64,000 nucleotides of DNA from an uncultured SAR86 cluster bacterium (GCA_902516285.1 CABXXT010000005.1:26064-90063); one strand, 5' to 3'; positions 1 to 64,000 are shown, counted from the stretch's first letter. Made by a program: numbers and translations. Notes: a model not told the origin generated them from the sequence alone.

Positions 1-339
1 GAAATTTCAATTTGTTCAGAAACCACTATTTCAGAACTTAAGGGTGGCCAAATAAGTGAATATAAAATATCACCAAAAGATTTTGGATTAAATATCTCTT
101 CATTTGATCAAATTTCTGCAAGTTCATCTCAAGAAAGTCTTCTTCATGTAAATAGAGCATTTGAAGGAGAAAAATCTGCAGTTCAAGATATGATCGCATT
201 AAACAGTGGAGCAGCTTTATACGTAGCCAGTATTGTAGATTCAATGAGTGAAGGTGTTGAGATGGCATTTGATTTAATGAATAGCGGTCAAGCAGCACAA
301 AAATTAAGTAGTTATGTAAGAGTCTCAAACGAATCATGA
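1..339 (+). CDS. trpD: anthranilate phosphoribosyltransferase, C-terminal part (5' end outside window)
   Basis: Frame +1 is open from base 1 to TGA at 337-339. The translation (...MIALNSGAALYVASIVDSMSEGVEMAFDLMNSGQAAQKL...) reads like a TrpD C-terminus. The stop overlaps the trpC start (ATGA), and trpD-trpC is the usual order. Confidence 0.8.
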   Translation, partial: EISICSETTISELKGGQISEYKISPKDFGLNISSFDQISASSSQESLLHVNRAFEGEKSAVQDMIALNSGAALYVASIVDSMSEGVEMAFDLMNSGQAAQKLSSYVRVSNES

Positions 340-1091
340 ATATTCTTGACAAGATTGTTTTAAATACAAAAACTAAACTTGAAGAAAAAAAATTACGTAT
401 TCCTTTTAATGAGTTGCTCTCAAAAATTAACCTTGAGAATATCGAACAAAGTAATTTCAAGAAAAACCTCGAAAATAAATCTAAAGCAATCATCGCTGAA
501 ATAAAGAAAGCTTCTCCAAGTGCAGGAGTAATAAGTGAAAATTTTGACGCAATTTCGAAAGCTAAAGAATATGAATCATTTGGTGCTTCAGCTCTCTCCA
601 TTCTTACAGAAGAAGATTATTTTTTAGGAAGTATCGAATATCTTAAACAAGTAAAAGCTATAACCAACCTGCCTATATTAAGAAAAGATTTTATTATTGA
701 TGAGTATCAAATTTATGAATCAAAATTAATTGGAGCCGATTGTATTTTACTTATTGCTTCTATATTGAATGACAATGAGTTATTTACATTCTCTGAAACA
801 GCAGAAAAACTCGGCTTAGATTTCATCATTGAAGTGCATGATGAAAATGAACTTTCAAGAGTAGAACAATTTTCAAATGCACTTATTGGGGTTAACAATA
901 GAAATTTAAAAACTTTTGAAGTTGATCTAAATAACTCTATTAAATTGAAAGAAATATTTAAAGGAAATAACATTTTTATTGCAGAATCAGGTATTAAAAG
1001 TTTTAAAGATATAGAAATACTTCAAGAACATAATATTAATGTTTTTTTAATAGGCGAAAGTTTAATGAAAGGAGATTTCTTTGAAACTTAG
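336..1091 (+). CDS. trpC: indole-3-glycerol phosphate synthase
   Basis: 251-aa ORF with IGPS-type motifs (IIAEIKKASPSAG, LPILRKDFIIDEYQIYES, GVNNRNLKTFEV, ESGI). It follows trpD with an ATGA overlap. Confidence 0.93.
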   Translation: MNILDKIVLNTKTKLEEKKLRIPFNELLSKINLENIEQSNFKKNLENKSKAIIAEIKKASPSAGVISENFDAISKAKEYESFGASALSILTEEDYFLGSIEYLKQVKAITNLPILRKDFIIDEYQIYESKLIGADCILLIASILNDNELFTFSETAEKLGLDFIIEVHDENELSRVEQFSNALIGVNNRNLKTFEVDLNNSIKLKEIFKGNNIFIAESGIKSFKDIEILQEHNINVFLIGESLMKGDFFET

Positions 1092-2250
1092 GGAATGGCA
1101 AGAGAAAGCTTTCCCCCTTTGGTGGGTCAAAAAAAGAGGAATCATTAAAGTTGTAACAGGAGGTGGTAAAACATTTTTTGCTATTCACTGTATAAAAAAA
1201 TATTTAGAAGTAAATCCTGAAAAATTAATTTTAATTGTTGTCCCTTCAATTGCACTTCTTGATCAATGGTATGAGAGCCTATCTCAAGAATATAGTAATA
1301 AAGATATTTCCCTAAATGGTGGAGGAGAACAAACGAACAAACTTACAAAAATATGTATATCTACAATAGATTCTTTAAAAAATGTTATTGATGAAGTTGA
1401 TTGTCAAAATACATTACTTATTGTTGATGAGTGTCACAAGATAGGTACTGAAAAAAGAGGAGATATGCTCACAAATAATTGGCACGCAACACTTGGATTA
1501 TCTGCAACACCAGAAAGGGATTATGATGATAATTTTTACACCATAATTACTAAGATCCTTGGCGACATAATTTTTGATTATGACTACATTGACGCAAGAG
1601 AAGATGAAGTAATTGTTAACTTTAAGCTTCTTTATGGCTATGCAGCTTTACTTCCTGAAGAAGAAGACAAATATAAGAAATTTACAAAGAGTATCCAAAG
1701 AAGGGCAGCAACTATTGGCGGTAATGATATGAATGACTATCCTTTGAAAATGCTTATTTTTAATAGGGCAAGATTAGTAAAAAATTCCAAGAATAGAATT
1801 CCTTATGGTTTAGAACTCATACAGAAATATAAAAGAGACAGTTGGATTGTTTTTACTGAAAACAAGAAACAGGCTAAAGAATTCAATAAAATTATTAATA
1901 AAAAAGGATTTAAGTCAGGTATTTATAATACCGATCTTAAAGATGATGAAAGGCAAGAGAATCTTGAGAATTTTAAATCAGGTAAATTGAATGTTTTGGT
2001 TAGTTGCACAGCCCTTGATGAGGGTTTTGATATGCCTGAGGCAGATGGAGCAATGATTTTAAGCGCCTCATCATCAAAAAGACAAAGAATACAACGAATG
2101 GGAAGGGTGCTTCGAATAACAGCAAATAAAGAAAATGCATTAATAGTAACAGTCTATTCTTCAAAAACTGAATATGAAAAACTACGAGAAGAATCAAATA
2201 GATACAAACTAGAGGGTGTACCAGTTAAGTGGCAGCAAATGAGTCTATAA
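1081..2250 (+). CDS. stand-alone superfamily-2 DNA/RNA helicase (ResIII/SSL2-like core, no accessory domain)
   Basis: 389-aa ORF with Walker A TGGGKT, DExH box VDECH, motif III SATP and motif VI QRMGRVLR. The TTG start lies 6 nt after AAGGAG and overlaps the trpC 3' end by 11 nt. Confidence 0.8.
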   Translation: MKLREWQEKAFPLWWVKKRGIIKVVTGGGKTFFAIHCIKKYLEVNPEKLILIVVPSIALLDQWYESLSQEYSNKDISLNGGGEQTNKLTKICISTIDSLKNVIDEVDCQNTLLIVDECHKIGTEKRGDMLTNNWHATLGLSATPERDYDDNFYTIITKILGDIIFDYDYIDAREDEVIVNFKLLYGYAALLPEEEDKYKKFTKSIQRRAATIGGNDMNDYPLKMLIFNRARLVKNSKNRIPYGLELIQKYKRDSWIVFTENKKQAKEFNKIINKKGFKSGIYNTDLKDDERQENLENFKSGKLNVLVSCTALDEGFDMPEADGAMILSASSSKRQRIQRMGRVLRITANKENALIVTVYSSKTEYEKLREESNRYKLEGVPVKWQQMSL

Positions 2251-2257
2251 TATTTCT

Positions 2258-2815
2258 ATGGCCTTAACTTATTCAAGTATGCTAGATCTTCAAACGGATC
2301 TAATTAAGTTTGAATTATTAAATTCATTAACCAACAAAAGCTTTTCTTCTGATTCACTTGATAACGAAAAACCATCTTTAATAATGTTTATCTGTAACCA
2401 TTGTCCATATGTCATTCATTATCATGAAGAGCTCGTTAAGCTTGCAAAAGATTATGTTGAAAATATTAATATGATTGCAATTAGCTCAAATGACATTATT
2501 CATTACCCGGAAGATAGACCAAGCAAAATGAAAGAATTGTGGAGCTCTCTTGGTTTGTCATTTCCTTATTTGTTTGATGAAACACAAGACATAGCTAAAA
2601 AATATAAAGCAGAATGCACACCAGAATTCTATTTATTTAATCAAAAACAAAAACTTGTCTACCGAGGAAGAATGGATGAAACATCTCCTGGATCCAATAG
2701 TAAACCGTCTGCAAAAGATTTAAGGTCAGCTATAAATAGTCTACTTATGAATGAACCTATTTCAGATGATCAACTTCCATCAATGGGATGCAACATAAAA
2801 TGGAAAGCTAACTAG
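2258..2815 (+). CDS. thioredoxin-fold (AhpC/TSA / redoxin-like) protein
   Basis: 185-aa ORF with CxxC motif CNHCPY in a thioredoxin-like context (SLIMFICNHCPYV ... ECTPEFYLFN). No signal peptide is apparent. Confidence 0.7.
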   Translation: MALTYSSMLDLQTDLIKFELLNSLTNKSFSSDSLDNEKPSLIMFICNHCPYVIHYHEELVKLAKDYVENINMIAISSNDIIHYPEDRPSKMKELWSSLGLSFPYLFDETQDIAKKYKAECTPEFYLFNQKQKLVYRGRMDETSPGSNSKPSAKDLRSAINSLLMNEPISDDQLPSMGCNIKWKAN

Positions 2816-4226
2816 TCTTGGTGTATCTTTTTCGTCTGCTACCATGTTTAAGATACACTTTTCTTGCTTCATTCTTAAACTCTATACTTTTTCTTATGCC
2901 CCATATTTGATCACGTGCAAATTTTGCAGAGGATTTGAGATCAACTATTTGAGGAATATATGAATCATTTAATTCTGCGTTATGAATTAACTTTGGATCA
3001 AAACTATTTAACTGAGGCAAAAGATTTTTTGTCCACTCTGCATCCGGATCCTGATCCATACTTTGTTTAGATATAGAATATATTCTCGGAAGATTAATCC
3101 CAGTAACGCCACTTTGCATTTGAACCTGACTAATATGTATACCAGGTTCATAATCTGTAAAAAGTTCAGCCAGGCGCGGTGATGTTTTTTGCCATGGTTG
3201 CCAAAGATTATATGATGCAAATGACATTATCATGGCTCGCATTCTAAAATTGATCCAACCATTTTCATTTAAGAATTTCATACATGCATCTAAAAAGGGA
3301 AATCCAGTTTCTCCCTCAATCCATTTTTCGATAATTTCATCATCATATTCAGGTCTGAGGTCATCACACATTCTGTGCATAGAATAAAATTCTAACTCAG
3401 GTTCTGTATGAAGTTTTTGCACAAAATGACAATGCCAATAAAGTCTTTTTTTAAAAGAATATAAATCTTTTTTATTATTTAATTCAGGCAGCATCTTATT
3501 TAGTTGTTGATAAACTTGTCTGATCGAAATAGAGCCATATGTAAAATGAGGAGATAATCTTGAGCAACTTTCTTCAGACTGACTTGGACTGGACATTTTA
3601 ATTCTATAGCCTTTACATCTTTGATCTAGAAAGGTTTCTAGAAGTTCTTTTGCTTTTGAAGTTCCACCTTCTTGAATATTATTCAATCCTGAAAATTCAC
3701 AAGATATCTCATTCTTAAAATCGCTAAATCTTATAAGATTCAACTTATCTTTATTATTTGAAGGTTTTGGTACATCCAATAAATCTGAATTCATAATGTG
3801 ATTCCAATTCTTTGACCAAGTATCTCTATCAAAATTATTTAGCTGAAGACCAAAGTCATCATAAACTGTTATTTTATTTTTAAAATTTTCTTTAAAATTA
3901 TCGAATCCCTCTCGAAAATAATTTACGTCAGTACAATGGTTTATATGTATAGAAAAGTAGTTATAGTTCGTTTCTATCCATTTACCTAAATCATAGAAAG
4001 AACCATTAAATACATTAATTTTTGAGTTCAACTTCTTCAGATCTTCATCTAATTCTTCAAGACAATCATTTGAAAACTTAAGTTGTCTTGAAGATTTACC
4101 ATTAGCTTTCCAGTAATCAACATCATATAAATAGATTACAATAAAATTTGATCTTAATGAGCCATAGTAAAGAGCTGCATTATCAAGCAATCTTAAATTT
4201 CTATTTAAAATAATAATATCTGTCAT
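2808..4226 (-). CDS. cryptochrome/photolyase-family (CPF) flavoprotein
   Basis: 472-aa ORF with an N-terminal photolyase alpha/beta motif (IIILNRNLRLLDNAAL) and FAD-domain motifs (SRLSPHFTYGSIS; TGFPFLDACMKFLNENGWINFRMRAM). The subclass is not resolved. Confidence 0.8.
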   Translation of the reverse strand: MTDIIILNRNLRLLDNAALYYGSLRSNFIVIYLYDVDYWKANGKSSRQLKFSNDCLEELDEDLKKLNSKINVFNGSFYDLGKWIETNYNYFSIHINHCTDVNYFREGFDNFKENFKNKITVYDDFGLQLNNFDRDTWSKNWNHIMNSDLLDVPKPSNNKDKLNLIRFSDFKNEISCEFSGLNNIQEGGTSKAKELLETFLDQRCKGYRIKMSSPSQSEESCSRLSPHFTYGSISIRQVYQQLNKMLPELNNKKDLYSFKKRLYWHCHFVQKLHTEPELEFYSMHRMCDDLRPEYDDEIIEKWIEGETGFPFLDACMKFLNENGWINFRMRAMIMSFASYNLWQPWQKTSPRLAELFTDYEPGIHISQVQMQSGVTGINLPRIYSISKQSMDQDPDAEWTKNLLPQLNSFDPKLIHNAELNDSYIPQIVDLKSSAKFARDQIWGIRKSIEFKNEARKVYLKHGSRRKRYTKTS

Positions 4227-4259
4227 TAATACTCAGATTTTGAAGGACGTTGTCCTAAA

Positions 4260-5582
4260 TTATATTTTTTCGGTAAGGTTTATTTTATAAGTCTCAGTGA
4301 GCGACATTACAGAAATCAAAGTTAATATTGATGCAATTGCAATGTAAACTGATACCCATAAAATATCGAAGTCAGTCCATAGCTTTGCTGCAATAGTTGG
4401 AGCAAAAGCTCCTCCAATAATTGCACCCAATTGGTAGCCAAGAGTCGCACCAGAATACCTTACTTCTGTTGAAAATAATTCTGTAAAGAAAGCTGCTTGC
4501 GGTCCATACATCATACCCAAAAACCCCAACCCAAAAGTAACAGCTAAAGTTATCAACCAAAAATTACCAGTATCAACCAATGGAAAAATTGCAAAGGCCC
4601 ATATTGCAGTTAATAATGCTCCTGTCATAAATATGCCCTTTCTTCCATGTCTATCCGAATAAGCTGAAAAAACAAATTGAACTGGAACCATTATTGCAGA
4701 CCCAATAAGCACAGCAATTAACATATCATCCCGCGACATTTCTGCACTTTTTACTCCATATGCTAATAGAAATGCAACTAGAATATAAAATGTAACTTGA
4801 ATAGATAAAAAAGCTCCTGCAGCAAGAGCAATTCTTTTTGGATAATTTATTATCGCCTCGAGTACTGGAGATTTTTTGATTGGATTTGAAGATGTCTCTT
4901 GATTATTTTTTAGATTTTGTAACTCCTTAAATGCTTTTGTATCTTCCATAGTAATTTGAACATACATGCTGATACCAATTAAAACTGCACTCGCAATGAA
5001 TGGTATTCTCCATCCCCAACTCATAAATGCTTCATCCGAAAGTGATGCACTCGTAGCAATGAATGCCAAATTCGCTAGTATTACTCCCATAGGAGCTCCT
5101 GCTTGTGCATAAGCTCCGTAGTATCCTCTTTGATTTGATGGAGCACTTTCTGTAACTAATAGCATTGCTCCTCCCCACTGACCACCAATTGCAAGACCTT
5201 GTGCAAATCTTAGGGTCGTTAACAGTATCGGTGCCGTAACACCAATCATTGCGTAGGTTGGTAATAAGCCTATTAGTGTAGATGCAATACCCATTAACAT
5301 TAAAGCTGCAACCAATGTCTTTTTTCTTCCAACTTTGTCGCCAAAATGACCAAAAATTATTCCCCCAATCGGTCTCGCTATAAAACCAGCCGCGAAGGTT
5401 AATAAAGATAATATTAATGCAGTCGATTCTGGCACTTCGCCGAAAAAAGCTGAAGGAAAGACTAAAGCAGCAGCTGCTCCATAAAGAAAAAAATCATACC
5501 ACTCTATACTGGTACCAGCCAAAGCAGTGAGTGCGACTTTGCGCATATTTATCTCTTTTGTTTTTAAGGAGTTTTCTTGCAT
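4260..5582 (-). CDS. MFS transporter, metabolite:H+ symporter (ProP/KgtP-like MHS) family
   Basis: 440-aa polytopic ORF with MHS signatures IEWYDFFLYG and GHFGDKVGRKK. An alternative start (MRKVAL..., 5546) is possible. Confidence 0.8.
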   Translation of the reverse strand: MQENSLKTKEINMRKVALTALAGTSIEWYDFFLYGAAAALVFPSAFFGEVPESTALILSLLTFAAGFIARPIGGIIFGHFGDKVGRKKTLVAALMLMGIASTLIGLLPTYAMIGVTAPILLTTLRFAQGLAIGGQWGGAMLLVTESAPSNQRGYYGAYAQAGAPMGVILANLAFIATSASLSDEAFMSWGWRIPFIASAVLIGISMYVQITMEDTKAFKELQNLKNNQETSSNPIKKSPVLEAIINYPKRIALAAGAFLSIQVTFYILVAFLLAYGVKSAEMSRDDMLIAVLIGSAIMVPVQFVFSAYSDRHGRKGIFMTGALLTAIWAFAIFPLVDTGNFWLITLAVTFGLGFLGMMYGPQAAFFTELFSTEVRYSGATLGYQLGAIIGGAFAPTIAAKLWTDFDILWVSVYIAIASILTLISVMSLTETYKINLTEKI

Positions 5583-5591
5583 TTATTTAAA

Positions 5592-6227
5592 TCAAATATA
5601 TGCACTAGTTGATGTCATTACCTTCGCAGTAACTTCCATCACTTTTTTTGTTGGTGATTCTAACTCCTCTGCACCTGATTCATTAGCTTGACCAGCATGT
5701 AAATCTTCATCCGCTTGCATTGTCTTTAAGATCGCAATAGTTTCCTTATCTTTGTGTGAAACTTTATCAAGATGTTTTTGAAGATGTATTACAACTTGTT
5801 TCTCTGTTTCCTCAACGAAACCAAGACTAGTTTTTTCTCCCATTGAGCCAAATATTGCACCAATTGCAAATGAACCGGCATACCATAATGGATTTAAAGC
5901 AGAACTATTACCACCAAGCTCATCCAACCTCTTTTTACACCAAACCAAATGATCAGTCTCTTCGTCACCTGCATGAATTAAGTGTTTTTTTACTTCTGGA
6001 TCTTTGCAAACGAAAGCCTGCCCTCTATATAAAGCTTGGGCTGCCACCTCTCCAGCATGATTTATACGCATAAATTTAATGGAAAGATTTTTTTCCTTTT
6101 GAGACATATCCTCAGAATTTTTTCCTTCAGGTATAGGAGGGTAAACTCTATCAGTACCTGTTTTTTTATCAGATAAAGTTTTCAATGCAATATCTAACTC
6201 GTTAACTATGTTATTTAAAAAACTCAT
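5592..6227 (-). CDS. coq7: ubiquinone biosynthesis hydroxylase Coq7 (diiron 5-demethoxyubiquinol hydroxylase)
   Basis: 211-aa ORF with MRINHAGEVAAQALYRGQ, GDEETDHL and ADEDLH. It aligns by eye along its length with Pseudomonas Coq7. Confidence 0.88.
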   Translation of the reverse strand: MSFLNNIVNELDIALKTLSDKKTGTDRVYPPIPEGKNSEDMSQKEKNLSIKFMRINHAGEVAAQALYRGQAFVCKDPEVKKHLIHAGDEETDHLVWCKKRLDELGGNSSALNPLWYAGSFAIGAIFGSMGEKTSLGFVEETEKQVVIHLQKHLDKVSHKDKETIAILKTMQADEDLHAGQANESGAEELESPTKKVMEVTAKVMTSTSAYI

Positions 6228-7492
6228 TTAATTCCTTTATATCCAATGTCAGTTCTGTAAAAAGCGCCTTCAAAGTGAACTTTGTCTAGAAGATTATATG
6301 CGTTTTGTTGAGCTTCTTTCAAATCTTTTCCAAGAGCAGTCGCACAAAAGACTCTTCCACCATTTGTAAAAATTTTGTTATTTTCAAATTTTGTACCAGC
6401 ATGAAATAGTTTTGAGTTTTCACTTTTATTTTGATCAATACTAACCTCTTTTCCAGATTCATAATTTTCAGGATATCCTTTTGATGCAATAACTACTCCA
6501 CATGAATGTTCTTCAGTCCACTCTATATTATATGAATCAAGATTATCGTTAATTGCTGCTTTACAAAGTTCTACCAAACTTGATTTAAGTCTTAATAAAA
6601 TTGGTTGAGTCTCAGGATCACCGAACCTGCAATTAAATTCAAGTACTTTAATTTCGTTATCTTTTATCATTAAGCCAGCATAAAGAAATCCAAGATAAGG
6701 CGAATTTTCTTGAATTAATCCATGCATAGTTGGATACATGACTTCATCAAGAATTTTTCTATTTATCTCATCAGTAACTACAGGAGCAGGAGAATATGCA
6801 CCCATGCCGCCAGTATTTAAACCCACATCACCATCTCCAACAGCTTTATGATCCTGACTTGTTACCAGTGGAATTATTTTGTCTTTACTTACGACAGCAA
6901 TAAAAGATGCTTCTTCACCTTCTAAAAATTCTTCAATCACAACTTTATTACCCGCAGAACCAAAAGCATTATCTTTGAAAATACTTTGGAGGGCTTCTAT
7001 TGCCTCATTTTTATTTTCACAAATAATTACTCCTTTACCAGCTGCCAATCCATCAGCCTTTACTACGGTAGGGTAATTAATTTCATCAAGATAATTTAAA
7101 GCATCATCAAAACCATCAAATGATTTATATTCTGCTGTCGGTATATGATATTTCACAAAAAAATCTTTAGAAAAAGTCTTTGAGCCTTCAAGTTGAGCAG
7201 CTTCTTTTGATGGACCAAAAGTATCAATACCTTTACTTTGAAGATAATTGGTTAATCCATCAACAAGTGGTTGTTCTGGACCAATGATGACGAGGCTAAT
7301 CTCCTTACTTATACAAAAATTTTCTATGGCGCCAAAATCACTAGCATTAATTTCAACATTACTGATTTTATCCTCAAGATGTGTGCCAGCATTTCCTGGA
7401 CAAACAAAAATATGCTCGACTGAAATATCATGGGCACATTTCCATGCAAGTGCATGTTCTCTGCCACCTGATCCAATAATAAGTATTTTCAT
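6224..7492 (-). CDS. purD: phosphoribosylamine--glycine ligase
   Basis: 422-aa ORF with N-terminus MKILIIGSGGREHALAWK and an ATP-grasp core (EEFLEGEEASF, EFNCRFGDPE). Confidence 0.95.
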   Translation of the reverse strand: MKILIIGSGGREHALAWKCAHDISVEHIFVCPGNAGTHLEDKISNVEINASDFGAIENFCISKEISLVIIGPEQPLVDGLTNYLQSKGIDTFGPSKEAAQLEGSKTFSKDFFVKYHIPTAEYKSFDGFDDALNYLDEINYPTVVKADGLAAGKGVIICENKNEAIEALQSIFKDNAFGSAGNKVVIEEFLEGEEASFIAVVSKDKIIPLVTSQDHKAVGDGDVGLNTGGMGAYSPAPVVTDEINRKILDEVMYPTMHGLIQENSPYLGFLYAGLMIKDNEIKVLEFNCRFGDPETQPILLRLKSSLVELCKAAINDNLDSYNIEWTEEHSCGVVIASKGYPENYESGKEVSIDQNKSENSKLFHAGTKFENNKIFTNGGRVFCATALGKDLKEAQQNAYNLLDKVHFEGAFYRTDIGYKGIK

Positions 7493-9030
7493 TAATGCCT
7501 AAAATGTCTAGTGCCAGTAAATAACATTGCGATATCATTTTCATCTGCTGCCGCTATCACTTCCTCATCTTTAATTGAGCCACCAGGTTGAATTATTGAG
7601 GAAATTCCAGATGAAGCAGCTTTATCTATACCATCCCTAAATGGGAAGAAAGCATCTGAGGCCATTGCAGCACCCTTAACCTCTAATCCTTCTTCCTTGG
7701 CCTTTAAATTTGCTATTTCAGCACTGATAACTCTGCTCATTTGACCAGCTCCAATACCAATAGTCTGCTTATTTTTTACATAAACTATGGCATTGCTTTT
7801 GACAAACTTAGCTACTTTCCATGCAAACATTAGATCATTAATTTCTGCTTCACTTGGCTGTCTCTTTGAAACACACTTTAGATCATCAGCAGCTACACTT
7901 TTGAGATCATCATCCTGAACAAGAATGCCTCCTGAAACTTTTTTTATAGTTCCTGGGTATAAATTGTCTTGTTTTAAATCTACTTTTAAGACTCTTACAT
8001 TTTTTTTATTAGAAAACTCACTAATAGCATCATTTTCATAGTCTGGAGCGATAATAACTTCAACAAACTGTCTTGAATTAATTTCTTTTGCTGTTTTAAG
8101 ATCAACAGGCTTATTAAATGCAATTATTCCTCCAAAAGCAGAGGTTGGATCAGTTTTGAAAGCAAGATCATATGAATCAAAAATAGATTCACTTTCAGCA
8201 ACACCACATGGATTAGCGTGTTTTACAATTACACATGAAGGATTTTTAAACTCTCTCACACATTCCCATGCGGCATCTGCATCGACTATATTATTGTATG
8301 AAAGTTCTTTGCCTTGAATAATATCTGCGTTAGCAATATTTTTATTTTTAAGATTATCAAAAGTAAATAGTGAGGCAGATTGGTGAGGATTTTCTCCATA
8401 TCTTAAAGTAATACTTTTCTGAAAAGCATAATCATGCAAATCTTCTTTATCTTCATTTAAATAATCAGAAATTGACTTGTTATATTGCGCCATTAAAGAA
8501 AAAACTTTTTGTGATAGATTTTTACGTGAATCATATGAAATACCATTATTTTCATTCCACTCATTAATAATCTCTTCATAATCGTCAGGATCTGAAACCA
8601 CAACCACATCTTTGAAGTTTTTTGCTGCAGCTCTAATCATCGTTGGGCCACCAATATCAATTTTTTCAATTGCCTCTTCAAAAGAACAATCACTGGCAAT
8701 TGTTTCTTGAAATGGATACAAATTAACTATTACTAAATCTATACCTTCATACCCTTTCTCTTCCAATAATTCCATATCTGAATCCCTTCTTGCGAGAATC
8801 CCAGCATGTATTTTTGGATGAAGAGTTTTAACTCTTCCATCCATCATTTCCTCAAATCCAGTAAAATCTGATACCTCAATGACGTTGTCAGTAATTTTTT
8901 TTATAGCTTTAAATGTTCCACCGGTTGATAACATCTTGACATTTTTTTTTACAAGAAATTCAACAATTTTTTTTAAATTCGTTTTATCTGAAAGACTTAT
9001 CAAAGCTGTTTTTGGATCGATATAACTCAT
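7492..9030 (-). CDS. purH: bifunctional AICAR transformylase / IMP cyclohydrolase
   Basis: 512-aa ORF with ALISLSDKTNL, GGPTMIRAAAKN and C-terminal FTGTRHFRH. The fis-purH-purD order matches pseudomonads. Confidence 0.95.
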   Translation of the reverse strand: MSYIDPKTALISLSDKTNLKKIVEFLVKKNVKMLSTGGTFKAIKKITDNVIEVSDFTGFEEMMDGRVKTLHPKIHAGILARRDSDMELLEEKGYEGIDLVIVNLYPFQETIASDCSFEEAIEKIDIGGPTMIRAAAKNFKDVVVVSDPDDYEEIINEWNENNGISYDSRKNLSQKVFSLMAQYNKSISDYLNEDKEDLHDYAFQKSITLRYGENPHQSASLFTFDNLKNKNIANADIIQGKELSYNNIVDADAAWECVREFKNPSCVIVKHANPCGVAESESIFDSYDLAFKTDPTSAFGGIIAFNKPVDLKTAKEINSRQFVEVIIAPDYENDAISEFSNKKNVRVLKVDLKQDNLYPGTIKKVSGGILVQDDDLKSVAADDLKCVSKRQPSEAEINDLMFAWKVAKFVKSNAIVYVKNKQTIGIGAGQMSRVISAEIANLKAKEEGLEVKGAAMASDAFFPFRDGIDKAASSGISSIIQPGGSIKDEEVIAAADENDIAMLFTGTRHFRH

Positions 9031-9296
9031 TATTCAATATTATATTTTTTTAATTTTGTTCTAAGAGTTGTTCTGTTAATTCCTAATATTTTTGCAGCTT
9101 TAGATTGATTATTGTTTGAAAATTTCATAACAGCACTTAACAAAGGAGGCTCAACTTCATTAAAAACAAGTTGATATACATCTATTGGAGTATTCTTTTG
9201 ATCAAGCTGATTAAAATATCTTTTCATAGCTTTTCTCACCTCATCTTTCAGAGGTTTTTTTGAGTAGCTATCAAATGAATTAACTTTTTTTTCCAA
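9030..9296 (-). CDS. fis: DNA-binding protein Fis
   Basis: 88-aa ORF collinear with E. coli Fis (KPLKDEVRKAMKRYF..., HTH NQSKAAKILGINRTTLRTKLKKY). The only start upstream of the conserved part is TTG at 9296, so the start is uncertain. Confidence 0.85.
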   Translation of the reverse strand: MEKKVNSFDSYSKKPLKDEVRKAMKRYFNQLDQKNTPIDVYQLVFNEVEPPLLSAVMKFSNNNQSKAAKILGINRTTLRTKLKKYNIE

Positions 9297-9360
9297 AACA
9301 GAAATTTAAATAACAAAGACTAATAAGTTTACAGTTGTTTAAAAATTGCTCAATAGGTTT

Positions 9361-9924
9361 TTAAAGATTTATATCAGTTTTTTGATTACCACCAATTTTA
9401 CAATCTTTTATATAACCATTTTCCAATACTACTTTTGTGATTGAAGTATAGTCAGGAAAAAAATGCATTATTGAATCAGCTTTAACAAAATCACTAACAA
9501 CAGAATTGATCACCATAAAATGAGTAAAAATTATTGTATCTTTCTTGATGTTGCTAATGTTTAAAAAAATATTTTTTTGCCATTGTTGAATTAACAATGG
9601 AAGATCTTTCTTTTTCATCTTAATAATTTTCTTTAGCCATTCTTGTTTCTGATTTAGTTCAATGTTTGATGATGGAATTTCAATAAATGATTCATCAATC
9701 ACTACTTCTTTTTTATATTTTTCTGCTAAAGGCTTTGAGGTTTCAATTGCCCTTAATTTTGGGCTTGAAAGAAAATCATAATTCGATAAATTTGGCAGTT
9801 TTTTATTAGATGTTAAATTTTTTGCTTGATCTTTACCAATTTTACTAAGGCCTGGATCAAGATGATTTTCCCATGATGCAGAGGCTTGACCATGTCTTAC
9901 AAATAATAGATTAATCTCTGACAT
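9361..9924 (-). CDS. histidine phosphatase (phosphoglycerate-mutase-like) family protein
   Basis: It has the RHG motif (LLFVRHGQASASW). I prefer the ATG at 9924 (MSEINLLFVRHGQ) over the longer track ORF starting at 9966, which would overlap rsmE. Confidence 0.7.
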   Translation of the reverse strand: MSEINLLFVRHGQASASWENHLDPGLSKIGKDQAKNLTSNKKLPNLSNYDFLSSPKLRAIETSKPLAEKYKKEVVIDESFIEIPSSNIELNQKQEWLKKIIKMKKKDLPLLIQQWQKNIFLNISNIKKDTIIFTHFMVINSVVSDFVKADSIMHFFPDYTSITKVVLENGYIKDCKIGGNQKTDINL

Positions 9925-9954
9925 ATACTTCCAAGCTATAGCTATAATATTGAA

Positions 9955-10692
9955 GTGAGAATTCATAGAGTATATTGCAAGTTAGTATCAGGACCAAATG
10001 ACGAATTTAGTCTTGATGAGTCTCAAAGCCAACATTTGGTAAGAGCATTACGACTGAAAGAAGGTACTATTATTGAGATTTTTGATGGCCATGGATATTT
10101 TGCTAAATGTAAAATAATATCAATCTCTAAAACAAACTGTGATGTTGTGAGGATAGAAGAGTTAAAAAAAAGTGCTACTTGTCATCAAATTCTTACAGCG
10201 GTTATTCCTATAATTAAGGCCAGTAATTTTAATTTTATGTTACAAAAATTATCTGAAATAGGCGTAAACAAATTTGTGATCTATAAACCACAACTTATTG
10301 ATCAAAGTGTTGCTAAGAAAAATATTACAAAGCTATTAGATAAATCAAAAGAAGTTGTTATAAATGTTTGTAAACAATGCGGAAATAATTTTTTGCCAAG
10401 TCTAGCTTTTGAAAATAGCTTGAAGGATGCTATTTCTTCTTTCAAAAGTTCAGAGATTATTTATACATTTGATACTGCTGCAGAAGAATATTTTAATCAG
10501 GATGAGCTAAAGAATGATCATATTTCAATAATAACTGGGCCTGAATCTGGATTTTCTGAAGATGAGATCAATGAATTGAGCAATAAAAAAATTAATTTTA
10601 GATATTTAGGTGACAATGTTTTAAGATCTGAAACAGCTCCAATTTTTGTTGCAGCTTTGATAAAAAATTATTTTGGTAAAATCAAGAAATAG
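9955..10692 (+). CDS. rsmE: 16S rRNA (uracil1498-N3)-methyltransferase
   Basis: 245-aa ORF with a GTG start, RsmE-type N-terminus (RIHRVY..., ...QHLVRALRLKEG) and C-terminal SPOUT motif (IITGPESGFSEDEI ... LGDNVLRSETA). Confidence 0.85.
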   Translation: MRIHRVYCKLVSGPNDEFSLDESQSQHLVRALRLKEGTIIEIFDGHGYFAKCKIISISKTNCDVVRIEELKKSATCHQILTAVIPIIKASNFNFMLQKLSEIGVNKFVIYKPQLIDQSVAKKNITKLLDKSKEVVINVCKQCGNNFLPSLAFENSLKDAISSFKSSEIIYTFDTAAEEYFNQDELKNDHISIITGPESGFSEDEINELSNKKINFRYLGDNVLRSETAPIFVAALIKNYFGKIKK

Positions 10693-10693
10693 T

Positions 10694-11602
10694 ATGAAAT
10701 CCTTATTTATTACAGATACCTTCTCAAATCTAAATGTGAAAAAAGATACATCAATATTAATGATTGAAGAAGTAATGAATCTTGGAAACAATGCTTATCA
10801 ATGTGAAATAAATGATCTTTTCATTAAAAAAGGTTTAGTTTACTCAACTGCCTCTGAAATTATTTCAACAAATAAATTAGGTAAAAAATCAGAAATAGCT
10901 TTAAGCAAATTTCAATATGCCTTTATGAGAAAAGATCCTCCTGTTGATGAAAATTTTATCAATGCGCTTCATCTGCTTTCATTAGCTGAGAATCAAGGTA
11001 CAAAGGTGTTCAATAATCCAAATTCAATTAAACAATTTAATGAAAAAATATTTGCACTCTATTTTAAAGAATTTATACCAAATACTTTTGTATCTTCAAA
11101 TATTTCTAAGATTAAAGATTTTATGACAAACAACTCATCAACGATTGTTAAACCCTTTGATGGAATGGGAGGAAGTTCTATTTATAAATTAGATGATGCA
11201 AATCAAGATAGCCTCAAAATATTAGAAAAGTTAACCTCCAATGAAAAAACCCTTATTATCGCTCAGGAATTTCTTGATGAGATTTATGAGGGTGATGTGA
11301 GAGTTTTAATTATTAATGGCAAGCCTTTTCAAAAAACTCTTGCGAGAATACCACAAGATGGAAATTTTAAAGGTAATCTTGCAGCTGGAGGGAAAGGAGT
11401 AGTTAGAGATATTACTAAAGATCAGCAATATATAGCTCTGGAAATTGGCAAATATTTAATGAAGAAAGGTATCAATTTCGCTGGAATTGATGTTATTGGA
11501 GATCGTTTAACAGAAATTAATATTACAAGCCCAACATGTGCAAGGGAAATTCTAGATCAATCAGGTGAAAATCCAGTCAAAGAGTACTTTAAAGGTTTAT
11601 GA
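10694..11602 (+). CDS. gshB: glutathione synthetase
   Basis: ATP-grasp GshB motifs are present (FMRKDPPVD, IVKPFDGMGGSSI, GDVRVLIINGKP, GNLAAGGKG, EINITSP). The ATG at 10694 is preferred to the TTG at 10673. Confidence 0.9.
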   Translation: MKSLFITDTFSNLNVKKDTSILMIEEVMNLGNNAYQCEINDLFIKKGLVYSTASEIISTNKLGKKSEIALSKFQYAFMRKDPPVDENFINALHLLSLAENQGTKVFNNPNSIKQFNEKIFALYFKEFIPNTFVSSNISKIKDFMTNNSSTIVKPFDGMGGSSIYKLDDANQDSLKILEKLTSNEKTLIIAQEFLDEIYEGDVRVLIINGKPFQKTLARIPQDGNFKGNLAAGGKGVVRDITKDQQYIALEIGKYLMKKGINFAGIDVIGDRLTEINITSPTCAREILDQSGENPVKEYFKGL

Positions 11603-12222
11603 CTTCTATTTCTTCAGTCCAAATAACCAGCAAGCGTTCCTTAACTTTCAATAAATCATTCGTGATATCAATTTTCTTGCATTTAATTCTTATTTTTGGA
11701 GTTACTCTGACAACGTTCTATAAATCACCTGTAATTAAAGAATCTCCTGTAATCAACGTAAAATTTGCTAATTCAAATCAAGACTCATTAGGCACAAGTT
11801 TTGGAGATCAGCAGAAAAAACTTTTTCAAAAAGATACAGATAAAGGTTTAAAGGTTGCAAAATCGCCAAGCAGTAACTTTCAAACCTATAAGGTAAAAAA
11901 ACTTCAATCTAATTCCATTGTTAACTCTGACGAAGCAATTTATTTAAATCTTTGGCAAAGAAAAATTGAATCTGTTGGAGATAAAATGATTTCGGAAAAT
12001 ACAGATCTTATAAGTGGCAAAGTACAAATAATGGCAACAATAGATGCAACTGGAGAATTAATAAAATCAGAAATCTTAATTTCATCTGGAGATAAATCGA
12101 TAGATGACATGGCAATAAAAATCTTACAAGAATCTTCTCCTTTTGAGGCGTTTCACTCCAATATGTCTAATGATTATAGTTTTTTAGAAATTGTAAGAGA
12201 TTGGAACTTTTCTTCTTACTAA
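11599..12222 (+). CDS. TonB-family C-terminal-domain protein (energy-transducer-like)
   Basis: 207-aa ORF with one N-terminal TM helix (FVISIFLHLILIFGV) and a TonB-like C-terminal beta-alpha-beta segment (GKVQIMATIDATGELIKSEILISSGDKSIDDMAIKIL). Its position after gshB matches Pseudomonas. There is no Pro-rich linker. Confidence 0.6.
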   Translation: MTSISSVQITSKRSLTFNKSFVISIFLHLILIFGVTLTTFYKSPVIKESPVINVKFANSNQDSLGTSFGDQQKKLFQKDTDKGLKVAKSPSSNFQTYKVKKLQSNSIVNSDEAIYLNLWQRKIESVGDKMISENTDLISGKVQIMATIDATGELIKSEILISSGDKSIDDMAIKILQESSPFEAFHSNMSNDYSFLEIVRDWNFSSY

Positions 12223-12225
12223 AAT

Positions 12226-12621
12226 ATGCAGATTATTTCCTTTGATTTTGGCATCAAAAAAATTGGTGTAGCTGTAGGTCAAACATCGACATATAGTTCA
12301 TCACCACTTCAAATAATCTACAACAAAAAAAATGAAATAAATTGGCCAGAAATATCAAAACTAGTAGAAGAATGGAAACCAAATTTAATTTTAGTCGGAA
12401 AGCCTCTTAATATGGATGGAACCGATAGCGATATTATGAAAGATGTAGAGAAATTTTATAAAAAACTCAAAAAACTCTTTAATATTGATTGTGAATACAT
12501 TGATGAAAGATTAACAACATTTGAAGCTAAAGAAATATTAAAAGAAGGTAATATAGATATTGTTGATGCAAATGCAGCAAAAATTTTAATAGATAATTGG
12601 TTCAACAGGAATAATATTTAA
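12226..12621 (+). CDS. ruvX: YqgF/RuvX putative pre-16S rRNA nuclease (Holliday-junction-resolvase-like)
   Basis: 131-aa ORF starting MQIISFDFGIKKIGVAVG, followed by ...GKPLNMDGT... and ...DERLTT.EA. Confidence 0.88.
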   Translation: MQIISFDFGIKKIGVAVGQTSTYSSSPLQIIYNKKNEINWPEISKLVEEWKPNLILVGKPLNMDGTDSDIMKDVEKFYKKLKKLFNIDCEYIDERLTTFEAKEILKEGNIDIVDANAAKILIDNWFNRNNI

Positions 12622-14393
12622 TGGCTATATCATCTTCATTTTTAGATCGTCTAATAGCATCTATAAACATTGTGGATGTTATAGGAAGAAGAATTCCATT
12701 AGAAAGAAAAGGGGGTGCATATTGGGCAAAATGTCCTTTTCATGGATCTGGTGAAGAAAGAACTCCATCTTTAAAAGTATATGATGATACTGGAACTTAT
12801 CATTGTTTTGCATGCAAAGAATCCGGAAATGCAATTCATTTCTTAAGAAAATTTGATGGCCTAGATTTTATTGAGGCCGTTGAAGTCCTTGCAACGCAAG
12901 TTGGTATGGAAGTTCCTAAAAATGAAATTCAAAAAAATGATTCTAAAGCAATAAATATAAATAATCGTGCAGCACAAATTTTCTATGAGCAACTTAAACA
13001 AGATGAAGGTAAAAAAACCATTACCTATCTAAAAAATAGAGGGATCTCTGGTGAGGTAGCAAAATTTTTTAATCTGGGATACTCAAGAATAAAACCTCCA
13101 CTCCATGAAAGTCTTTCCAAAGAGTTTGAAGAGAAAGATTTAACTGAATCAGGATTATTCGGAAAAAATGATGATGGAGGATTTTACGACAGATTTAGAG
13201 ACAGATTAATGTTTCCAATAAGAAATATTAAAGGAGAATGCATAGCATTTGGAGCAAGACTTTTAGATGAAAAAAAAGATCAAGCAAAATATCTCAATTC
13301 TCCTGAAACAAAAACATACAAAAAGAAATATGAGCTTTATGGTTTATATGAAATTAGACAAATTGATAAAAGACCAGAATCTATTTTTCTTGTTGAAGGT
13401 TACATGGATGTAATCGGTCTTTTTCAAAACGGTGTTAAAAATGCAGTCGCATCTTCAGGAACTGCATTTACCATTGAACAACTTAGAAAAATTTTAAGTT
13501 ATACAAATTCTATCTACATAGTTTTTGATGGTGATGAAGCTGGCCATAAAGCATCATGGAGAGCATTAGAAAATGCCTTGCCGGTCTTAAGAGAGGATAC
13601 AAGAATTAATTTTATCTTTCTCAAGACAAATCAAGATCCAGACAGTTTCATAAGAGAAAAGGGTAAAGATGCTTTTTTACAGCTTGCAAAGGACTCAAAG
13701 TCTTTTTCTGATTTCTTTTTAGAAACTATCAAAAAACAAGATGACTTATCAACCATTGAAGGAAGATCAATGGTGGCTAAGTTTGCTTTACCACTGATCA
13801 ATAAAATTACTAACGATACTCTTAAGCAAGCTTATATAAAAGAAGTCTCAAATATTTGTGATTTAGATCTATCTAAACTCGTGAAAGAAAATAATGTGCG
13901 AAAGCAATCACCAAGTCTTAAAAAGGAAGAAGTAAAACAAGACTCAAATTCTGTTATTAAAAAATCTGTTCTAGGGATACTTACTTCTTTAATTCAGTAT
14001 CCCAAATTGGCTACCAATAATGCGTTTGATTTAATTAAAGAGCATCCAAAGTTTTTATTTTTAAGGGACATTAGATCGATTTATACAGCAAATGAAGATA
14101 TCCATTCTTCCATAATTATTGAAAAAATTGAGAATGAAAAAGTTAGAAATATCTTTGGAGAAGCATTGGTTTCAGAAATAGCATTATCTGAGGAAGATGC
14201 AACAATAATGTTAGAAGATTGTATAAATTTTATATCCCAATTCCAGACAGAAAGGGAGGATGTGCTTAAACAAAAATATAGTGTTGATGGTTTAAATTCT
14301 GCCGAAAAGAGAGAATTACAACAATTAATTCTAAAAAAAGATAAAATGTCGCAGGACGAAGCAAATTTGCTTAAAAATTTAAGCTCTAAATAG
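12621..14393 (+). CDS. dnaG: DNA primase
   Basis: 590-aa ORF with a zinc ribbon (CPFHGSGEERTPSLKVY...YHCFACKESGNAIHF) and a TOPRIM domain (LVEGYMDV ... VFDGDEAGHKA). Confidence 0.95.
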   Translation: MAISSSFLDRLIASINIVDVIGRRIPLERKGGAYWAKCPFHGSGEERTPSLKVYDDTGTYHCFACKESGNAIHFLRKFDGLDFIEAVEVLATQVGMEVPKNEIQKNDSKAININNRAAQIFYEQLKQDEGKKTITYLKNRGISGEVAKFFNLGYSRIKPPLHESLSKEFEEKDLTESGLFGKNDDGGFYDRFRDRLMFPIRNIKGECIAFGARLLDEKKDQAKYLNSPETKTYKKKYELYGLYEIRQIDKRPESIFLVEGYMDVIGLFQNGVKNAVASSGTAFTIEQLRKILSYTNSIYIVFDGDEAGHKASWRALENALPVLREDTRINFIFLKTNQDPDSFIREKGKDAFLQLAKDSKSFSDFFLETIKKQDDLSTIEGRSMVAKFALPLINKITNDTLKQAYIKEVSNICDLDLSKLVKENNVRKQSPSLKKEEVKQDSNSVIKKSVLGILTSLIQYPKLATNNAFDLIKEHPKFLFLRDIRSIYTANEDIHSSIIIEKIENEKVRNIFGEALVSEIALSEEDATIMLEDCINFISQFQTEREDVLKQKYSVDGLNSAEKRELQQLILKKDKMSQDEANLLKNLSSK

Positions 14394-14449
14394 ATTGACT
14401 TTTTAAAATTAATCACTAAATAGAGCTGATAATAGAGGATTACAACTAA

Positions 14450-16264
14450 GTGGATAAACTTAATCAAAAAGGCTCAAGAATTGCTGAACTTATTGAAAAA
14501 GGAAGAGAGCAAGGATATTTAACATATTCTGATGTTAATGATCATCTTCCTGACGATATATCAGACCCGGATCAAGTAGATGAAATAATCGGAATGATTA
14601 ATGATCTTGGATTGCAAGTTCATGAGACAGCTCCTGACGCAGATACTTTAATGCTTGCAGAGTCAGAAAATTCTGATGATATTGCCTTAGAACAAGCAGC
14701 AGAAGCTCTTGCAGCTGTTGAAAATGAAACTGGAAGAACAACAGACCCAGTTCGAATGTATATGCGGGAAATGGGAACAGTTGACCTTCTTACAAGAGAA
14801 GGTGAGATTGAAATCGCAAAAAGAATTGAAGAGGGAATGAGAGACCTTTTAAGTGAGAGTGTTGCTTATCCGAAAACTGTCGAATATGTATTGGAATATT
14901 TTCAATTAGTAAAAGATGGTGAAAAGAAAATAAATGATTTCCTAACTGGTTTCCTTGAAGAAATGGAAGAGGTTCCCTCTGCAGGTCCTGGAAGTCAAAG
15001 AGCAAAAGAAGAAGCTGAAGCGGCTGAATCATCTGACGAAGAAACTTCATCAGGTCCAGACATGAAAGAAGTCCAAAGAAGAATGACAAACCTCAAACGT
15101 CAGTTTAATAAAACAGCAAAGGTTATTGAGAAAAAAGGTAGACATTCAAAAGAAGCAAATGCTGAGTTCAAAAAACTTGGTGAAATATTTAAATTCCTAA
15201 AATTTAGCCCAAGAATGTTTGAAGATATCTCTGCAATCGCAAGGCACGGTTTAAACAGTATTAGACAAAAAGAAAAATTGATCCAAACACAACTTGTAAA
15301 AAATGCTCGTATTCCTAGAAAAGACTTTTTATCAATGTATGCGGATAATCTAACAAAAGTTAGATGGGTAGATTCGTTGATGAAAGAAAAAAAATACAAA
15401 AAAGATTTACTTGAAAAAGTTAAGCAAGATGTTGTTATTGCACAAAAAGACATCATGGAAGTAGAGCAGAAAGTTGGACTTAGCGTAAAAGAGATCAAAG
15501 ATATTAATAGAAGCATGTCTATGGGTGAAACCAAAATGCGAAGAGCAAAAAAAGATATGGTTGAAGCTAATTTAAGACTTGTAATATCAATTGCAAAAAA
15601 ATATACCAATAGGGGACTTCAGTTCCTTGACCTAATTCAAGAAGGAAACATTGGCTTAATGAAAGCAGTTGATAAATTTGAATACAGAAGAGGCTATAAA
15701 TTTTCAACCTATGCAACCTGGTGGATAAGACAGGCCATAACAAGATCAATAGCTGACCAAGCAAGAACAATAAGAATTCCAGTTCATATGATTGAAACAA
15801 TCAATAAGCTCAATAGAGTTTCTCGAACAATGATGCAAGATATAGGAAGAGAACCAACTCCAGAGGAATTAAGTAAAGAATTAGATATGCCTGAGGATAA
15901 AGTAAGAAAGGTTCTTAAAATTGCCAAAGAACCAATTTCAACAGAAACACCAATTGGAGATGATGAAGATTCAAATCTCGGTGATTTCATTGAAGATACT
16001 GTTATTGAGTCTCCATTAGAAAATGCTACTGAAGAAAGTTTACACTTTGCAACAGATGATGTGCTCGGCTCATTGACTGCAAGAGAAGCTAAAGTTTTAA
16101 GAATGAGATTTGGTATTGGTATGAATACTGATCATACATTAGAAGAAGTTGGAAAACAGTTTGATGTAACTAGAGAGAGAATTAGGCAGATTGAAGCAAA
16201 GGCTTTAAGAAAATTAAGACATCCTAGCAGATCAAGTCATCTTAAAAGCTTCTTAGACGAATAA
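14450..16264 (+). CDS. rpoD: RNA polymerase sigma-70 factor RpoD
   Basis: 604-aa ORF with a GTG start and regions 1.1-4.2 recognisable ([99 protein letters not shown]). Confidence 0.97.
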
Positions 16265-16266
16265 AA

Positions 16267-16902
16267 CTACTTCCAATTACCTTTTCTACCTGAAAGATCC
16301 CAATTAATTCTACTCCACATTAATTCGATTCTTCTTTCAACATATCTTTTTGCAAAAAAATCTGAATAACTTGGAAGTGGGAAGAATGCCTTAGAGCCAA
16401 GACCATCTATAATTTTTAATATCATTTGATTGTCTTCAATTTTGATCACAATGTTATGTGGTATAAGATTTTTGGTTAAGATAAGATTTTCTCTTAACCA
16501 ATCATGGAATTCTTCAATTGAGTTTTTAATTTCATCTGTAAGTCCTTTTGAAAATAAATAATCCTCTAAAGTCTGTGCTATTTCACCATCATTTTTAATA
16601 AGCTCTGTTTCTGAAGCCATACCAATAGATGTTTCAACCATTCCATACCATTTAGCTAAATGTTTATACGCTATTTGATCATTCCTTTTTAAAGATTTTT
16701 GATTATAAGCTTCTTGTTCTCTTAAATTATCATCAAAGCTACTTTTTGACCTTAGCTTTTTATACCAAGGTTGATTTTTTGTTATCTTTTCTAATAGTCC
16801 TGGATGAACTACTTTTAAACACTTGTCAGGCTTCTCGGGATGAACAAAGCATTTTCTATTACCACCTTCAGCGAAAGGAGTTATGCCATTTAATTCAATC
16901 AT
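16267..16902 (-). CDS. YrbL-family (PhoP-regulon-type) kinase-fold protein
   Basis: 211-aa ORF whose N-terminus FAEGGNRKCFVHPEKPDKCLKVV matches the YrbL signature (G..RKCY.HPED...CIKIV). Confidence 0.6.
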   Translation of the reverse strand: MIELNGITPFAEGGNRKCFVHPEKPDKCLKVVHPGLLEKITKNQPWYKKLRSKSSFDDNLREQEAYNQKSLKRNDQIAYKHLAKWYGMVETSIGMASETELIKNDGEIAQTLEDYLFSKGLTDEIKNSIEEFHDWLRENLILTKNLIPHNIVIKIEDNQMILKIIDGLGSKAFFPLPSYSDFFAKRYVERRIELMWSRINWDLSGRKGNWK

Positions 16903-16937
16903 AATAAGACAATAGCCTATCAGGTTTATTTAAAGAC

Positions 16938-16965
16938 TTCCTTAAAAAATTAATTCTTATATAAT
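16938..16965 (+). promoter_or_regulatory. candidate sigma-70 promoter for the tRNA(CAT) gene
   Basis: TTCCTT, a 16-nt spacer, then TATAAT (16960-16965), followed by a GC-rich discriminator (AGCGCTC) about 20 nt upstream of the mature tRNA 5' end. This is pattern only. Confidence 0.3.
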
Positions 16966-16992
16966 TAGCGCTCTTTTGTTCGCGTGAACATA

Positions 16993-17069
16993 GGGCCTGT
17001 AGCTCAGTTGGTTAGAGCAGTGGACTCATAATCCATTGGTCGGAGGTTCGAGTCCTCCCGGGCCCACCA
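16993..17069 (+). tRNA. tRNA with anticodon CAT; probably tRNA-Ile2 (lysidine type) rather than elongator tRNA-Met
   Basis: 77 nt with a clean cloverleaf (acceptor GGGCCTG/CGGGCCC, anticodon loop CTCATAA, T-arm GGAGG-TTCGAGT-CCTCC, encoded CCA). C4-G69/C5-G68 and a G27.U43 pair resemble E. coli ileX. Confidence 0.93.
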
Positions 17070-17199
17070 TACTTTCTTTTTTAACAATATGCTTGCTTAA
17101 AAGCCTGTATGGAAGGGTGTATGGGGCGATTCCAATTATGCTATCCTGGATTTCAATAGATTCATCAGGGATATAATCGTAAATTAGCTGTCATAATTT

Positions 17200-17928
17200 C
17201 TATAACTCATATGAGCGATATTCTTTTGCTTGCTTAACTAAGGCTTTTCTATAATCAATAGGTTTGAAAACTGGAGCATCAAAATTAATAAAATATATAT
17301 TCTCTTTTGAACTAATGTAATATCCATCTATTGTTAGCGCTATCATTGTTGCATTTTTGTCTTTAATTCCATGGCACGCATGAAGGGCCGATTGAATTAC
17401 ATTTGAATGATCATCATTCATATGATCAATCATCATTTGTTCACTTTTAGACCATTTAGGCGAATCGTCTTTCCAATTTTTCGGATCAAGCCAAGCTATA
17501 TCTCCAAAACCTCCAATCCATCTCACTCTTGAAATTTCAAGTTTATAAAACTTAAAGTCATGCATAGATGAATATTTTTTACTTTCTGGTAAAAATGTTA
17601 CAAATCTTTCTTGGCAAACTTCTAAGTCATCACTTGGGACAGCTTTTAAATTTCCCATAAGAGTTAACCTAGAACTATTTTGTTTATCGTAGTCAGTATC
17701 CAATTTAAAAAGCGTTACACAAGCTTTAGAGTTTTTTTTAAGGTTTATAGTGTGTTGAGCTATATCAGAGGTATACATAAACAACGTTCTATTTTTATCT
17801 GATACATATGTTATGAAGCTACCAAATGGATAACCTTCATATTTTTTTGACATAGTAGACAAAATGGCAGAATTAGCAGATCTATATAGCTTTACCGCTT
17901 CTAATTCATATTTTTTTCTTTTAAACAT
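17200..17928 (-). CDS. HugZ/HutZ-like heme utilisation protein (PNPOx-like split barrel + DUF2470)
   Basis: 242-aa ORF that is the last gene of the hmuTUV operon. It combines an N-terminal PNPOx-like region (AILSTMSKKYEGYPFGSFITYV) with a C-terminal DUF2470-like part (MIDHMNDDHSNVI). Confidence 0.7.
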   Translation of the reverse strand: MFKRKKYELEAVKLYRSANSAILSTMSKKYEGYPFGSFITYVSDKNRTLFMYTSDIAQHTINLKKNSKACVTLFKLDTDYDKQNSSRLTLMGNLKAVPSDDLEVCQERFVTFLPESKKYSSMHDFKFYKLEISRVRWIGGFGDIAWLDPKNWKDDSPKWSKSEQMMIDHMNDDHSNVIQSALHACHGIKDKNATMIALTIDGYYISSKENIYFINFDAPVFKPIDYRKALVKQAKEYRSYEL

Positions 17929-17931
17929 AGC

Positions 17932-18705
17932 TTAATAGTAAGTTATAAATAAAGGATCTTCCTGAACTTTTATCTCAATATCATAAATCTTAGATAAGAT
18001 TTTTGAATTAAGAACTTCTGAAGGCGTTCCTATCTTAACAACGCCACCTCTATCTAGTAATACAATTTTATCTGAAAATTTTGCAGCTAAATTCAGATCA
18101 TGAAGAACTAGCATTACTCCCGTTCCATCATTTGCAGCTTCTTTAACTATATTGAGAAGTTTAACTTCATATGTAATATCAAGATTGGCTGTAGGTTCGT
18201 CTAATAATAAATATTTTGGATCACTTGAGTCTGATGGTCTCCAAAGTTGTAAAAGTGTTCTAGCAAAGTGAATTCTTCTTTGTTCGCCACCTGATAAAGT
18301 ATTAAAGTTTCTTCTAATCAAATCTTTTACACCGCATTTAGTTACTACATCCATAACTGCATTTTCAAATTCATTAGCATAAGTACTCTCTCCTCTATCA
18401 ACCCAACCCATTTCAATTATTTCTTTAACCGAAAAATCAAAAGCAATCGCTTGAAGTTGAGACATTACGCTTCTCGTAAAAGCTCTTTCTTGAATATTAA
18501 CGTCACTGATATCCTTATTATCATAATGTATTGCTCCACTCGTAGGTTTGATATCACCAGCCAATGATTTGAGTAGCGTAGATTTACCAGCGCCATTAGG
18601 ACCAATAACAGATAATATTTCTCCTTGATGAATTTTTATAGAAACATCATTGAGAATCGACCTACCATTTAGATCTATACTTATTGAATCAGCGTTAATA
18701 CTCAT
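17932..18705 (-). CDS. hmuV: heme ABC transporter ATP-binding protein
   Basis: 257-aa ORF with Walker A GPNGAGKST, signature LSGGEQRR and Walker B LLLDEPT. Confidence 0.9.
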   Translation of the reverse strand: MSINADSISIDLNGRSILNDVSIKIHQGEILSVIGPNGAGKSTLLKSLAGDIKPTSGAIHYDNKDISDVNIQERAFTRSVMSQLQAIAFDFSVKEIIEMGWVDRGESTYANEFENAVMDVVTKCGVKDLIRRNFNTLSGGEQRRIHFARTLLQLWRPSDSSDPKYLLLDEPTANLDITYEVKLLNIVKEAANDGTGVMLVLHDLNLAAKFSDKIVLLDRGGVVKIGTPSEVLNSKILSKIYDIEIKVQEDPLFITYY

Positions 18706-19742
18706 GATCTTTTAATTCTAAAGATGAGCCATAAAAAGAATGGAGAACCAATAGCACTTGTAATCAAACCTACCGGAAGTTCTGCAGGTTGAATCATTGT
18801 TCTTGCTACCATGTCAGCTGTTATCATCAAAGCGGCTCCAATAAAAGCAGATCCAGGCAAAAGATAGTTATGATTTACACCGCCAAATAGCCTTACTAAA
18901 TGTGGAACAACTAATCCAACAAATCCAATCATTCCTGACAAAGAGACGCTTGCTCCAACTGCTGCAGCACAAGATATAATAATTTTATATTTTAATTTCT
19001 TTACATCTACCCCAAGCCTATATGCTTCCGGCTCTCCAAGTTGAATTAAGTCAAGATTTCTTGAAACAGTCATCATTGAAGCGACTGATATTAATATAAT
19101 AATTATTGCTGGTATTAATAGCGGCCATGTAACTCCACCGAAACTACCCATTGTCCAAAACGTTAAACCTCTTAATTCAGAATCCGTACTTATAAATGTA
19201 AGTATTCCAATACCAACACCTGCAATTGCATTTACCGCGATCCCAACAAGCAACATATATGTAACACCTTGATATCCAAATCCTTTAGTTAACATGTATA
19301 GCATCATAATTACTAAAATTGCTCCCGAAATTGCTCCCAAAGGCAATAAAAAAGATCCAAGCATAAAACCACTTAAAAAATTTGAACCTAAAACAATGAC
19401 TAAAGTTGCGCCTAATGCGGCTCCTGCTGAAACACCAATTAAGCCAGGATCAGCTAAAGGGTTACGGAAAAGTCCTTGAAGCGCAGCGCCTGAGATACCA
19501 AGACTGGCACCAACCAAAGCCGCCAATATGACCCTTGGCAATCGTATTTCCAACAAAACTATTTTTGTTAAGTCTGAAATCTCACCTGAATAAATATCTG
19601 TGAAATTAATGGCAATACTTCCATTTACACATGCTAATAGAAAGCAAATAGCGCATAAAATGACAAAAACGTTTAACTTAAATAATTGTTTTGATGAGAT
19701 ATGTAGTTTATTTAAATTAATTAAATTAAGAGCTTTATTCAT
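18702..19742 (-). CDS. hmuU: heme/iron-complex ABC transporter permease (FecCD family)
   Basis: 346-aa polytopic ORF with FecCD-type motifs (LPRVILAALVGASLGISGAALQGLFRNPLADPGLIGVSAGAALG). Confidence 0.9.
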   Translation of the reverse strand: MNKALNLINLNKLHISSKQLFKLNVFVILCAICFLLACVNGSIAINFTDIYSGEISDLTKIVLLEIRLPRVILAALVGASLGISGAALQGLFRNPLADPGLIGVSAGAALGATLVIVLGSNFLSGFMLGSFLLPLGAISGAILVIMMLYMLTKGFGYQGVTYMLLVGIAVNAIAGVGIGILTFISTDSELRGLTFWTMGSFGGVTWPLLIPAIIIILISVASMMTVSRNLDLIQLGEPEAYRLGVDVKKLKYKIIISCAAAVGASVSLSGMIGFVGLVVPHLVRLFGGVNHNYLLPGSAFIGAALMITADMVARTMIQPAELPVGLITSAIGSPFFLWLIFRIKRS

Positions 19743-20613
19743 CTTTAGAAATATATCTTAGAGCTACTTCTTTTGCAGAAGATATTGTTCTAGGTCCAAA
19801 GCCAAGCATTGCCATCCCATCAAGCGCTATAATGTTATTTTGCTTCGAGGCAGGAGTGAAAATTAAAGTTGGATGTTGACCAAGCTTTTCAACAGTTTTA
19901 AAAGAGGATAATCCTCTATTAGAAATAATTATGAAATCTGGACTCGCCTCTATTATTGATTCAGTTGAAACTGGCTTCCAACCCTCAAAAGAATTCATTA
20001 CATTTATACCACCCGTCATTTTAATAAAACCATCAGCTGAAGTGCCTCTTCCACCAACTGTGGGTGAACCACTTTCCATACTCAAGATAAACATTACTTT
20101 TTTTGTGCTTTGATTGCTTTTCACAATGCTATGTAGATCATTTGCCTCATTTCGTAAATCATTTAATACAATATTTTTATCGTAATCTGATATATCTAAT
20201 ATATTTGCTAAACACGAAACTTTATCAATAATGCCATCAGCAGTGTTTTCCTCTGGGATTATTTTTATATCTATTCCTACTCTCGATAGTTGTTCCAAAA
20301 CTGCAGCAGGACCCATATCGTTTTCACCTAAAATTAGTGATGGTGAAAGAGAAAGAACACCTTCAGCAGATAAAGCTCTTACATAGCCAATGGAGGGCAG
20401 TTCTGATGCCTGTTTTGGAAAGTTTGAAGTTATATCGACAGCAACTAGCTTTTCATCTTGTTCAAGGGCATAAATAATTTCTGTAATTGAGCCGCCTGCA
20501 ACAGTAATTCTTGATGCATCCAAAGCTTTATCACAAGCGCTGTTTATACAAGCAGAAAAAAGAATTAGTACGAATAAAAATTTAATTAGTTTATATGATT
20601 TAAATATACTCAT
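19735..20613 (-). CDS. hmuT: periplasmic hemin-binding protein of ABC transporter
   Basis: 292-aa ORF with a signal peptide and a class-8 substrate-binding fold (RITVAGGSITEIIYAL ... PDFIIIS). It is the first gene of the hmuTUV operon, divergent from the receptor. Confidence 0.82.
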   Translation of the reverse strand: MSIFKSYKLIKFLFVLILFSACINSACDKALDASRITVAGGSITEIIYALEQDEKLVAVDITSNFPKQASELPSIGYVRALSAEGVLSLSPSLILGENDMGPAAVLEQLSRVGIDIKIIPEENTADGIIDKVSCLANILDISDYDKNIVLNDLRNEANDLHSIVKSNQSTKKVMFILSMESGSPTVGGRGTSADGFIKMTGGINVMNSFEGWKPVSTESIIEASPDFIIISNRGLSSFKTVEKLGQHPTLIFTPASKQNNIIALDGMAMLGFGPRTISSAKEVALRYISKDE

Positions 20614-20632
20614 AATTGATTTTTTTGTAAAA

Positions 20633-20651
20633 CTAAATGATAATCATTCTC
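20633..20651. promoter_or_regulatory. Fur box in the divergent hmuT / receptor intergenic region
   Basis: CTAAATGATAATCATTCTC matches the 19-bp Fur consensus GATAATGATAATCATTATC at 15/19 positions (hand count). It lies in the 76-bp gap between divergent iron-uptake genes. Confidence 0.7.
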
Positions 20652-20689
20652 ATTCTCATTTAATGTAATAAAAAATACAAGGATAAATT

Positions 20690-22894
20690 ATGAAATATAT
20701 AAAAACAATAATGGTCTTAGGAGTTTTTTTTGCATTTCCTTTTATAAATTCACAAGATAACTCTGATGATATTGAAGAAGTTGTAACTGTTAGTGCAAAA
20801 CAACCAGTGCCAATTGGTGAAGTAGTGGGCTCTGTTGCAGTAATATCTCAAGATGAAATAGAAGCAAGACTTGTTTCTGATGTATCACAACTCTTGGAAA
20901 ACACGATTGGTATAACTGTGCCAAAAGATATCTCATCTGGTAGATCGAGAAATTCTGATGTTGTTATTCGAGGCGTTGGAAATAACAGAGTCAATATATT
21001 TATTGATGGTTTTAGAACTGGTGATGCATATCAAAGTGGTGGATATGGTAAAGATTTGGTTGATACTGAGCTTTTAAAAAGAGTTGAAATTCTTAAAGGC
21101 CCAAGTTCATCTTTGTATGGTTCAGATGGTTTAGCTGGCACAATTGCTTACACCACAAAAGATGCTTCAGATATAGCTGACGAATCTAATCCATACCTTT
21201 CAGCTACATTGAGTTCACAGGATGTGAACAGCCAAGAAAAAGTGACAGTTCTTGGCGCAATGGTCAGAAATAATTTAGAAGCACTTGTTCAATTAAGCAC
21301 AAGAGAAATGAATGAAATGGAGGTTCATGATAGTGCTACTGAAACACTTAACCCTATGGATGGTGAACAAGAGAGTATTTTGGCTAAGCTTAAATTATCA
21401 CTTAATAATGGCTCTTCTATAAATATCACATTCGATAATCAAGAGCTTGATTCAGAATATAACCTTCTTACTGACTTAGGAAGCGGCTTTAGTGCTGCTA
21501 ATATGCAGGTAGAAAATGTTTCCTCTTCATTAGGTTTAGACAATTTAACTAGGGAGAGATTTTCAATTACATATGAATTTTCTGGAAAAAATAGTCTATT
21601 TGATAGTGGAGTAATCAGATCTTTCTCACAAACAACCGATCAGAGAACTACAACTTCAAAAAATAAAGCAATAATGGTTATGCCGGCCTTTGGACCACCT
21701 ATACCATCTTTTGTTCCGACTTCCGAAGCAAGTGATTTTGACTTTAATCAAGAGGTATCAGGTTTCTCGCTAGAAATGATTAAGGTTATTGGAAATCATA
21801 ATATTATTTATGGTGTAGAGAGTGAAACGGCTGAGTATTCAAGAAATAATGACAAAACTGAAGTCAATCTTATTACCGGTGATGTAAATAAAACCCTCGC
21901 AAATACTTTATATCCTCATAAGCGTTTTCCAGATAGTGAGGTCACTCGAGAAGCAATTTTTATCAATGATAGGATTTATTTAAATGATAAAACCACAGCT
22001 GTTCTTGGAGCTCGCTATGACTCTTATGATCAAAAAGCAAAAACAGATGCTCTTCATGCAAGAAATAATATTTTTGGACACGAAGTCAAGCCAAGAAGTG
22101 ATAGTCAAGCGTCTATGAAAGTTGGCTTAATAAGAGATATTTCTGGAGATATGTCTTTGTTTTTGCAATATGCAGAAGGTTATAGAAATCCAAACTTTGA
22201 TGAGGCATACAACACGTATACGAACTTAGCACAGATGTATACGATAATTCCTAATCCAAATATTACCGCTGAAACAAGTGAGGGTTTTGAGATTGGGTTA
22301 AGAGGTTCTTTAACCAATACTTCATGGTCATTAGCTTATTACAAAAATGACTATAAAGATTTTATTGCATATGAATATCTCTTCCCACCAATTCAAGGAG
22401 TTCTTCAAGTGCAGTATCAAAACTTAGGATCTGTTGAGACAAATGGAATTGAATTTGAGTCAAAAACAGTATTCAATGACAGTTTTTCAGCTTCATTTGG
22501 TGTAAGTTTAAATGAGGGCAGAGAGGATGATGGCTATTTAGAATCCTTATCACCTGACCACGCTAAAATTTCACTATCATGGATATCTGATAGCGGTAGA
22601 TTAAGTTGGAATACTATCTCAACATTAATGAAATCAAGTCGTTCTATTTTAAGTCCTGTTTGTGACAGAAGCGGTGTATGTTCTCCAGCTCAAGAAACAG
22701 CAGGAAGAGTAACGTTGGATACATATTTAAACTTCGATTTAACTGAAAAAGTAAATATTAAGTTTGGTGTAAGAAATCTAACAGACATTAAATATTGGGA
22801 TTATCCAACAATTACTGGACAAGCAGCTGGAACTGCAGATGAGTACTTAATGCCAGGAAGAAATATTAGTTTTTCAATACGATACAGCTTGTAA
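20690..22894 (+). CDS. TonB-dependent outer-membrane receptor, probably heme/hemoprotein
   Basis: 734-aa ORF with a signal peptide, a plug domain (VVIRGVG...RVNIFIDG, RVEILKGPSSSLYGSDGLAGTI) and a C-terminal aromatic residue. It has FRAP/NPNL-like boxes (GYRNPNF ... IIPNPNITAETSEG) and is divergent from hmuTUV. Confidence 0.85.
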   Translation: MKYIKTIMVLGVFFAFPFINSQDNSDDIEEVVTVSAKQPVPIGEVVGSVAVISQDEIEARLVSDVSQLLENTIGITVPKDISSGRSRNSDVVIRGVGNNRVNIFIDGFRTGDAYQSGGYGKDLVDTELLKRVEILKGPSSSLYGSDGLAGTIAYTTKDASDIADESNPYLSATLSSQDVNSQEKVTVLGAMVRNNLEALVQLSTREMNEMEVHDSATETLNPMDGEQESILAKLKLSLNNGSSINITFDNQELDSEYNLLTDLGSGFSAANMQVENVSSSLGLDNLTRERFSITYEFSGKNSLFDSGVIRSFSQTTDQRTTTSKNKAIMVMPAFGPPIPSFVPTSEASDFDFNQEVSGFSLEMIKVIGNHNIIYGVESETAEYSRNNDKTEVNLITGDVNKTLANTLYPHKRFPDSEVTREAIFINDRIYLNDKTTAVLGARYDSYDQKAKTDALHARNNIFGHEVKPRSDSQASMKVGLIRDISGDMSLFLQYAEGYRNPNFDEAYNTYTNLAQMYTIIPNPNITAETSEGFEIGLRGSLTNTSWSLAYYKNDYKDFIAYEYLFPPIQGVLQVQYQNLGSVETNGIEFESKTVFNDSFSASFGVSLNEGREDDGYLESLSPDHAKISLSWISDSGRLSWNTISTLMKSSRSILSPVCDRSGVCSPAQETAGRVTLDTYLNFDLTEKVNIKFGVRNLTDIKYWDYPTITGQAAGTADEYLMPGRNISFSIRYSL

Positions 22895-22905
22895 AATAAC
22901 TCAAG

Positions 22906-22949
22906 AAAAAGGTTAGTTTTGAGGCAAAAAACTAACCTTTTTTCTTTTT
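22906..22949 (+). terminator. rho-independent terminator after the heme receptor gene
   Basis: AAAAAGGTTAGTTTT-GAGGC-AAAAACTAACCTTTTT hairpin followed by a T-run. Confidence 0.75.
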
Positions 22950-23179
22950 CCACTGATCTTGACTTGATGCTCGATAAATAGTGTAGAAGGATGCCTTATG
23001 TTTATCTATTAGATCATCAAGGGTTCGCATAACATTTTGATCCTTGTCATTAGTAAAGCCATGAACATACTAATTACGGATGATTTCTTTGATATCAGGT
23101 TTATGAGTGTTCCTCAGAAAGTCTATTCAGTAGAATGAACTTAATAATTACCTGATTGCGTAATTTATAGATTTACAAA

Positions 23180-23653
23180 TTATTTTGTATTTACTTCAGC
23201 GTAAACTTTACTAGAACCATCTTTAAAAAGAATTAAAACATCATACGGCATTAATCGATCACCAACTTCCATGCCTGGAGAACCCATTGGCATTCCAGGA
23301 ACAGATAGTCCGATAGCATCAGTATGCTTCTCAGAAAGGAACTGCTCTACATATTTGCTAGGAATATGTCCCTCAAAAACAAAGCCATCTGAAGATACTG
23401 TTGTATGGCATGATCTATATTTAGGTAGAATACCAAAATCTTTTTTAACATCCTCTAAATTTTCATAATCTTTTGATGAAACATTAAACCCATGATTTTC
23501 AGCATGCTTCATCCACTGCTTGCAACATCCACATGTTGAAGTTTTATGAACCATTAGATCCTCATTTTTGACGTCAATTTGAGATATTAAATGAGACGAA
23601 AAAATGAATGGACCTATTAAAAAAAAGTAAAAACTTAAAGATTTTATATTCAT
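23180..23653 (-). CDS. DUF411 (CopG-like) periplasmic metal-binding protein
   Basis: 157-aa ORF with a signal peptide and DUF411 hallmarks (STCGCCKQW, YRSCHTT, FEGHIP, GLSVPGMPMGSPGME). Confidence 0.75.
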   Translation of the reverse strand: MNIKSLSFYFFLIGPFIFSSHLISQIDVKNEDLMVHKTSTCGCCKQWMKHAENHGFNVSSKDYENLEDVKKDFGILPKYRSCHTTVSSDGFVFEGHIPSKYVEQFLSEKHTDAIGLSVPGMPMGSPGMEVGDRLMPYDVLILFKDGSSKVYAEVNTK

Positions 23654-23714
23654 GTTGGTATTTTATGATTATTTGTAAAAAAATACAGAGTTTATTAGCA
23701 AGAATTAAATTTGG

Positions 23715-24245
23715 CTATCTTCTAGTTGTGTTGGCAATCTCTTCAAATGATAAATCTTTATATATAAAAGTTTGCTTTTCTAAGAGCACTCCGTACTTTT
23801 CATTCCAATCATAATGAATTCCCAATTCATTATTTTTTGGAGGTATTATAGTGATTCTTACATTATAAAGATCACTAATTTTACCTGGTAACTTTATATT
23901 TTGTGCATAATGAAAATTGTCAGAAATATTTAGATGTGGAGTGAGTTCAGTATTTAAAAGCTCTCCTTTAGAATTTTGAATCTCTGCATACACTTTTAAG
24001 TATGGAATAAAGCCACCAATAGGTGATCCAGTTGAAGTTCTAGATGCCCAATTGATTAGCATTTCGATATGAATATCTGTCTCGTCTTCATTTAAAAAAT
24101 ATTTTCTTGGAAAAATATTATCTTTAGGAGCAGCCTCAAAGACAATATCAATTCCATTTGCAATATTCTCTTTACCAAAAATCATTTCGCTAGTGATGGA
24201 GTTACTAGACATAAAAAAGAAAATTAGAAAATATAATTTTTTCAT
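23715..24245 (-). CDS. P19/FetP/Tp34-type periplasmic iron(/copper)-binding protein
   Basis: 176-aa ORF with a signal peptide, collinear by eye with Campylobacter P19 (DIHIE.LI, GGFIPYLKVYAEIQN, FHYAQNI, LGIHYD). Not all P19 Cu ligands look conserved. Confidence 0.6.
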   Translation of the reverse strand: MKKLYFLIFFFMSSNSITSEMIFGKENIANGIDIVFEAAPKDNIFPRKYFLNEDETDIHIEMLINWASRTSTGSPIGGFIPYLKVYAEIQNSKGELLNTELTPHLNISDNFHYAQNIKLPGKISDLYNVRITIIPPKNNELGIHYDWNEKYGVLLEKQTFIYKDLSFEEIANTTRR

Positions 24246-24331
24246 AATTGAATCTTAACAAGATTTTGATTTACAACAATAAAAACTGATGATAAATTTA
24301 ATACATAGTCATAATTTTCGGGGAGGTCTAT

Positions 24332-25636
24332 ATGACAAGTCCAAATCACCCAAGTGTTGATCAAGGGGATAGAGTAGTACCAGTTAATCTCAGACAAAGT
24401 GGTCGAACACCAACAGAATTACTAATTTCAACAAGAGTAAGAAAATCTCCATTCTGGCATCTTTCTCATGAAGCAGGTTGCTGGAGGGCGACAGTATATA
24501 ACCGTATATATCATCCAAGAGGATATGTGAAACCAGAAGATGGTGGAGCTATGGTTGAATATGAAGCGTTGGTAAATAGAGTAACAATGTGGAATGTGGC
24601 TGTTGAGAGGCAAATAAGAGTCAAAGGTCCAGACGCAGAAGCGTTTACCGATTTTGTGATCACAAGAGATGCTACAAAAATTGTTCCTGGTAATGGTAAA
24701 TATGCGATCTTATGCAACGATAAGGGCGGGATTCTAAATGATCCTGTGTTATTAAGATTATCTGAGGACGAATTTTGGTTTTCAATTTCAGACAGTGATT
24801 TATTATTCTGGCTTCAAGGAGTAAATGTTACAAAAAAATATGATGTTGTAATTGATGAAATTGATGCATGTCCTGTTCAAATTCAAGGACCTTTATCTGA
24901 AGATTTAATGGCAAAACTAGCCGGAGAGGAATTAAGAGAAATTCCATACTATGGTCTAATGGAAACAAAGATTGGTGGAGCTGATTGTGTTATTAGTCAA
25001 ACTGGTTTCACTGGTGAAAAAGGCTATGAAATCTATGTCAGAAATGCACATGATAATGCTGAGAAAATGTGGAATGCAGTTCTTGAGGCAGGTGAAGAAT
25101 TTGGATTAATGGTGATTGCTCCTGCTCATCATAGAAGAATTGCTGCGGGAATATTATCATGGGGCCAAGATTTAGATCATGAGACATCTCCATTTCAGGT
25201 AAATTTGAGTTATCAAGTTCCTAGAAATAAAAAAGCTGACTATATTGGAAAAGAAGAGCTTGAAAGGCAAAGAGCAATTATTGATGAGGGTAAAGAACCT
25301 TTTAAAATGAAAATGGTTGGCATAACTCTTGGTGGAAAAGAAATCACAGATTATGCTCCAGACTTTTGGTTGGTTACTGATACAGATGGAAACGAAACAG
25401 GTTATGTTACTTCACCATGGTGGTCACCTGAATTAGAGACAAATATAGCACTAGCATGGGTTCCCTGGTCATCTTCAGAAGTCGGTACTAAACTTATGGT
25501 GAAACTTCCTGACGAGTATTCAGAGTCACCTGGGGTACCAGTCAATGCTGAGATCGTCGAAGTCCCATTTAGAGAATCTGTAAATCCTAATAAAAGAGAA
25601 GTTCAAGCAGCAAAAGGTTTAGACTTCGCAGACTAA
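24332..25636 (+). CDS. GcvT-fold aminomethyltransferase, DmdA-like (THF-dependent demethylase family)
   Basis: 434-aa ORF with a strong RBS (GGGGAGG). It is collinear by eye with DMSP demethylase DmdA (RVRKSPFW, MWNVAVERQIRVKGPDA, GGILNDPVLLRLSEDEFWFSISDSDLL, PVQIQGP, SQTGFTGEKGYEIYV). The substrate is not determinable from sequence. Confidence 0.65.
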   Translation: MTSPNHPSVDQGDRVVPVNLRQSGRTPTELLISTRVRKSPFWHLSHEAGCWRATVYNRIYHPRGYVKPEDGGAMVEYEALVNRVTMWNVAVERQIRVKGPDAEAFTDFVITRDATKIVPGNGKYAILCNDKGGILNDPVLLRLSEDEFWFSISDSDLLFWLQGVNVTKKYDVVIDEIDACPVQIQGPLSEDLMAKLAGEELREIPYYGLMETKIGGADCVISQTGFTGEKGYEIYVRNAHDNAEKMWNAVLEAGEEFGLMVIAPAHHRRIAAGILSWGQDLDHETSPFQVNLSYQVPRNKKADYIGKEELERQRAIIDEGKEPFKMKMVGITLGGKEITDYAPDFWLVTDTDGNETGYVTSPWWSPELETNIALAWVPWSSSEVGTKLMVKLPDEYSESPGVPVNAEIVEVPFRESVNPNKREVQAAKGLDFAD

Positions 25637-25647
25637 ATATAAATTTA

Positions 25648-25691
25648 CAGCAAAACATTAAAAGACTTATTATAAGTTTTGCTGCATTTTT
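25648..25691 (+). terminator. candidate rho-independent terminator/attenuator between the DmdA-like and BHMT-like genes
   Basis: A 9-bp stem CAGCAAAAC/GTTTTGCTG with a 19-nt loop, followed by CATTTTT. Confidence 0.45.
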
Positions 25692-25753
25692 CAATTTACA
25701 TTACAAATTAAATATCGTTTAATTTAATTAAAATTTGTAGCTCACTAAAATTT

Positions 25754-26782
25754 ATGAAAAAAAGCTTAATCGAAAGATTAGATCAAGGACCTGTTATTTG
25801 TGCAGAAGGATTTTTATTTGAGCTAGAAAAGCGTGGATATATGTCTGCAGGCGAATTTGCACCAATGGTAGCTTTGGAAAATCCAAATGCGCTTGAAAAT
25901 TTGCATAGAGATTTTCAACACGCAGGATCAGATATTGTTTTGGCATTTACTTATAATGGCCATAGAGAAAAATTACGAGAAATAGGCAAGGAAAACCTTT
26001 TAGAACCCCTCAATAGATCTGCGCTTCAAATTGCAAAAAAGGTTGCAAATAATCCAATTAATGGCAGCGATATAAATTTATTGGCAGGCAATATTTCACA
26101 TTCAAATATTTGGAAGCAGGATGATCATGAATCACAGCTTAAAGCCGAGAAGATGTTTTCCGAAATGGTTGGATGGGCTGTTGAAGAAGGTGCAGATATG
26201 ATTATGGGAGAAACATTTTTTTATGCTGAAGAAGCTTTTAAGGCTCTTGAGGTAATTCAACAATCTGGACTACCTTCTGTCATAAATATTGCTCCTATGG
26301 CGGAAGACTATATGCAAGACGGATATTCTATTATTGATACTTGTAAAGAGCTTGAGCAAAGAGGTGCGAATGTTGTTGGAATGAATTGTTTTAGGGGCCC
26401 GGCAACTATGATGCCTTATTTAAGAAAAATCAGGAAACAGATCACTTGCCATATGTCTGCATTACCCCTTGCATTTAGAACGACTGAAGAAAATCCAACC
26501 TATTTTAATCTACCAGATACCAACAGATGTGCATGTCCAGCACCAGGCGGAAAAACTTTTCCTACTGCTCTCGATCCAATGTATTGCAACAGATATGAAA
26601 TGAGAGAGTTCTTTAAAGAAGCTCACGAAATGGGTATTAATTTTCTTGGGGTTTGTTGTGGTGCAACTCCAATGCATCAAAGAGAAGCCGCTGAAGCAGC
26701 TGGACTTATTGTTCCAGCAAGCAAGTATAGAGAGATAGAAATGCAAAGCGAAATAGCCAATCATCCCATGTATGATAATTAA
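25754..26782 (+). CDS. betaine--homocysteine S-methyltransferase-like (Hcy S-methyltransferase domain) enzyme
   Basis: 342-aa ORF collinear by eye with animal BHMT (LIERLDQGPVICAEGFLFELEKRGY, LHRDFQHAGSDIV). The Zn-ligand cysteines are in place (GMNCF; GVCCGATP). Confidence 0.75.
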   Translation: MKKSLIERLDQGPVICAEGFLFELEKRGYMSAGEFAPMVALENPNALENLHRDFQHAGSDIVLAFTYNGHREKLREIGKENLLEPLNRSALQIAKKVANNPINGSDINLLAGNISHSNIWKQDDHESQLKAEKMFSEMVGWAVEEGADMIMGETFFYAEEAFKALEVIQQSGLPSVINIAPMAEDYMQDGYSIIDTCKELEQRGANVVGMNCFRGPATMMPYLRKIRKQITCHMSALPLAFRTTEENPTYFNLPDTNRCACPAPGGKTFPTALDPMYCNRYEMREFFKEAHEMGINFLGVCCGATPMHQREAAEAAGLIVPASKYREIEMQSEIANHPMYDN

Positions 26783-28070
26783 AGAAGACAAGCTACAAAA
26801 TGTTTTCTCATTATTCGTTGAAATAGAATCTTATAAAAATTTTAATAAATTAGAAAATGAATTTGAAGAGTTTCAAAGTCTAATTACTTCTGCTGATTTA
26901 GTAATTGTTGATAAGCTCTTACATAAGCAAAAAACACCTGTTATCAATACATTTATCTCAAAAGGAAAGCTAGAAGAAATTAAGAATATAATTAAGGATC
27001 AAGATATAGATTTATTAATAATAAATCATCAACTTTCAGCATCACAAAATAGAAATTTAGAAATTTTCTTTAATGTAAGGGTCATAGATAAAACTGAACT
27101 GATACTTGATATTTTTGCATCAAGAGCATCGTCATATGTAGGAAAACTTCAAGTTGAATTAGCTCAACTAAAACATTTATCAACAAGGCTTATAAGAGGC
27201 TGGACTCATCTTGAAAGACAAAAAGGTGGAATTGGATTAAGAGGTCCGGGTGAGACTCAGCTCGAAACCGATAGAAGACTTATTGGTAAAAGAATCAAAA
27301 GATTAAATGAGAGGCTTGATAAATCACATAAACAAAGAAAAATTAATAGGTATGCTCGCAAAAAAAGTAGGAACAAATTAGTAGCGCTTGTTGGTTATAC
27401 TAATGCTGGTAAAACAACCTTGTTTAATAAATTAACTGAAAGTAAACAAGTTGCTGAGAATAGACTATTTGCGACATTAGACTCTGTAACAAGAAAAAAT
27501 AAAAACCCAAAATATGGGCCTATATTATTTTCAGATACAGTTGGTTTTATTTCAGATTTACCAACTCAACTGATTGAGTCTTTTAAGGCAACATTAGATG
27601 AGCTTAAATCAGCTGATTTATTACTACATGTGGTAGATGTATCAGATCCAGATTACAAGGCAAAAATTAATGAGGTAAATAGTATTCTTCAAGACTTAAA
27701 CTTGATAGATATTCCCCAAGTTACTATTAACAACAAATGTGACCTTTTACCTTCATCTAAAATTGATATTTATAAAACAAGAAAAGAAGATGAGATTTTT
27801 ATTTCTGCTGAAAACGATGATGGATTTGAAGAGCTAAGATCTCGAATAAATAATGAATTATTCCAAGGAATATATCGAGGATGGATCTCAATGGATAATA
27901 ATCTAGGAAATATACGATCAAAATTATTTGATATGGGATGTATTCAGGAAGAGAGCATTTCAGATTGTGGAAAAATGCTTGCGAACATAAAAATTGGTAA
28001 TGATGAATTAGATCAATTTGTTAACATTAAAGGATTCAAACTTTGGCATGATAAAGATATACTTCAATAA
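26772..28070 (+). CDS. hflX: GTPase HflX
   Basis: 432-aa ORF with GKLQVELAQLKHLSTRLIRGWTHLERQKGGIGLRGPGETQLETDRR, G1 GYTNAGKTTLFN and G3 DTVGF. The start overlaps the upstream gene by 11 nt. Confidence 0.93.
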   Translation: MIIKEDKLQNVFSLFVEIESYKNFNKLENEFEEFQSLITSADLVIVDKLLHKQKTPVINTFISKGKLEEIKNIIKDQDIDLLIINHQLSASQNRNLEIFFNVRVIDKTELILDIFASRASSYVGKLQVELAQLKHLSTRLIRGWTHLERQKGGIGLRGPGETQLETDRRLIGKRIKRLNERLDKSHKQRKINRYARKKSRNKLVALVGYTNAGKTTLFNKLTESKQVAENRLFATLDSVTRKNKNPKYGPILFSDTVGFISDLPTQLIESFKATLDELKSADLLLHVVDVSDPDYKAKINEVNSILQDLNLIDIPQVTINNKCDLLPSSKIDIYKTRKEDEIFISAENDDGFEELRSRINNELFQGIYRGWISMDNNLGNIRSKLFDMGCIQEESISDCGKMLANIKIGNDELDQFVNIKGFKLWHDKDILQ

Positions 28071-28091
28071 TAATAATTATCAAATACATAA

Positions 28092-28514
28092 ATGAAAAAA
28101 TTTAATTCTTACCTTGAAGCAATAGCAAAACCACTTTATCCAATCACACCTTGGTTGCTCAGGCTATCACTTGGAACCTCATTTATTTTGCATGGCATTG
28201 GTAAATTTCCTTTACCGCCAGAAAAAATGGTCACATGGTTTGAAAGTATGGGTTACATGTATCCTGAAATTGTAACCACAATGGTTGCAGTGGGAGAGGT
28301 TGCAGCTGGCGCAGGTATTATTATCGGTGGCTTATTCAGTAATAGTTTTGGTAATGTAATTACAAGATTATCTGGAGGCGCAGTTGGGGTAATAATGATT
28401 GGAGCAATTCTGATCGCACATTCAGATTGGCTGGTCACTCAAAAATTATTTATGAGTGAGCAAATATTCTTATTTGTCATAGGCACATATTTCGCTATCA
28501 AAGGAAATAACTAG
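28092..28514 (+). CDS. DoxX-family membrane protein
   Basis: 140-aa ORF with four predicted TM helices and a DoxX-like N-terminus (LLRLSLGTSFILHGIGKF). Confidence 0.6.
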   Translation: MKKFNSYLEAIAKPLYPITPWLLRLSLGTSFILHGIGKFPLPPEKMVTWFESMGYMYPEIVTTMVAVGEVAAGAGIIIGGLFSNSFGNVITRLSGGAVGVIMIGAILIAHSDWLVTQKLFMSEQIFLFVIGTYFAIKGNN

Positions 28515-28577
28515 TAGCTATTGTCTAAGTTCTAAATCTTCTATTTAAAATACTTTTAAAATATATATATATTTTAC

Positions 28578-28606
28578 TTGCAAATCTAAATGAGAATCAT
28601 TATCAT
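28578..28606 (+). promoter_or_regulatory. candidate sigma-70 promoter of the second TonB-dependent receptor
   Basis: TTGCAA, a 17-nt spacer, then TATCAT. The Fur box covers the spacer and the -10 element. Confidence 0.45.
28586..28604. promoter_or_regulatory. Fur box upstream of the second TonB-dependent receptor
   Basis: CTAAATGAGAATCATTATC matches the Fur consensus at 15/19 positions (hand count). It is extended by a further CATTCTCATT half-site. Confidence 0.7.
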
Positions 28607-28614
28607 TCTCATTC

Positions 28615-28717
28615 ATGAAAGCTACTTTATTGGTCATTCCCCTAATAGTGTGCAGTTTTTTGAGAATTTAGTTTTAGTTATCAAAATTCTTTAGGCGATT
28701 TTAAAAGTAGCTTTCAT
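28615..28717 (+). repeat. 14-bp perfect inverted repeat enclosing 75 nt in the receptor 5' leader
   Basis: ATGAAAGCTACTTT (28615-28628) and AAAGTAGCTTTCAT (28704-28717) are exact reverse complements. The right arm ends about 15 nt before the AAGGAG RBS. Confidence 0.8.
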
Positions 28718-28746
28718 TTTTAATATAATTAAAAGGAGAATATTAA

Positions 28747-30960
28747 ATGAACAAGTTTGCAAAAAGTTTTTATGAAAACTCTTCACAATATTTAATTATT
28801 TTATTTCTAATCTTAGCTTCATTTAATTTGATTGCTCAAGATAGTGATGAATCAGAATATATTGAGTCTGTAACCATAATTGGTTCAAAAGAAGATGTTA
28901 AAGATCTTGCAGGTTCTGGAGCTGTAATTTCTAACGAAGATTTACAAAAAGCTATGGATACAGATATTCAGAAAATCTTGACTGCCGTTCCTGGTATTTA
29001 TATGAGAACAGAAGAAGGTTATGGTTTAAGGCCTAATATCTCTATTAGAGGAACAGCGATTGAAAGATCTGGCAAAGTAACTATTATGGAAGATGGTGTT
29101 TTAGTTGCACCAGCACCATATACTGCATCTTCTGCATATTATTTTCCAACAACTGGAAGGATTCATGCAGTAGAGGTTCTCAAAGGACCTGCTGTTGTTT
29201 CACAAGGCCCACAAACGATCGGTGGTGCAATAAACTTAATTAGCACACCAATACCAAAAGTTGCTTCAGGTAAATTTATCCAAGAAATTGGTGAAAATGG
29301 AATGACTAGAACTCATACATATTATGGAGCTAGCCAGGGAAATTTTGGAGCATTAGTCGAGATTCATGAACACGCTAGCGATGGTTATGATTCAATTGCA
29401 AATGTTGGTGGTGATACTGGATTTGATAAGTCAGATTTGATGATAAAAGCAAACTATACATCAGGTAATCACTCATTAACTTTTAAGAGAGTTGATTTAG
29501 ATGAGACATCTAATCAGTCTTATGTTGGTCTTTCACAGGCAAGTTTTAATGCCAATCCAAGAATGAGATATGGAGCAACAGCATACGATAAAATGATGAA
29601 TGATGGAGAGCAGACATCATTAACATATGAAGGATCTTTTAATAATTTTGATGTGAGATTTACTTCATGGCAGAACGATTATCACAGAGACTGGTTTAAA
29701 GTCAGTGATTTTAATAACGACTCAGAACATGGTGAAAGAGACGATATTAATGAGCTAATAAGTGATGCAAACAATGGCAGTGCAAATGCTCAAGCAATTT
29801 TAGATGGTGAGTTAGCTGTTGAAATAGAATATAAACATAATAATAGGTACTACACTAATGAAGGCTACCAATTCAATATTTCAACACAATTAGGCATTCA
29901 TGCTTTGACCGTTGGATATAGAGACATGGAAGACTCAGAGAGTAGAGTTCAGGCTCACGAATATGCAGACCAAGCTGCAGATGGCTCTTTATCTCCTTTA
30001 TATGGTTACATTGGATTAAATAATAGTAATAACAGATTAAGAGAATCAAGCGCAACTTCATATTATTTAGAGGATACGATGGATTTTGGCAAGCTTGCTA
30101 TAACAGTAGGATATAGATCAGAAGATTATGATCAACGACACAGAAGGTGGTCAGATCGTGCAGGACCAAACTTAACAATGGTTAGAACAGGTGAAGCTGA
30201 CAATAGAGATACCTTTGCTACAAACGATCATACAACATCAAGTTTTGGTGCAACATATGATCTTAATGATAATGTGATTCTTGTTGCAGGTTTTCATCAA
30301 GGAATGACACCAATGTTTGGTGCTGATCCAGAAGAAGCTGATAACATGGAGCTAGGCTTAAGATATTCTGAAGGATCAACAAATATTGAAGCTTTCTATT
30401 TTGAAAGTGATTATTCTCGACTTGCTGCAGAATGTACACTAGTTAGTGGTGCAGCTTGTGATGCAGATGAATCTGCAGTCTTTAGTGGTGGTGAAGCAGA
30501 TGTTTCAGGACTTGAATTTAGTGGGTCATGGATGCTCGAGGGTAACGGAGTAACTTATCCAATTTCAGTAAATTATACGAGTACAGATGCAACATTTGCT
30601 AATAGTTCTGAAAGTGATTATTTTGGAACAGTTGCAGCTGGTGATGATCTTCCCTATATCCCAGATTCACAAAGCTCAATTGTTGTTGGTTTTATAAATG
30701 ATAATGGGTTGAGTGGTAATGCTAGGCTCGTAAATGTAGGAAGTTCATGTTCACTTGCAGCATGCGGAACTTACAACAAAATCGAAGCACATAGCTATCT
30801 TGATTTAAGCCTTAGAAAAGCTCTAAATGAAGATATGGATGTTTATCTTATTTTAGAAAATACTCTTGATAGTGAAGACTTAATTTCAAGAGCTCCTTCT
30901 GAAGGTGCTAGGTCTCAAAAGCCTAGAACTATGAAAGTTGGATTTTCTATTAATTTTTAG
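28747..30960 (+). CDS. TonB-dependent outer-membrane receptor (iron-regulated; substrate unknown)
   Basis: 737-aa ORF with a signal peptide, plug motifs (ISIRGTAIERSGKVTIMEDGV, VEVLKGPAVVSQGPQTIGGAINL) and a C-terminal F. A Fur box lies upstream. Confidence 0.88.
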   Translation: MNKFAKSFYENSSQYLIILFLILASFNLIAQDSDESEYIESVTIIGSKEDVKDLAGSGAVISNEDLQKAMDTDIQKILTAVPGIYMRTEEGYGLRPNISIRGTAIERSGKVTIMEDGVLVAPAPYTASSAYYFPTTGRIHAVEVLKGPAVVSQGPQTIGGAINLISTPIPKVASGKFIQEIGENGMTRTHTYYGASQGNFGALVEIHEHASDGYDSIANVGGDTGFDKSDLMIKANYTSGNHSLTFKRVDLDETSNQSYVGLSQASFNANPRMRYGATAYDKMMNDGEQTSLTYEGSFNNFDVRFTSWQNDYHRDWFKVSDFNNDSEHGERDDINELISDANNGSANAQAILDGELAVEIEYKHNNRYYTNEGYQFNISTQLGIHALTVGYRDMEDSESRVQAHEYADQAADGSLSPLYGYIGLNNSNNRLRESSATSYYLEDTMDFGKLAITVGYRSEDYDQRHRRWSDRAGPNLTMVRTGEADNRDTFATNDHTTSSFGATYDLNDNVILVAGFHQGMTPMFGADPEEADNMELGLRYSEGSTNIEAFYFESDYSRLAAECTLVSGAACDADESAVFSGGEADVSGLEFSGSWMLEGNGVTYPISVNYTSTDATFANSSESDYFGTVAAGDDLPYIPDSQSSIVVGFINDNGLSGNARLVNVGSSCSLAACGTYNKIEAHSYLDLSLRKALNEDMDVYLILENTLDSEDLISRAPSEGARSQKPRTMKVGFSINF

Positions 30961-30972
30961 TATTTAGGAGAG

Positions 30973-31031
30973 AGGGGTGCTTATGTGTACCCCTGAAAAC
31001 TAAGGGGTGGTGTTTCATTACCCCTTTTTTT
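30973..31031 (+). terminator. double hairpin / rho-independent terminator after the receptor gene
   Basis: Two consecutive hairpins share the same GC-rich stem, AGGGGT...ACCCCT (30973-30994 and 31003-31025). The second is followed by T7. Confidence 0.75.
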
Positions 31032-31047
31032 ATGTTTAAATCGTTTT

Positions 31048-31590
31048 ATGAATGATTATTTAAAATATGACGATATCAAAATTTTCAAATATGAGAATTT
31101 ATATTTATCAATAATTTATACAATTGGGCATATTTTAATAGCAATAACATGCGTTAGGATTATTACTGGGGCTTCTTTTGATGTGGCAGCAATTGATGCA
31201 TTTATCGAACCCATAATAAATGGATTTTGGTTTTACTTCCTTTTAGTTTATTTAAAAAAAATATTTGTACTTAAGTTTGCAAATACTAGCAAATCATTTC
31301 TTAATGCCAATCAAATTGGAATTCTTTTAGCTGTTGTTTATACAGTTGGACATATCTTCATTGCAATGACGTGTAATAGAGTTTTAACTGGTGCGCCATT
31401 AAACTTGGCTGCAATCGATGCTTTAGTAGAACCCTTAATTAATGGTTTCTGGTTTTTTATTTTATTTAAAGTTTTTAATAAATTTAAAAGAAATAAAATT
31501 TCTAACTCTGTTGGTAAAATACAAAACTTTTCACAGACTTCTAAGGTTTCAAAACTTGCACCAATAAATAACAAAAAACATACAGAATAA
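31048..31590 (+). CDS. membrane protein with two tandem DUF2061-like repeats
   Basis: 180-aa ORF with an internal duplication: IIYTIGHILIAITCVRIITGASFDVAAIDAFIEPIINGFWFYFLL versus VVYTVGHIFIAMTCNRVLTGAPLNLAAIDALVEPLINGFWFFILF. Confidence 0.6.
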   Translation: MNDYLKYDDIKIFKYENLYLSIIYTIGHILIAITCVRIITGASFDVAAIDAFIEPIINGFWFYFLLVYLKKIFVLKFANTSKSFLNANQIGILLAVVYTVGHIFIAMTCNRVLTGAPLNLAAIDALVEPLINGFWFFILFKVFNKFKRNKISNSVGKIQNFSQTSKVSKLAPINNKKHTE

Positions 31591-31634
31591 ATCTACAAAA
31601 CTCTTTTAATAAAGTACAATAACCAACCTTGTGT

Positions 31635-31710
31635 GGGGCTATAGCTCAGCTGGGAGAGCACCTGCTTTGCAAGCAGGGGGTCCGCGGTTCGATCCCGCGT
31701 AGCTCCACCA
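31635..31710 (+). tRNA. tRNA-Ala (anticodon TGC)
   Basis: 76 nt with acceptor GGGGCTA/TAGCTCC including the G3.U70 identity pair, anticodon loop TTTGCAA, T-loop TTCGATC and encoded CCA. Confidence 0.95.
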
Positions 31711-31828
31711 TTATATATATAAATTACTTAATATAAAGAAATGTGTTATTAAAATGCTTTTTTTTTGGTTATTTTAATAGTATATTTATGTTTTATATTA
31801 TCTACAAACTGCACATTTAAACTTTTAA

Positions 31829-33985
<2,157 letters not shown>

Positions 33986-33986
33986 T

Positions 33987-35240
33987 TTATTTAACCTTTA
34001 GCAAGCCTGAAAATGTTAGTGACTGGAATAACCTTATTCCAGTTACTGCTAATGTATTAGCAAGTAATTGAGCTAAAAGAAGCTTTGTAGAAAGTAGTTC
34101 AAAACTAAGAAGCTCAAAATAAAGAATAGAAAAAATTGAGACTACAGAAAAGTACAAAATTAATTGGTAAGCATTAGTATTTGATTGCATCAAGTATCCA
34201 GTAAGAGATGTTAGAGCAATAATAAATATTCCAAACGTAATAATTTCGCTATAAGCATGATTAGATATAAAAGTGATTACCGCTCCAGATACTAAGATCG
34301 TGAACAGCATTTGAAAAAAGCTAAATAGTTTGATATCAGTTGTTATCTCTGGATTAAACTTTTTATAGAACTCATTTGGATTCTTTTCTTCTATGCAATC
34401 CTCTGGTCTCCAATAAGTCTTAGAGAACCATACCTTAAATTTATCTTTCCAAGATTTAGTTTTTATTGTGTCTTTAATCATAATTGAAAAAACTTGAAAA
34501 TTTGCCCATAGTGGATTCCAGCTATTTAATGGTGTTGCCGTTCCGTATACTGGTTTAATATCTGATCTTTGAGGGTTATAGGTTCCAAACATTCGGTCCC
34601 AAATTATAAAAACACCACCATAATTAGCATCAATATACTCTTTATTCTTCGCATGATGAATTCTGTGATTCATGGGTGTAATGAATATCTTTTCAAGAAA
34701 ACCTAAATGACCAATATGTTCTGTATGAACCCAAAATTGATAAACTAAATTTACTCCTGCAACTGTAATAAATACCTCACCTGGAACCCCAAGTATTATC
34801 ATTGGCATATAAAATATCCATTTCCAAAGCCAACCAGTGCTAGTTTGTCTTAGGGCGGTGGCTAAATTGTAGTCTTCACCGTGATGATGAACGCTATGAG
34901 TTGCCCATAAGATTTTAATTTCGTGATGCATTCTATGCATCCAATAATATGAAAGATCATATAAAAGGAACGCTATAATCCATGTAAATGGATTTTTTAC
35001 AGAAAGTAACTCCATATTTAAGTACGAACTAATGTAGACAAATATTACACTTTGTACTCCAAGATTTAACATTGTTGGGAATCGACTAATCATTCCAACA
35101 GTAATACTCGTGACTGTGTCGTTTAAGCGATAAGTATTTTTACCAACGTATCTTCCATAAAAATACTCAATAATAATAAGTAAAAAAAACACTGGTATTG
35201 CAAGTGTTATTATCATTGATTTGTCTGTGACTACTTCCAT
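33987..35240 (-). CDS. membrane fatty-acid hydroxylase / sterol-desaturase-family protein with extra C-terminal membrane domain
   Basis: 417-aa ORF with three His boxes (HRMHHE, HSVHHH, HRIHHA) in the first roughly 230 residues. About 130 additional hydrophobic C-terminal residues end in YFELLSFELLSTKLLLAQLL. Confidence 0.7.
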   Translation of the reverse strand: MEVVTDKSMIITLAIPVFFLLIIIEYFYGRYVGKNTYRLNDTVTSITVGMISRFPTMLNLGVQSVIFVYISSYLNMELLSVKNPFTWIIAFLLYDLSYYWMHRMHHEIKILWATHSVHHHGEDYNLATALRQTSTGWLWKWIFYMPMIILGVPGEVFITVAGVNLVYQFWVHTEHIGHLGFLEKIFITPMNHRIHHAKNKEYIDANYGGVFIIWDRMFGTYNPQRSDIKPVYGTATPLNSWNPLWANFQVFSIMIKDTIKTKSWKDKFKVWFSKTYWRPEDCIEEKNPNEFYKKFNPEITTDIKLFSFFQMLFTILVSGAVITFISNHAYSEIITFGIFIIALTSLTGYLMQSNTNAYQLILYFSVVSIFSILYFELLSFELLSTKLLLAQLLANTLAVTGIRLFQSLTFSGLLKVK

Positions 35241-35250
35241 ATTATGAATA

Positions 35251-36069
35251 TTATAGTTGTTTTTGTTGTAATGCTCTTAATGCACCTAGTACATTACCAT
35301 ATTCTCTATTTTCTTCAAATATTCCATTAATATTTGCTAATTTAAGCCTATCCTCAATTCCTTTTTTTATTGTTTCTATCTGAGATGTTCTGCCCATAAA
35401 ATAAACTTCTTTCTGACCACATACAATGGCATTAAGATAAGCTATAGTCCCAATTACTTCACCAATCATATTTGATAGCGATGCCGCAATATCAGATGGA
35501 TTATGATCTTTAGAAGATCTTCCTTTAAGAAAATTTGAGGCTGAAATCTCAGGATACAAAGAGCCTATTTCGTTTACAGCTTCGCCAATAAGAAGATCAA
35601 GGTTTTGTCTATTACCTTTTTGAGATAGCTCTTCAAGTTCTGAGACCTCTGTAGTATTTAAAATGTAATTTGATAAGCCTAAAAGAGTACCGCCACCTAT
35701 TGAAATTCCGCCAAGATGGTTAAACTTATTATCATCATGAAAGATACATGCTGTTCCAGTTCCGGCACTAACTGCTACAAAAGGTTTGTTTTTTAAATCA
35801 TATAATTCCAATGCACCATATCCAATAGCATCAACTTCATTCACTTTAATAATTGGAATATTTTTGATTGAATTTGAGAGATCACTTGATTTACCACCAG
35901 TAACTGCAATTTTTTCTAAATTTGTTGTATCTACATCAATGTAGTGAAGTATTTTGTCAAGAATTTCATCATTAATTTGCTCTGATGGCATTGAAAAAAA
36001 TTCTTTATCTCCGTTATCAGAAATTACAATATCTGTATTTGATGTTCCAAAATCAATTCCAATTATCAT
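35251..36069 (-). CDS. type II pantothenate kinase (CoaW / fumble family), ASKHA fold
   Basis: 272-aa ORF collinear by eye with S. aureus CoaW (IGIDFGTSNTDIV; AVTGGKS; VDAIGYGA; VSAGTGTACIF...LGGISIGGGTLLGLSNYIL; GNRQNLDLLIGE; YFMGRT...GNVLGALRAL). Confidence 0.7.
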   Translation of the reverse strand: MIIGIDFGTSNTDIVISDNGDKEFFSMPSEQINDEILDKILHYIDVDTTNLEKIAVTGGKSSDLSNSIKNIPIIKVNEVDAIGYGALELYDLKNKPFVAVSAGTGTACIFHDDNKFNHLGGISIGGGTLLGLSNYILNTTEVSELEELSQKGNRQNLDLLIGEAVNEIGSLYPEISASNFLKGRSSKDHNPSDIAASLSNMIGEVIGTIAYLNAIVCGQKEVYFMGRTSQIETIKKGIEDRLKLANINGIFEENREYGNVLGALRALQQKQL

Positions 36070-36080
36070 ATTTGTCTAAT

Positions 36081-38288
36081 TTATTCAGATGCACCTTCAG
36101 GCCATGCCATTGGAATTTGTTGTTGAGGATTAAATACATTAATACCATCAACTGGATACGCATTTGCAGCAGAATCAATTTCTCTTTGATTTAAAAATTC
36201 ACTTGGAACAAGTTTAAAAACATCAAGACCTCTTGTTATTTCAGTTCCATAAATAAATCCTTTATAAAAATAAGTTGACCAGTAACCACCAGTTATTAGT
36301 AAATCTTCTAAAATTGGACCCCTATCAAAATATGCTATTTCAATTGGATTGCTTGAATCAGTAAAATCCATTATTGACATTCCACCTTGGTACCAGGCTT
36401 GAACAAAAATATCTCTATTTGGAATAGGGACTATTGAGCCATTATGCGCTACACAATTTTCAGTTTCTAACTGAGGGGCAGGCATTTTATAGTGACTTCT
36501 AAATTCTAACTTGTTATCAACAATATCGTATATAGCATCTGCACCCCAATCTAAAGGATCCCATGCTCTACATCTAGCACGACCACCACCACCCCATTCA
36601 TCTGTAAATATTACTTTTGTTCCGTCATTATTAAACGTTGCGGAGTGCCAGTATGCAAAACCTACATCAGTCACAACATCAAGCCTTGAAGGATTGTAGG
36701 GGTCAGTTATATCAAATAAGATTCCATTACCTGAGCAAGCACCTGCAGCGATATTGGCTGAGGGAAAAACTGTAATATCATGACACTGATCTGTAGGGTT
36801 AGTATCCTGAGTATCACCACCATGATCACCACCGCGCCACAAACCAGCAACATTTCCAGTTTCAATATCAGTAAAGACAGCTGGACTTTTTACAATCTTA
36901 GAGCTTGATGGATCATTAATTGGTATCTCAATAATATCAATTGTAAAGTAAGAAGAACCACCTCCAGTCCATCCCAAGCATGATGATAATTCTTCATTAT
37001 CTCTTACACGACCTGTTCCAGAATTATAAATAATAATTTTATTTTCAGATGTTGAACTAGACACAACAGAATGGGTATGTGATCCCCTGCAGGTTTGTAC
37101 AGCACCAACCTGTCTAGGTTTTGACAAATTTGAAATATCAAAAATTCTAATGCCTCTAAATCTTTCAGGACTAGCATCACTTCCTATACCTTCTAGACCG
37201 CAGTCAATTCTGCTTCTGTTTTCTTCAACAGACATAATGAGAAGGTTTCCAACAATTGAGACATCTCCTTGTCCCCCTGGACAAACGACTGATGAGATAA
37301 GTTCAGGAATACCATCTGATTTAAGATTATAGATATTAAAACCGTGATAACTCCCGGCTACCATGACATCATCTTTAAATGCCATATCAGTATTTGCAAA
37401 ACTTAACATAGGCCTTCTTAAAGAACGGGACATTTCTTCAGTTGTTTTATCAGAATTATCCTCTGTCAAATCTTCAGAGCCTTTGGCAGATGGGTTCTTG
37501 GGATCAAAAAACCCAGATGGTTTTTTTAATGAAGCAATTAACTCAAGGTTTAGTATGGCCTCATCAGCAATATATAAACCGGGTGAAAGTCCTGATCTTG
37601 GATCATCAGATATATTGACTGCTATAGTATTCATTCTCTCTATCTCAATACCTTGATCATTAACTAAATCTGATACGAACTCATTTAAAATTGGGTCATA
37701 GGCTGACCCAGGATATTTCTTTAATTCCTTGACCATTTCCAATGCCCCATAATGGTGTGCAATCATTAATTGTAAAAACAATCTATCAAAGTCTGAGCTA
37801 TCTGACATTTCAAGTTTATCAACTTGCATTTTTGATGCCATTCCAACCATTTTTAAGTGCATATGATCCATATGATTATGGCTATTTATTTTAGTTTCGT
37901 ATTCATCTCTTTCTTTGAGCCAACTACCCATAAAATTGATTTCATCTTCTTGGGAAACCTCTATTCTTTTTGCCAATTCTAGAATTACTTTATTATTAGT
38001 TCTATTTTCAGCCATATTTGACATAACAATGGCCTGTTGATGATGAATTATCATACCCTGAAGAAAATTTACATCTGCTTTAATATAAGAAGTGTTTGCT
38101 ATATTGGTGGCATCTTCTTCATTAAGGCTTTTTGAAGGCTCACCTGGGGCACCGGGTTGGATTATTGGTGCGTCTGAACTATCCTCATTTGAATAGAGCA
38201 TATTATTTGAAAAAGTTAAAACAAGAAAAGTAAATAAGACTTGTTTATACATAGATGTTAGGTAATTATTTATCTTCATCATCTTCAA
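36081..38288 (-). CDS. secreted DUF305 (four-helix, His-rich) domain fused to an LVIVD-repeat beta-propeller
   Basis: 735-aa ORF. The N-terminus carries DUF305 motifs (FLQGMIIHHQQAIVMS; FLQLMIAHHYGALEMV) and a His/Met tract (NSHNHMDHMHLKMVGM). The C-terminus has repeated ...G(I/L)x(I/V)(F/M)D(I/F)(S/T)(N/D)xxxP... units. The signal peptide fits better from M13 (38252). Confidence 0.65.
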   Translation of the reverse strand: MKMMKINNYLTSMYKQVLFTFLVLTFSNNMLYSNEDSSDAPIIQPGAPGEPSKSLNEEDATNIANTSYIKADVNFLQGMIIHHQQAIVMSNMAENRTNNKVILELAKRIEVSQEDEINFMGSWLKERDEYETKINSHNHMDHMHLKMVGMASKMQVDKLEMSDSSDFDRLFLQLMIAHHYGALEMVKELKKYPGSAYDPILNEFVSDLVNDQGIEIERMNTIAVNISDDPRSGLSPGLYIADEAILNLELIASLKKPSGFFDPKNPSAKGSEDLTEDNSDKTTEEMSRSLRRPMLSFANTDMAFKDDVMVAGSYHGFNIYNLKSDGIPELISSVVCPGGQGDVSIVGNLLIMSVEENRSRIDCGLEGIGSDASPERFRGIRIFDISNLSKPRQVGAVQTCRGSHTHSVVSSSTSENKIIIYNSGTGRVRDNEELSSCLGWTGGGSSYFTIDIIEIPINDPSSSKIVKSPAVFTDIETGNVAGLWRGGDHGGDTQDTNPTDQCHDITVFPSANIAAGACSGNGILFDITDPYNPSRLDVVTDVGFAYWHSATFNNDGTKVIFTDEWGGGGRARCRAWDPLDWGADAIYDIVDNKLEFRSHYKMPAPQLETENCVAHNGSIVPIPNRDIFVQAWYQGGMSIMDFTDSSNPIEIAYFDRGPILEDLLITGGYWSTYFYKGFIYGTEITRGLDVFKLVPSEFLNQREIDSAANAYPVDGINVFNPQQQIPMAWPEGASE

Positions 38289-38454
38289 TTATTTCTTCTG
38301 ATTCACCTTCAATAATATTGTCAGATTTCTGATCTCCAAATCTATTTATTCTATTGCTTCTATTAAGTTGTTTACTTGACGCTTTTACTTTTGCCAGCTT
38401 GAAAAACGCATATAAAGATAGAACTGCTAAGAGTCCAAATACTATAGAGTTCAA
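38266..38454 (-). CDS. small single-pass membrane protein with acidic C-terminal tail (hypothetical)
   Basis: 62-aa ORF with one TM helix (IVFGLLAVLSLYAFF), then a basic stretch and the tail GESEEIIEDDEDK. The TTG start is 4 nt after the upstream stop and no ATG is available. Coding status is uncertain. Confidence 0.35.
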   Translation of the reverse strand: MNSIVFGLLAVLSLYAFFKLAKVKASSKQLNRSNRINRFGDQKSDNIIEGESEEIIEDDEDK

Positions 38455-38458
38455 CGTT

Positions 38459-39202
38459 TTACCTGCTTCTCATTTTGGCCAATAATCTTATTATTTCTAA
38501 ATACAGCCATATTAAAGTGACCATCAAACTGAAAGCACCATACCATTCCATATATTTTGGCATGCCTTTTTCAGCACCTTCTTCAATAAAATCAAAATCT
38601 AATACAAGGCTAAAGGAGGCTATAGCAACTATGCCAAATGAAATACCAATACTCATCGGAGAATTTGAAGTTAAAAAACTAAGAGTTGATCCAAAAAAAC
38701 TCATCACAAAGTTAATCAGATATAAAATCATTATCCCGCCAATCGCAGCCCCAAGCATTAACCTAAAATTTTCAGTTGGAAGTATCAAACCACTTTTGTA
38801 GCAAACTAATAATGAGGCAAGAATACCAAATGTAAGTCCTATTGCCTGAATAGCAATTCCATCAAACTGAGATTCGAACATAAGAGTAATTCCACCAAGA
38901 AAAATACCTTGAACTAAAGCATATAAAGGAGCAGTTGAACCTGCTTTTGAAGGACTTCTAAAAATTGTTACTAGGGCAAGAATAAAACCAATTATTGCTG
39001 ATGGTATTGCTAGTACAGGTATATTCCAGCCCACAAAAGCCCCAGCAAAACAAAGACCAAGCAAAATTCCAGTTTTATTTACCGCACCATCAAGTGTCAT
39101 TCTTTCGCTAATTGGTATGCTATCAAAAGAAGATGTAAAATTTTTGGTAAATGCTGGATTCGCAGATCTTCCGAATCTATTTATTGCTGCATGTTTTGAC
39201 AT
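38459..39202 (-). CDS. Bax-inhibitor-1/YccA-like membrane protein (BaxI_1 / COG4760 type)
   Basis: 247-aa ORF with about 7 TM helices and an N-terminal signature (SANPAF ... MTLDGAVNKTGILLGL). Confidence 0.6.
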   Translation of the reverse strand: MSKHAAINRFGRSANPAFTKNFTSSFDSIPISERMTLDGAVNKTGILLGLCFAGAFVGWNIPVLAIPSAIIGFILALVTIFRSPSKAGSTAPLYALVQGIFLGGITLMFESQFDGIAIQAIGLTFGILASLLVCYKSGLILPTENFRLMLGAAIGGIMILYLINFVMSFFGSTLSFLTSNSPMSIGISFGIVAIASFSLVLDFDFIEEGAEKGMPKYMEWYGAFSLMVTLIWLYLEIIRLLAKMRSR

Positions 39203-39268
39203 ATTTTTTGCTCCATAGTTTATTTAGCTTTAATTGAGTAACTATTCAAAGCTAAAGAAAGTTTATTT

Positions 39269-40375
39269 TTAGATTGCTTCTGGAATTTGTCCAAACTTTT
39301 CAAGTGGCTTTCTCATTTCAGCCCAATCACATTCAAAGTCATCTGGAGCGTGTTCGTATTCCAGTAATCCTAGTGCTTCAAATTTAGGTCTTACCTCATC
39401 GGTTAGCAGTCCAATTCTTGATAAATTTGGTATGACTCTTGAGAAAAGGAAGTTCCTAAACATATCAAATGTTTTAGTATTTAATTGAAACTCTCGAGCT
39501 TCTTCTTCAGACATCTTCAAAAATCTTTGTTCTGCTTTGGTATTTATTAGTCTTTCTCGAGAAATTACACATGCTTCATATGCAAACTGAGCTCTTTCAT
39601 TAATCTCTTCGGGAGTCAAAGTCTGGATAAAATCTTCTAGGTAGTTAATACCAAAGGTTACATGTCGTGCCTCATCTCTTACAACATAATGAAGTAACTG
39701 TTTTAATAACGGATCTTTAGTGATCGATTTCAGCATTTGAAACGCCGCAAGAGCTAAACCTTCAATGATTATCTGCATGCCAATGAACTTTAGATCCCAT
39801 CGTTCGTCAGTGAGTATTTTGTCTAACAAAAGTTTTAATGATGGATTAATGGGGTAATGTATACCAATTTTGTCCTGTAAATATTTATTAAAAACCTCAA
39901 CATGCCTAGCTTCATCAAATGTTTGTGATGCTGCATATAATTTAGCGTTATAGGTTGGTGCACAGCTTGCTAGTTGAGAAGCGACTAGTAATGCACCTTG
40001 CTCACCATGAAGGAATTGGCTCATCAATTCAGCAGTAGAATGTCTGTCGAAAAGTATTTTTTCCTCTTCTGAAAGTTTTTGATAGGCTTCAAGAGTTTCA
40101 TGAGGTAATTCCTCATCAGGTTCGATTAATCTTTCATCAGAAGGATGGGTGTAATCCCAATTAAGGTCTATAGAACCATTCCAATTAAGTTCTTTACCTA
40201 ATTCGTAAAGTTTTTTAATTCTATTATCTGCAACTGTGTAATCCCAGTTATATGATCCTGTAAGAGGTGTTTTAAAAATTTCAACAACATCCTCAACATT
40301 ATTTTGTGTAAGATTTAGATCTTCATCAAAATATATTAAATCCTCTGGGGGTCCATTCTGTTTACGAATCTTCAT
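39269..40375 (-). CDS. ferritin-like diiron-carboxylate protein (R2/AurF-like oxygenase family)
   Basis: 368-aa ORF with a four-helix ligand pattern E / ExxH / E / ExxH: FLHGEQGAL, DEARHVEVF, IIIEGLALAAF, RDEARHVTF. Confidence 0.65.
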   Translation of the reverse strand: MKIRKQNGPPEDLIYFDEDLNLTQNNVEDVVEIFKTPLTGSYNWDYTVADNRIKKLYELGKELNWNGSIDLNWDYTHPSDERLIEPDEELPHETLEAYQKLSEEEKILFDRHSTAELMSQFLHGEQGALLVASQLASCAPTYNAKLYAASQTFDEARHVEVFNKYLQDKIGIHYPINPSLKLLLDKILTDERWDLKFIGMQIIIEGLALAAFQMLKSITKDPLLKQLLHYVVRDEARHVTFGINYLEDFIQTLTPEEINERAQFAYEACVISRERLINTKAEQRFLKMSEEEAREFQLNTKTFDMFRNFLFSRVIPNLSRIGLLTDEVRPKFEALGLLEYEHAPDDFECDWAEMRKPLEKFGQIPEAI

Positions 40376-40432
40376 AATTTTAATACTCTTTATATTTTTT
40401 TAATATTTGAAAAACCAATTTTATAATATTTG

Positions 40433-42196
40433 TTAGTCATTGAAAAGTTTTGTTAACTCACTTAGCAAAACTTCACCAAGCTCATCAGCTCTATTTATAG
40501 TAAGAGCATTTTTATAATATTTAGTAACATCGTGTCCTATCCCAATTGCTTGAAGCTCAACATTCTTATCACTTTCTATTTTTGAAATCATATCTTTTAA
40601 ATGATTATCTAAAAAGTCCTCTCTATTTGCTGATAAAGTACTATCATCAACTGGCGCTCCATCTGAAATTACAATTAAAATTTTTCTTTCTTCAGGTCTT
40701 TTTATTAATCTTTCATGTGACCATGCGAGCGCTTCACCATCAACATTTTCTTTTAGCAGACCTTCTCTTAACATCGCTCCAAAATATCTTCTGGCTCTTC
40801 TCCAACTATTATCTGCGCTTTTATAAATAATATGCCTTATATCATTTAATCTTCCTGGATTAGAACTATTGCCTTTTATGATCCACAATTTTTTTGAGTC
40901 CCCACCTTTCCAATGTTTTGTTGTAAATCCAAGTATTTCAGTTTTTACTTGGCATCTCTCAAGAGTACTTCCAATAATATCTGTACATATTGCAGCAAGA
41001 CTTATAGACCTTCCCCTCATAGAACCAGAATTATCAATAAGAAGAGTAACGACAGTGTCTTTAAATTTATTTTCAGTTTCTTGTTTGAAACTAAGAGGAA
41101 AGCCTGGATTAGCAATAACTCTATGCAAACGAGCATTATCAAGCAATCCCTCCTCAAGATTGAAATTCCAGCTTGTGTTTTGTTTTGCAAGTAAGAGTCT
41201 TTGAAGCCTGTTAGCCAACTTTCCAATTGTTGACAGATGTGGTTTTATTAAATTATCAAGTTGATTTCTTAATCTTATTGACTCGTCAGCAGTCACAAGA
41301 TCTTTGGCCTCAATAATCTCATCAAATTGTGATGTGTATATTGAATAATCATATTTGATTGAATTTTTGTATTGGTTGTCTGGATAGACAAGTGATTCAA
41401 GCTCCTCTTGAATTGCACTATCATCAACTTCCTTAAGCTCAGCATCAATATCTTCAATTTCTGCATTAATATCTTTTAAACTAACATCTTCATTTTGTTC
41501 AGTTAAACCCTCTGGGTCATCACTTTCACTTTCAAAATCATCTGTTGTACCTGGTGGTTCTATAAAATCATCATCCTCATCCTTGTTATCAGAATTCTTA
41601 AGAAGATTTATTTGTTTTAAAAAAATAACAGACAATTTTTCAAACTCATCTTGATTATTAATATTATTTTTTATCTTTTTAATTAAAGGATTGAATGAAG
41701 AATCAATATTATATTTTTTTAAAAATTTATCTAATATATCTTCAGATTTTTTTCCAATAGGAAAATCAAAAATACTTTTTAACCATAAATTAGCACCATG
41801 AGAAAAAAAGTTCATTGATTTCTCATCAACAAGGCCAATGCTTTTTGATTCTATATATTCACTTAAATTATTTTTTGAACCTAAATACATTTCTGAGCCT
41901 AAGATCTCAGTTCTTGATATTTCGAGCTCATTAAAAATCATTCTTGCTGGCAATGTAAGAGGGAACTCTTTAGTTTGTTTATGAAAAAGATACCAGAAGG
42001 CCTGAAAATCAGATTCACCTCTCCATTTGCTTTTTTCTCCACTAGATCTTGGAGCAGAGGGTATAACAATACTTTTCTGTGATGGTGGTCTTTGAGCAAG
42101 ACCAGTGCTTGAAGAGAGCTTTTTATCATTTGCAATAGCTTTTACTGTAGATACTGCAGCTTCGTGAAGCTTATCCCTGTTTTTTATCCATGCCAT
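40433..42196 (-). CDS. cobT: CobT-like vWA-domain protein (cobaltochelatase CobT family)
   Basis: 587-aa ORF with a long acidic central tract ([26 protein letters not shown]...[13 protein letters not shown]) and a C-terminal vWA domain with [16 protein letters not shown]. Confidence 0.75.
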
Positions 42197-42209
42197 TTAT
42201 TATTTACTA

Positions 42210-43178
42210 CTATTCCAATTCTATTTCGAGGTCAAAACATCTTTGGAAATATTCTGAAATGATGGACTTTTCAATATCATCACATTTATTGAGAAATGTA
42301 AGCTTAAATGAATCGACTAAATCTTTGAAAATCTTAAAATTTTGAGCCCATGATATTACTGTTCTGGGAGACATTAATGTAGAAATATCGCCATTAGCAA
42401 AACCTACTCTTGTTAAATTGGCCAACTTAACCATATTTTTTATCATCTCTTGGTTTTTAGCTCCTTTTAGATTGCCAAGTTTAGAAATGATGACCTTGTA
42501 TTCTTGACTTGGATCTAAATAATTTAGAGTTGCTAAAATATGCCATCTATCCATTTGACCCTGATTAATTTGTTGAGTTCCGTGATAAAGACCTGTCATG
42601 TCACCAAGTCCAACAGTATTTGTTGTAGCAAATAATCTAAAGGAATTATGCGGATTTAAGACTTGATTTTGATCCAATAGAGTTAACTTTCCTTCAACCT
42701 CTAAAATTCTTTGAATTACAAACATAACATCGGGTCTACCAGCATCATATTCATCAAATACTAACGCAACAGGATTTTGTATTGACCATGGAAGAAGACC
42801 TTCTTGAAATTCAGTGACCTGCTTACCATCATTGAGCTTAATAGCATCTTTCCCCAATAAATCAATTCGACTTATGTGACTATCTAAGTTTATTCTCACA
42901 CAAGGCCAGTTTAAGCGGGCTGCAATTTGTTCAATATGAGTTGATTTGCCAGTCCCATGAAAGCCTTGAACCATTACTCTTCTATTATGTTCAAATCCTG
43001 CAAGAATAGATAAAGTAGTTTTTTTATCAAATACATAACTAGCGTCTATTTCAGGCACCCAATCTGTCTTATTTTTGAAACCTCTAACTGATAATTTAGA
43101 ATTAATTCCAAATGTTTTAGAAACATCAAACTTATGATCTGGCTTATTGGGCAATTCAATTTTATTTATCGTAGACAT
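42210..43178 (-). CDS. cobS: CobS-like MoxR-class AAA+ ATPase (cobaltochelatase CobS family)
   Basis: 322-aa ORF with Walker A GFHGTGKST and Walker B LVFDEYDAGRPDV. It lies 13 nt upstream of the cobT-like gene. Confidence 0.8.
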   Translation of the reverse strand: MSTINKIELPNKPDHKFDVSKTFGINSKLSVRGFKNKTDWVPEIDASYVFDKKTTLSILAGFEHNRRVMVQGFHGTGKSTHIEQIAARLNWPCVRINLDSHISRIDLLGKDAIKLNDGKQVTEFQEGLLPWSIQNPVALVFDEYDAGRPDVMFVIQRILEVEGKLTLLDQNQVLNPHNSFRLFATTNTVGLGDMTGLYHGTQQINQGQMDRWHILATLNYLDPSQEYKVIISKLGNLKGAKNQEMIKNMVKLANLTRVGFANGDISTLMSPRTVISWAQNFKIFKDLVDSFKLTFLNKCDDIEKSIISEYFQRCFDLEIELE

Positions 43179-43283
43179 AGTAAAAGTTCATATTTTAGCT
43201 GCATATCCTACCTTTTGAGGAGATAAAGTTCTAGTTTTTTATTAAACATTGTAAGATGTCTTTTTTAAAGATAAATTTAAATT

Positions 43284-44039
43284 ATGTCGCAACGATTAAA
43301 AAATAAAGTTGCTCTTATAACTGGAGCTGCACAAGGGCTAGGGAAGGAAATGGCATCCTCAATGATTAAAGAGGGGGCTGAAGTAATTCTTTCTGATGTT
43401 AATGAGACTTTGCTCGAAAAAACAGCAAAAAAGTTTTCTTCATCTTTTTTTAAGCTTGATGTAAGGAATAAAGAAGAATGGGAGGCAATAATAAAAAAAA
43501 TTGGCAAAGACTTTGGCTCATTAAATATTCTGGTAAATAATGCTGGAATTGGAGGAGGAGATAACGTTGAATCAACAGATATCGAAATGTGGCATAAAGT
43601 TCATGACGTCAATCTAAATTCTGTTTTTCTAGGATGTAAATATGCTTTACCTTTAATGAGAGAATCTGGCGATGGCTCAATTATAAATATTTCATCAATG
43701 TCTGGAATAGTTGCTTCTCATAACTTAGCAGCTTATAACTCTTCAAAAGCAGCTGTCAGGCATCTATCTAAGTCAGTAGCTCTTCACTGTGCAAAGACAA
43801 CTAATTTAGTCAGATGTAACTCAATACATCCAGTTTTTGCAAGAACAGATATGGTTCAGACATTAATTGATTCTGCACCGGATCGAAACATAGAGGAGAA
43901 ACTTGTAAAACAAATCCCATTGAGAAAGCTGGCCGAACCAATTGATATTGCAAATGCAGCAGTTTTTTTAGCATCAGATGAGTCATCATTTATTACTGGA
44001 ACTGAATTATTAATAGATGGTGGATTAAGCGCAACATAG
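43284..44039 (+). CDS. short-chain dehydrogenase/reductase (SDR)
   Basis: 251-aa ORF with TGAAQGLG, NNAG and the catalytic S...YNSSK. Confidence 0.85.
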   Translation: MSQRLKNKVALITGAAQGLGKEMASSMIKEGAEVILSDVNETLLEKTAKKFSSSFFKLDVRNKEEWEAIIKKIGKDFGSLNILVNNAGIGGGDNVESTDIEMWHKVHDVNLNSVFLGCKYALPLMRESGDGSIINISSMSGIVASHNLAAYNSSKAAVRHLSKSVALHCAKTTNLVRCNSIHPVFARTDMVQTLIDSAPDRNIEEKLVKQIPLRKLAEPIDIANAAVFLASDESSFITGTELLIDGGLSAT

Positions 44040-44042
44040 ATA

Positions 44043-44914
44043 ATGAATCAAATTTCCATTCTTAAAAAGGTTTTAAATCTTTTCAATTTAAATTCTACTG
44101 ATAAAGATATGTTTTCTTGGACTGGAGAAAATGTTGGTTTTAGAAGAATTTTTGGCGGTCAAGTTATGGCTCAATCCCTTATTGCTGCATATAAAACAAT
44201 CGATGTTGAGCATTATGCTCATTCTTTTCATTCATACTTTTTAAGACCAGGTGATATGAAAAAACCTATAACTTTTTATGTTGATAGGATTAGGGATGGA
44301 AAAAGTTTTTCAACTAGAACTGTTAAAGCGATGCAAGATGATGAGGCAATTTTTAATTGTTCAATATCTTTTCAAAAAAAGGAAAAAGGTCTTGAACATC
44401 AAATATCGATGCCTAAAGTTCCTGAGCCTGAGTCATTACAAAATGAACAAGAACATAGAGAAGCTGCATTGGCTGAGCTTAATATGAAGAAAGAAGATAT
44501 GCCAATGTTTGCAAGACAACAAGAAATTGAAATGAGGCCAGTTGAAAAACCAAATTATATCAATCCTAAAAGAATGCCACCCTATAAAAATACCTGGATC
44601 AAATCAGAAGGACAAATACCAAACGATCAATTTATACAACAAGCATTCTTGTTGTATATTTCAGATATGGGGTTGCTGGCAGCGGCCAATAATTCTGTTG
44701 GTGTTAATTTTTTAACAAAAAACCTTCAAAATGCCAGTTTAGATCATGCTATGTGGTTTCATCGTGAGTTAGACTTAAATGGATGGTTTCTATATTCTAT
44801 TGAAAGTCCAATAACTAGAAACGCACGAGGTTTTGCAAGTGGTTCAATATTTTCTAGAGACGGAAAATTAATAGCATCTTGCACACAAGAGGGCCTTATA
44901 AGACTTTGGGATGA

Positions 44915-44918
<4 letters not shown>
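44043..44918 (+). CDS. tesB: acyl-CoA thioesterase II
   Basis: 291-aa ORF collinear with E. coli TesB (FGGQVMAQSL, HSFHSYFLRPGD, DGKSFSTR, DHAMWFHR, ARGFASG). Confidence 0.88.
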
Positions 44919-47658
<2,740 letters not shown>

Positions 47659-47701
47659 TCATAGATATATGTGCTAAACTATGATTTAATCACACTTCAT
47701 T

Positions 47702-50700
47702 ATGACAAAACTATTTTCAAAAAAAGATTTCAAAGACAATTGTGGTTTTGGATTGATTGCAAATATTAAGGGTAATCCTTCACACAATATTGTTAAAGAC
47801 TCAATAAAAGCTCTCAAGAGTATGACTCATAGAGGTGCTATCGGTGCAGACGGTAAAACTGGTGATGGCTGCGGGCTATTACTAGATATAGATAAAGATT
47901 TTTTTAAAAAAACCCTCAAAGCAGAACAAAATATTGAATTAATTGAAAATTATGCAATAGGACAACTTTTTTTATCCTCAAAGATTGAAAAGATACTTCC
48001 GCAAATTAAAAAAATTCTTAATAAGCAAAAGCTAAAACTTATAGCTTACAGAAAAGTTCCAATTAACAAAAAAATACTTGGTGAAATAGCATTAGACTGC
48101 CTTCCAAATATTTATCAATTGTTTGTTAGATCAAATGAAAAGATTTTTTATGAAAATCAATTCGATACAAGTCTTTATCAATCTAGAAAATTTATCGAAG
48201 AAATATATCAAGACGATGAAGAGCTATATTTCTGTAGTTTTTCCTCTAAAACAATTGTTTATAAAGGCCTAATGCTACCTGATGCTATTGATAAATTTTA
48301 TCTTGACTTGGGGTCAAATGAATTCAAGTCATCAATATGTGTTTTCCATCAAAGATTTTCAACAAACACAAGCCCAAAATGGCATCTAGCTCAACCTTTT
48401 AGATTATTAGCTCATAATGGAGAAATAAATGCTATTAGAGGAAATAGAAACTGGGTTAAAGCAAGATCTTCAAAGTTTAAAACTCCGTTAATACCTAAAG
48501 TTCAAACATTTAAGCAACTTGTGAATGAGTCTGGATCTGACTCGTCATCATTGGATAATATGATAGAGCTTTTACTAAAAGGCGGAGTAAATTTATTTAG
48601 AGCGGTCAGGATGGTTATTCCACCTGCTTGGCAAAATGCTCAGATACTTGATCCAGATATAAAAAGTTTTCATGAATATAATTCCATGCACATGGAGCCT
48701 TGGGATGGTCCTGCAGGAATTGTAATGTCTGATGGTAAATGGGCTGTATGTCTCCTTGATAGAAATGGATTAAGGCCAGCAAGATTTCAAATTGATAGTG
48801 ATGATAATATAACCATTGCTTCAGAAACAGGTGTGAACCCTGTAGACAATGATAAGATTATTTCAAAAGGTCGTATAGGTCCTGGTGGCATAATCGCAGT
48901 CAACACATTCACAGGCGAAATATTAAATCAAACTGAAATTGATAATGATCTTAAGACAAAATTCCCATACAGAGAATGGCTCAAAAAGAATACAGAATAT
49001 ATTGAGTCGACATTAGACACGTTTGAAGGTCCTGGGTTGAAGAAAATGGATGCTGAAGAATTTGCTATTTCCTCAAAACAATTTTTATTATTTAAAGAAG
49101 AAAGAACTTCTGTAATCAAACCCTTAGCGGTCGACTCTCAAGAGGGAACTGGTTCTATGGGTGATGATACAGCGCTAGCAGTTATGAGCAAAATACATAG
49201 ACAAATTTATGACTACTTCAGGCAGCAATTTGCACAAGTAACAAATCCACCAATTGATTCTTTAAGAGAAGTTGGTGTTATGTCATTAGAGACATGTTAT
49301 GGACCAGAGCTTAATGTATATGAAGAAACACCTGAACATGCAAAAAGATTAGTAACATCGACACCTGTTTTATCCCACAAAAAACTACAATCAATTTTAA
49401 AAAATAAATATTTTTCATGTGAAGAATTTAATTTAGAGTATTCATCTGATAAAAAACTGTTAAATGCTTTAAAGGATCTTCAAAAGAAAGTTGTTAAGAG
49501 TGTCAAAAATGGAAAAGTAATTATTCATCTTGTTGAAAAGCTACCAAAAGAAGATAGCCTATCAATTAATGCTCTTTTGGCGGTTGGCTGTATTCATCAA
49601 GAACTTGTAAAACTAGGCTTACGATCCGAAGCAAATATTATTGTAACGTCTTCATCTGCAAGAGATACCCATCAAATAGCTTGCTTAATTGGCTTTGGAG
49701 CTACTGCTGTATATCCAACTCTAGCTTATCAAACAATTCTTGATCTCTCTAACAGAAATGAGTTACAAGGATCTCCGCACAGTAATTGTGCTAGATATAG
49801 AAAAGGTATAAATAAGGGCCTCTTAAAAATAATATCCAAGATGGGTATTTCAACAATTTCTAGCTACAGAGGCTCTCAGTTATTCGAAGTTGTTGGACTT
49901 AATAAGGATGTGGTGGATTTATGTTTTACTAGCACTGTAAGCCGGATAAAAGGAAAGGGATTTAAAGAATTAGACTTTGAACAAAGAAGTTTATCAGAAT
50001 ATTCAAGATCAAATCTAGCAGATATGAGTGTTGGCGGACTACTAAAATATATTCATGGTGGCGAATATCATGCATATAATCCTGAGATAGTAAAAAAATT
50101 ACAAGATGCTGTTGCTCATACTTCTTATGATACATATAAAGAATATGCAAATTTGGTAGACAATCGACCTCCTGCAATGCTCAGAGATTTATTAGAAGTA
50201 ACAAAGAACAAATCTGTGAACATAAATAATGTTGAGAATCAAAAAAATATACTAAAAAGATTTGACTCTGCTGGAATGAGCTTAGGTGCATTATCACCAA
50301 AAGCACATGAAACACTAGCAGAGGCAATGAACAGTTTAGGAGCAAGATCAAATTCAGGCGAAGGGGGAGAAGCTATTGAAAGGTATGGAAACGCGAATAT
50401 GTCTAAAATCAAGCAGGTTGCCTCTGGTCGTTTTGGTGTAACTCCTCATTACCTGAGAAATGCAGAAGTCCTTCAAATAAAAATAGCTCAAGGAGCTAAA
50501 CCAGGTGAGGGAGGACAATTACCAGGTGGTAAGGTAAATAAACTTATAGCAAAATTAAGATATTCAACACCGGGGGTTACATTAATATCTCCACCCCCTC
50601 ATCATGATATTTACTCAATTGAGGATTTAGCTCAATTAATTTTTGATTTAAAGCAGGTTAATCCAAAGGCTCTTGTTTCGGTAAAACTTGTTTCTGAGCC

Positions 50701-52132
50701 AGGTGTTGGAACCATAGCATGTGGTGTTGCAAAAGCATATGCAGATCTTATAACTATATCTGGTCATGATGGAGGAACTGGTGCTAGTCCTCTAACGTCA
50801 ATAAGATACGCCGGATCACCTTGGGAGCTAGGTCTAGCAGAAACTCAACAAAGCCTAAGAGATAGTGGGTTAAGGCATAAAATTAGACTTCAGGCTGATG
50901 GAGGCTTAAAGACAGGTTTAGATGTAATTAAAGCAGCAATCCTAGGTGCAGAATCATTTGGATTTGGAACAGGGCCAATGATTGCGATGGGATGCAAGTA
51001 TCTAAGAATTTGCCATTTAAATAATTGCGCAACAGGTGTTGCAACTCAAAGAGAAGATCTTATAAACCATCATTTTGTTGGAGAAAAAGATAGAGTGCGA
51101 AATTATTTCAAATTCATTGCTGATGATGTTAGATATCATTTATCTCAAATGGGAGTAACTAACTTGGAAGATATTATTGGCCAAACTCAATACTTAAAAG
51201 TAATTGATGACATTGATGATAGACATAAATCAATTGACCTATCAGGATTACTATACAAAGATAAAAAAATTAAAGAATCTTTCTTCTGCACTGTTAAGAA
51301 AAATGATCCATGGGATAAAGCAATTCTTTCTAAAAAAATATTTAAAAAAACAAAAGAAGCAATAAATAATTCCGAATCACTAAGTATCGATTTTAAAATT
51401 GAAAATACCGATAGATCAGTTGGTGGGAATGTGTCTGGATATATTGCTGAGAAATATGGTGAAAATGGCCTAACAAATCCTGTTGAATTAAATTTTACAG
51501 GCTCAGCTGGTCAAAGTTTTGGATGTTGGAATGCTAACGGTTTGAATTTAATTTTGGATGGTGATGCTAACGATTATGTTGGTAAAGGAATGAATGGAGG
51601 CAAAATAGTTATTAAGAATAAATCCAACTATGCCTCTTATAAAAATAATACTGTCTTGGCTGGAAATACATGTTTGTATGGAGCTACCGGAGGTGAGGTT
51701 TATATATCTGGAACAGTTGGTGAAAGATTTGGTGTAAGAAATTCAGGTGCAAGAGCTGTAATTGAGGGTGCTGGAGATCATTGTTGTGAGTATATGACAG
51801 GAGGTCATATAACTGTTTTAGGCTCTGTTGGTCTAAATTTTGGTGCAGGTATGACAGGTGGTTTTTCATATGTTCTTGACGAAGAAAGAACTTTCTTTGA
51901 TAAGTGTAATAGAGGATTAGTTAATTTAGAGAGAATAACTACTGAAGATATGCAACCGCATAGAAAGCACTTGAAAGAGATTATTGAAAATCACTATAAG
52001 TACACAGGAAGTGCAAAAGCTAAAGATATTTCTGATGATTTTGAAAAATATGAACCGTACTTTTGGTTAGTTATGCCAGCGGCTTCAAATATTAGAGACT
52101 TATTAAAAGCGACAACTGCAAACGCTGCTTAA
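47702..52132 (+). CDS. gltB: glutamate synthase large subunit
   Basis: 1476-aa ORF with Ntn-amidotransferase Cys (DNCGFGLIANI), FMN/Fe-S domain motifs and a C-terminal GXGXG beta-helix. It is divergent from gltD across a 67-bp gap. Confidence 0.97.
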   Translation: MTKLFSKKDFKDNCGFGLIANIKGNPSHNIVKDSIKALKSMTHRGAIGADGKTGDGCGLLLDIDKDFFKKTLKAEQNIELIENYAIGQLFLSSKIEKILPQIKKILNKQKLKLIAYRKVPINKKILGEIALDCLPNIYQLFVRSNEKIFYENQFDTSLYQSRKFIEEIYQDDEELYFCSFSSKTIVYKGLMLPDAIDKFYLDLGSNEFKSSICVFHQRFSTNTSPKWHLAQPFRLLAHNGEINAIRGNRNWVKARSSKFKTPLIPKVQTFKQLVNESGSDSSSLDNMIELLLKGGVNLFRAVRMVIPPAWQNAQILDPDIKSFHEYNSMHMEPWDGPAGIVMSDGKWAVCLLDRNGLRPARFQIDSDDNITIASETGVNPVDNDKIISKGRIGPGGIIAVNTFTGEILNQTEIDNDLKTKFPYREWLKKNTEYIESTLDTFEGPGLKKMDAEEFAISSKQFLLFKEERTSVIKPLAVDSQEGTGSMGDDTALAVMSKIHRQIYDYFRQQFAQVTNPPIDSLREVGVMSLETCYGPELNVYEETPEHAKRLVTSTPVLSHKKLQSILKNKYFSCEEFNLEYSSDKKLLNALKDLQKKVVKSVKNGKVIIHLVEKLPKEDSLSINALLAVGCIHQELVKLGLRSEANIIVTSSSARDTHQIACLIGFGATAVYPTLAYQTILDLSNRNELQGSPHSNCARYRKGINKGLLKIISKMGISTISSYRGSQLFEVVGLNKDVVDLCFTSTVSRIKGKGFKELDFEQRSLSEYSRSNLADMSVGGLLKYIHGGEYHAYNPEIVKKLQDAVAHTSYDTYKEYANLVDNRPPAMLRDLLEVTKNKSVNINNVENQKNILKRFDSAGMSLGALSPKAHETLAEAMNSLGARSNSGEGGEAIERYGNANMSKIKQVASGRFGVTPHYLRNAEVLQIKIAQGAKPGEGGQLPGGKVNKLIAKLRYSTPGVTLISPPPHHDIYSIEDLAQLIFDLKQVNPKALVSVKLVSEPGVGTIACGVAKAYADLITISGHDGGTGASPLTSIRYAGSPWELGLAETQQSLRDSGLRHKIRLQADGGLKTGLDVIKAAILGAESFGFGTGPMIAMGCKYLRICHLNNCATGVATQREDLINHHFVGEKDRVRNYFKFIADDVRYHLSQMGVTNLEDIIGQTQYLKVIDDIDDRHKSIDLSGLLYKDKKIKESFFCTVKKNDPWDKAILSKKIFKKTKEAINNSESLSIDFKIENTDRSVGGNVSGYIAEKYGENGLTNPVELNFTGSAGQSFGCWNANGLNLILDGDANDYVGKGMNGGKIVIKNKSNYASYKNNTVLAGNTCLYGATGGEVYISGTVGERFGVRNSGARAVIEGAGDHCCEYMTGGHITVLGSVGLNFGAGMTGGFSYVLDEERTFFDKCNRGLVNLERITTEDMQPHRKHLKEIIENHYKYTGSAKAKDISDDFEKYEPYFWLVMPAASNIRDLLKATTANAA

Positions 52133-53199
52133 TTCATTGCCTTTTGAATATTTTTATTCAAAAATTTATCAGTTTTAAAAGCTTTAAAATTTTTATCAAT
52201 TAAGATTAAGTTTAATTTTCCATCCGCTACTTTTTTGTCCGAAATGAAATATTTTTTTAAATCAGAATATTTATACTTTTGATAATTCGTGTCTAACTCC
52301 AGAGATTCCAGTATCTCTAAAACTTGAGTCATCTGAGACTGGTCTATATGCCCTTCAAGCAATGAAACTTTTGAAGCAATAACCATACCAAGAGTAATTG
52401 CAGCACCGTGAGTTATATTTTTATAGTTGCTATAACCTTCAATAGCATGACCAAAAGTATGTCCAAAGTTGAGAATAGCCCTAACTCCTTGTTCCTTTTC
52501 GTCATTAGTCACAACTTGAGATTTGGTTTTTATAGACTCCTCTATAATCAATTTAAGAACTTTTTCATCTTTTGAAAGTATCTTTTTAGGATTGTCTCTT
52601 ACTATTTTCCTTAATTTGCTATTACCAATAAACGCATATTTAACTACTTCGCCAAGTCCAGATTTAAACTGATTCAAAGGCAGCGTATCTAAAAAAGAAG
52701 TAGAAATTAGAACAAATTTAGGATTATAAAAAGATCCAATGAGATTTTTACCATGTGCAGTGTTAATTGCTGTCTTCCCCCCAACTGAGGAATCGACCTG
52801 TGCCAGCAAAGTTGTAGGGATTTGTATATAGTCAATGCCTCGCAGATAAGTAGCAGCACAAAACCCCGTAACATCTCCAACAACTCCACCACCAAGAGCA
52901 ATCAAACAATCAGTTCTATCAAATTTTAAATCTATTAATTCATGAAGAATATTTTCATATGATGAGATTGACTTTGAACGCTCACCTTTTTTTAAAGTAT
53001 GAACAAAAACTTTTTTCTTTTTATCAATTAACCTGAGAATTTTTTTTAAGTGAAGTTTAGGAACTCCATCGTCAGTAATTAATAATATCTTCCTATTTTT
53101 ATTTAAATATTTATTAAGTTGAGTTTTTTGTATATTTTTACCAGTAATAAGTATTTCGTATTTTGATTTACCTTTGCCGGCATAAATACTTTTTATCAT
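52129..53199 (-). CDS. aroB: 3-dehydroquinate synthase
   Basis: 356-aa ORF with GGGVVGDVTGF and metal ligand motifs (LNFGHTFGHA.E, HGAAI). Its stop overlaps the gltB stop (TTAA). Confidence 0.93.
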   Translation of the reverse strand: MIKSIYAGKGKSKYEILITGKNIQKTQLNKYLNKNRKILLITDDGVPKLHLKKILRLIDKKKKVFVHTLKKGERSKSISSYENILHELIDLKFDRTDCLIALGGGVVGDVTGFCAATYLRGIDYIQIPTTLLAQVDSSVGGKTAINTAHGKNLIGSFYNPKFVLISTSFLDTLPLNQFKSGLGEVVKYAFIGNSKLRKIVRDNPKKILSKDEKVLKLIIEESIKTKSQVVTNDEKEQGVRAILNFGHTFGHAIEGYSNYKNITHGAAITLGMVIASKVSLLEGHIDQSQMTQVLEILESLELDTNYQKYKYSDLKKYFISDKKVADGKLNLILIDKNFKAFKTDKFLNKNIQKAMN

Positions 53200-53201
53200 T
53201 T

Positions 53202-53705
53202 CTAACCTTTTATTAACTCAATTATCTCTGCAGCAACATCTTGACTAGACTTATCTCCAGTCATAACAATATGATCAGACACATCTTCGTATAATTTCTG
53301 TCTACTGTCATGAAGTTCTTTGAGTATAGCTTCAGGATCTCCATTTTTAAGCAGTGGTCTATCTTTATCTTTTGATGTTCTTTCAACCTGAACATTTATA
53401 GGTGTTTCAAGATAAAAGACGGTGCCTCTTGATGAAAGCAGATCTCTATTTTTTTCAGACAAAATAATACCACCACCGGTCGATAAAACTATTGAGTTTT
53501 TCTCTACCATTTCTTGTAGGATCACACTTTCTCTCTTTCTGAAGCCATTTTCACCTTCAAGATCAAAAATCCAATCAATTGATGCTCCTGTTCTGTCTTC
53601 TATTTCTGCATCTGTATCAAAAAAACTCAAAAATAACTCATCAGAAATAATTTTTCCAACTGTAGATTTTCCTGACCCCATTGGCCCAACGATAAATATA
53701 TTCAT
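53202..53705 (-). CDS. aroK: shikimate kinase
   Basis: 167-aa ORF with MNIFIVGPMGSGKSTVGK and FRKRES...STGGG. Confidence 0.93.
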   Translation of the reverse strand: MNIFIVGPMGSGKSTVGKIISDELFLSFFDTDAEIEDRTGASIDWIFDLEGENGFRKRESVILQEMVEKNSIVLSTGGGIILSEKNRDLLSSRGTVFYLETPINVQVERTSKDKDRPLLKNGDPEAILKELHDSRQKLYEDVSDHIVMTGDKSSQDVAAEIIELIKG

Positions 53706-53805
53706 AAGTTATTTTATAATTTTGGATTTTAACATTTAAAGAAAGAAAAGCACTTTTTAAATTAGAAATGATTTATTCTAATTAATTAAAGATTTAAAAT
53801 TAGGT

Positions 53806-56241
53806 ATGCATAAAGTAATTAAAATATCTTTCGCTATTGGCGTTTTATCTTGCGCATCTCTAATTTTGTCTATTTTAATAAGTTTCCTTTACTTTCGTCC
53901 AACACTTCCTGAAATTAATTTGGTTGATGAATCAGAACTTCAAATTCCATTAAAAGTTTTTTCAAAAGATGGTATTTTGATAGGTGAATTTGGTGAAATA
54001 AAAAGAAGACCAACTGAATTTATAGATATTCCCCAAGAAATAAAAAATGCATTCTTAGCAGCAGAGGATGATAATTTTTTTAAGCATCAGGGTATAAGCT
54101 ATACAGGCTTAATAAGATCTTTTTTAAGATGTATCAAACCCTCTGGATGTCAAGGTGGTGGTGGCACAATTACAATGCAGGTCGTAAGAGGCTATCTTTT
54201 AACTCCTGAGCAAACGATTGTAAGAAAAATAAAAGAAATATTTTTAGCTCTTCAGCTAGAAGGTATTCTTACCAAGGAAGAAATTTTTGAGCTTTACGTA
54301 AATAAGATTTTTTTAGGAAACAGATCTTATGGTATCGAGGCTGCTGCAAATACTTACTTCAACAAAAATCTAATTGATCTTTCTATATCCGAATCAGCAA
54401 CTATTGCTGCTATGGCACAACTTCCATCACGAGTAAACCCAGTTAAAGATCCAAGAGGTACTTTGTTAAGAAGGAATTGGATTCTTTCAAGAATGTATTT
54501 ACTAAAATCTATAAATAAAAAAGAATATCTCGAGGCATTAAAGGAGGAGGTAAAAATATCAAAGAATATTGATCTTTATGAAATTGATGCTTCTCATTTA
54601 GCAGAAGTTGTAAGACAAGAAGTTGTGACAAGATATGGTTTAAGAGCATATAAGGAGGGATGGTCAGTTTATACAACTATTGATTCAGAATCACAAAAAG
54701 TTGCAAAAGATAGCTTAATGAAAAATTTATTTCTTTATAACAAAAGACATGGCTGGGCAGAACCGCAAAATTATCTTAACTTATTTACAAACTCACAAGT
54801 TTCCTTGTTAGCAAATTTAAACATAGATTTTCTTGATGCCGAAATGCAAACTTATAACGAGTTTAATCAAGATAATATCTTAACAAGATTAACTGAAGTT
54901 TTTTTCAATTATCCATATTACTCCACTCATATTAAGGCAATAGCTATTAAAGTTGATGAAGAAAAAGCATATTTTTTAGATGAGAATTTTGATATTAAAA
55001 ATATTTCTTGGACGAATGAATATAATTGGGCAAGAAAAAAAATATCAGTAAATGAAGTTGGTCCTAGGCCTCAGAATTTTAAAGACATTATTAAAGTTGG
55101 TGATTTCGTATACCTTAAAACAGATAATGAATTCTTCTTTTTAGATCAAATTCCAAGTGCAGAAGCTTGTTTGATTTCAATAGATCCAACTACTGGCTCA
55201 GTAAAATCATATATTGGTGGAAAAAATTATAATAGTAGCAAGTTTGATAGAGTACGATTATCTTACCCTCAGTCAGGTTCTAGTTTTAAGCCATTCATAT
55301 ACGCAAGTGGTCTAGCAAATGAATATAATTTATCTTCTTTAATTAATGATGCTCCTGTTGTTTTTGAAGATGAAAATCTTGAGAGTATCTGGCGTCCAAA
55401 AAATTATACTGGTGAATATTATGGTCCAATCTCCTTAAGAGATGCTCTGATTAAGTCTATAAATATAGTTTCAATTAAATTATTACGTGAGTTAGGGATA
55501 GAAAATACTCATAATTATTTGGAAAAATTTGGATTCGAAAAATCAAGATTACCCAAGGACTTATCTTTGGCGCTTGGATCGGGTAACTTCTCTCCAGTTG
55601 AGATGGTAAGAGCTTTTTCAGTAATTGCAAACAATGGTAAAACGACTGATATTCATTATATAAACAGCATTAAAGACAGATTTGGAAAAAATATCTTTAT
55701 TCATAAGGAGTATGAAGAACAAATTAACATAAAAAATATTATTGCATTTCCATGGCTTGATACAACAGAAATGAATGTTAAAAAGCCTTATAACCTTTTA
55801 AAGCAACAAAATATAAATGAAAAGGTAATTGATGAAAGAATTGCATATTTAATAAAGGATACTTTAAGAGGGTTTATGAAAAATGGCGTTGCTGGTAGAA
55901 AATCTGCTTATTTAAAAAGAGATGACATTGGAGGTAAAACTGGAACCACAAATGATTCTATTAGCACATGGTTTTCAGGATTTCATGACGATCTGGTTAC
56001 TACTATATGGGTTGGCAACGATGATTTTACTTCTTTAGGTGAAAATGAATATGGATCAACCATTGCAATGCCAATTTGGTTAGATTATATGAATTTTGAA
56101 CTTAAGTCCTTACCAGTTAGTAAAAAGAAAATCCCAGAAAATATATCATTTGTAAGAGTTAATAAATCAACGGGTAGAATTGATGAAGATTCAAATGATA
56201 ATATTTATTTTGAGTTATTCTTAGAAGAAAATATTAATTAG
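53806..56241 (+). CDS. mrcA: penicillin-binding protein 1A (bifunctional glycosyltransferase/transpeptidase)
   Basis: 811-aa ORF with GT51 motifs (AAEDDNFFKHQGI, GGGTITMQ, RKIKE) and transpeptidase motifs (SSFKP, SIN, KTGTTN). Confidence 0.93.
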   Translation: MHKVIKISFAIGVLSCASLILSILISFLYFRPTLPEINLVDESELQIPLKVFSKDGILIGEFGEIKRRPTEFIDIPQEIKNAFLAAEDDNFFKHQGISYTGLIRSFLRCIKPSGCQGGGGTITMQVVRGYLLTPEQTIVRKIKEIFLALQLEGILTKEEIFELYVNKIFLGNRSYGIEAAANTYFNKNLIDLSISESATIAAMAQLPSRVNPVKDPRGTLLRRNWILSRMYLLKSINKKEYLEALKEEVKISKNIDLYEIDASHLAEVVRQEVVTRYGLRAYKEGWSVYTTIDSESQKVAKDSLMKNLFLYNKRHGWAEPQNYLNLFTNSQVSLLANLNIDFLDAEMQTYNEFNQDNILTRLTEVFFNYPYYSTHIKAIAIKVDEEKAYFLDENFDIKNISWTNEYNWARKKISVNEVGPRPQNFKDIIKVGDFVYLKTDNEFFFLDQIPSAEACLISIDPTTGSVKSYIGGKNYNSSKFDRVRLSYPQSGSSFKPFIYASGLANEYNLSSLINDAPVVFEDENLESIWRPKNYTGEYYGPISLRDALIKSINIVSIKLLRELGIENTHNYLEKFGFEKSRLPKDLSLALGSGNFSPVEMVRAFSVIANNGKTTDIHYINSIKDRFGKNIFIHKEYEEQINIKNIIAFPWLDTTEMNVKKPYNLLKQQNINEKVIDERIAYLIKDTLRGFMKNGVAGRKSAYLKRDDIGGKTGTTNDSISTWFSGFHDDLVTTIWVGNDDFTSLGENEYGSTIAMPIWLDYMNFELKSLPVSKKKIPENISFVRVNKSTGRIDEDSNDNIYFELFLEENIN

Positions 56242-56807
56242 TTTTTAAAAATACAAATTGATGTAAGTTGCCATAAATTATCAACATAAGTGGATGGTGA
56301 ATCTTTAAATTTGGATCTAATATATCTTCCGATACTTCCCTCAAGAACAGTTACTATAACTTGAGCAGACAGTCCAGCCTGCGAAATTAAGTTATCAGAA
56401 TCTTCTTTTAAAATTTGTCTTATTACTAGCTCTAATCTCTCATAAAATTGATTTACATCCTCGCTTACATTTTGTTCACCTGATGAAAGAGCCTCTCTTG
56501 ATAAAAGTCGGGCAAAGCCTTTATTTTTCTCGATAAATATTACAAAAAAAACGAATATATTTTTAATTTTCTCATTTGTTGAGATATCACTTTTTTTTAG
56601 TTCATTACATTTTTGAAAAATCGCATTATCACAAAAAGAAAACAATTCTGCATAAATTGAGCGTTTGCTTGGAAAATGTCTGTAAAGCGCTGCTTCGGTA
56701 ATACCAGATTTTTTTGCAAGTAAGGCTGTTGTTACTTTAGATAAATTTTTTTCTTCAAGCATACTTGCTAGTGATTGCAAGATTATATTTTTTCTATCTT
56801 TAGCCAT
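56238..56807 (-). CDS. slmA: TetR-family nucleoid occlusion factor SlmA
   Basis: 189-aa ORF collinear by eye with E. coli SlmA (ILQSLASMLE...VTTALLAKKSGITEAALYRHFPSK). Confidence 0.75.
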   Translation of the reverse strand: MAKDRKNIILQSLASMLEEKNLSKVTTALLAKKSGITEAALYRHFPSKRSIYAELFSFCDNAIFQKCNELKKSDISTNEKIKNIFVFFVIFIEKNKGFARLLSREALSSGEQNVSEDVNQFYERLELVIRQILKEDSDNLISQAGLSAQVIVTVLEGSIGRYIRSKFKDSPSTYVDNLWQLTSICIFKN

Positions 56808-56810
56808 TTC

Positions 56811-58175
56811 TTATAAATTTATATCAATATCAGGACAAATGCGAGAAAGTTCATCCAGAAAGCTTTTTTTAATATTATCAAGATCCTCTTGAGAGTCTCC
56901 CTCAAATCTTAAAACTAGTTTAGGAGTTGTGTTTGATGCTCTCAGCAAAGCCCAACCATTTTCAAAATTAACTCGCAATCCATCTATGACAACTTTTTCA
57001 CCACTTAACGAAAAATTTTTTGAGAACTCTTCGACAATTTCGAATTTTCTGTCATCAGTTGTATTAATATTTAATTCAGGCGTAGAGAAAAATTTCCCAT
57101 AACTGTGGCTAATCTCTGAAATGCTTTTATCATTTTTTGATATTAGTTCAATTATTCTTGCACCTGAATAATGTCCATCATCAAATCCATACCATTTATC
57201 ATTAAAAAATATATGTCCACTCATTTCACCTGCCAGCAAAGGATTGTATTTTTTAATAGCATTTTTTATATGAAAGTGTCCTGTGGGAGACATAATAGGA
57301 TCACCACCATTTTTTTTAATTATTTTAGGTAGCGAATTTGAGCATTTCACATCGAAGATTATTGAACCTTTTTTTGAAAATAAAATATCTTCACTTAACA
57401 TCATTAAGATTTTATCTGGAAATACAATTTCACCTTCATTAGTCACTAACCCAACTCTATCTCCATCTCCATCAAATGCTAGTCCTAATTCAGCATTAGT
57501 TTTTTTTACTTCATCAATGAGATGATACAGATTTTCAATCTTACCAGGATCAGGATGATGATTTGGAAAATTTCCATCCACATCACTAAAAATCTCAATG
57601 ACATCACAACCCAACTCTTTGTACAATTTTGGAGCTATACATCCTGCTGCACCGTTGCCACAATCAATAACAATTTTAGTTCCTTTTTTAATAGTAAGAT
57701 TTTTTTTTACCTCTTTAATGTATTCATCTTTAATATCTACATTGACTATTTCATTTAAAAAAGGATTTTCAACAACTTTATTATTTTCTATAAGGTCTAA
57801 AATATCACTACCAGAAATAGGTTTATCATCTATTACTAGCTTTATGCCGTTATATTCTTTTGGATTATGACTTCCAGTGATCATTACACCACTTTTGAAT
57901 TTATTTTTTTTTGCAGCAAAGTACAAAAGAGGCGAGGTTACAAGCCCCAAATTAATAACTTTGATACCAAACAATGATAATGTTTGTGATAATTTACTTA
58001 ATAAACTTTCTCCTGAGAGTCTTCCATCTCTTCCAACACAAATCTCAGTAATATTCTTCTCTTTACATTTATAAGAAATCGCTTTTGCAATAAGACTAAC
58101 TATACTTTCATTAATTTCTTCAGGATAAATTCCTCTTATATCATATTCTCTGAAAATTGATTTTGTAATTTCCAT
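56811..58175 (-). CDS. phosphomannomutase/phosphoglucomutase (AlgC/ManB type)
   Basis: 454-aa ORF with an active-site Ser loop (TGSHNPKEYNG), a Mg site (FDGDGDR) and GEMSGH. Confidence 0.9.
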   Translation of the reverse strand: MEITKSIFREYDIRGIYPEEINESIVSLIAKAISYKCKEKNITEICVGRDGRLSGESLLSKLSQTLSLFGIKVINLGLVTSPLLYFAAKKNKFKSGVMITGSHNPKEYNGIKLVIDDKPISGSDILDLIENNKVVENPFLNEIVNVDIKDEYIKEVKKNLTIKKGTKIVIDCGNGAAGCIAPKLYKELGCDVIEIFSDVDGNFPNHHPDPGKIENLYHLIDEVKKTNAELGLAFDGDGDRVGLVTNEGEIVFPDKILMMLSEDILFSKKGSIIFDVKCSNSLPKIIKKNGGDPIMSPTGHFHIKNAIKKYNPLLAGEMSGHIFFNDKWYGFDDGHYSGARIIELISKNDKSISEISHSYGKFFSTPELNINTTDDRKFEIVEEFSKNFSLSGEKVVIDGLRVNFENGWALLRASNTTPKLVLRFEGDSQEDLDNIKKSFLDELSRICPDIDINL

Positions 58176-58237
58176 TTTTTTCTTTTGTTATATCATTGAT
58201 TTTGCAATAATAAGCAATCTCAATTATATCTTGAAAA

Positions 58238-59161
58238 GTGTTTATAAATACTAAAAACAAATTAATATGGAAAAATGGATCATTTGAAAAATGGGATGAC
58301 TCAAATGTTCATGTTCTATCACATACTTTGCATTATGGTACAGGAGTCTTTGAGGGTGTAAGAGCCTATAACACTTCAAGTGGCCCAGCGATTTTTAGAT
58401 TAAATGATCATACAAATAGACTATTTAGTGCAGCAGATAAGATAAGCATTAAAATACCTTTCTCCGAAGATCAATTAAATAAAGCTCAATGCGATGCATT
58501 TAATATCAACAAACTTAGCGAAGGTTATATAAGGCCAATTGTTTATCTTGGAAATGAGGGACTTGGTTTGCGCGCAAGAGATTTAAGTGTGAATGTAGCA
58601 GTTGCTGCTTGGGAATGGCCATCATACATGGACCCAAAAGCAAAAGAATCTGGAATATCAGTAATAAAATCTTCATATCAGCAATATGAAAATCCATTAC
58701 ATTCTGGAAACAAAATTATTGGTACATACTTTAGTAATACAATGGCACTTCATGAAGCTCAGGATTGTGGGGCTGATGAAGCATTAATGATGGATAAAAA
58801 CGGATTTATTTCAGAAGGTAGTGGAGAAAATATATTTATAGTTAAAGATAGTAAAATTTATACACCAACAACAAACCACTGTCTAAATGGAATAACGAGA
58901 CAGTCCATTATTGAGATTGCTAAAGAAAGCGCCATAGAAGTAATAGAAAAGGATATTGAGTATGATGAACTCGCAAATGCTGACGAGGCATTTTTTACAG
59001 GTACCGCAGTAGAAATTACTCCTATTACTAAATTAGACAATAAGCTTATTAGTAGTGGCAAAAGAGGTAATATCACCTATGATCTTCAAAAGAGGTTTGA
59101 GGATATAATCTCTGGAAAAGATAATAAATTCAAACATTGGCTAACCTTCACCAAAAAATAA
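58238..59161 (+). CDS. ilvE: branched-chain amino acid aminotransferase
   Basis: 307-aa ORF with a GTG start, collinear with E. coli IlvE (VHVLSHTLHYGTGVFEGVRAY, YIRP, EGSGENIF, GITR, TGTAVEITP). Confidence 0.92.
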   Translation: MFINTKNKLIWKNGSFEKWDDSNVHVLSHTLHYGTGVFEGVRAYNTSSGPAIFRLNDHTNRLFSAADKISIKIPFSEDQLNKAQCDAFNINKLSEGYIRPIVYLGNEGLGLRARDLSVNVAVAAWEWPSYMDPKAKESGISVIKSSYQQYENPLHSGNKIIGTYFSNTMALHEAQDCGADEALMMDKNGFISEGSGENIFIVKDSKIYTPTTNHCLNGITRQSIIEIAKESAIEVIEKDIEYDELANADEAFFTGTAVEITPITKLDNKLISSGKRGNITYDLQKRFEDIISGKDNKFKHWLTFTKK

Positions 59162-59164
59162 AAT

Positions 59165-60412
59165 TTGCAAAAATTAAATATAGCAATTTTAAGTTATAGA
59201 AGTGCTCGTTTTGGTGGCGGACAAGGCGTTTATATAAGAGATATTTCATTTGCATTAAGCCTTATGGGACACAGAGTAGATGTAATATCTGGGCCACCTT
59301 ATCCCGAATTGCATGATGGAATAAAGTTAATAGAGTTGCCAGGTTTAAACCTATTTGAAACCTTTTCTTTTAGAGACAGATTAAACAAATTTATAAAAAA
59401 GAAGAGCAAAACTAATGATGATTATTATGAATTTTTTTCCACATTAATTGGTGGATTTCCTGAACTTAGGACTTTTGGAAATAGAGCAAATAAATTTTTA
59501 AATTCAAATAAAGATTATGACATTATCATAGATAATCAATCTATTAGTTATGGAATGATTGAGATACAGAAAAGGTTTCCACTTGTTGAAATAATTCATC
59601 ATCCCATCACTTTTGATTTTAAGTTTGAGTTAGCTTCTACCAAAAAAATTAAGTATAAGATTTCAAGATATCTGTGGTATTCATTTTTGATAATGCAAAA
59701 AAAGGTTGCTCCAAAACTTGAAACAATAGTTACGCCCTCCAAGAGTTCAAAAAATGGAATAGTTGCTGAATTTAATTGTAAAAGCTCAAATATTACTGTC
59801 ATTAATAATGGTTTAGATTATGAAGAATTTGCACCAATTTCAAATATTGAGAGAAATAAAAATAGATTGATCACAACTGCTAGCGCGGATGTTGCATTAA
59901 AGGGACTGGATTTCTCATTGAAGGCACTTAAACTTTTGAAAAAAAATAATCCTAAAATTCACTTGATCATAATAGGAGCCCCTAAAAAGAATGGACATAC
60001 AGAAAAATTAATAAAAAAATTGAATATTGAAGATAATGTTATTTTTAAAAAAAATATTTCCAAAGAAAAAATTAAAGAATTATATTCAACAAGTTCAATT
60101 GCAATTGTTTCATCTTTATATGAAGGATTTGGTTATCCTGTTATTGAAGCAATGAGTTGTGAAGTTCCTTTAATTGCTACAAACATTTCTTCAATACCGG
60201 AATTGGTGAGGAGCTATGGGATTCTTATTGATCCAAAAGATGAAAAAAAGTTAAGTTTCAATATTGAAAAAGTTTTAAATAATTATGATGATTATAAAGA
60301 TAATGCAATTAAAGGAAGACAACACGTCATTGAGACATTTAATTGGTCTAAAATAACAGCTGAATACGAAAAAATCTTATATAAAACAATTGAAAAATTT
60401 AAAAAATGCTAA
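59165..60412 (+). CDS. GT4-family (GT-B fold) glycosyltransferase
   Basis: 415-aa ORF with a TTG start. The N-terminus is IAILSYRSARFGGGQGVY and the C-terminus carries the EX7E-type motif (SSLYEGFGYPVIEAMSCEVPLIAT). Confidence 0.8.
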   Translation: MQKLNIAILSYRSARFGGGQGVYIRDISFALSLMGHRVDVISGPPYPELHDGIKLIELPGLNLFETFSFRDRLNKFIKKKSKTNDDYYEFFSTLIGGFPELRTFGNRANKFLNSNKDYDIIIDNQSISYGMIEIQKRFPLVEIIHHPITFDFKFELASTKKIKYKISRYLWYSFLIMQKKVAPKLETIVTPSKSSKNGIVAEFNCKSSNITVINNGLDYEEFAPISNIERNKNRLITTASADVALKGLDFSLKALKLLKKNNPKIHLIIIGAPKKNGHTEKLIKKLNIEDNVIFKKNISKEKIKELYSTSSIAIVSSLYEGFGYPVIEAMSCEVPLIATNISSIPELVRSYGILIDPKDEKKLSFNIEKVLNNYDDYKDNAIKGRQHVIETFNWSKITAEYEKILYKTIEKFKKC

Positions 60413-61110
60413 CTTTTAATTTCACAAAACATAAGATCAATGAAGAAGATGGTCTTATGTTAGATGTTGGTTGTGGAGAGGGCAGACACATATTTGGAGT
60501 AATGCAGTCCTATCCAAATATGAAATGTATTGGGATTGATCCTCATAAGGAATCTTTACAAAAAGCTGAAGAGGGCTATGAATATTTTGAATCAATATCC
60601 AATGCTGGGGCTGATTTTATGGAAGCTTCTGCATATTCTCTTCCTTTTGATGATAATACTTTTGACTTAGTTGTATGCTCGGAAGTTCTTGAACACCTTC
60701 ATGAATATAATGATGCTATCAAAGAGGTGCATAGAGTTTTAAAGAAAGGAGGAAAATTTTATACAAGTGTTCCTGCTTCATGGCCTGAAAAAATTTGTTG
60801 GGCTTTGTCAAAAGATTATCAAAATCAACCTGGTGGCCATCTCAGAATTTTTAATCAAAAAAATCTTGTTAAAGAAATTGAAATGCAAGGTTTCAAGCTC
60901 CTATCTAAAGAAAAATTTCATTCAATACATGCTCCTTATTGGTGGCTGAGATGCATGTTTTGGAAAACTCAAGAGACGAACTTCCTCATTAAAGGATATA
61001 AAAAAGTTCTTGAGAAACATATTTTAGAAAAACCAAAGATTTTGGATCTTATTGATAAAGGACTTAATCCAATACTGGGCAAAAGTTTTTCAATGTATTT
61101 TGAAAAATAA
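60406..61110 (+). CDS. class I SAM-dependent methyltransferase (Methyltransf_11-like)
   Basis: 234-aa ORF with motif I LDVGCGEGRH, post-I IGIDP and VVCSEVLEHL. Confidence 0.8.
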   Translation: MLTFNFTKHKINEEDGLMLDVGCGEGRHIFGVMQSYPNMKCIGIDPHKESLQKAEEGYEYFESISNAGADFMEASAYSLPFDDNTFDLVVCSEVLEHLHEYNDAIKEVHRVLKKGGKFYTSVPASWPEKICWALSKDYQNQPGGHLRIFNQKNLVKEIEMQGFKLLSKEKFHSIHAPYWWLRCMFWKTQETNFLIKGYKKVLEKHILEKPKILDLIDKGLNPILGKSFSMYFEK

Positions 61111-61114
61111 AAAA

Positions 61115-62152
61115 ATGTATAAGCCTCAACAAAAGTTTAGGGATAAAAACCTAATAAAAAAAGATATTTTTATTAAACTTGCTGAATCAATTAAAAATGT
61201 TCAACTAAACTCAGGAGCAATTCCATCGAATATAGATTCATCTCATGACCCCTGGGATCATATTGAAGCAATAATGGGACTCAACTTCTTACATGATAAA
61301 AAGTCTGCTGAACTAGGATTGAACTGGCTTAAGAATAATCAAAATAATGACGGTAGCTGGTATGCAAAATATTACGATGAAAAACCAATAGAATTCAATA
61401 AACCAACTCATTTTGGACCATATATTTCTGTTGCAGCACTTCACTATTTTAAAATTTTTTCTGACAAAGAAAAGCTCGAAGAACTCTGGAATACTATAAG
61501 TTCTGCTATTGATTTTTCTATAAATCTTCAGAACTCTAATGGGACTATTCCATGGTCAGTAGATCATAAAAATAATATAGAATATGATTATCTGCTCACC
61601 GGTTCATCATCAATTTTAAAAAGTATTGAGTGTGGAATTAAAATTTCAAAAATTTTGAATAAAGAAATTAATGAAAAATGGATGAAAGCTTATGAGGCTC
61701 TTTCATATACTGTCCAAAATCCTAATGATCTTTTTGATAAAACCACAGATAGATCTAGGTTTTCTATGGATAGTTATTATCCAATTATTTCAGGTGTCCT
61801 TTCAGAAACTCAGAAAGACTATTACATAAAAAAAGTATTTAAAGATTTTTATGTTACGGGCATTGGAGTTAAATGTGTTGTTGAGGAGCCATGGATAACT
61901 GTTGCTGAAACAGCAGAATTTATTATCGCATTAATGATATCCAACAGAATAGAAGATGCTAAAAAGATTTTAATAGAAGTCATGAACATCACAGATTCAA
62001 AAAATATACCTTATATGGGTTGGCAATATGAAGAAAATATTTTTTGGCCAGAAGAAAAACCTAGCTGGACTGCAGCTGCTTTAATTTTAGCCGCTGACAC
62101 TATTTTTGAATTTACTGCAGGCTCAGATCTTTTTACAGAGAGTCAATTATGA
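61115..62152 (+). CDS. alpha/alpha-toroid protein (prenyltransferase / terpene-cyclase-repeat-like), function unknown
   Basis: The ATG at 61115 (MYKPQQ...) is preferred to the track start at 61052, which overlaps the methyltransferase. It has repeated Trp/Gly-rich turns (SGAIPS...DPWDH, NNDGSWYAKYY, SNGTIPWS). Confidence 0.5.
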   Translation: MYKPQQKFRDKNLIKKDIFIKLAESIKNVQLNSGAIPSNIDSSHDPWDHIEAIMGLNFLHDKKSAELGLNWLKNNQNNDGSWYAKYYDEKPIEFNKPTHFGPYISVAALHYFKIFSDKEKLEELWNTISSAIDFSINLQNSNGTIPWSVDHKNNIEYDYLLTGSSSILKSIECGIKISKILNKEINEKWMKAYEALSYTVQNPNDLFDKTTDRSRFSMDSYYPIISGVLSETQKDYYIKKVFKDFYVTGIGVKCVVEEPWITVAETAEFIIALMISNRIEDAKKILIEVMNITDSKNIPYMGWQYEENIFWPEEKPSWTAAALILAADTIFEFTAGSDLFTESQL

Positions 62153-62749
62153 TTTTATCAAACAAACAATAGTATCAGTCCTTTCAAAATCACTAAATCC
62201 ATTTTGAAGAGCATGAAGATAAACTTCATATGGAGCTTGGCCTCCATCTTCTGGTTTTTCATATATATCATGAATTACAAGTCCGCCACCTGAAATTATC
62301 TTTTTATTCCAAAAAAGAAAATCTTTCATTGCAGACTCTAATGAATGACTTCCATCAATAAACACCATAGCAAGTGGAGAATTCCAATTTTTTGCTGCAG
62401 CAGATGATTCTAAAACTATAGGTACTACATTCTTCACTTTAAAAATATTCATATTTTTTATAAATAACGGAAATGTATTAATTATTTCTTTTTTATAATC
62501 ATAAATTTCTTCATCAAAATATTCCTCATTTAGTTGATGCTCTTCAGAACCTAGATGATGATCAACTGTATAAACATATCGATTATTTTTACTGACACCC
62601 TTTGCGATATACAGAGTTGATTTACCACAATATGTTCCAATTTCTAAAATATCGCCTTTTAAAGAAAATTTTTGTGACCATTTTGTAAGAGCTTTACCCT
62701 CATGTATCGGCATAAAGCCTTTTACTAAATCTATTTCGCCAACTTTCAT
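62147..62749 (-). CDS. class I SAM-dependent methyltransferase (Methyltransf_24 / O-methyltransferase-like)
   Basis: 200-aa ORF with ILEIGTYCGKSTLYIAKG and VFIDGSHSLESAMKDF...GGLVIHDI. Confidence 0.75.
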   Translation of the reverse strand: MKVGEIDLVKGFMPIHEGKALTKWSQKFSLKGDILEIGTYCGKSTLYIAKGVSKNNRYVYTVDHHLGSEEHQLNEEYFDEEIYDYKKEIINTFPLFIKNMNIFKVKNVVPIVLESSAAAKNWNSPLAMVFIDGSHSLESAMKDFLFWNKKIISGGGLVIHDIYEKPEDGGQAPYEVYLHALQNGFSDFERTDTIVCLIKS

Positions 62750-63618
62750 TTATAAATATTATCTTTACCTAAAGTAGATTTAAATCTTCTGTGTTGCCAT
62801 AGATACTCATGTGGACTCAAAATTATTTTGCTCTCAATATACTCATTAAGTTGTTTTGAAAATGATATTGAAGATGAATTATCTAATTTTAATTCTTCAA
62901 TATTTATATTTAATATGTTTTGTTTGAAGATTGTATCTACAAAAAAAGTTTTACATTTAGTTTTTTTTACGATCTTCGAAGGAGCTGAGATGGTGCTTGC
63001 TGGGTTGTTAAAAAAATTTATTTCATTTGAATTTTCTGTTCCATAATCCTGGTCTGGAGCATAGAGTACAGTTTTACCACTTATTAACCATTTCATAAAT
63101 CTGATTGTATTTCTTCTGTCTGCAATCCCCTTAATACTTCTAAGCCTTCCATTTTTTTGAAGTTCTTCAAAAATTTCTGAATTATGATTTCTTTGAACAC
63201 CATAAACCTCACAATTCATTGCTAATATTCTTGCGTCAAGTTCAAGGTGTAAGGAATGTTTGAAAAACATTAGAATACCTGTTCCGCTATCTTGATACTT
63301 TTTTAAATTTTTTAACCCATTAATTTTATATGGTATATTTTTATCAATTTTGGAATCAGACCAAAACCAAGCAACACCTGTATCGAATAAAACTCTTGCA
63401 CTACTCATGATATTTTTTTTATAGATTTTATTTCTTTCTAATTCTGAATAACCTTTGAAACAAAGATCTATATTAATCTTACTAAACTTATTTCTCTTAA
63501 TATTTGAAAGTATGAGAACTTTTCCAATAATTGTTGATAAAAAAATCTGAAAACTTCTCGGTAACAACATTATTGTTTTCCAGAACAGTATAAGAATCGT
63601 AATTAATGTTCTATTCAT
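62746..63618 (-). CDS. lpxL: lipid A biosynthesis (Kdo)2-lipid IVA acyltransferase (LpxL/HtrB family)
   Basis: 290-aa ORF with an N-terminal TM anchor, an HX4E catalytic motif (FKHSLHLELD) and the family-typical PDQD and WQHRRFK. It is divergent from waaA. Confidence 0.8.
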   Translation of the reverse strand: MNRTLITILILFWKTIMLLPRSFQIFLSTIIGKVLILSNIKRNKFSKINIDLCFKGYSELERNKIYKKNIMSSARVLFDTGVAWFWSDSKIDKNIPYKINGLKNLKKYQDSGTGILMFFKHSLHLELDARILAMNCEVYGVQRNHNSEIFEELQKNGRLRSIKGIADRRNTIRFMKWLISGKTVLYAPDQDYGTENSNEINFFNNPASTISAPSKIVKKTKCKTFFVDTIFKQNILNINIEELKLDNSSSISFSKQLNEYIESKIILSPHEYLWQHRRFKSTLGKDNIYK

Positions 63619-63664
63619 AAGTCATTAGCATGTATTATTACACTATAAGCAATTTGAATTATTA

Positions 63665-64000
63665 ATGAAAATTTTTTTATATAACTCTTTTATTTTGATA
63701 CTTCTCCCAGTGTTCATAACTAGAATATTTTTTAAAAGCATAAAAGATAAAGATTATATAAGAAATTTTTTTAACAGATTTGGAATTTACAACACTAATT
63801 TAAGTAAAGAGTTTTTATGGTTTCATGCTGTAAGCTTGGGAGAAGTAATCGGTTCAAAAAGTATCCTTAAAAATTTAATTAAAGATCATTCAGTTGTCTT
63901 GTCAGTTTCAACACCAACAGGATTTAGAGAAGCCAAGAAAATTTATAAAAATGATATTGAGATTGTATTTGCACCATGGGATTTTTATCTTTTTGTACTA
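63665..64000 (+). CDS. waaA: 3-deoxy-D-manno-octulosonic acid (Kdo) transferase, N-terminal part (3' end outside window)
   Basis: The frame is open from ATG 63665 to the window end. The N-terminal anchor plus FLWFHAVSLGEV matches the WaaA signature (WxHAVSxGE). Confidence 0.85.
   Translation, partial: MKIFLYNSFILILLPVFITRIFFKSIKDKDYIRNFFNRFGIYNTNLSKEFLWFHAVSLGEVIGSKSILKNLIKDHSVVLSVSTPTGFREAKKIYKNDIEIVFAPWDFYLFVL

Follow-up and report, generated by a model that had tools for sequence, protein, structure and literature searches.

The CobS–CobT pair encoded in this SAR86 genome fragment would be a B12-independent motor and adaptor, and the diiron-carboxylate protein encoded beside it would not be the reason that the pair exists; we put the probability of this reading at roughly 55%. 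The fragment, hereafter the window, is a stretch of 64,000 nucleotides from an uncultured SAR86 cluster bacterium (GCA_902516285.1 CABXXT010000005.1:26064-90063). A sequence-only reading of it had singled out three minus-strand genes, encoding a CobS-like AAA+ ATPase, a CobT-like protein and a diiron protein, with gaps of 13 and 57 nt between them, and had proposed that the pair serves the diiron enzyme. An ORF check returned the same coordinates, protein lengths and gaps (Table 1).

Table 1 Features of the cobS–cobT–diiron locus, by position in the window
Feature	Coordinates	Strand	Evidence
cobS-like gene, 322 aa, AAA+ ATPase motor subunit	42210..43178	-	ORF, Pfam, NCBIfam, Brucella alignment
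Walker A GFHGTGKST, aa 72-80	42939..42965	-	aligns with the same motif of Brucella CobS
Walker B LVFDEYDA, aa 139-146	42741..42764	-	conserved relative to Brucella CobS
cobS–cobT spacer, 13 nt	42197..42209	-	ORF coordinates
cobT-like gene, 587 aa: N-terminal CobT domain, acidic linker, C-terminal VWA	40433..42196	-	
Acidic linker, aa 201-268, ~41% D/E, probably disordered	41393..41596	-	
MIDAS DNSGS of VWA domain, aa 388-392	41021..41035	-	aligns with Brucella CobT DNSGS
cobT–diiron spacer, 57 nt, AT-rich	40376..40432	-	ORF coordinates
-10-like TAAAAT in cobT–diiron spacer	40418-40423	-	conserved in closer relatives
AAGAG, ribosome-binding-like, in cobT–diiron spacer	40386-40390	-	
Diiron-carboxylate gene, ferritin-like, Pfam AurF, 368 aa	39269..40375	-	Pfam, alignment, AF2 model
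Ligand motif 1 FLHGEQGAL, H123 + E125	39989..40015	-	33-homologue alignment
Ligand motif 2 DEARHVEVF, E155 + H158	39890..39916	-	33-homologue alignment
Ligand motif 3 IIIEGLAL, E205	39749..39772	-	33-homologue alignment
Ligand motif 4 RDEARHVTF, E235 + H238	39653..39679	-	33-homologue alignment

The CobS-like protein matched Pfam AAA_5 (42.6 bits) and CobS_N (24.4 bits) and scored 496.8 bits against the NCBIfam CobS model TIGR01650, under the equivalog cut-off of 558.55. Its residues 5–319 aligned with Brucella melitensis CobS (9ujv) at 455 bits, indicating full-length homology, with about two-thirds of aligned positions identical as judged by eye rather than computed. These searches and the motif positions bear out its earlier identification from the Walker A and Walker B motifs. 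The CobT-like protein matched Pfam CobT (PF06213, 52 bits) and CobT_C (PF11775, 295 bits), scored 514.2 bits against TIGR01651 (under the equivalog cut-off of 759.05) and gave an end-to-end alignment with B. melitensis CobT (9uka; residues 13–586, 432 bits). The long acidic tract and C-terminal vWA domain with a DNSGS MIDAS that had been read from its sequence were likewise upheld by Pfam, motif positions and the Brucella alignment; the equivalent linker is unresolved in the cryo-EM structures of Brucella CobST (bioRxiv 10.64898/2026.07.21.739949).

Domain order and length in the window pair are the same as in the B. melitensis CobSTN of that study, and Brucella CobST and the window pair have in common the Walker A and B motifs, the acidic linker, the DNSGS MIDAS and a cobT that directly follows cobS. 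The alignments identify CobS and CobT as intact, close orthologues of structurally characterised cobaltochelatase subunits, and place the pair in the cellular, Brucella-like type, as an alphaproteobacterial-type CobS–CobT module. Unlike the aerobic cobaltochelatase, however, it has no cobN or corrin genes nearby and falls below the equivalog cut-offs. The identical CobS sequence was present on 171 public contigs; in Gammaproteobacteria MAGs its annotation is ‘AAA family ATPase’ or ‘cobaltochelatase CobS’. CobS identities within SAR86, of 87–89% in close relatives and 71–77% in deeper lineages, indicate purifying selection on the protein.

Neither cobN nor any cob/cbi family was found in the 64-kb window when every ORF of at least 150 aa except GltB was searched against Pfam or NCBIfam, as the sequence-only reading had reported. 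GltB (1476 aa), the sole window ORF long enough for CobN, was identified via the annotation of relatives. A generic His_Phos_1 phosphatase (9361-9966) falls in a superfamily that includes CobC, a membership that does not count as evidence for a cob gene. Dupont et al. state in their text that SAR86 has none of the B12 synthesis genes, but the paper is inconsistent, with Table 1 giving ‘Yes’ for SAR86B; SAR11 is listed without B12 synthesis. btuB is present throughout the SAR86 order. It is from such published genome surveys that we infer the B12 independence of the pair.

The diiron protein scored 46.0 bits against Pfam AurF (PF11583), over the gathering score of 29.6. In an alignment of 33 homologues with 31–61% identity, H123, E155, H158, E205, E235 and H238 were invariant and E125 nearly so; the ligand motifs proposed for this protein were thus kept, and the loss of ligands that had been named as refuting the proposal was not seen. 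Two E...ExxH sets on a four-helix core supply its six carboxylate/histidine ligands, and its AlphaFold2 model (mean pLDDT 86.4) was an R2-like helical bundle for which the top Foldseek matches were RNR R2, CmlI and R2lox, with ADO also matched. It has the E...ExxH sets and the R2-like fold in common with AurF, CmlI, R2-like ligand-binding oxidase, aldehyde-deformylating oxygenase and RNR R2, but is only 12–19% identical to solved ferritin-like diiron structures, with TM scores of ~0.45–0.5.

Relatives of the diiron protein are named in two sources as Gammaproteobacteria MAGs and SAR86 SAGs, in keeping with a SAR86 host. SAR86 proteins at least 89% identical filled a word-indexed search, which gave no depth; an exhaustive representative search showed that the protein belongs to a separate family, comprising at least 323 clusters at 50% identity. 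Members of this family are fused to A-PCP-reductase, UbiB kinase, SCP2 or FAD-binding domains and, in a single case, to TetR_N; most of these partners suggest that the substrates are lipids, aldehydes or quinones and not arylamines. The diiron gene had no broadly conserved neighbour in 80 genome loci, so context gives no clue to its substrate, and the scan of window ORFs brought up no biosynthetic family.

The sequence-only reading had asked how often the diiron gene neighbours cobS–cobT in relatives, and the answer is narrow. Among the 80 genome loci, which were found with the diiron profile, cobS–cobT preceded the diiron gene in 7, all from one SAR86 subclade. When close relatives were counted this subclade gave 10 full loci, and in all 10 cobS, cobT and the diiron gene were contiguous on one strand with spacers of 37–66 nt, while identity fell to 46% for CobT and 63% for the diiron protein, with some turnover of the genes on either side. 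Such persistent contiguity is compatible with a functional operon. These streamlined genomes also keep general synteny of the gltBD–tesB–SDR–... type, however, so that adjacency alone is weak evidence. None of ~65 non-SAR86 bacterial loci had cobS–cobT beside the diiron gene, and two SAR86 loci (L020 and L024) carried a member of the diiron family without CobS–CobT. The SAR86 pair is flanked by an SDR gene and the diiron gene, and in two further SAR86 genomes (L011 and L013) the equivalent locus lacks it, with the SDR gene followed directly by the diiron gene. Because the diiron proteins of L011 and L013 nest within the CobST-bearing clade in a neighbour-joining tree, the tree suggests that cobS–cobT was lost or moved from the locus while the diiron gene stayed.

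Seen from the other side, 120 unranked metagenomic CobS loci included a single one in which the diiron gene followed cobT, and that one was SAR86. Low-GC loci made up 35 of this sample, among them one (L180) whose protein cluster has a member named as the CobS of Candidatus Pelagibacter (SAR11). There the pair is likewise kept in a B12 non-producer, with CobT directly after CobS, so orphan pairs are not peculiar to the SAR86 locus. CobS from Pelagibacter and the other loci of this kind was 64–70% identical to the window protein, the cellular CobS loci sampled spanning 58–74%, and these loci usually shared a block of BolA-like, J-domain protein, cobS and cobT genes, often with rpmB; unlike them, neither the window nor the SAR86 loci had a J-domain gene. 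Judging by this shared gene order, the other sampled CobS loci are most probably alphaproteobacterial. The earlier suggestion of a role undescribed for CobST homologues therefore has to be qualified: the orphan pair is not confined to this lineage, Pelagibacter having it too, and among publications on orphan CobS–CobT in Rickettsia, Caulobacter, Pelagibacter and SAR86 we found no paper that addresses the question.

Phages were examined as well. Cyanomyophages, pelagimyophages, SSU5-like phage-plasmids and ICP2-like vibriophages carry orphan CobS, sometimes with CobT, in the absence of a corrin pathway, and none of the phage CobS/CobT pairs inspected had a diiron neighbour. Conversely, none of 80 marine T4-like phage contigs with the diiron gene had a CobS–CobT pair beside it; 4 had a distant phage cobS within 8 kb and no cobT, the distance being 6–8 kb in 3 of them. 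A phage cobS 6–7 kb from the diiron gene was confined to one sublineage (6 of 25 adequately flanked loci, no CobT), and 50,697 GenBank phage records included cobS in 513 and the diiron gene in none; phage co-occurrence was accordingly rejected as support for a CobS–diiron link. A phage origin of the pair was ruled out, the best phage CobS and CobT being only 27–35% identical to the window proteins as against the much closer cellular and Brucella CobS matches. One ‘viral’ CobS match (L087), whose neighbours were an IS element and a prophage tail gene, was a bacterial cobS and therefore uninformative.

The intergenic spacers gave little on transcription. The cobS–cobT gap was typically ~0–36 nt in other loci (36 adjacent pairs in metagenomic loci). 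A promoter and terminator scan found no terminator-like site between cobT and the diiron gene, and the promoter-like match in that spacer agreed at 9 of 12 positions, such matches not being enriched over shuffled sequence. With 20 promoter-like sites against 23 expected, we treated the scan as uninformative in AT-rich DNA.

An AAA+ motor gene beside the gene for a VWA/MIDAS adaptor is also the arrangement of NorQ/NorD, CbbQ/CbbO and CoxD/CoxE, and CbbQ was a distant but detectable relative of the window CobS (33 bits). Those systems serve neighbouring metalloenzyme clients (summarised in bioRxiv 10.64898/2026.07.21.739949), the client gene being a conserved neighbour; by contrast, the counts on both sides (1/120 CobS loci, 7/80 diiron loci) leave the diiron candidate adjoining the pair in one SAR86 subclade only. 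By analogy we propose that CobS would form a hexameric AAA+ motor and CobT a single adaptor, with an N-terminal domain that docks on the motor and, at the C terminus, a VWA/MIDAS domain that grips a client. As in CobSTN, NorQD and CbbQO, the MIDAS would bind an acidic residue of the client, and ATP hydrolysis by the CobS ring would remodel it, possibly opening or loading a metal site. The client would be encoded elsewhere, and the module would work outside cobalamin synthesis in the SAR86 lineage, as also appears to be so in Pelagibacter; the diiron gene may be an operon partner of cobS–cobT in the one subclade.

The proposal that CobS–CobT is a dedicated maturation or metallation chaperone of the adjacent diiron oxygenase, in a three-gene operon of this SAR86 clade, draws on the shared strand, the short gaps, the lack of a terminator-like site before the diiron gene, the contiguity in every full subclade locus despite the divergence of CobT, and the precedent of NorQD, CoxDE and CbbQO. 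The comparison does not support it, and we consider it unlikely: the diiron family occurs without the pair in the ~65 bacterial loci, in L011, L013, L020 and L024 and in all 80 phage contigs, the diiron gene is missing from 119 of 120 CobS loci, synteny is conserved generally, and the conserved -10-like element directly before the diiron gene hints that this gene has its own promoter. Encoded beside the pair in only one subclade, and from a family that almost everywhere else does without CobS–CobT, the diiron protein is at most a lineage-specific candidate client. A related view takes CobS–CobT as not primarily a cobalamin enzyme part but a general AAA+/MIDAS remodeller, kept for B12-independent work in SAR11 and SAR86, which rank among the most abundant marine heterotrophs, and captured in one SAR86 clade into an operon with the diiron gene for metal loading or reactivation; this too we hold to be quite improbable, and if it were true, the diiron oxygenase would be the first CobS–CobT client other than CobN.

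Less probable still is that the pair remains a true cobaltochelatase motor, partnered by a CobN (or CobN/ChlH-like chelatase or dechelatase) from elsewhere in the genome and engaged in corrinoid synthesis, salvage or another tetrapyrrole reaction. Very high similarity to characterised CobS and CobT would fit this, as would hemE three genes upstream of the pair, a heme uptake and utilisation cluster ~20 kb away, the table entry for SAR86B and a CobN homologue known as a heme dechelatase in Bacteroides (bioRxiv 10.64898/2026.07.21.739949). Set against these are the lack of cobN and cob/cbi genes in the 64-kb window, the Dupont et al. text, the equivalog scores of both proteins and the retention of the pair in Pelagibacter without the pathway. 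That the pair is a remnant without current function, recently transferred or in decay, is scarcely credible; it is missing from the equivalent locus in L011 and L013, and the only nameable non-SAR86 source among the CobS loci, the alphaproteobacterial Pelagibacter, would fit horizontal acquisition, but the ORFs are full length with all catalytic motifs, and CobS is well conserved into deep SAR86 lineages and found unchanged on many contigs.

Work on marine metagenomes routinely takes counts of cobS and cobT as a marker of cobalamin synthesis; as both are present in SAR86 and SAR11, reported not to produce B12, such counts can mislead. The diiron gene often occurs as an auxiliary gene in contigs of uncultured marine T4-like phages, so that its substrate is of ecological interest. 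SAR11 and SAR86, very abundant ocean clades, share a highly conserved ATP-driven machine, and if a client other than CobN were found, CobS–CobT would count among the metalloenzyme chaperones of the NorQD/CbbQO class.

The three minus-strand ORFs proposed by the sequence-only reading were borne out by ORF calls and family matches, with spacers of 13 nt between cobS and cobT and 57 nt between cobT and the diiron gene, in a window of low G+C (~32%). All the motifs that it had cited were found at their positions in the window proteins, and the HMM searches that it had suggested matched the three proteins to the CobS, CobT and AurF families. Against the NCBIfam models, CobS scored 496.8 bits (under the cut-off of 558.55) and CobT 514 bits (under the cut-off of 759). 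R2lox, aldehyde decarbonylase, DUF455 and RNR R2 were weaker matches of the diiron protein in the same Pfam/NCBIfam scan.

Locations of the genes and gene groups discussed here (window positions unless a locus handle is given)
Feature	Location	Strand	Length	Family or position
CobS-like ORF	42210–43178	−	322 aa	first of three ORFs within 39269–43178; Pfam AAA_5 and CobS_N
CobT-like ORF	40433–42196	−	587 aa	second of three ORFs within 39269–43178; Pfam CobT and CobT_C (295 bits)
Diiron ORF	39269–40375	−	368 aa	Pfam AurF, 46 bits (gathering score 29.6)
COQ7-type gene	5592–6227			diiron ubiquinone hydroxylase
Heme uptake and utilisation cluster	17200–22894			HugZ-like protein, heme ABC ATPase, FecCD permease, binding protein, TonB-dependent receptor
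Fumble-type gene	35251–36069			type II pantothenate kinase-like; between DUF305 and FA_hydroxylase genes
DUF305 protein gene and preceding ORF	36081–38454		735 aa and 62 aa	downstream of diiron and BaxI genes, same strand
Tandem diiron paralogues, phage contig	L103:8001–10217			8001–9077 and 9099–10217
BolA-like/J-domain/cobS–cobT example	L213:4178–8628			metagenomic CobS locus

The CobS-like protein matched Brucella melitensis CobS at 455 bits and the CobT-like protein matched B. melitensis CobT at 432 bits over its full length, the VWA domain, at aa 369–587, being the best-conserved part. The solved Brucella complex is a three-tiered CobS6–CobT–CobN assembly in which CobN is placed between two CobT domains near the MIDAS site, without contacting CobS (bioRxiv 10.64898/2026.07.21.739949). 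The window pair is therefore, as judged by sequence, an orthologue of the real cobaltochelatase motor and adaptor rather than some distant relative among MoxR proteins. After CobS itself, the best PDB matches of window CobS were the AAA domains of Midasin/Rea1, a ribosome-assembly AAA+ protein with its own MIDAS domain (82–104 bits), and then, distantly, CbbQ (~30 bits).

Searching every window ORF of at least 150 aa against Pfam or NCBIfam (GltB excepted, which was named via the annotation of relatives) revealed no cob/cbi families, upholding the earlier claim that cobN and other cob/cbi genes are absent from the 64 kb. GltB is the sole window ORF of sufficient length for a CobN, and the search for a cobalamin riboswitch in the window came up empty. 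Proteins related to the diiron protein at ≥89% identity carry Gammaproteobacteria MAG names, and a scan of GTDB species genomes assigned the locus to SAR86 single-cell and metagenome-assembled genomes. SAR86 genomes lack all B12 pathway genes according to the text of Dupont et al. (PMC3358033), although Table 1 of that paper gives ‘Yes’ for SAR86B, at odds with its own text; btuB is reported across the whole order (PMC11582366). As far as the genes of the 64-kb window and published SAR86 surveys show, the pair is an orphan.

An exhaustive search with the diiron protein gave 2136 clusters (50% identity) at E ≤0.001, and 323 at E ≤1e-30. We scanned GTDB species genomes with a diiron profile, recovering 80 loci with flanks of up to 10 kb per side, against which the window proteins were run by tblastn. 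The pair lay directly upstream of the diiron gene solely in L005–L009 and L033 and in the four close SAR86 relatives L001–L004; at L035 the contig end cuts the locus. In two other SAR86 genomes (L011, SAG AG-898-K03, and L013, MAG MED-G83), the same hemE–tesB–SDR block was followed directly by the diiron gene, without cobS–cobT, and in a further two SAR86 genomes (L020 and L024) the diiron gene was set in an unrelated context. Neither CobS nor CobT was detected by tblastn within 10 kb in ~65 non-SAR86 diiron loci, which included Alcanivorax, Halieaceae, Pseudomonadales, Hyphomonadaceae, Myxococcota, Binatia, Streptomyces and Acidimicrobiia, and no other gene recurred widely beside the diiron gene across its loci. 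In a neighbour-joining tree of diiron proteins, built without support values, L011 and L013 nested inside the CobST-bearing clade, while L033 branched outside both; this nesting suggests that cobS–cobT were lost or moved in L011 and L013 while the diiron gene stayed.

The cobT–diiron spacer measured 37–66 nt in every member of the SAR86 subclade, and that of the window contained no terminator-like site; co-transcription of the two genes is possible. Directly past the cobT stop codon lies a −10-like element (TATAAAAT/TATAGAAT/TATAAT), conserved among the closer relatives though neither at L007 nor at L033, and a separate promoter may serve the diiron gene; promoter-like matches were no commoner than in shuffled sequence.

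Across 33 aligned homologues (31–61% identity), the diiron ligands E155, H158, E205, E235 and H238 were invariant, and E125 nearly so. The AlphaFold2 model was an R2-like helical bundle (mean pLDDT 86.4) whose best PDB matches were RNR R2, CmlI, R2lox and ADO (TM ~0.45–0.5, 12–19% identity); no close solved relative was found in the PDB. Some family members (P0156, P0190, P0149, P0151, P0265 and P0243) are fusions, with partners comprising an AMP-binding, PP-binding and NAD_binding_4 module (carboxylic-acid or fatty-acyl reductase-like; CAR-like A–PCP–reductase), an ABC1/UbiB kinase domain, an SCP2 lipid-binding domain and an FAD-binding domain; a TetR_N match occurred in one family member only. 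Taken together, these partners and the protein's weak resemblance to R2lox and to aldehyde-deformylating oxygenase suggest that the substrate may be a lipid, aldehyde or quinone. With its COQ7-type gene, the window encodes a second ferritin-like diiron enzyme of this genome, and this gene has no chaperone gene beside it.

Elsewhere in the window, the ATPase of the heme cluster scored 285.7 bits (cut-off 261), and its TonB-dependent receptor best matched heme/hemoglobin receptor subfamilies at 312.9 bits, just under the 323.75 cut-off. The 735-aa protein combines an N-terminal DUF305/CopM-like copper-binding domain with a C-terminal choice-of-anchor-B domain, and the 62-aa ORF preceding its gene was called in relatives too. 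The Fumble-type gene, here between the DUF305 and FA_hydroxylase genes, was missing from that place in L001–L004 and lay ~0.6–5.6 kb downstream of the diiron gene in deeper SAR86 lineages.

Among phages, we found cobS in 513 GenBank records (27–35% identity to window CobS) and cobT in some (~29% identity); no diiron gene was seen near the phage CobS/CobT pairs inspected, nor in any of 50,697 GenBank phage records. In IMG/VR viral contigs, at least 245 stretches encode the full-length diiron protein at 52–58% identity, amid T4-like genes assigned by reading the sequences (gp46/gp47-like, UvsW-like, gp55-like, capsid and tail-fibre), and the gene would appear to be an auxiliary one, not described before, in uncultured marine myophages. 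One phage contig bears two tandem diiron paralogues. The L020 and L024 proteins, from SAR86 loci without a cobS–cobT neighbour, were sister to the entire phage clade in the neighbour-joining tree, which suggests that SAR86-like hosts and these phages have exchanged genes. Phage cobS lay 6–7 kb from the diiron gene in one sublineage only (6 of the 25 loci whose flanks were long enough), without CobT. The phage data lend no support to a specific CobS–diiron partnership.

From the CobS side, a degenerate DNA pattern for the motif YHGTQQINQ retrieved 120 loci from metagenome contigs, unranked by likeness to the window; their CobS proteins showed 58–74% identity to window CobS, with a single SAR86 contig higher, at 88%. 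No CobN-like large ORF lay beside cobS–cobT in these loci. Most loci with room for it had cobT next after cobS, and the diiron gene followed cobT in 1 of the 120, the SAR86 contig L268; a weak diiron-like match (36% identity) lay 8 kb off in L225. G+C was below 0.33 in 35 loci. At one of these low-GC loci, L180, the CobS falls in a cluster with a member named ‘cobaltochelatase subunit CobS [Candidatus Pelagibacter sp.]’, and SAR11 genomes are listed without B12 synthesis (PMC3358033); the orphan state is therefore common to SAR86 and SAR11 and not unique to SAR86. Many of the 120 loci showed the order BolA-like gene, J-domain protein gene, cobS, cobT and often rpmB, the J-domain gene (HPD motif) being present in 63 of 120 loci and 27 of 35 low-GC loci. 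Those outside Pelagibacter with this context are probably alphaproteobacterial. Pelagibacter-like loci have the J-domain gene before cobS, whereas the window and SAR86 loci have no homologue of that protein.

The proposed role of the pair in maturing the neighbouring diiron enzyme draws on their adjacency within a single SAR86 subclade, but comparison from the diiron side and from the CobS side both contradict the link as a general rule, and we consider this role unlikely. A hidden CobN appears more improbable still. We favour, at a probability of roughly 0.55, a B12-independent CobS–CobT motor and adaptor acting on some client. We found no paper addressing what CobS–CobT does in SAR11 and SAR86, and the conserved BolA-like/J-domain/rpmB context may indicate the real role of orphan CobS–CobT.
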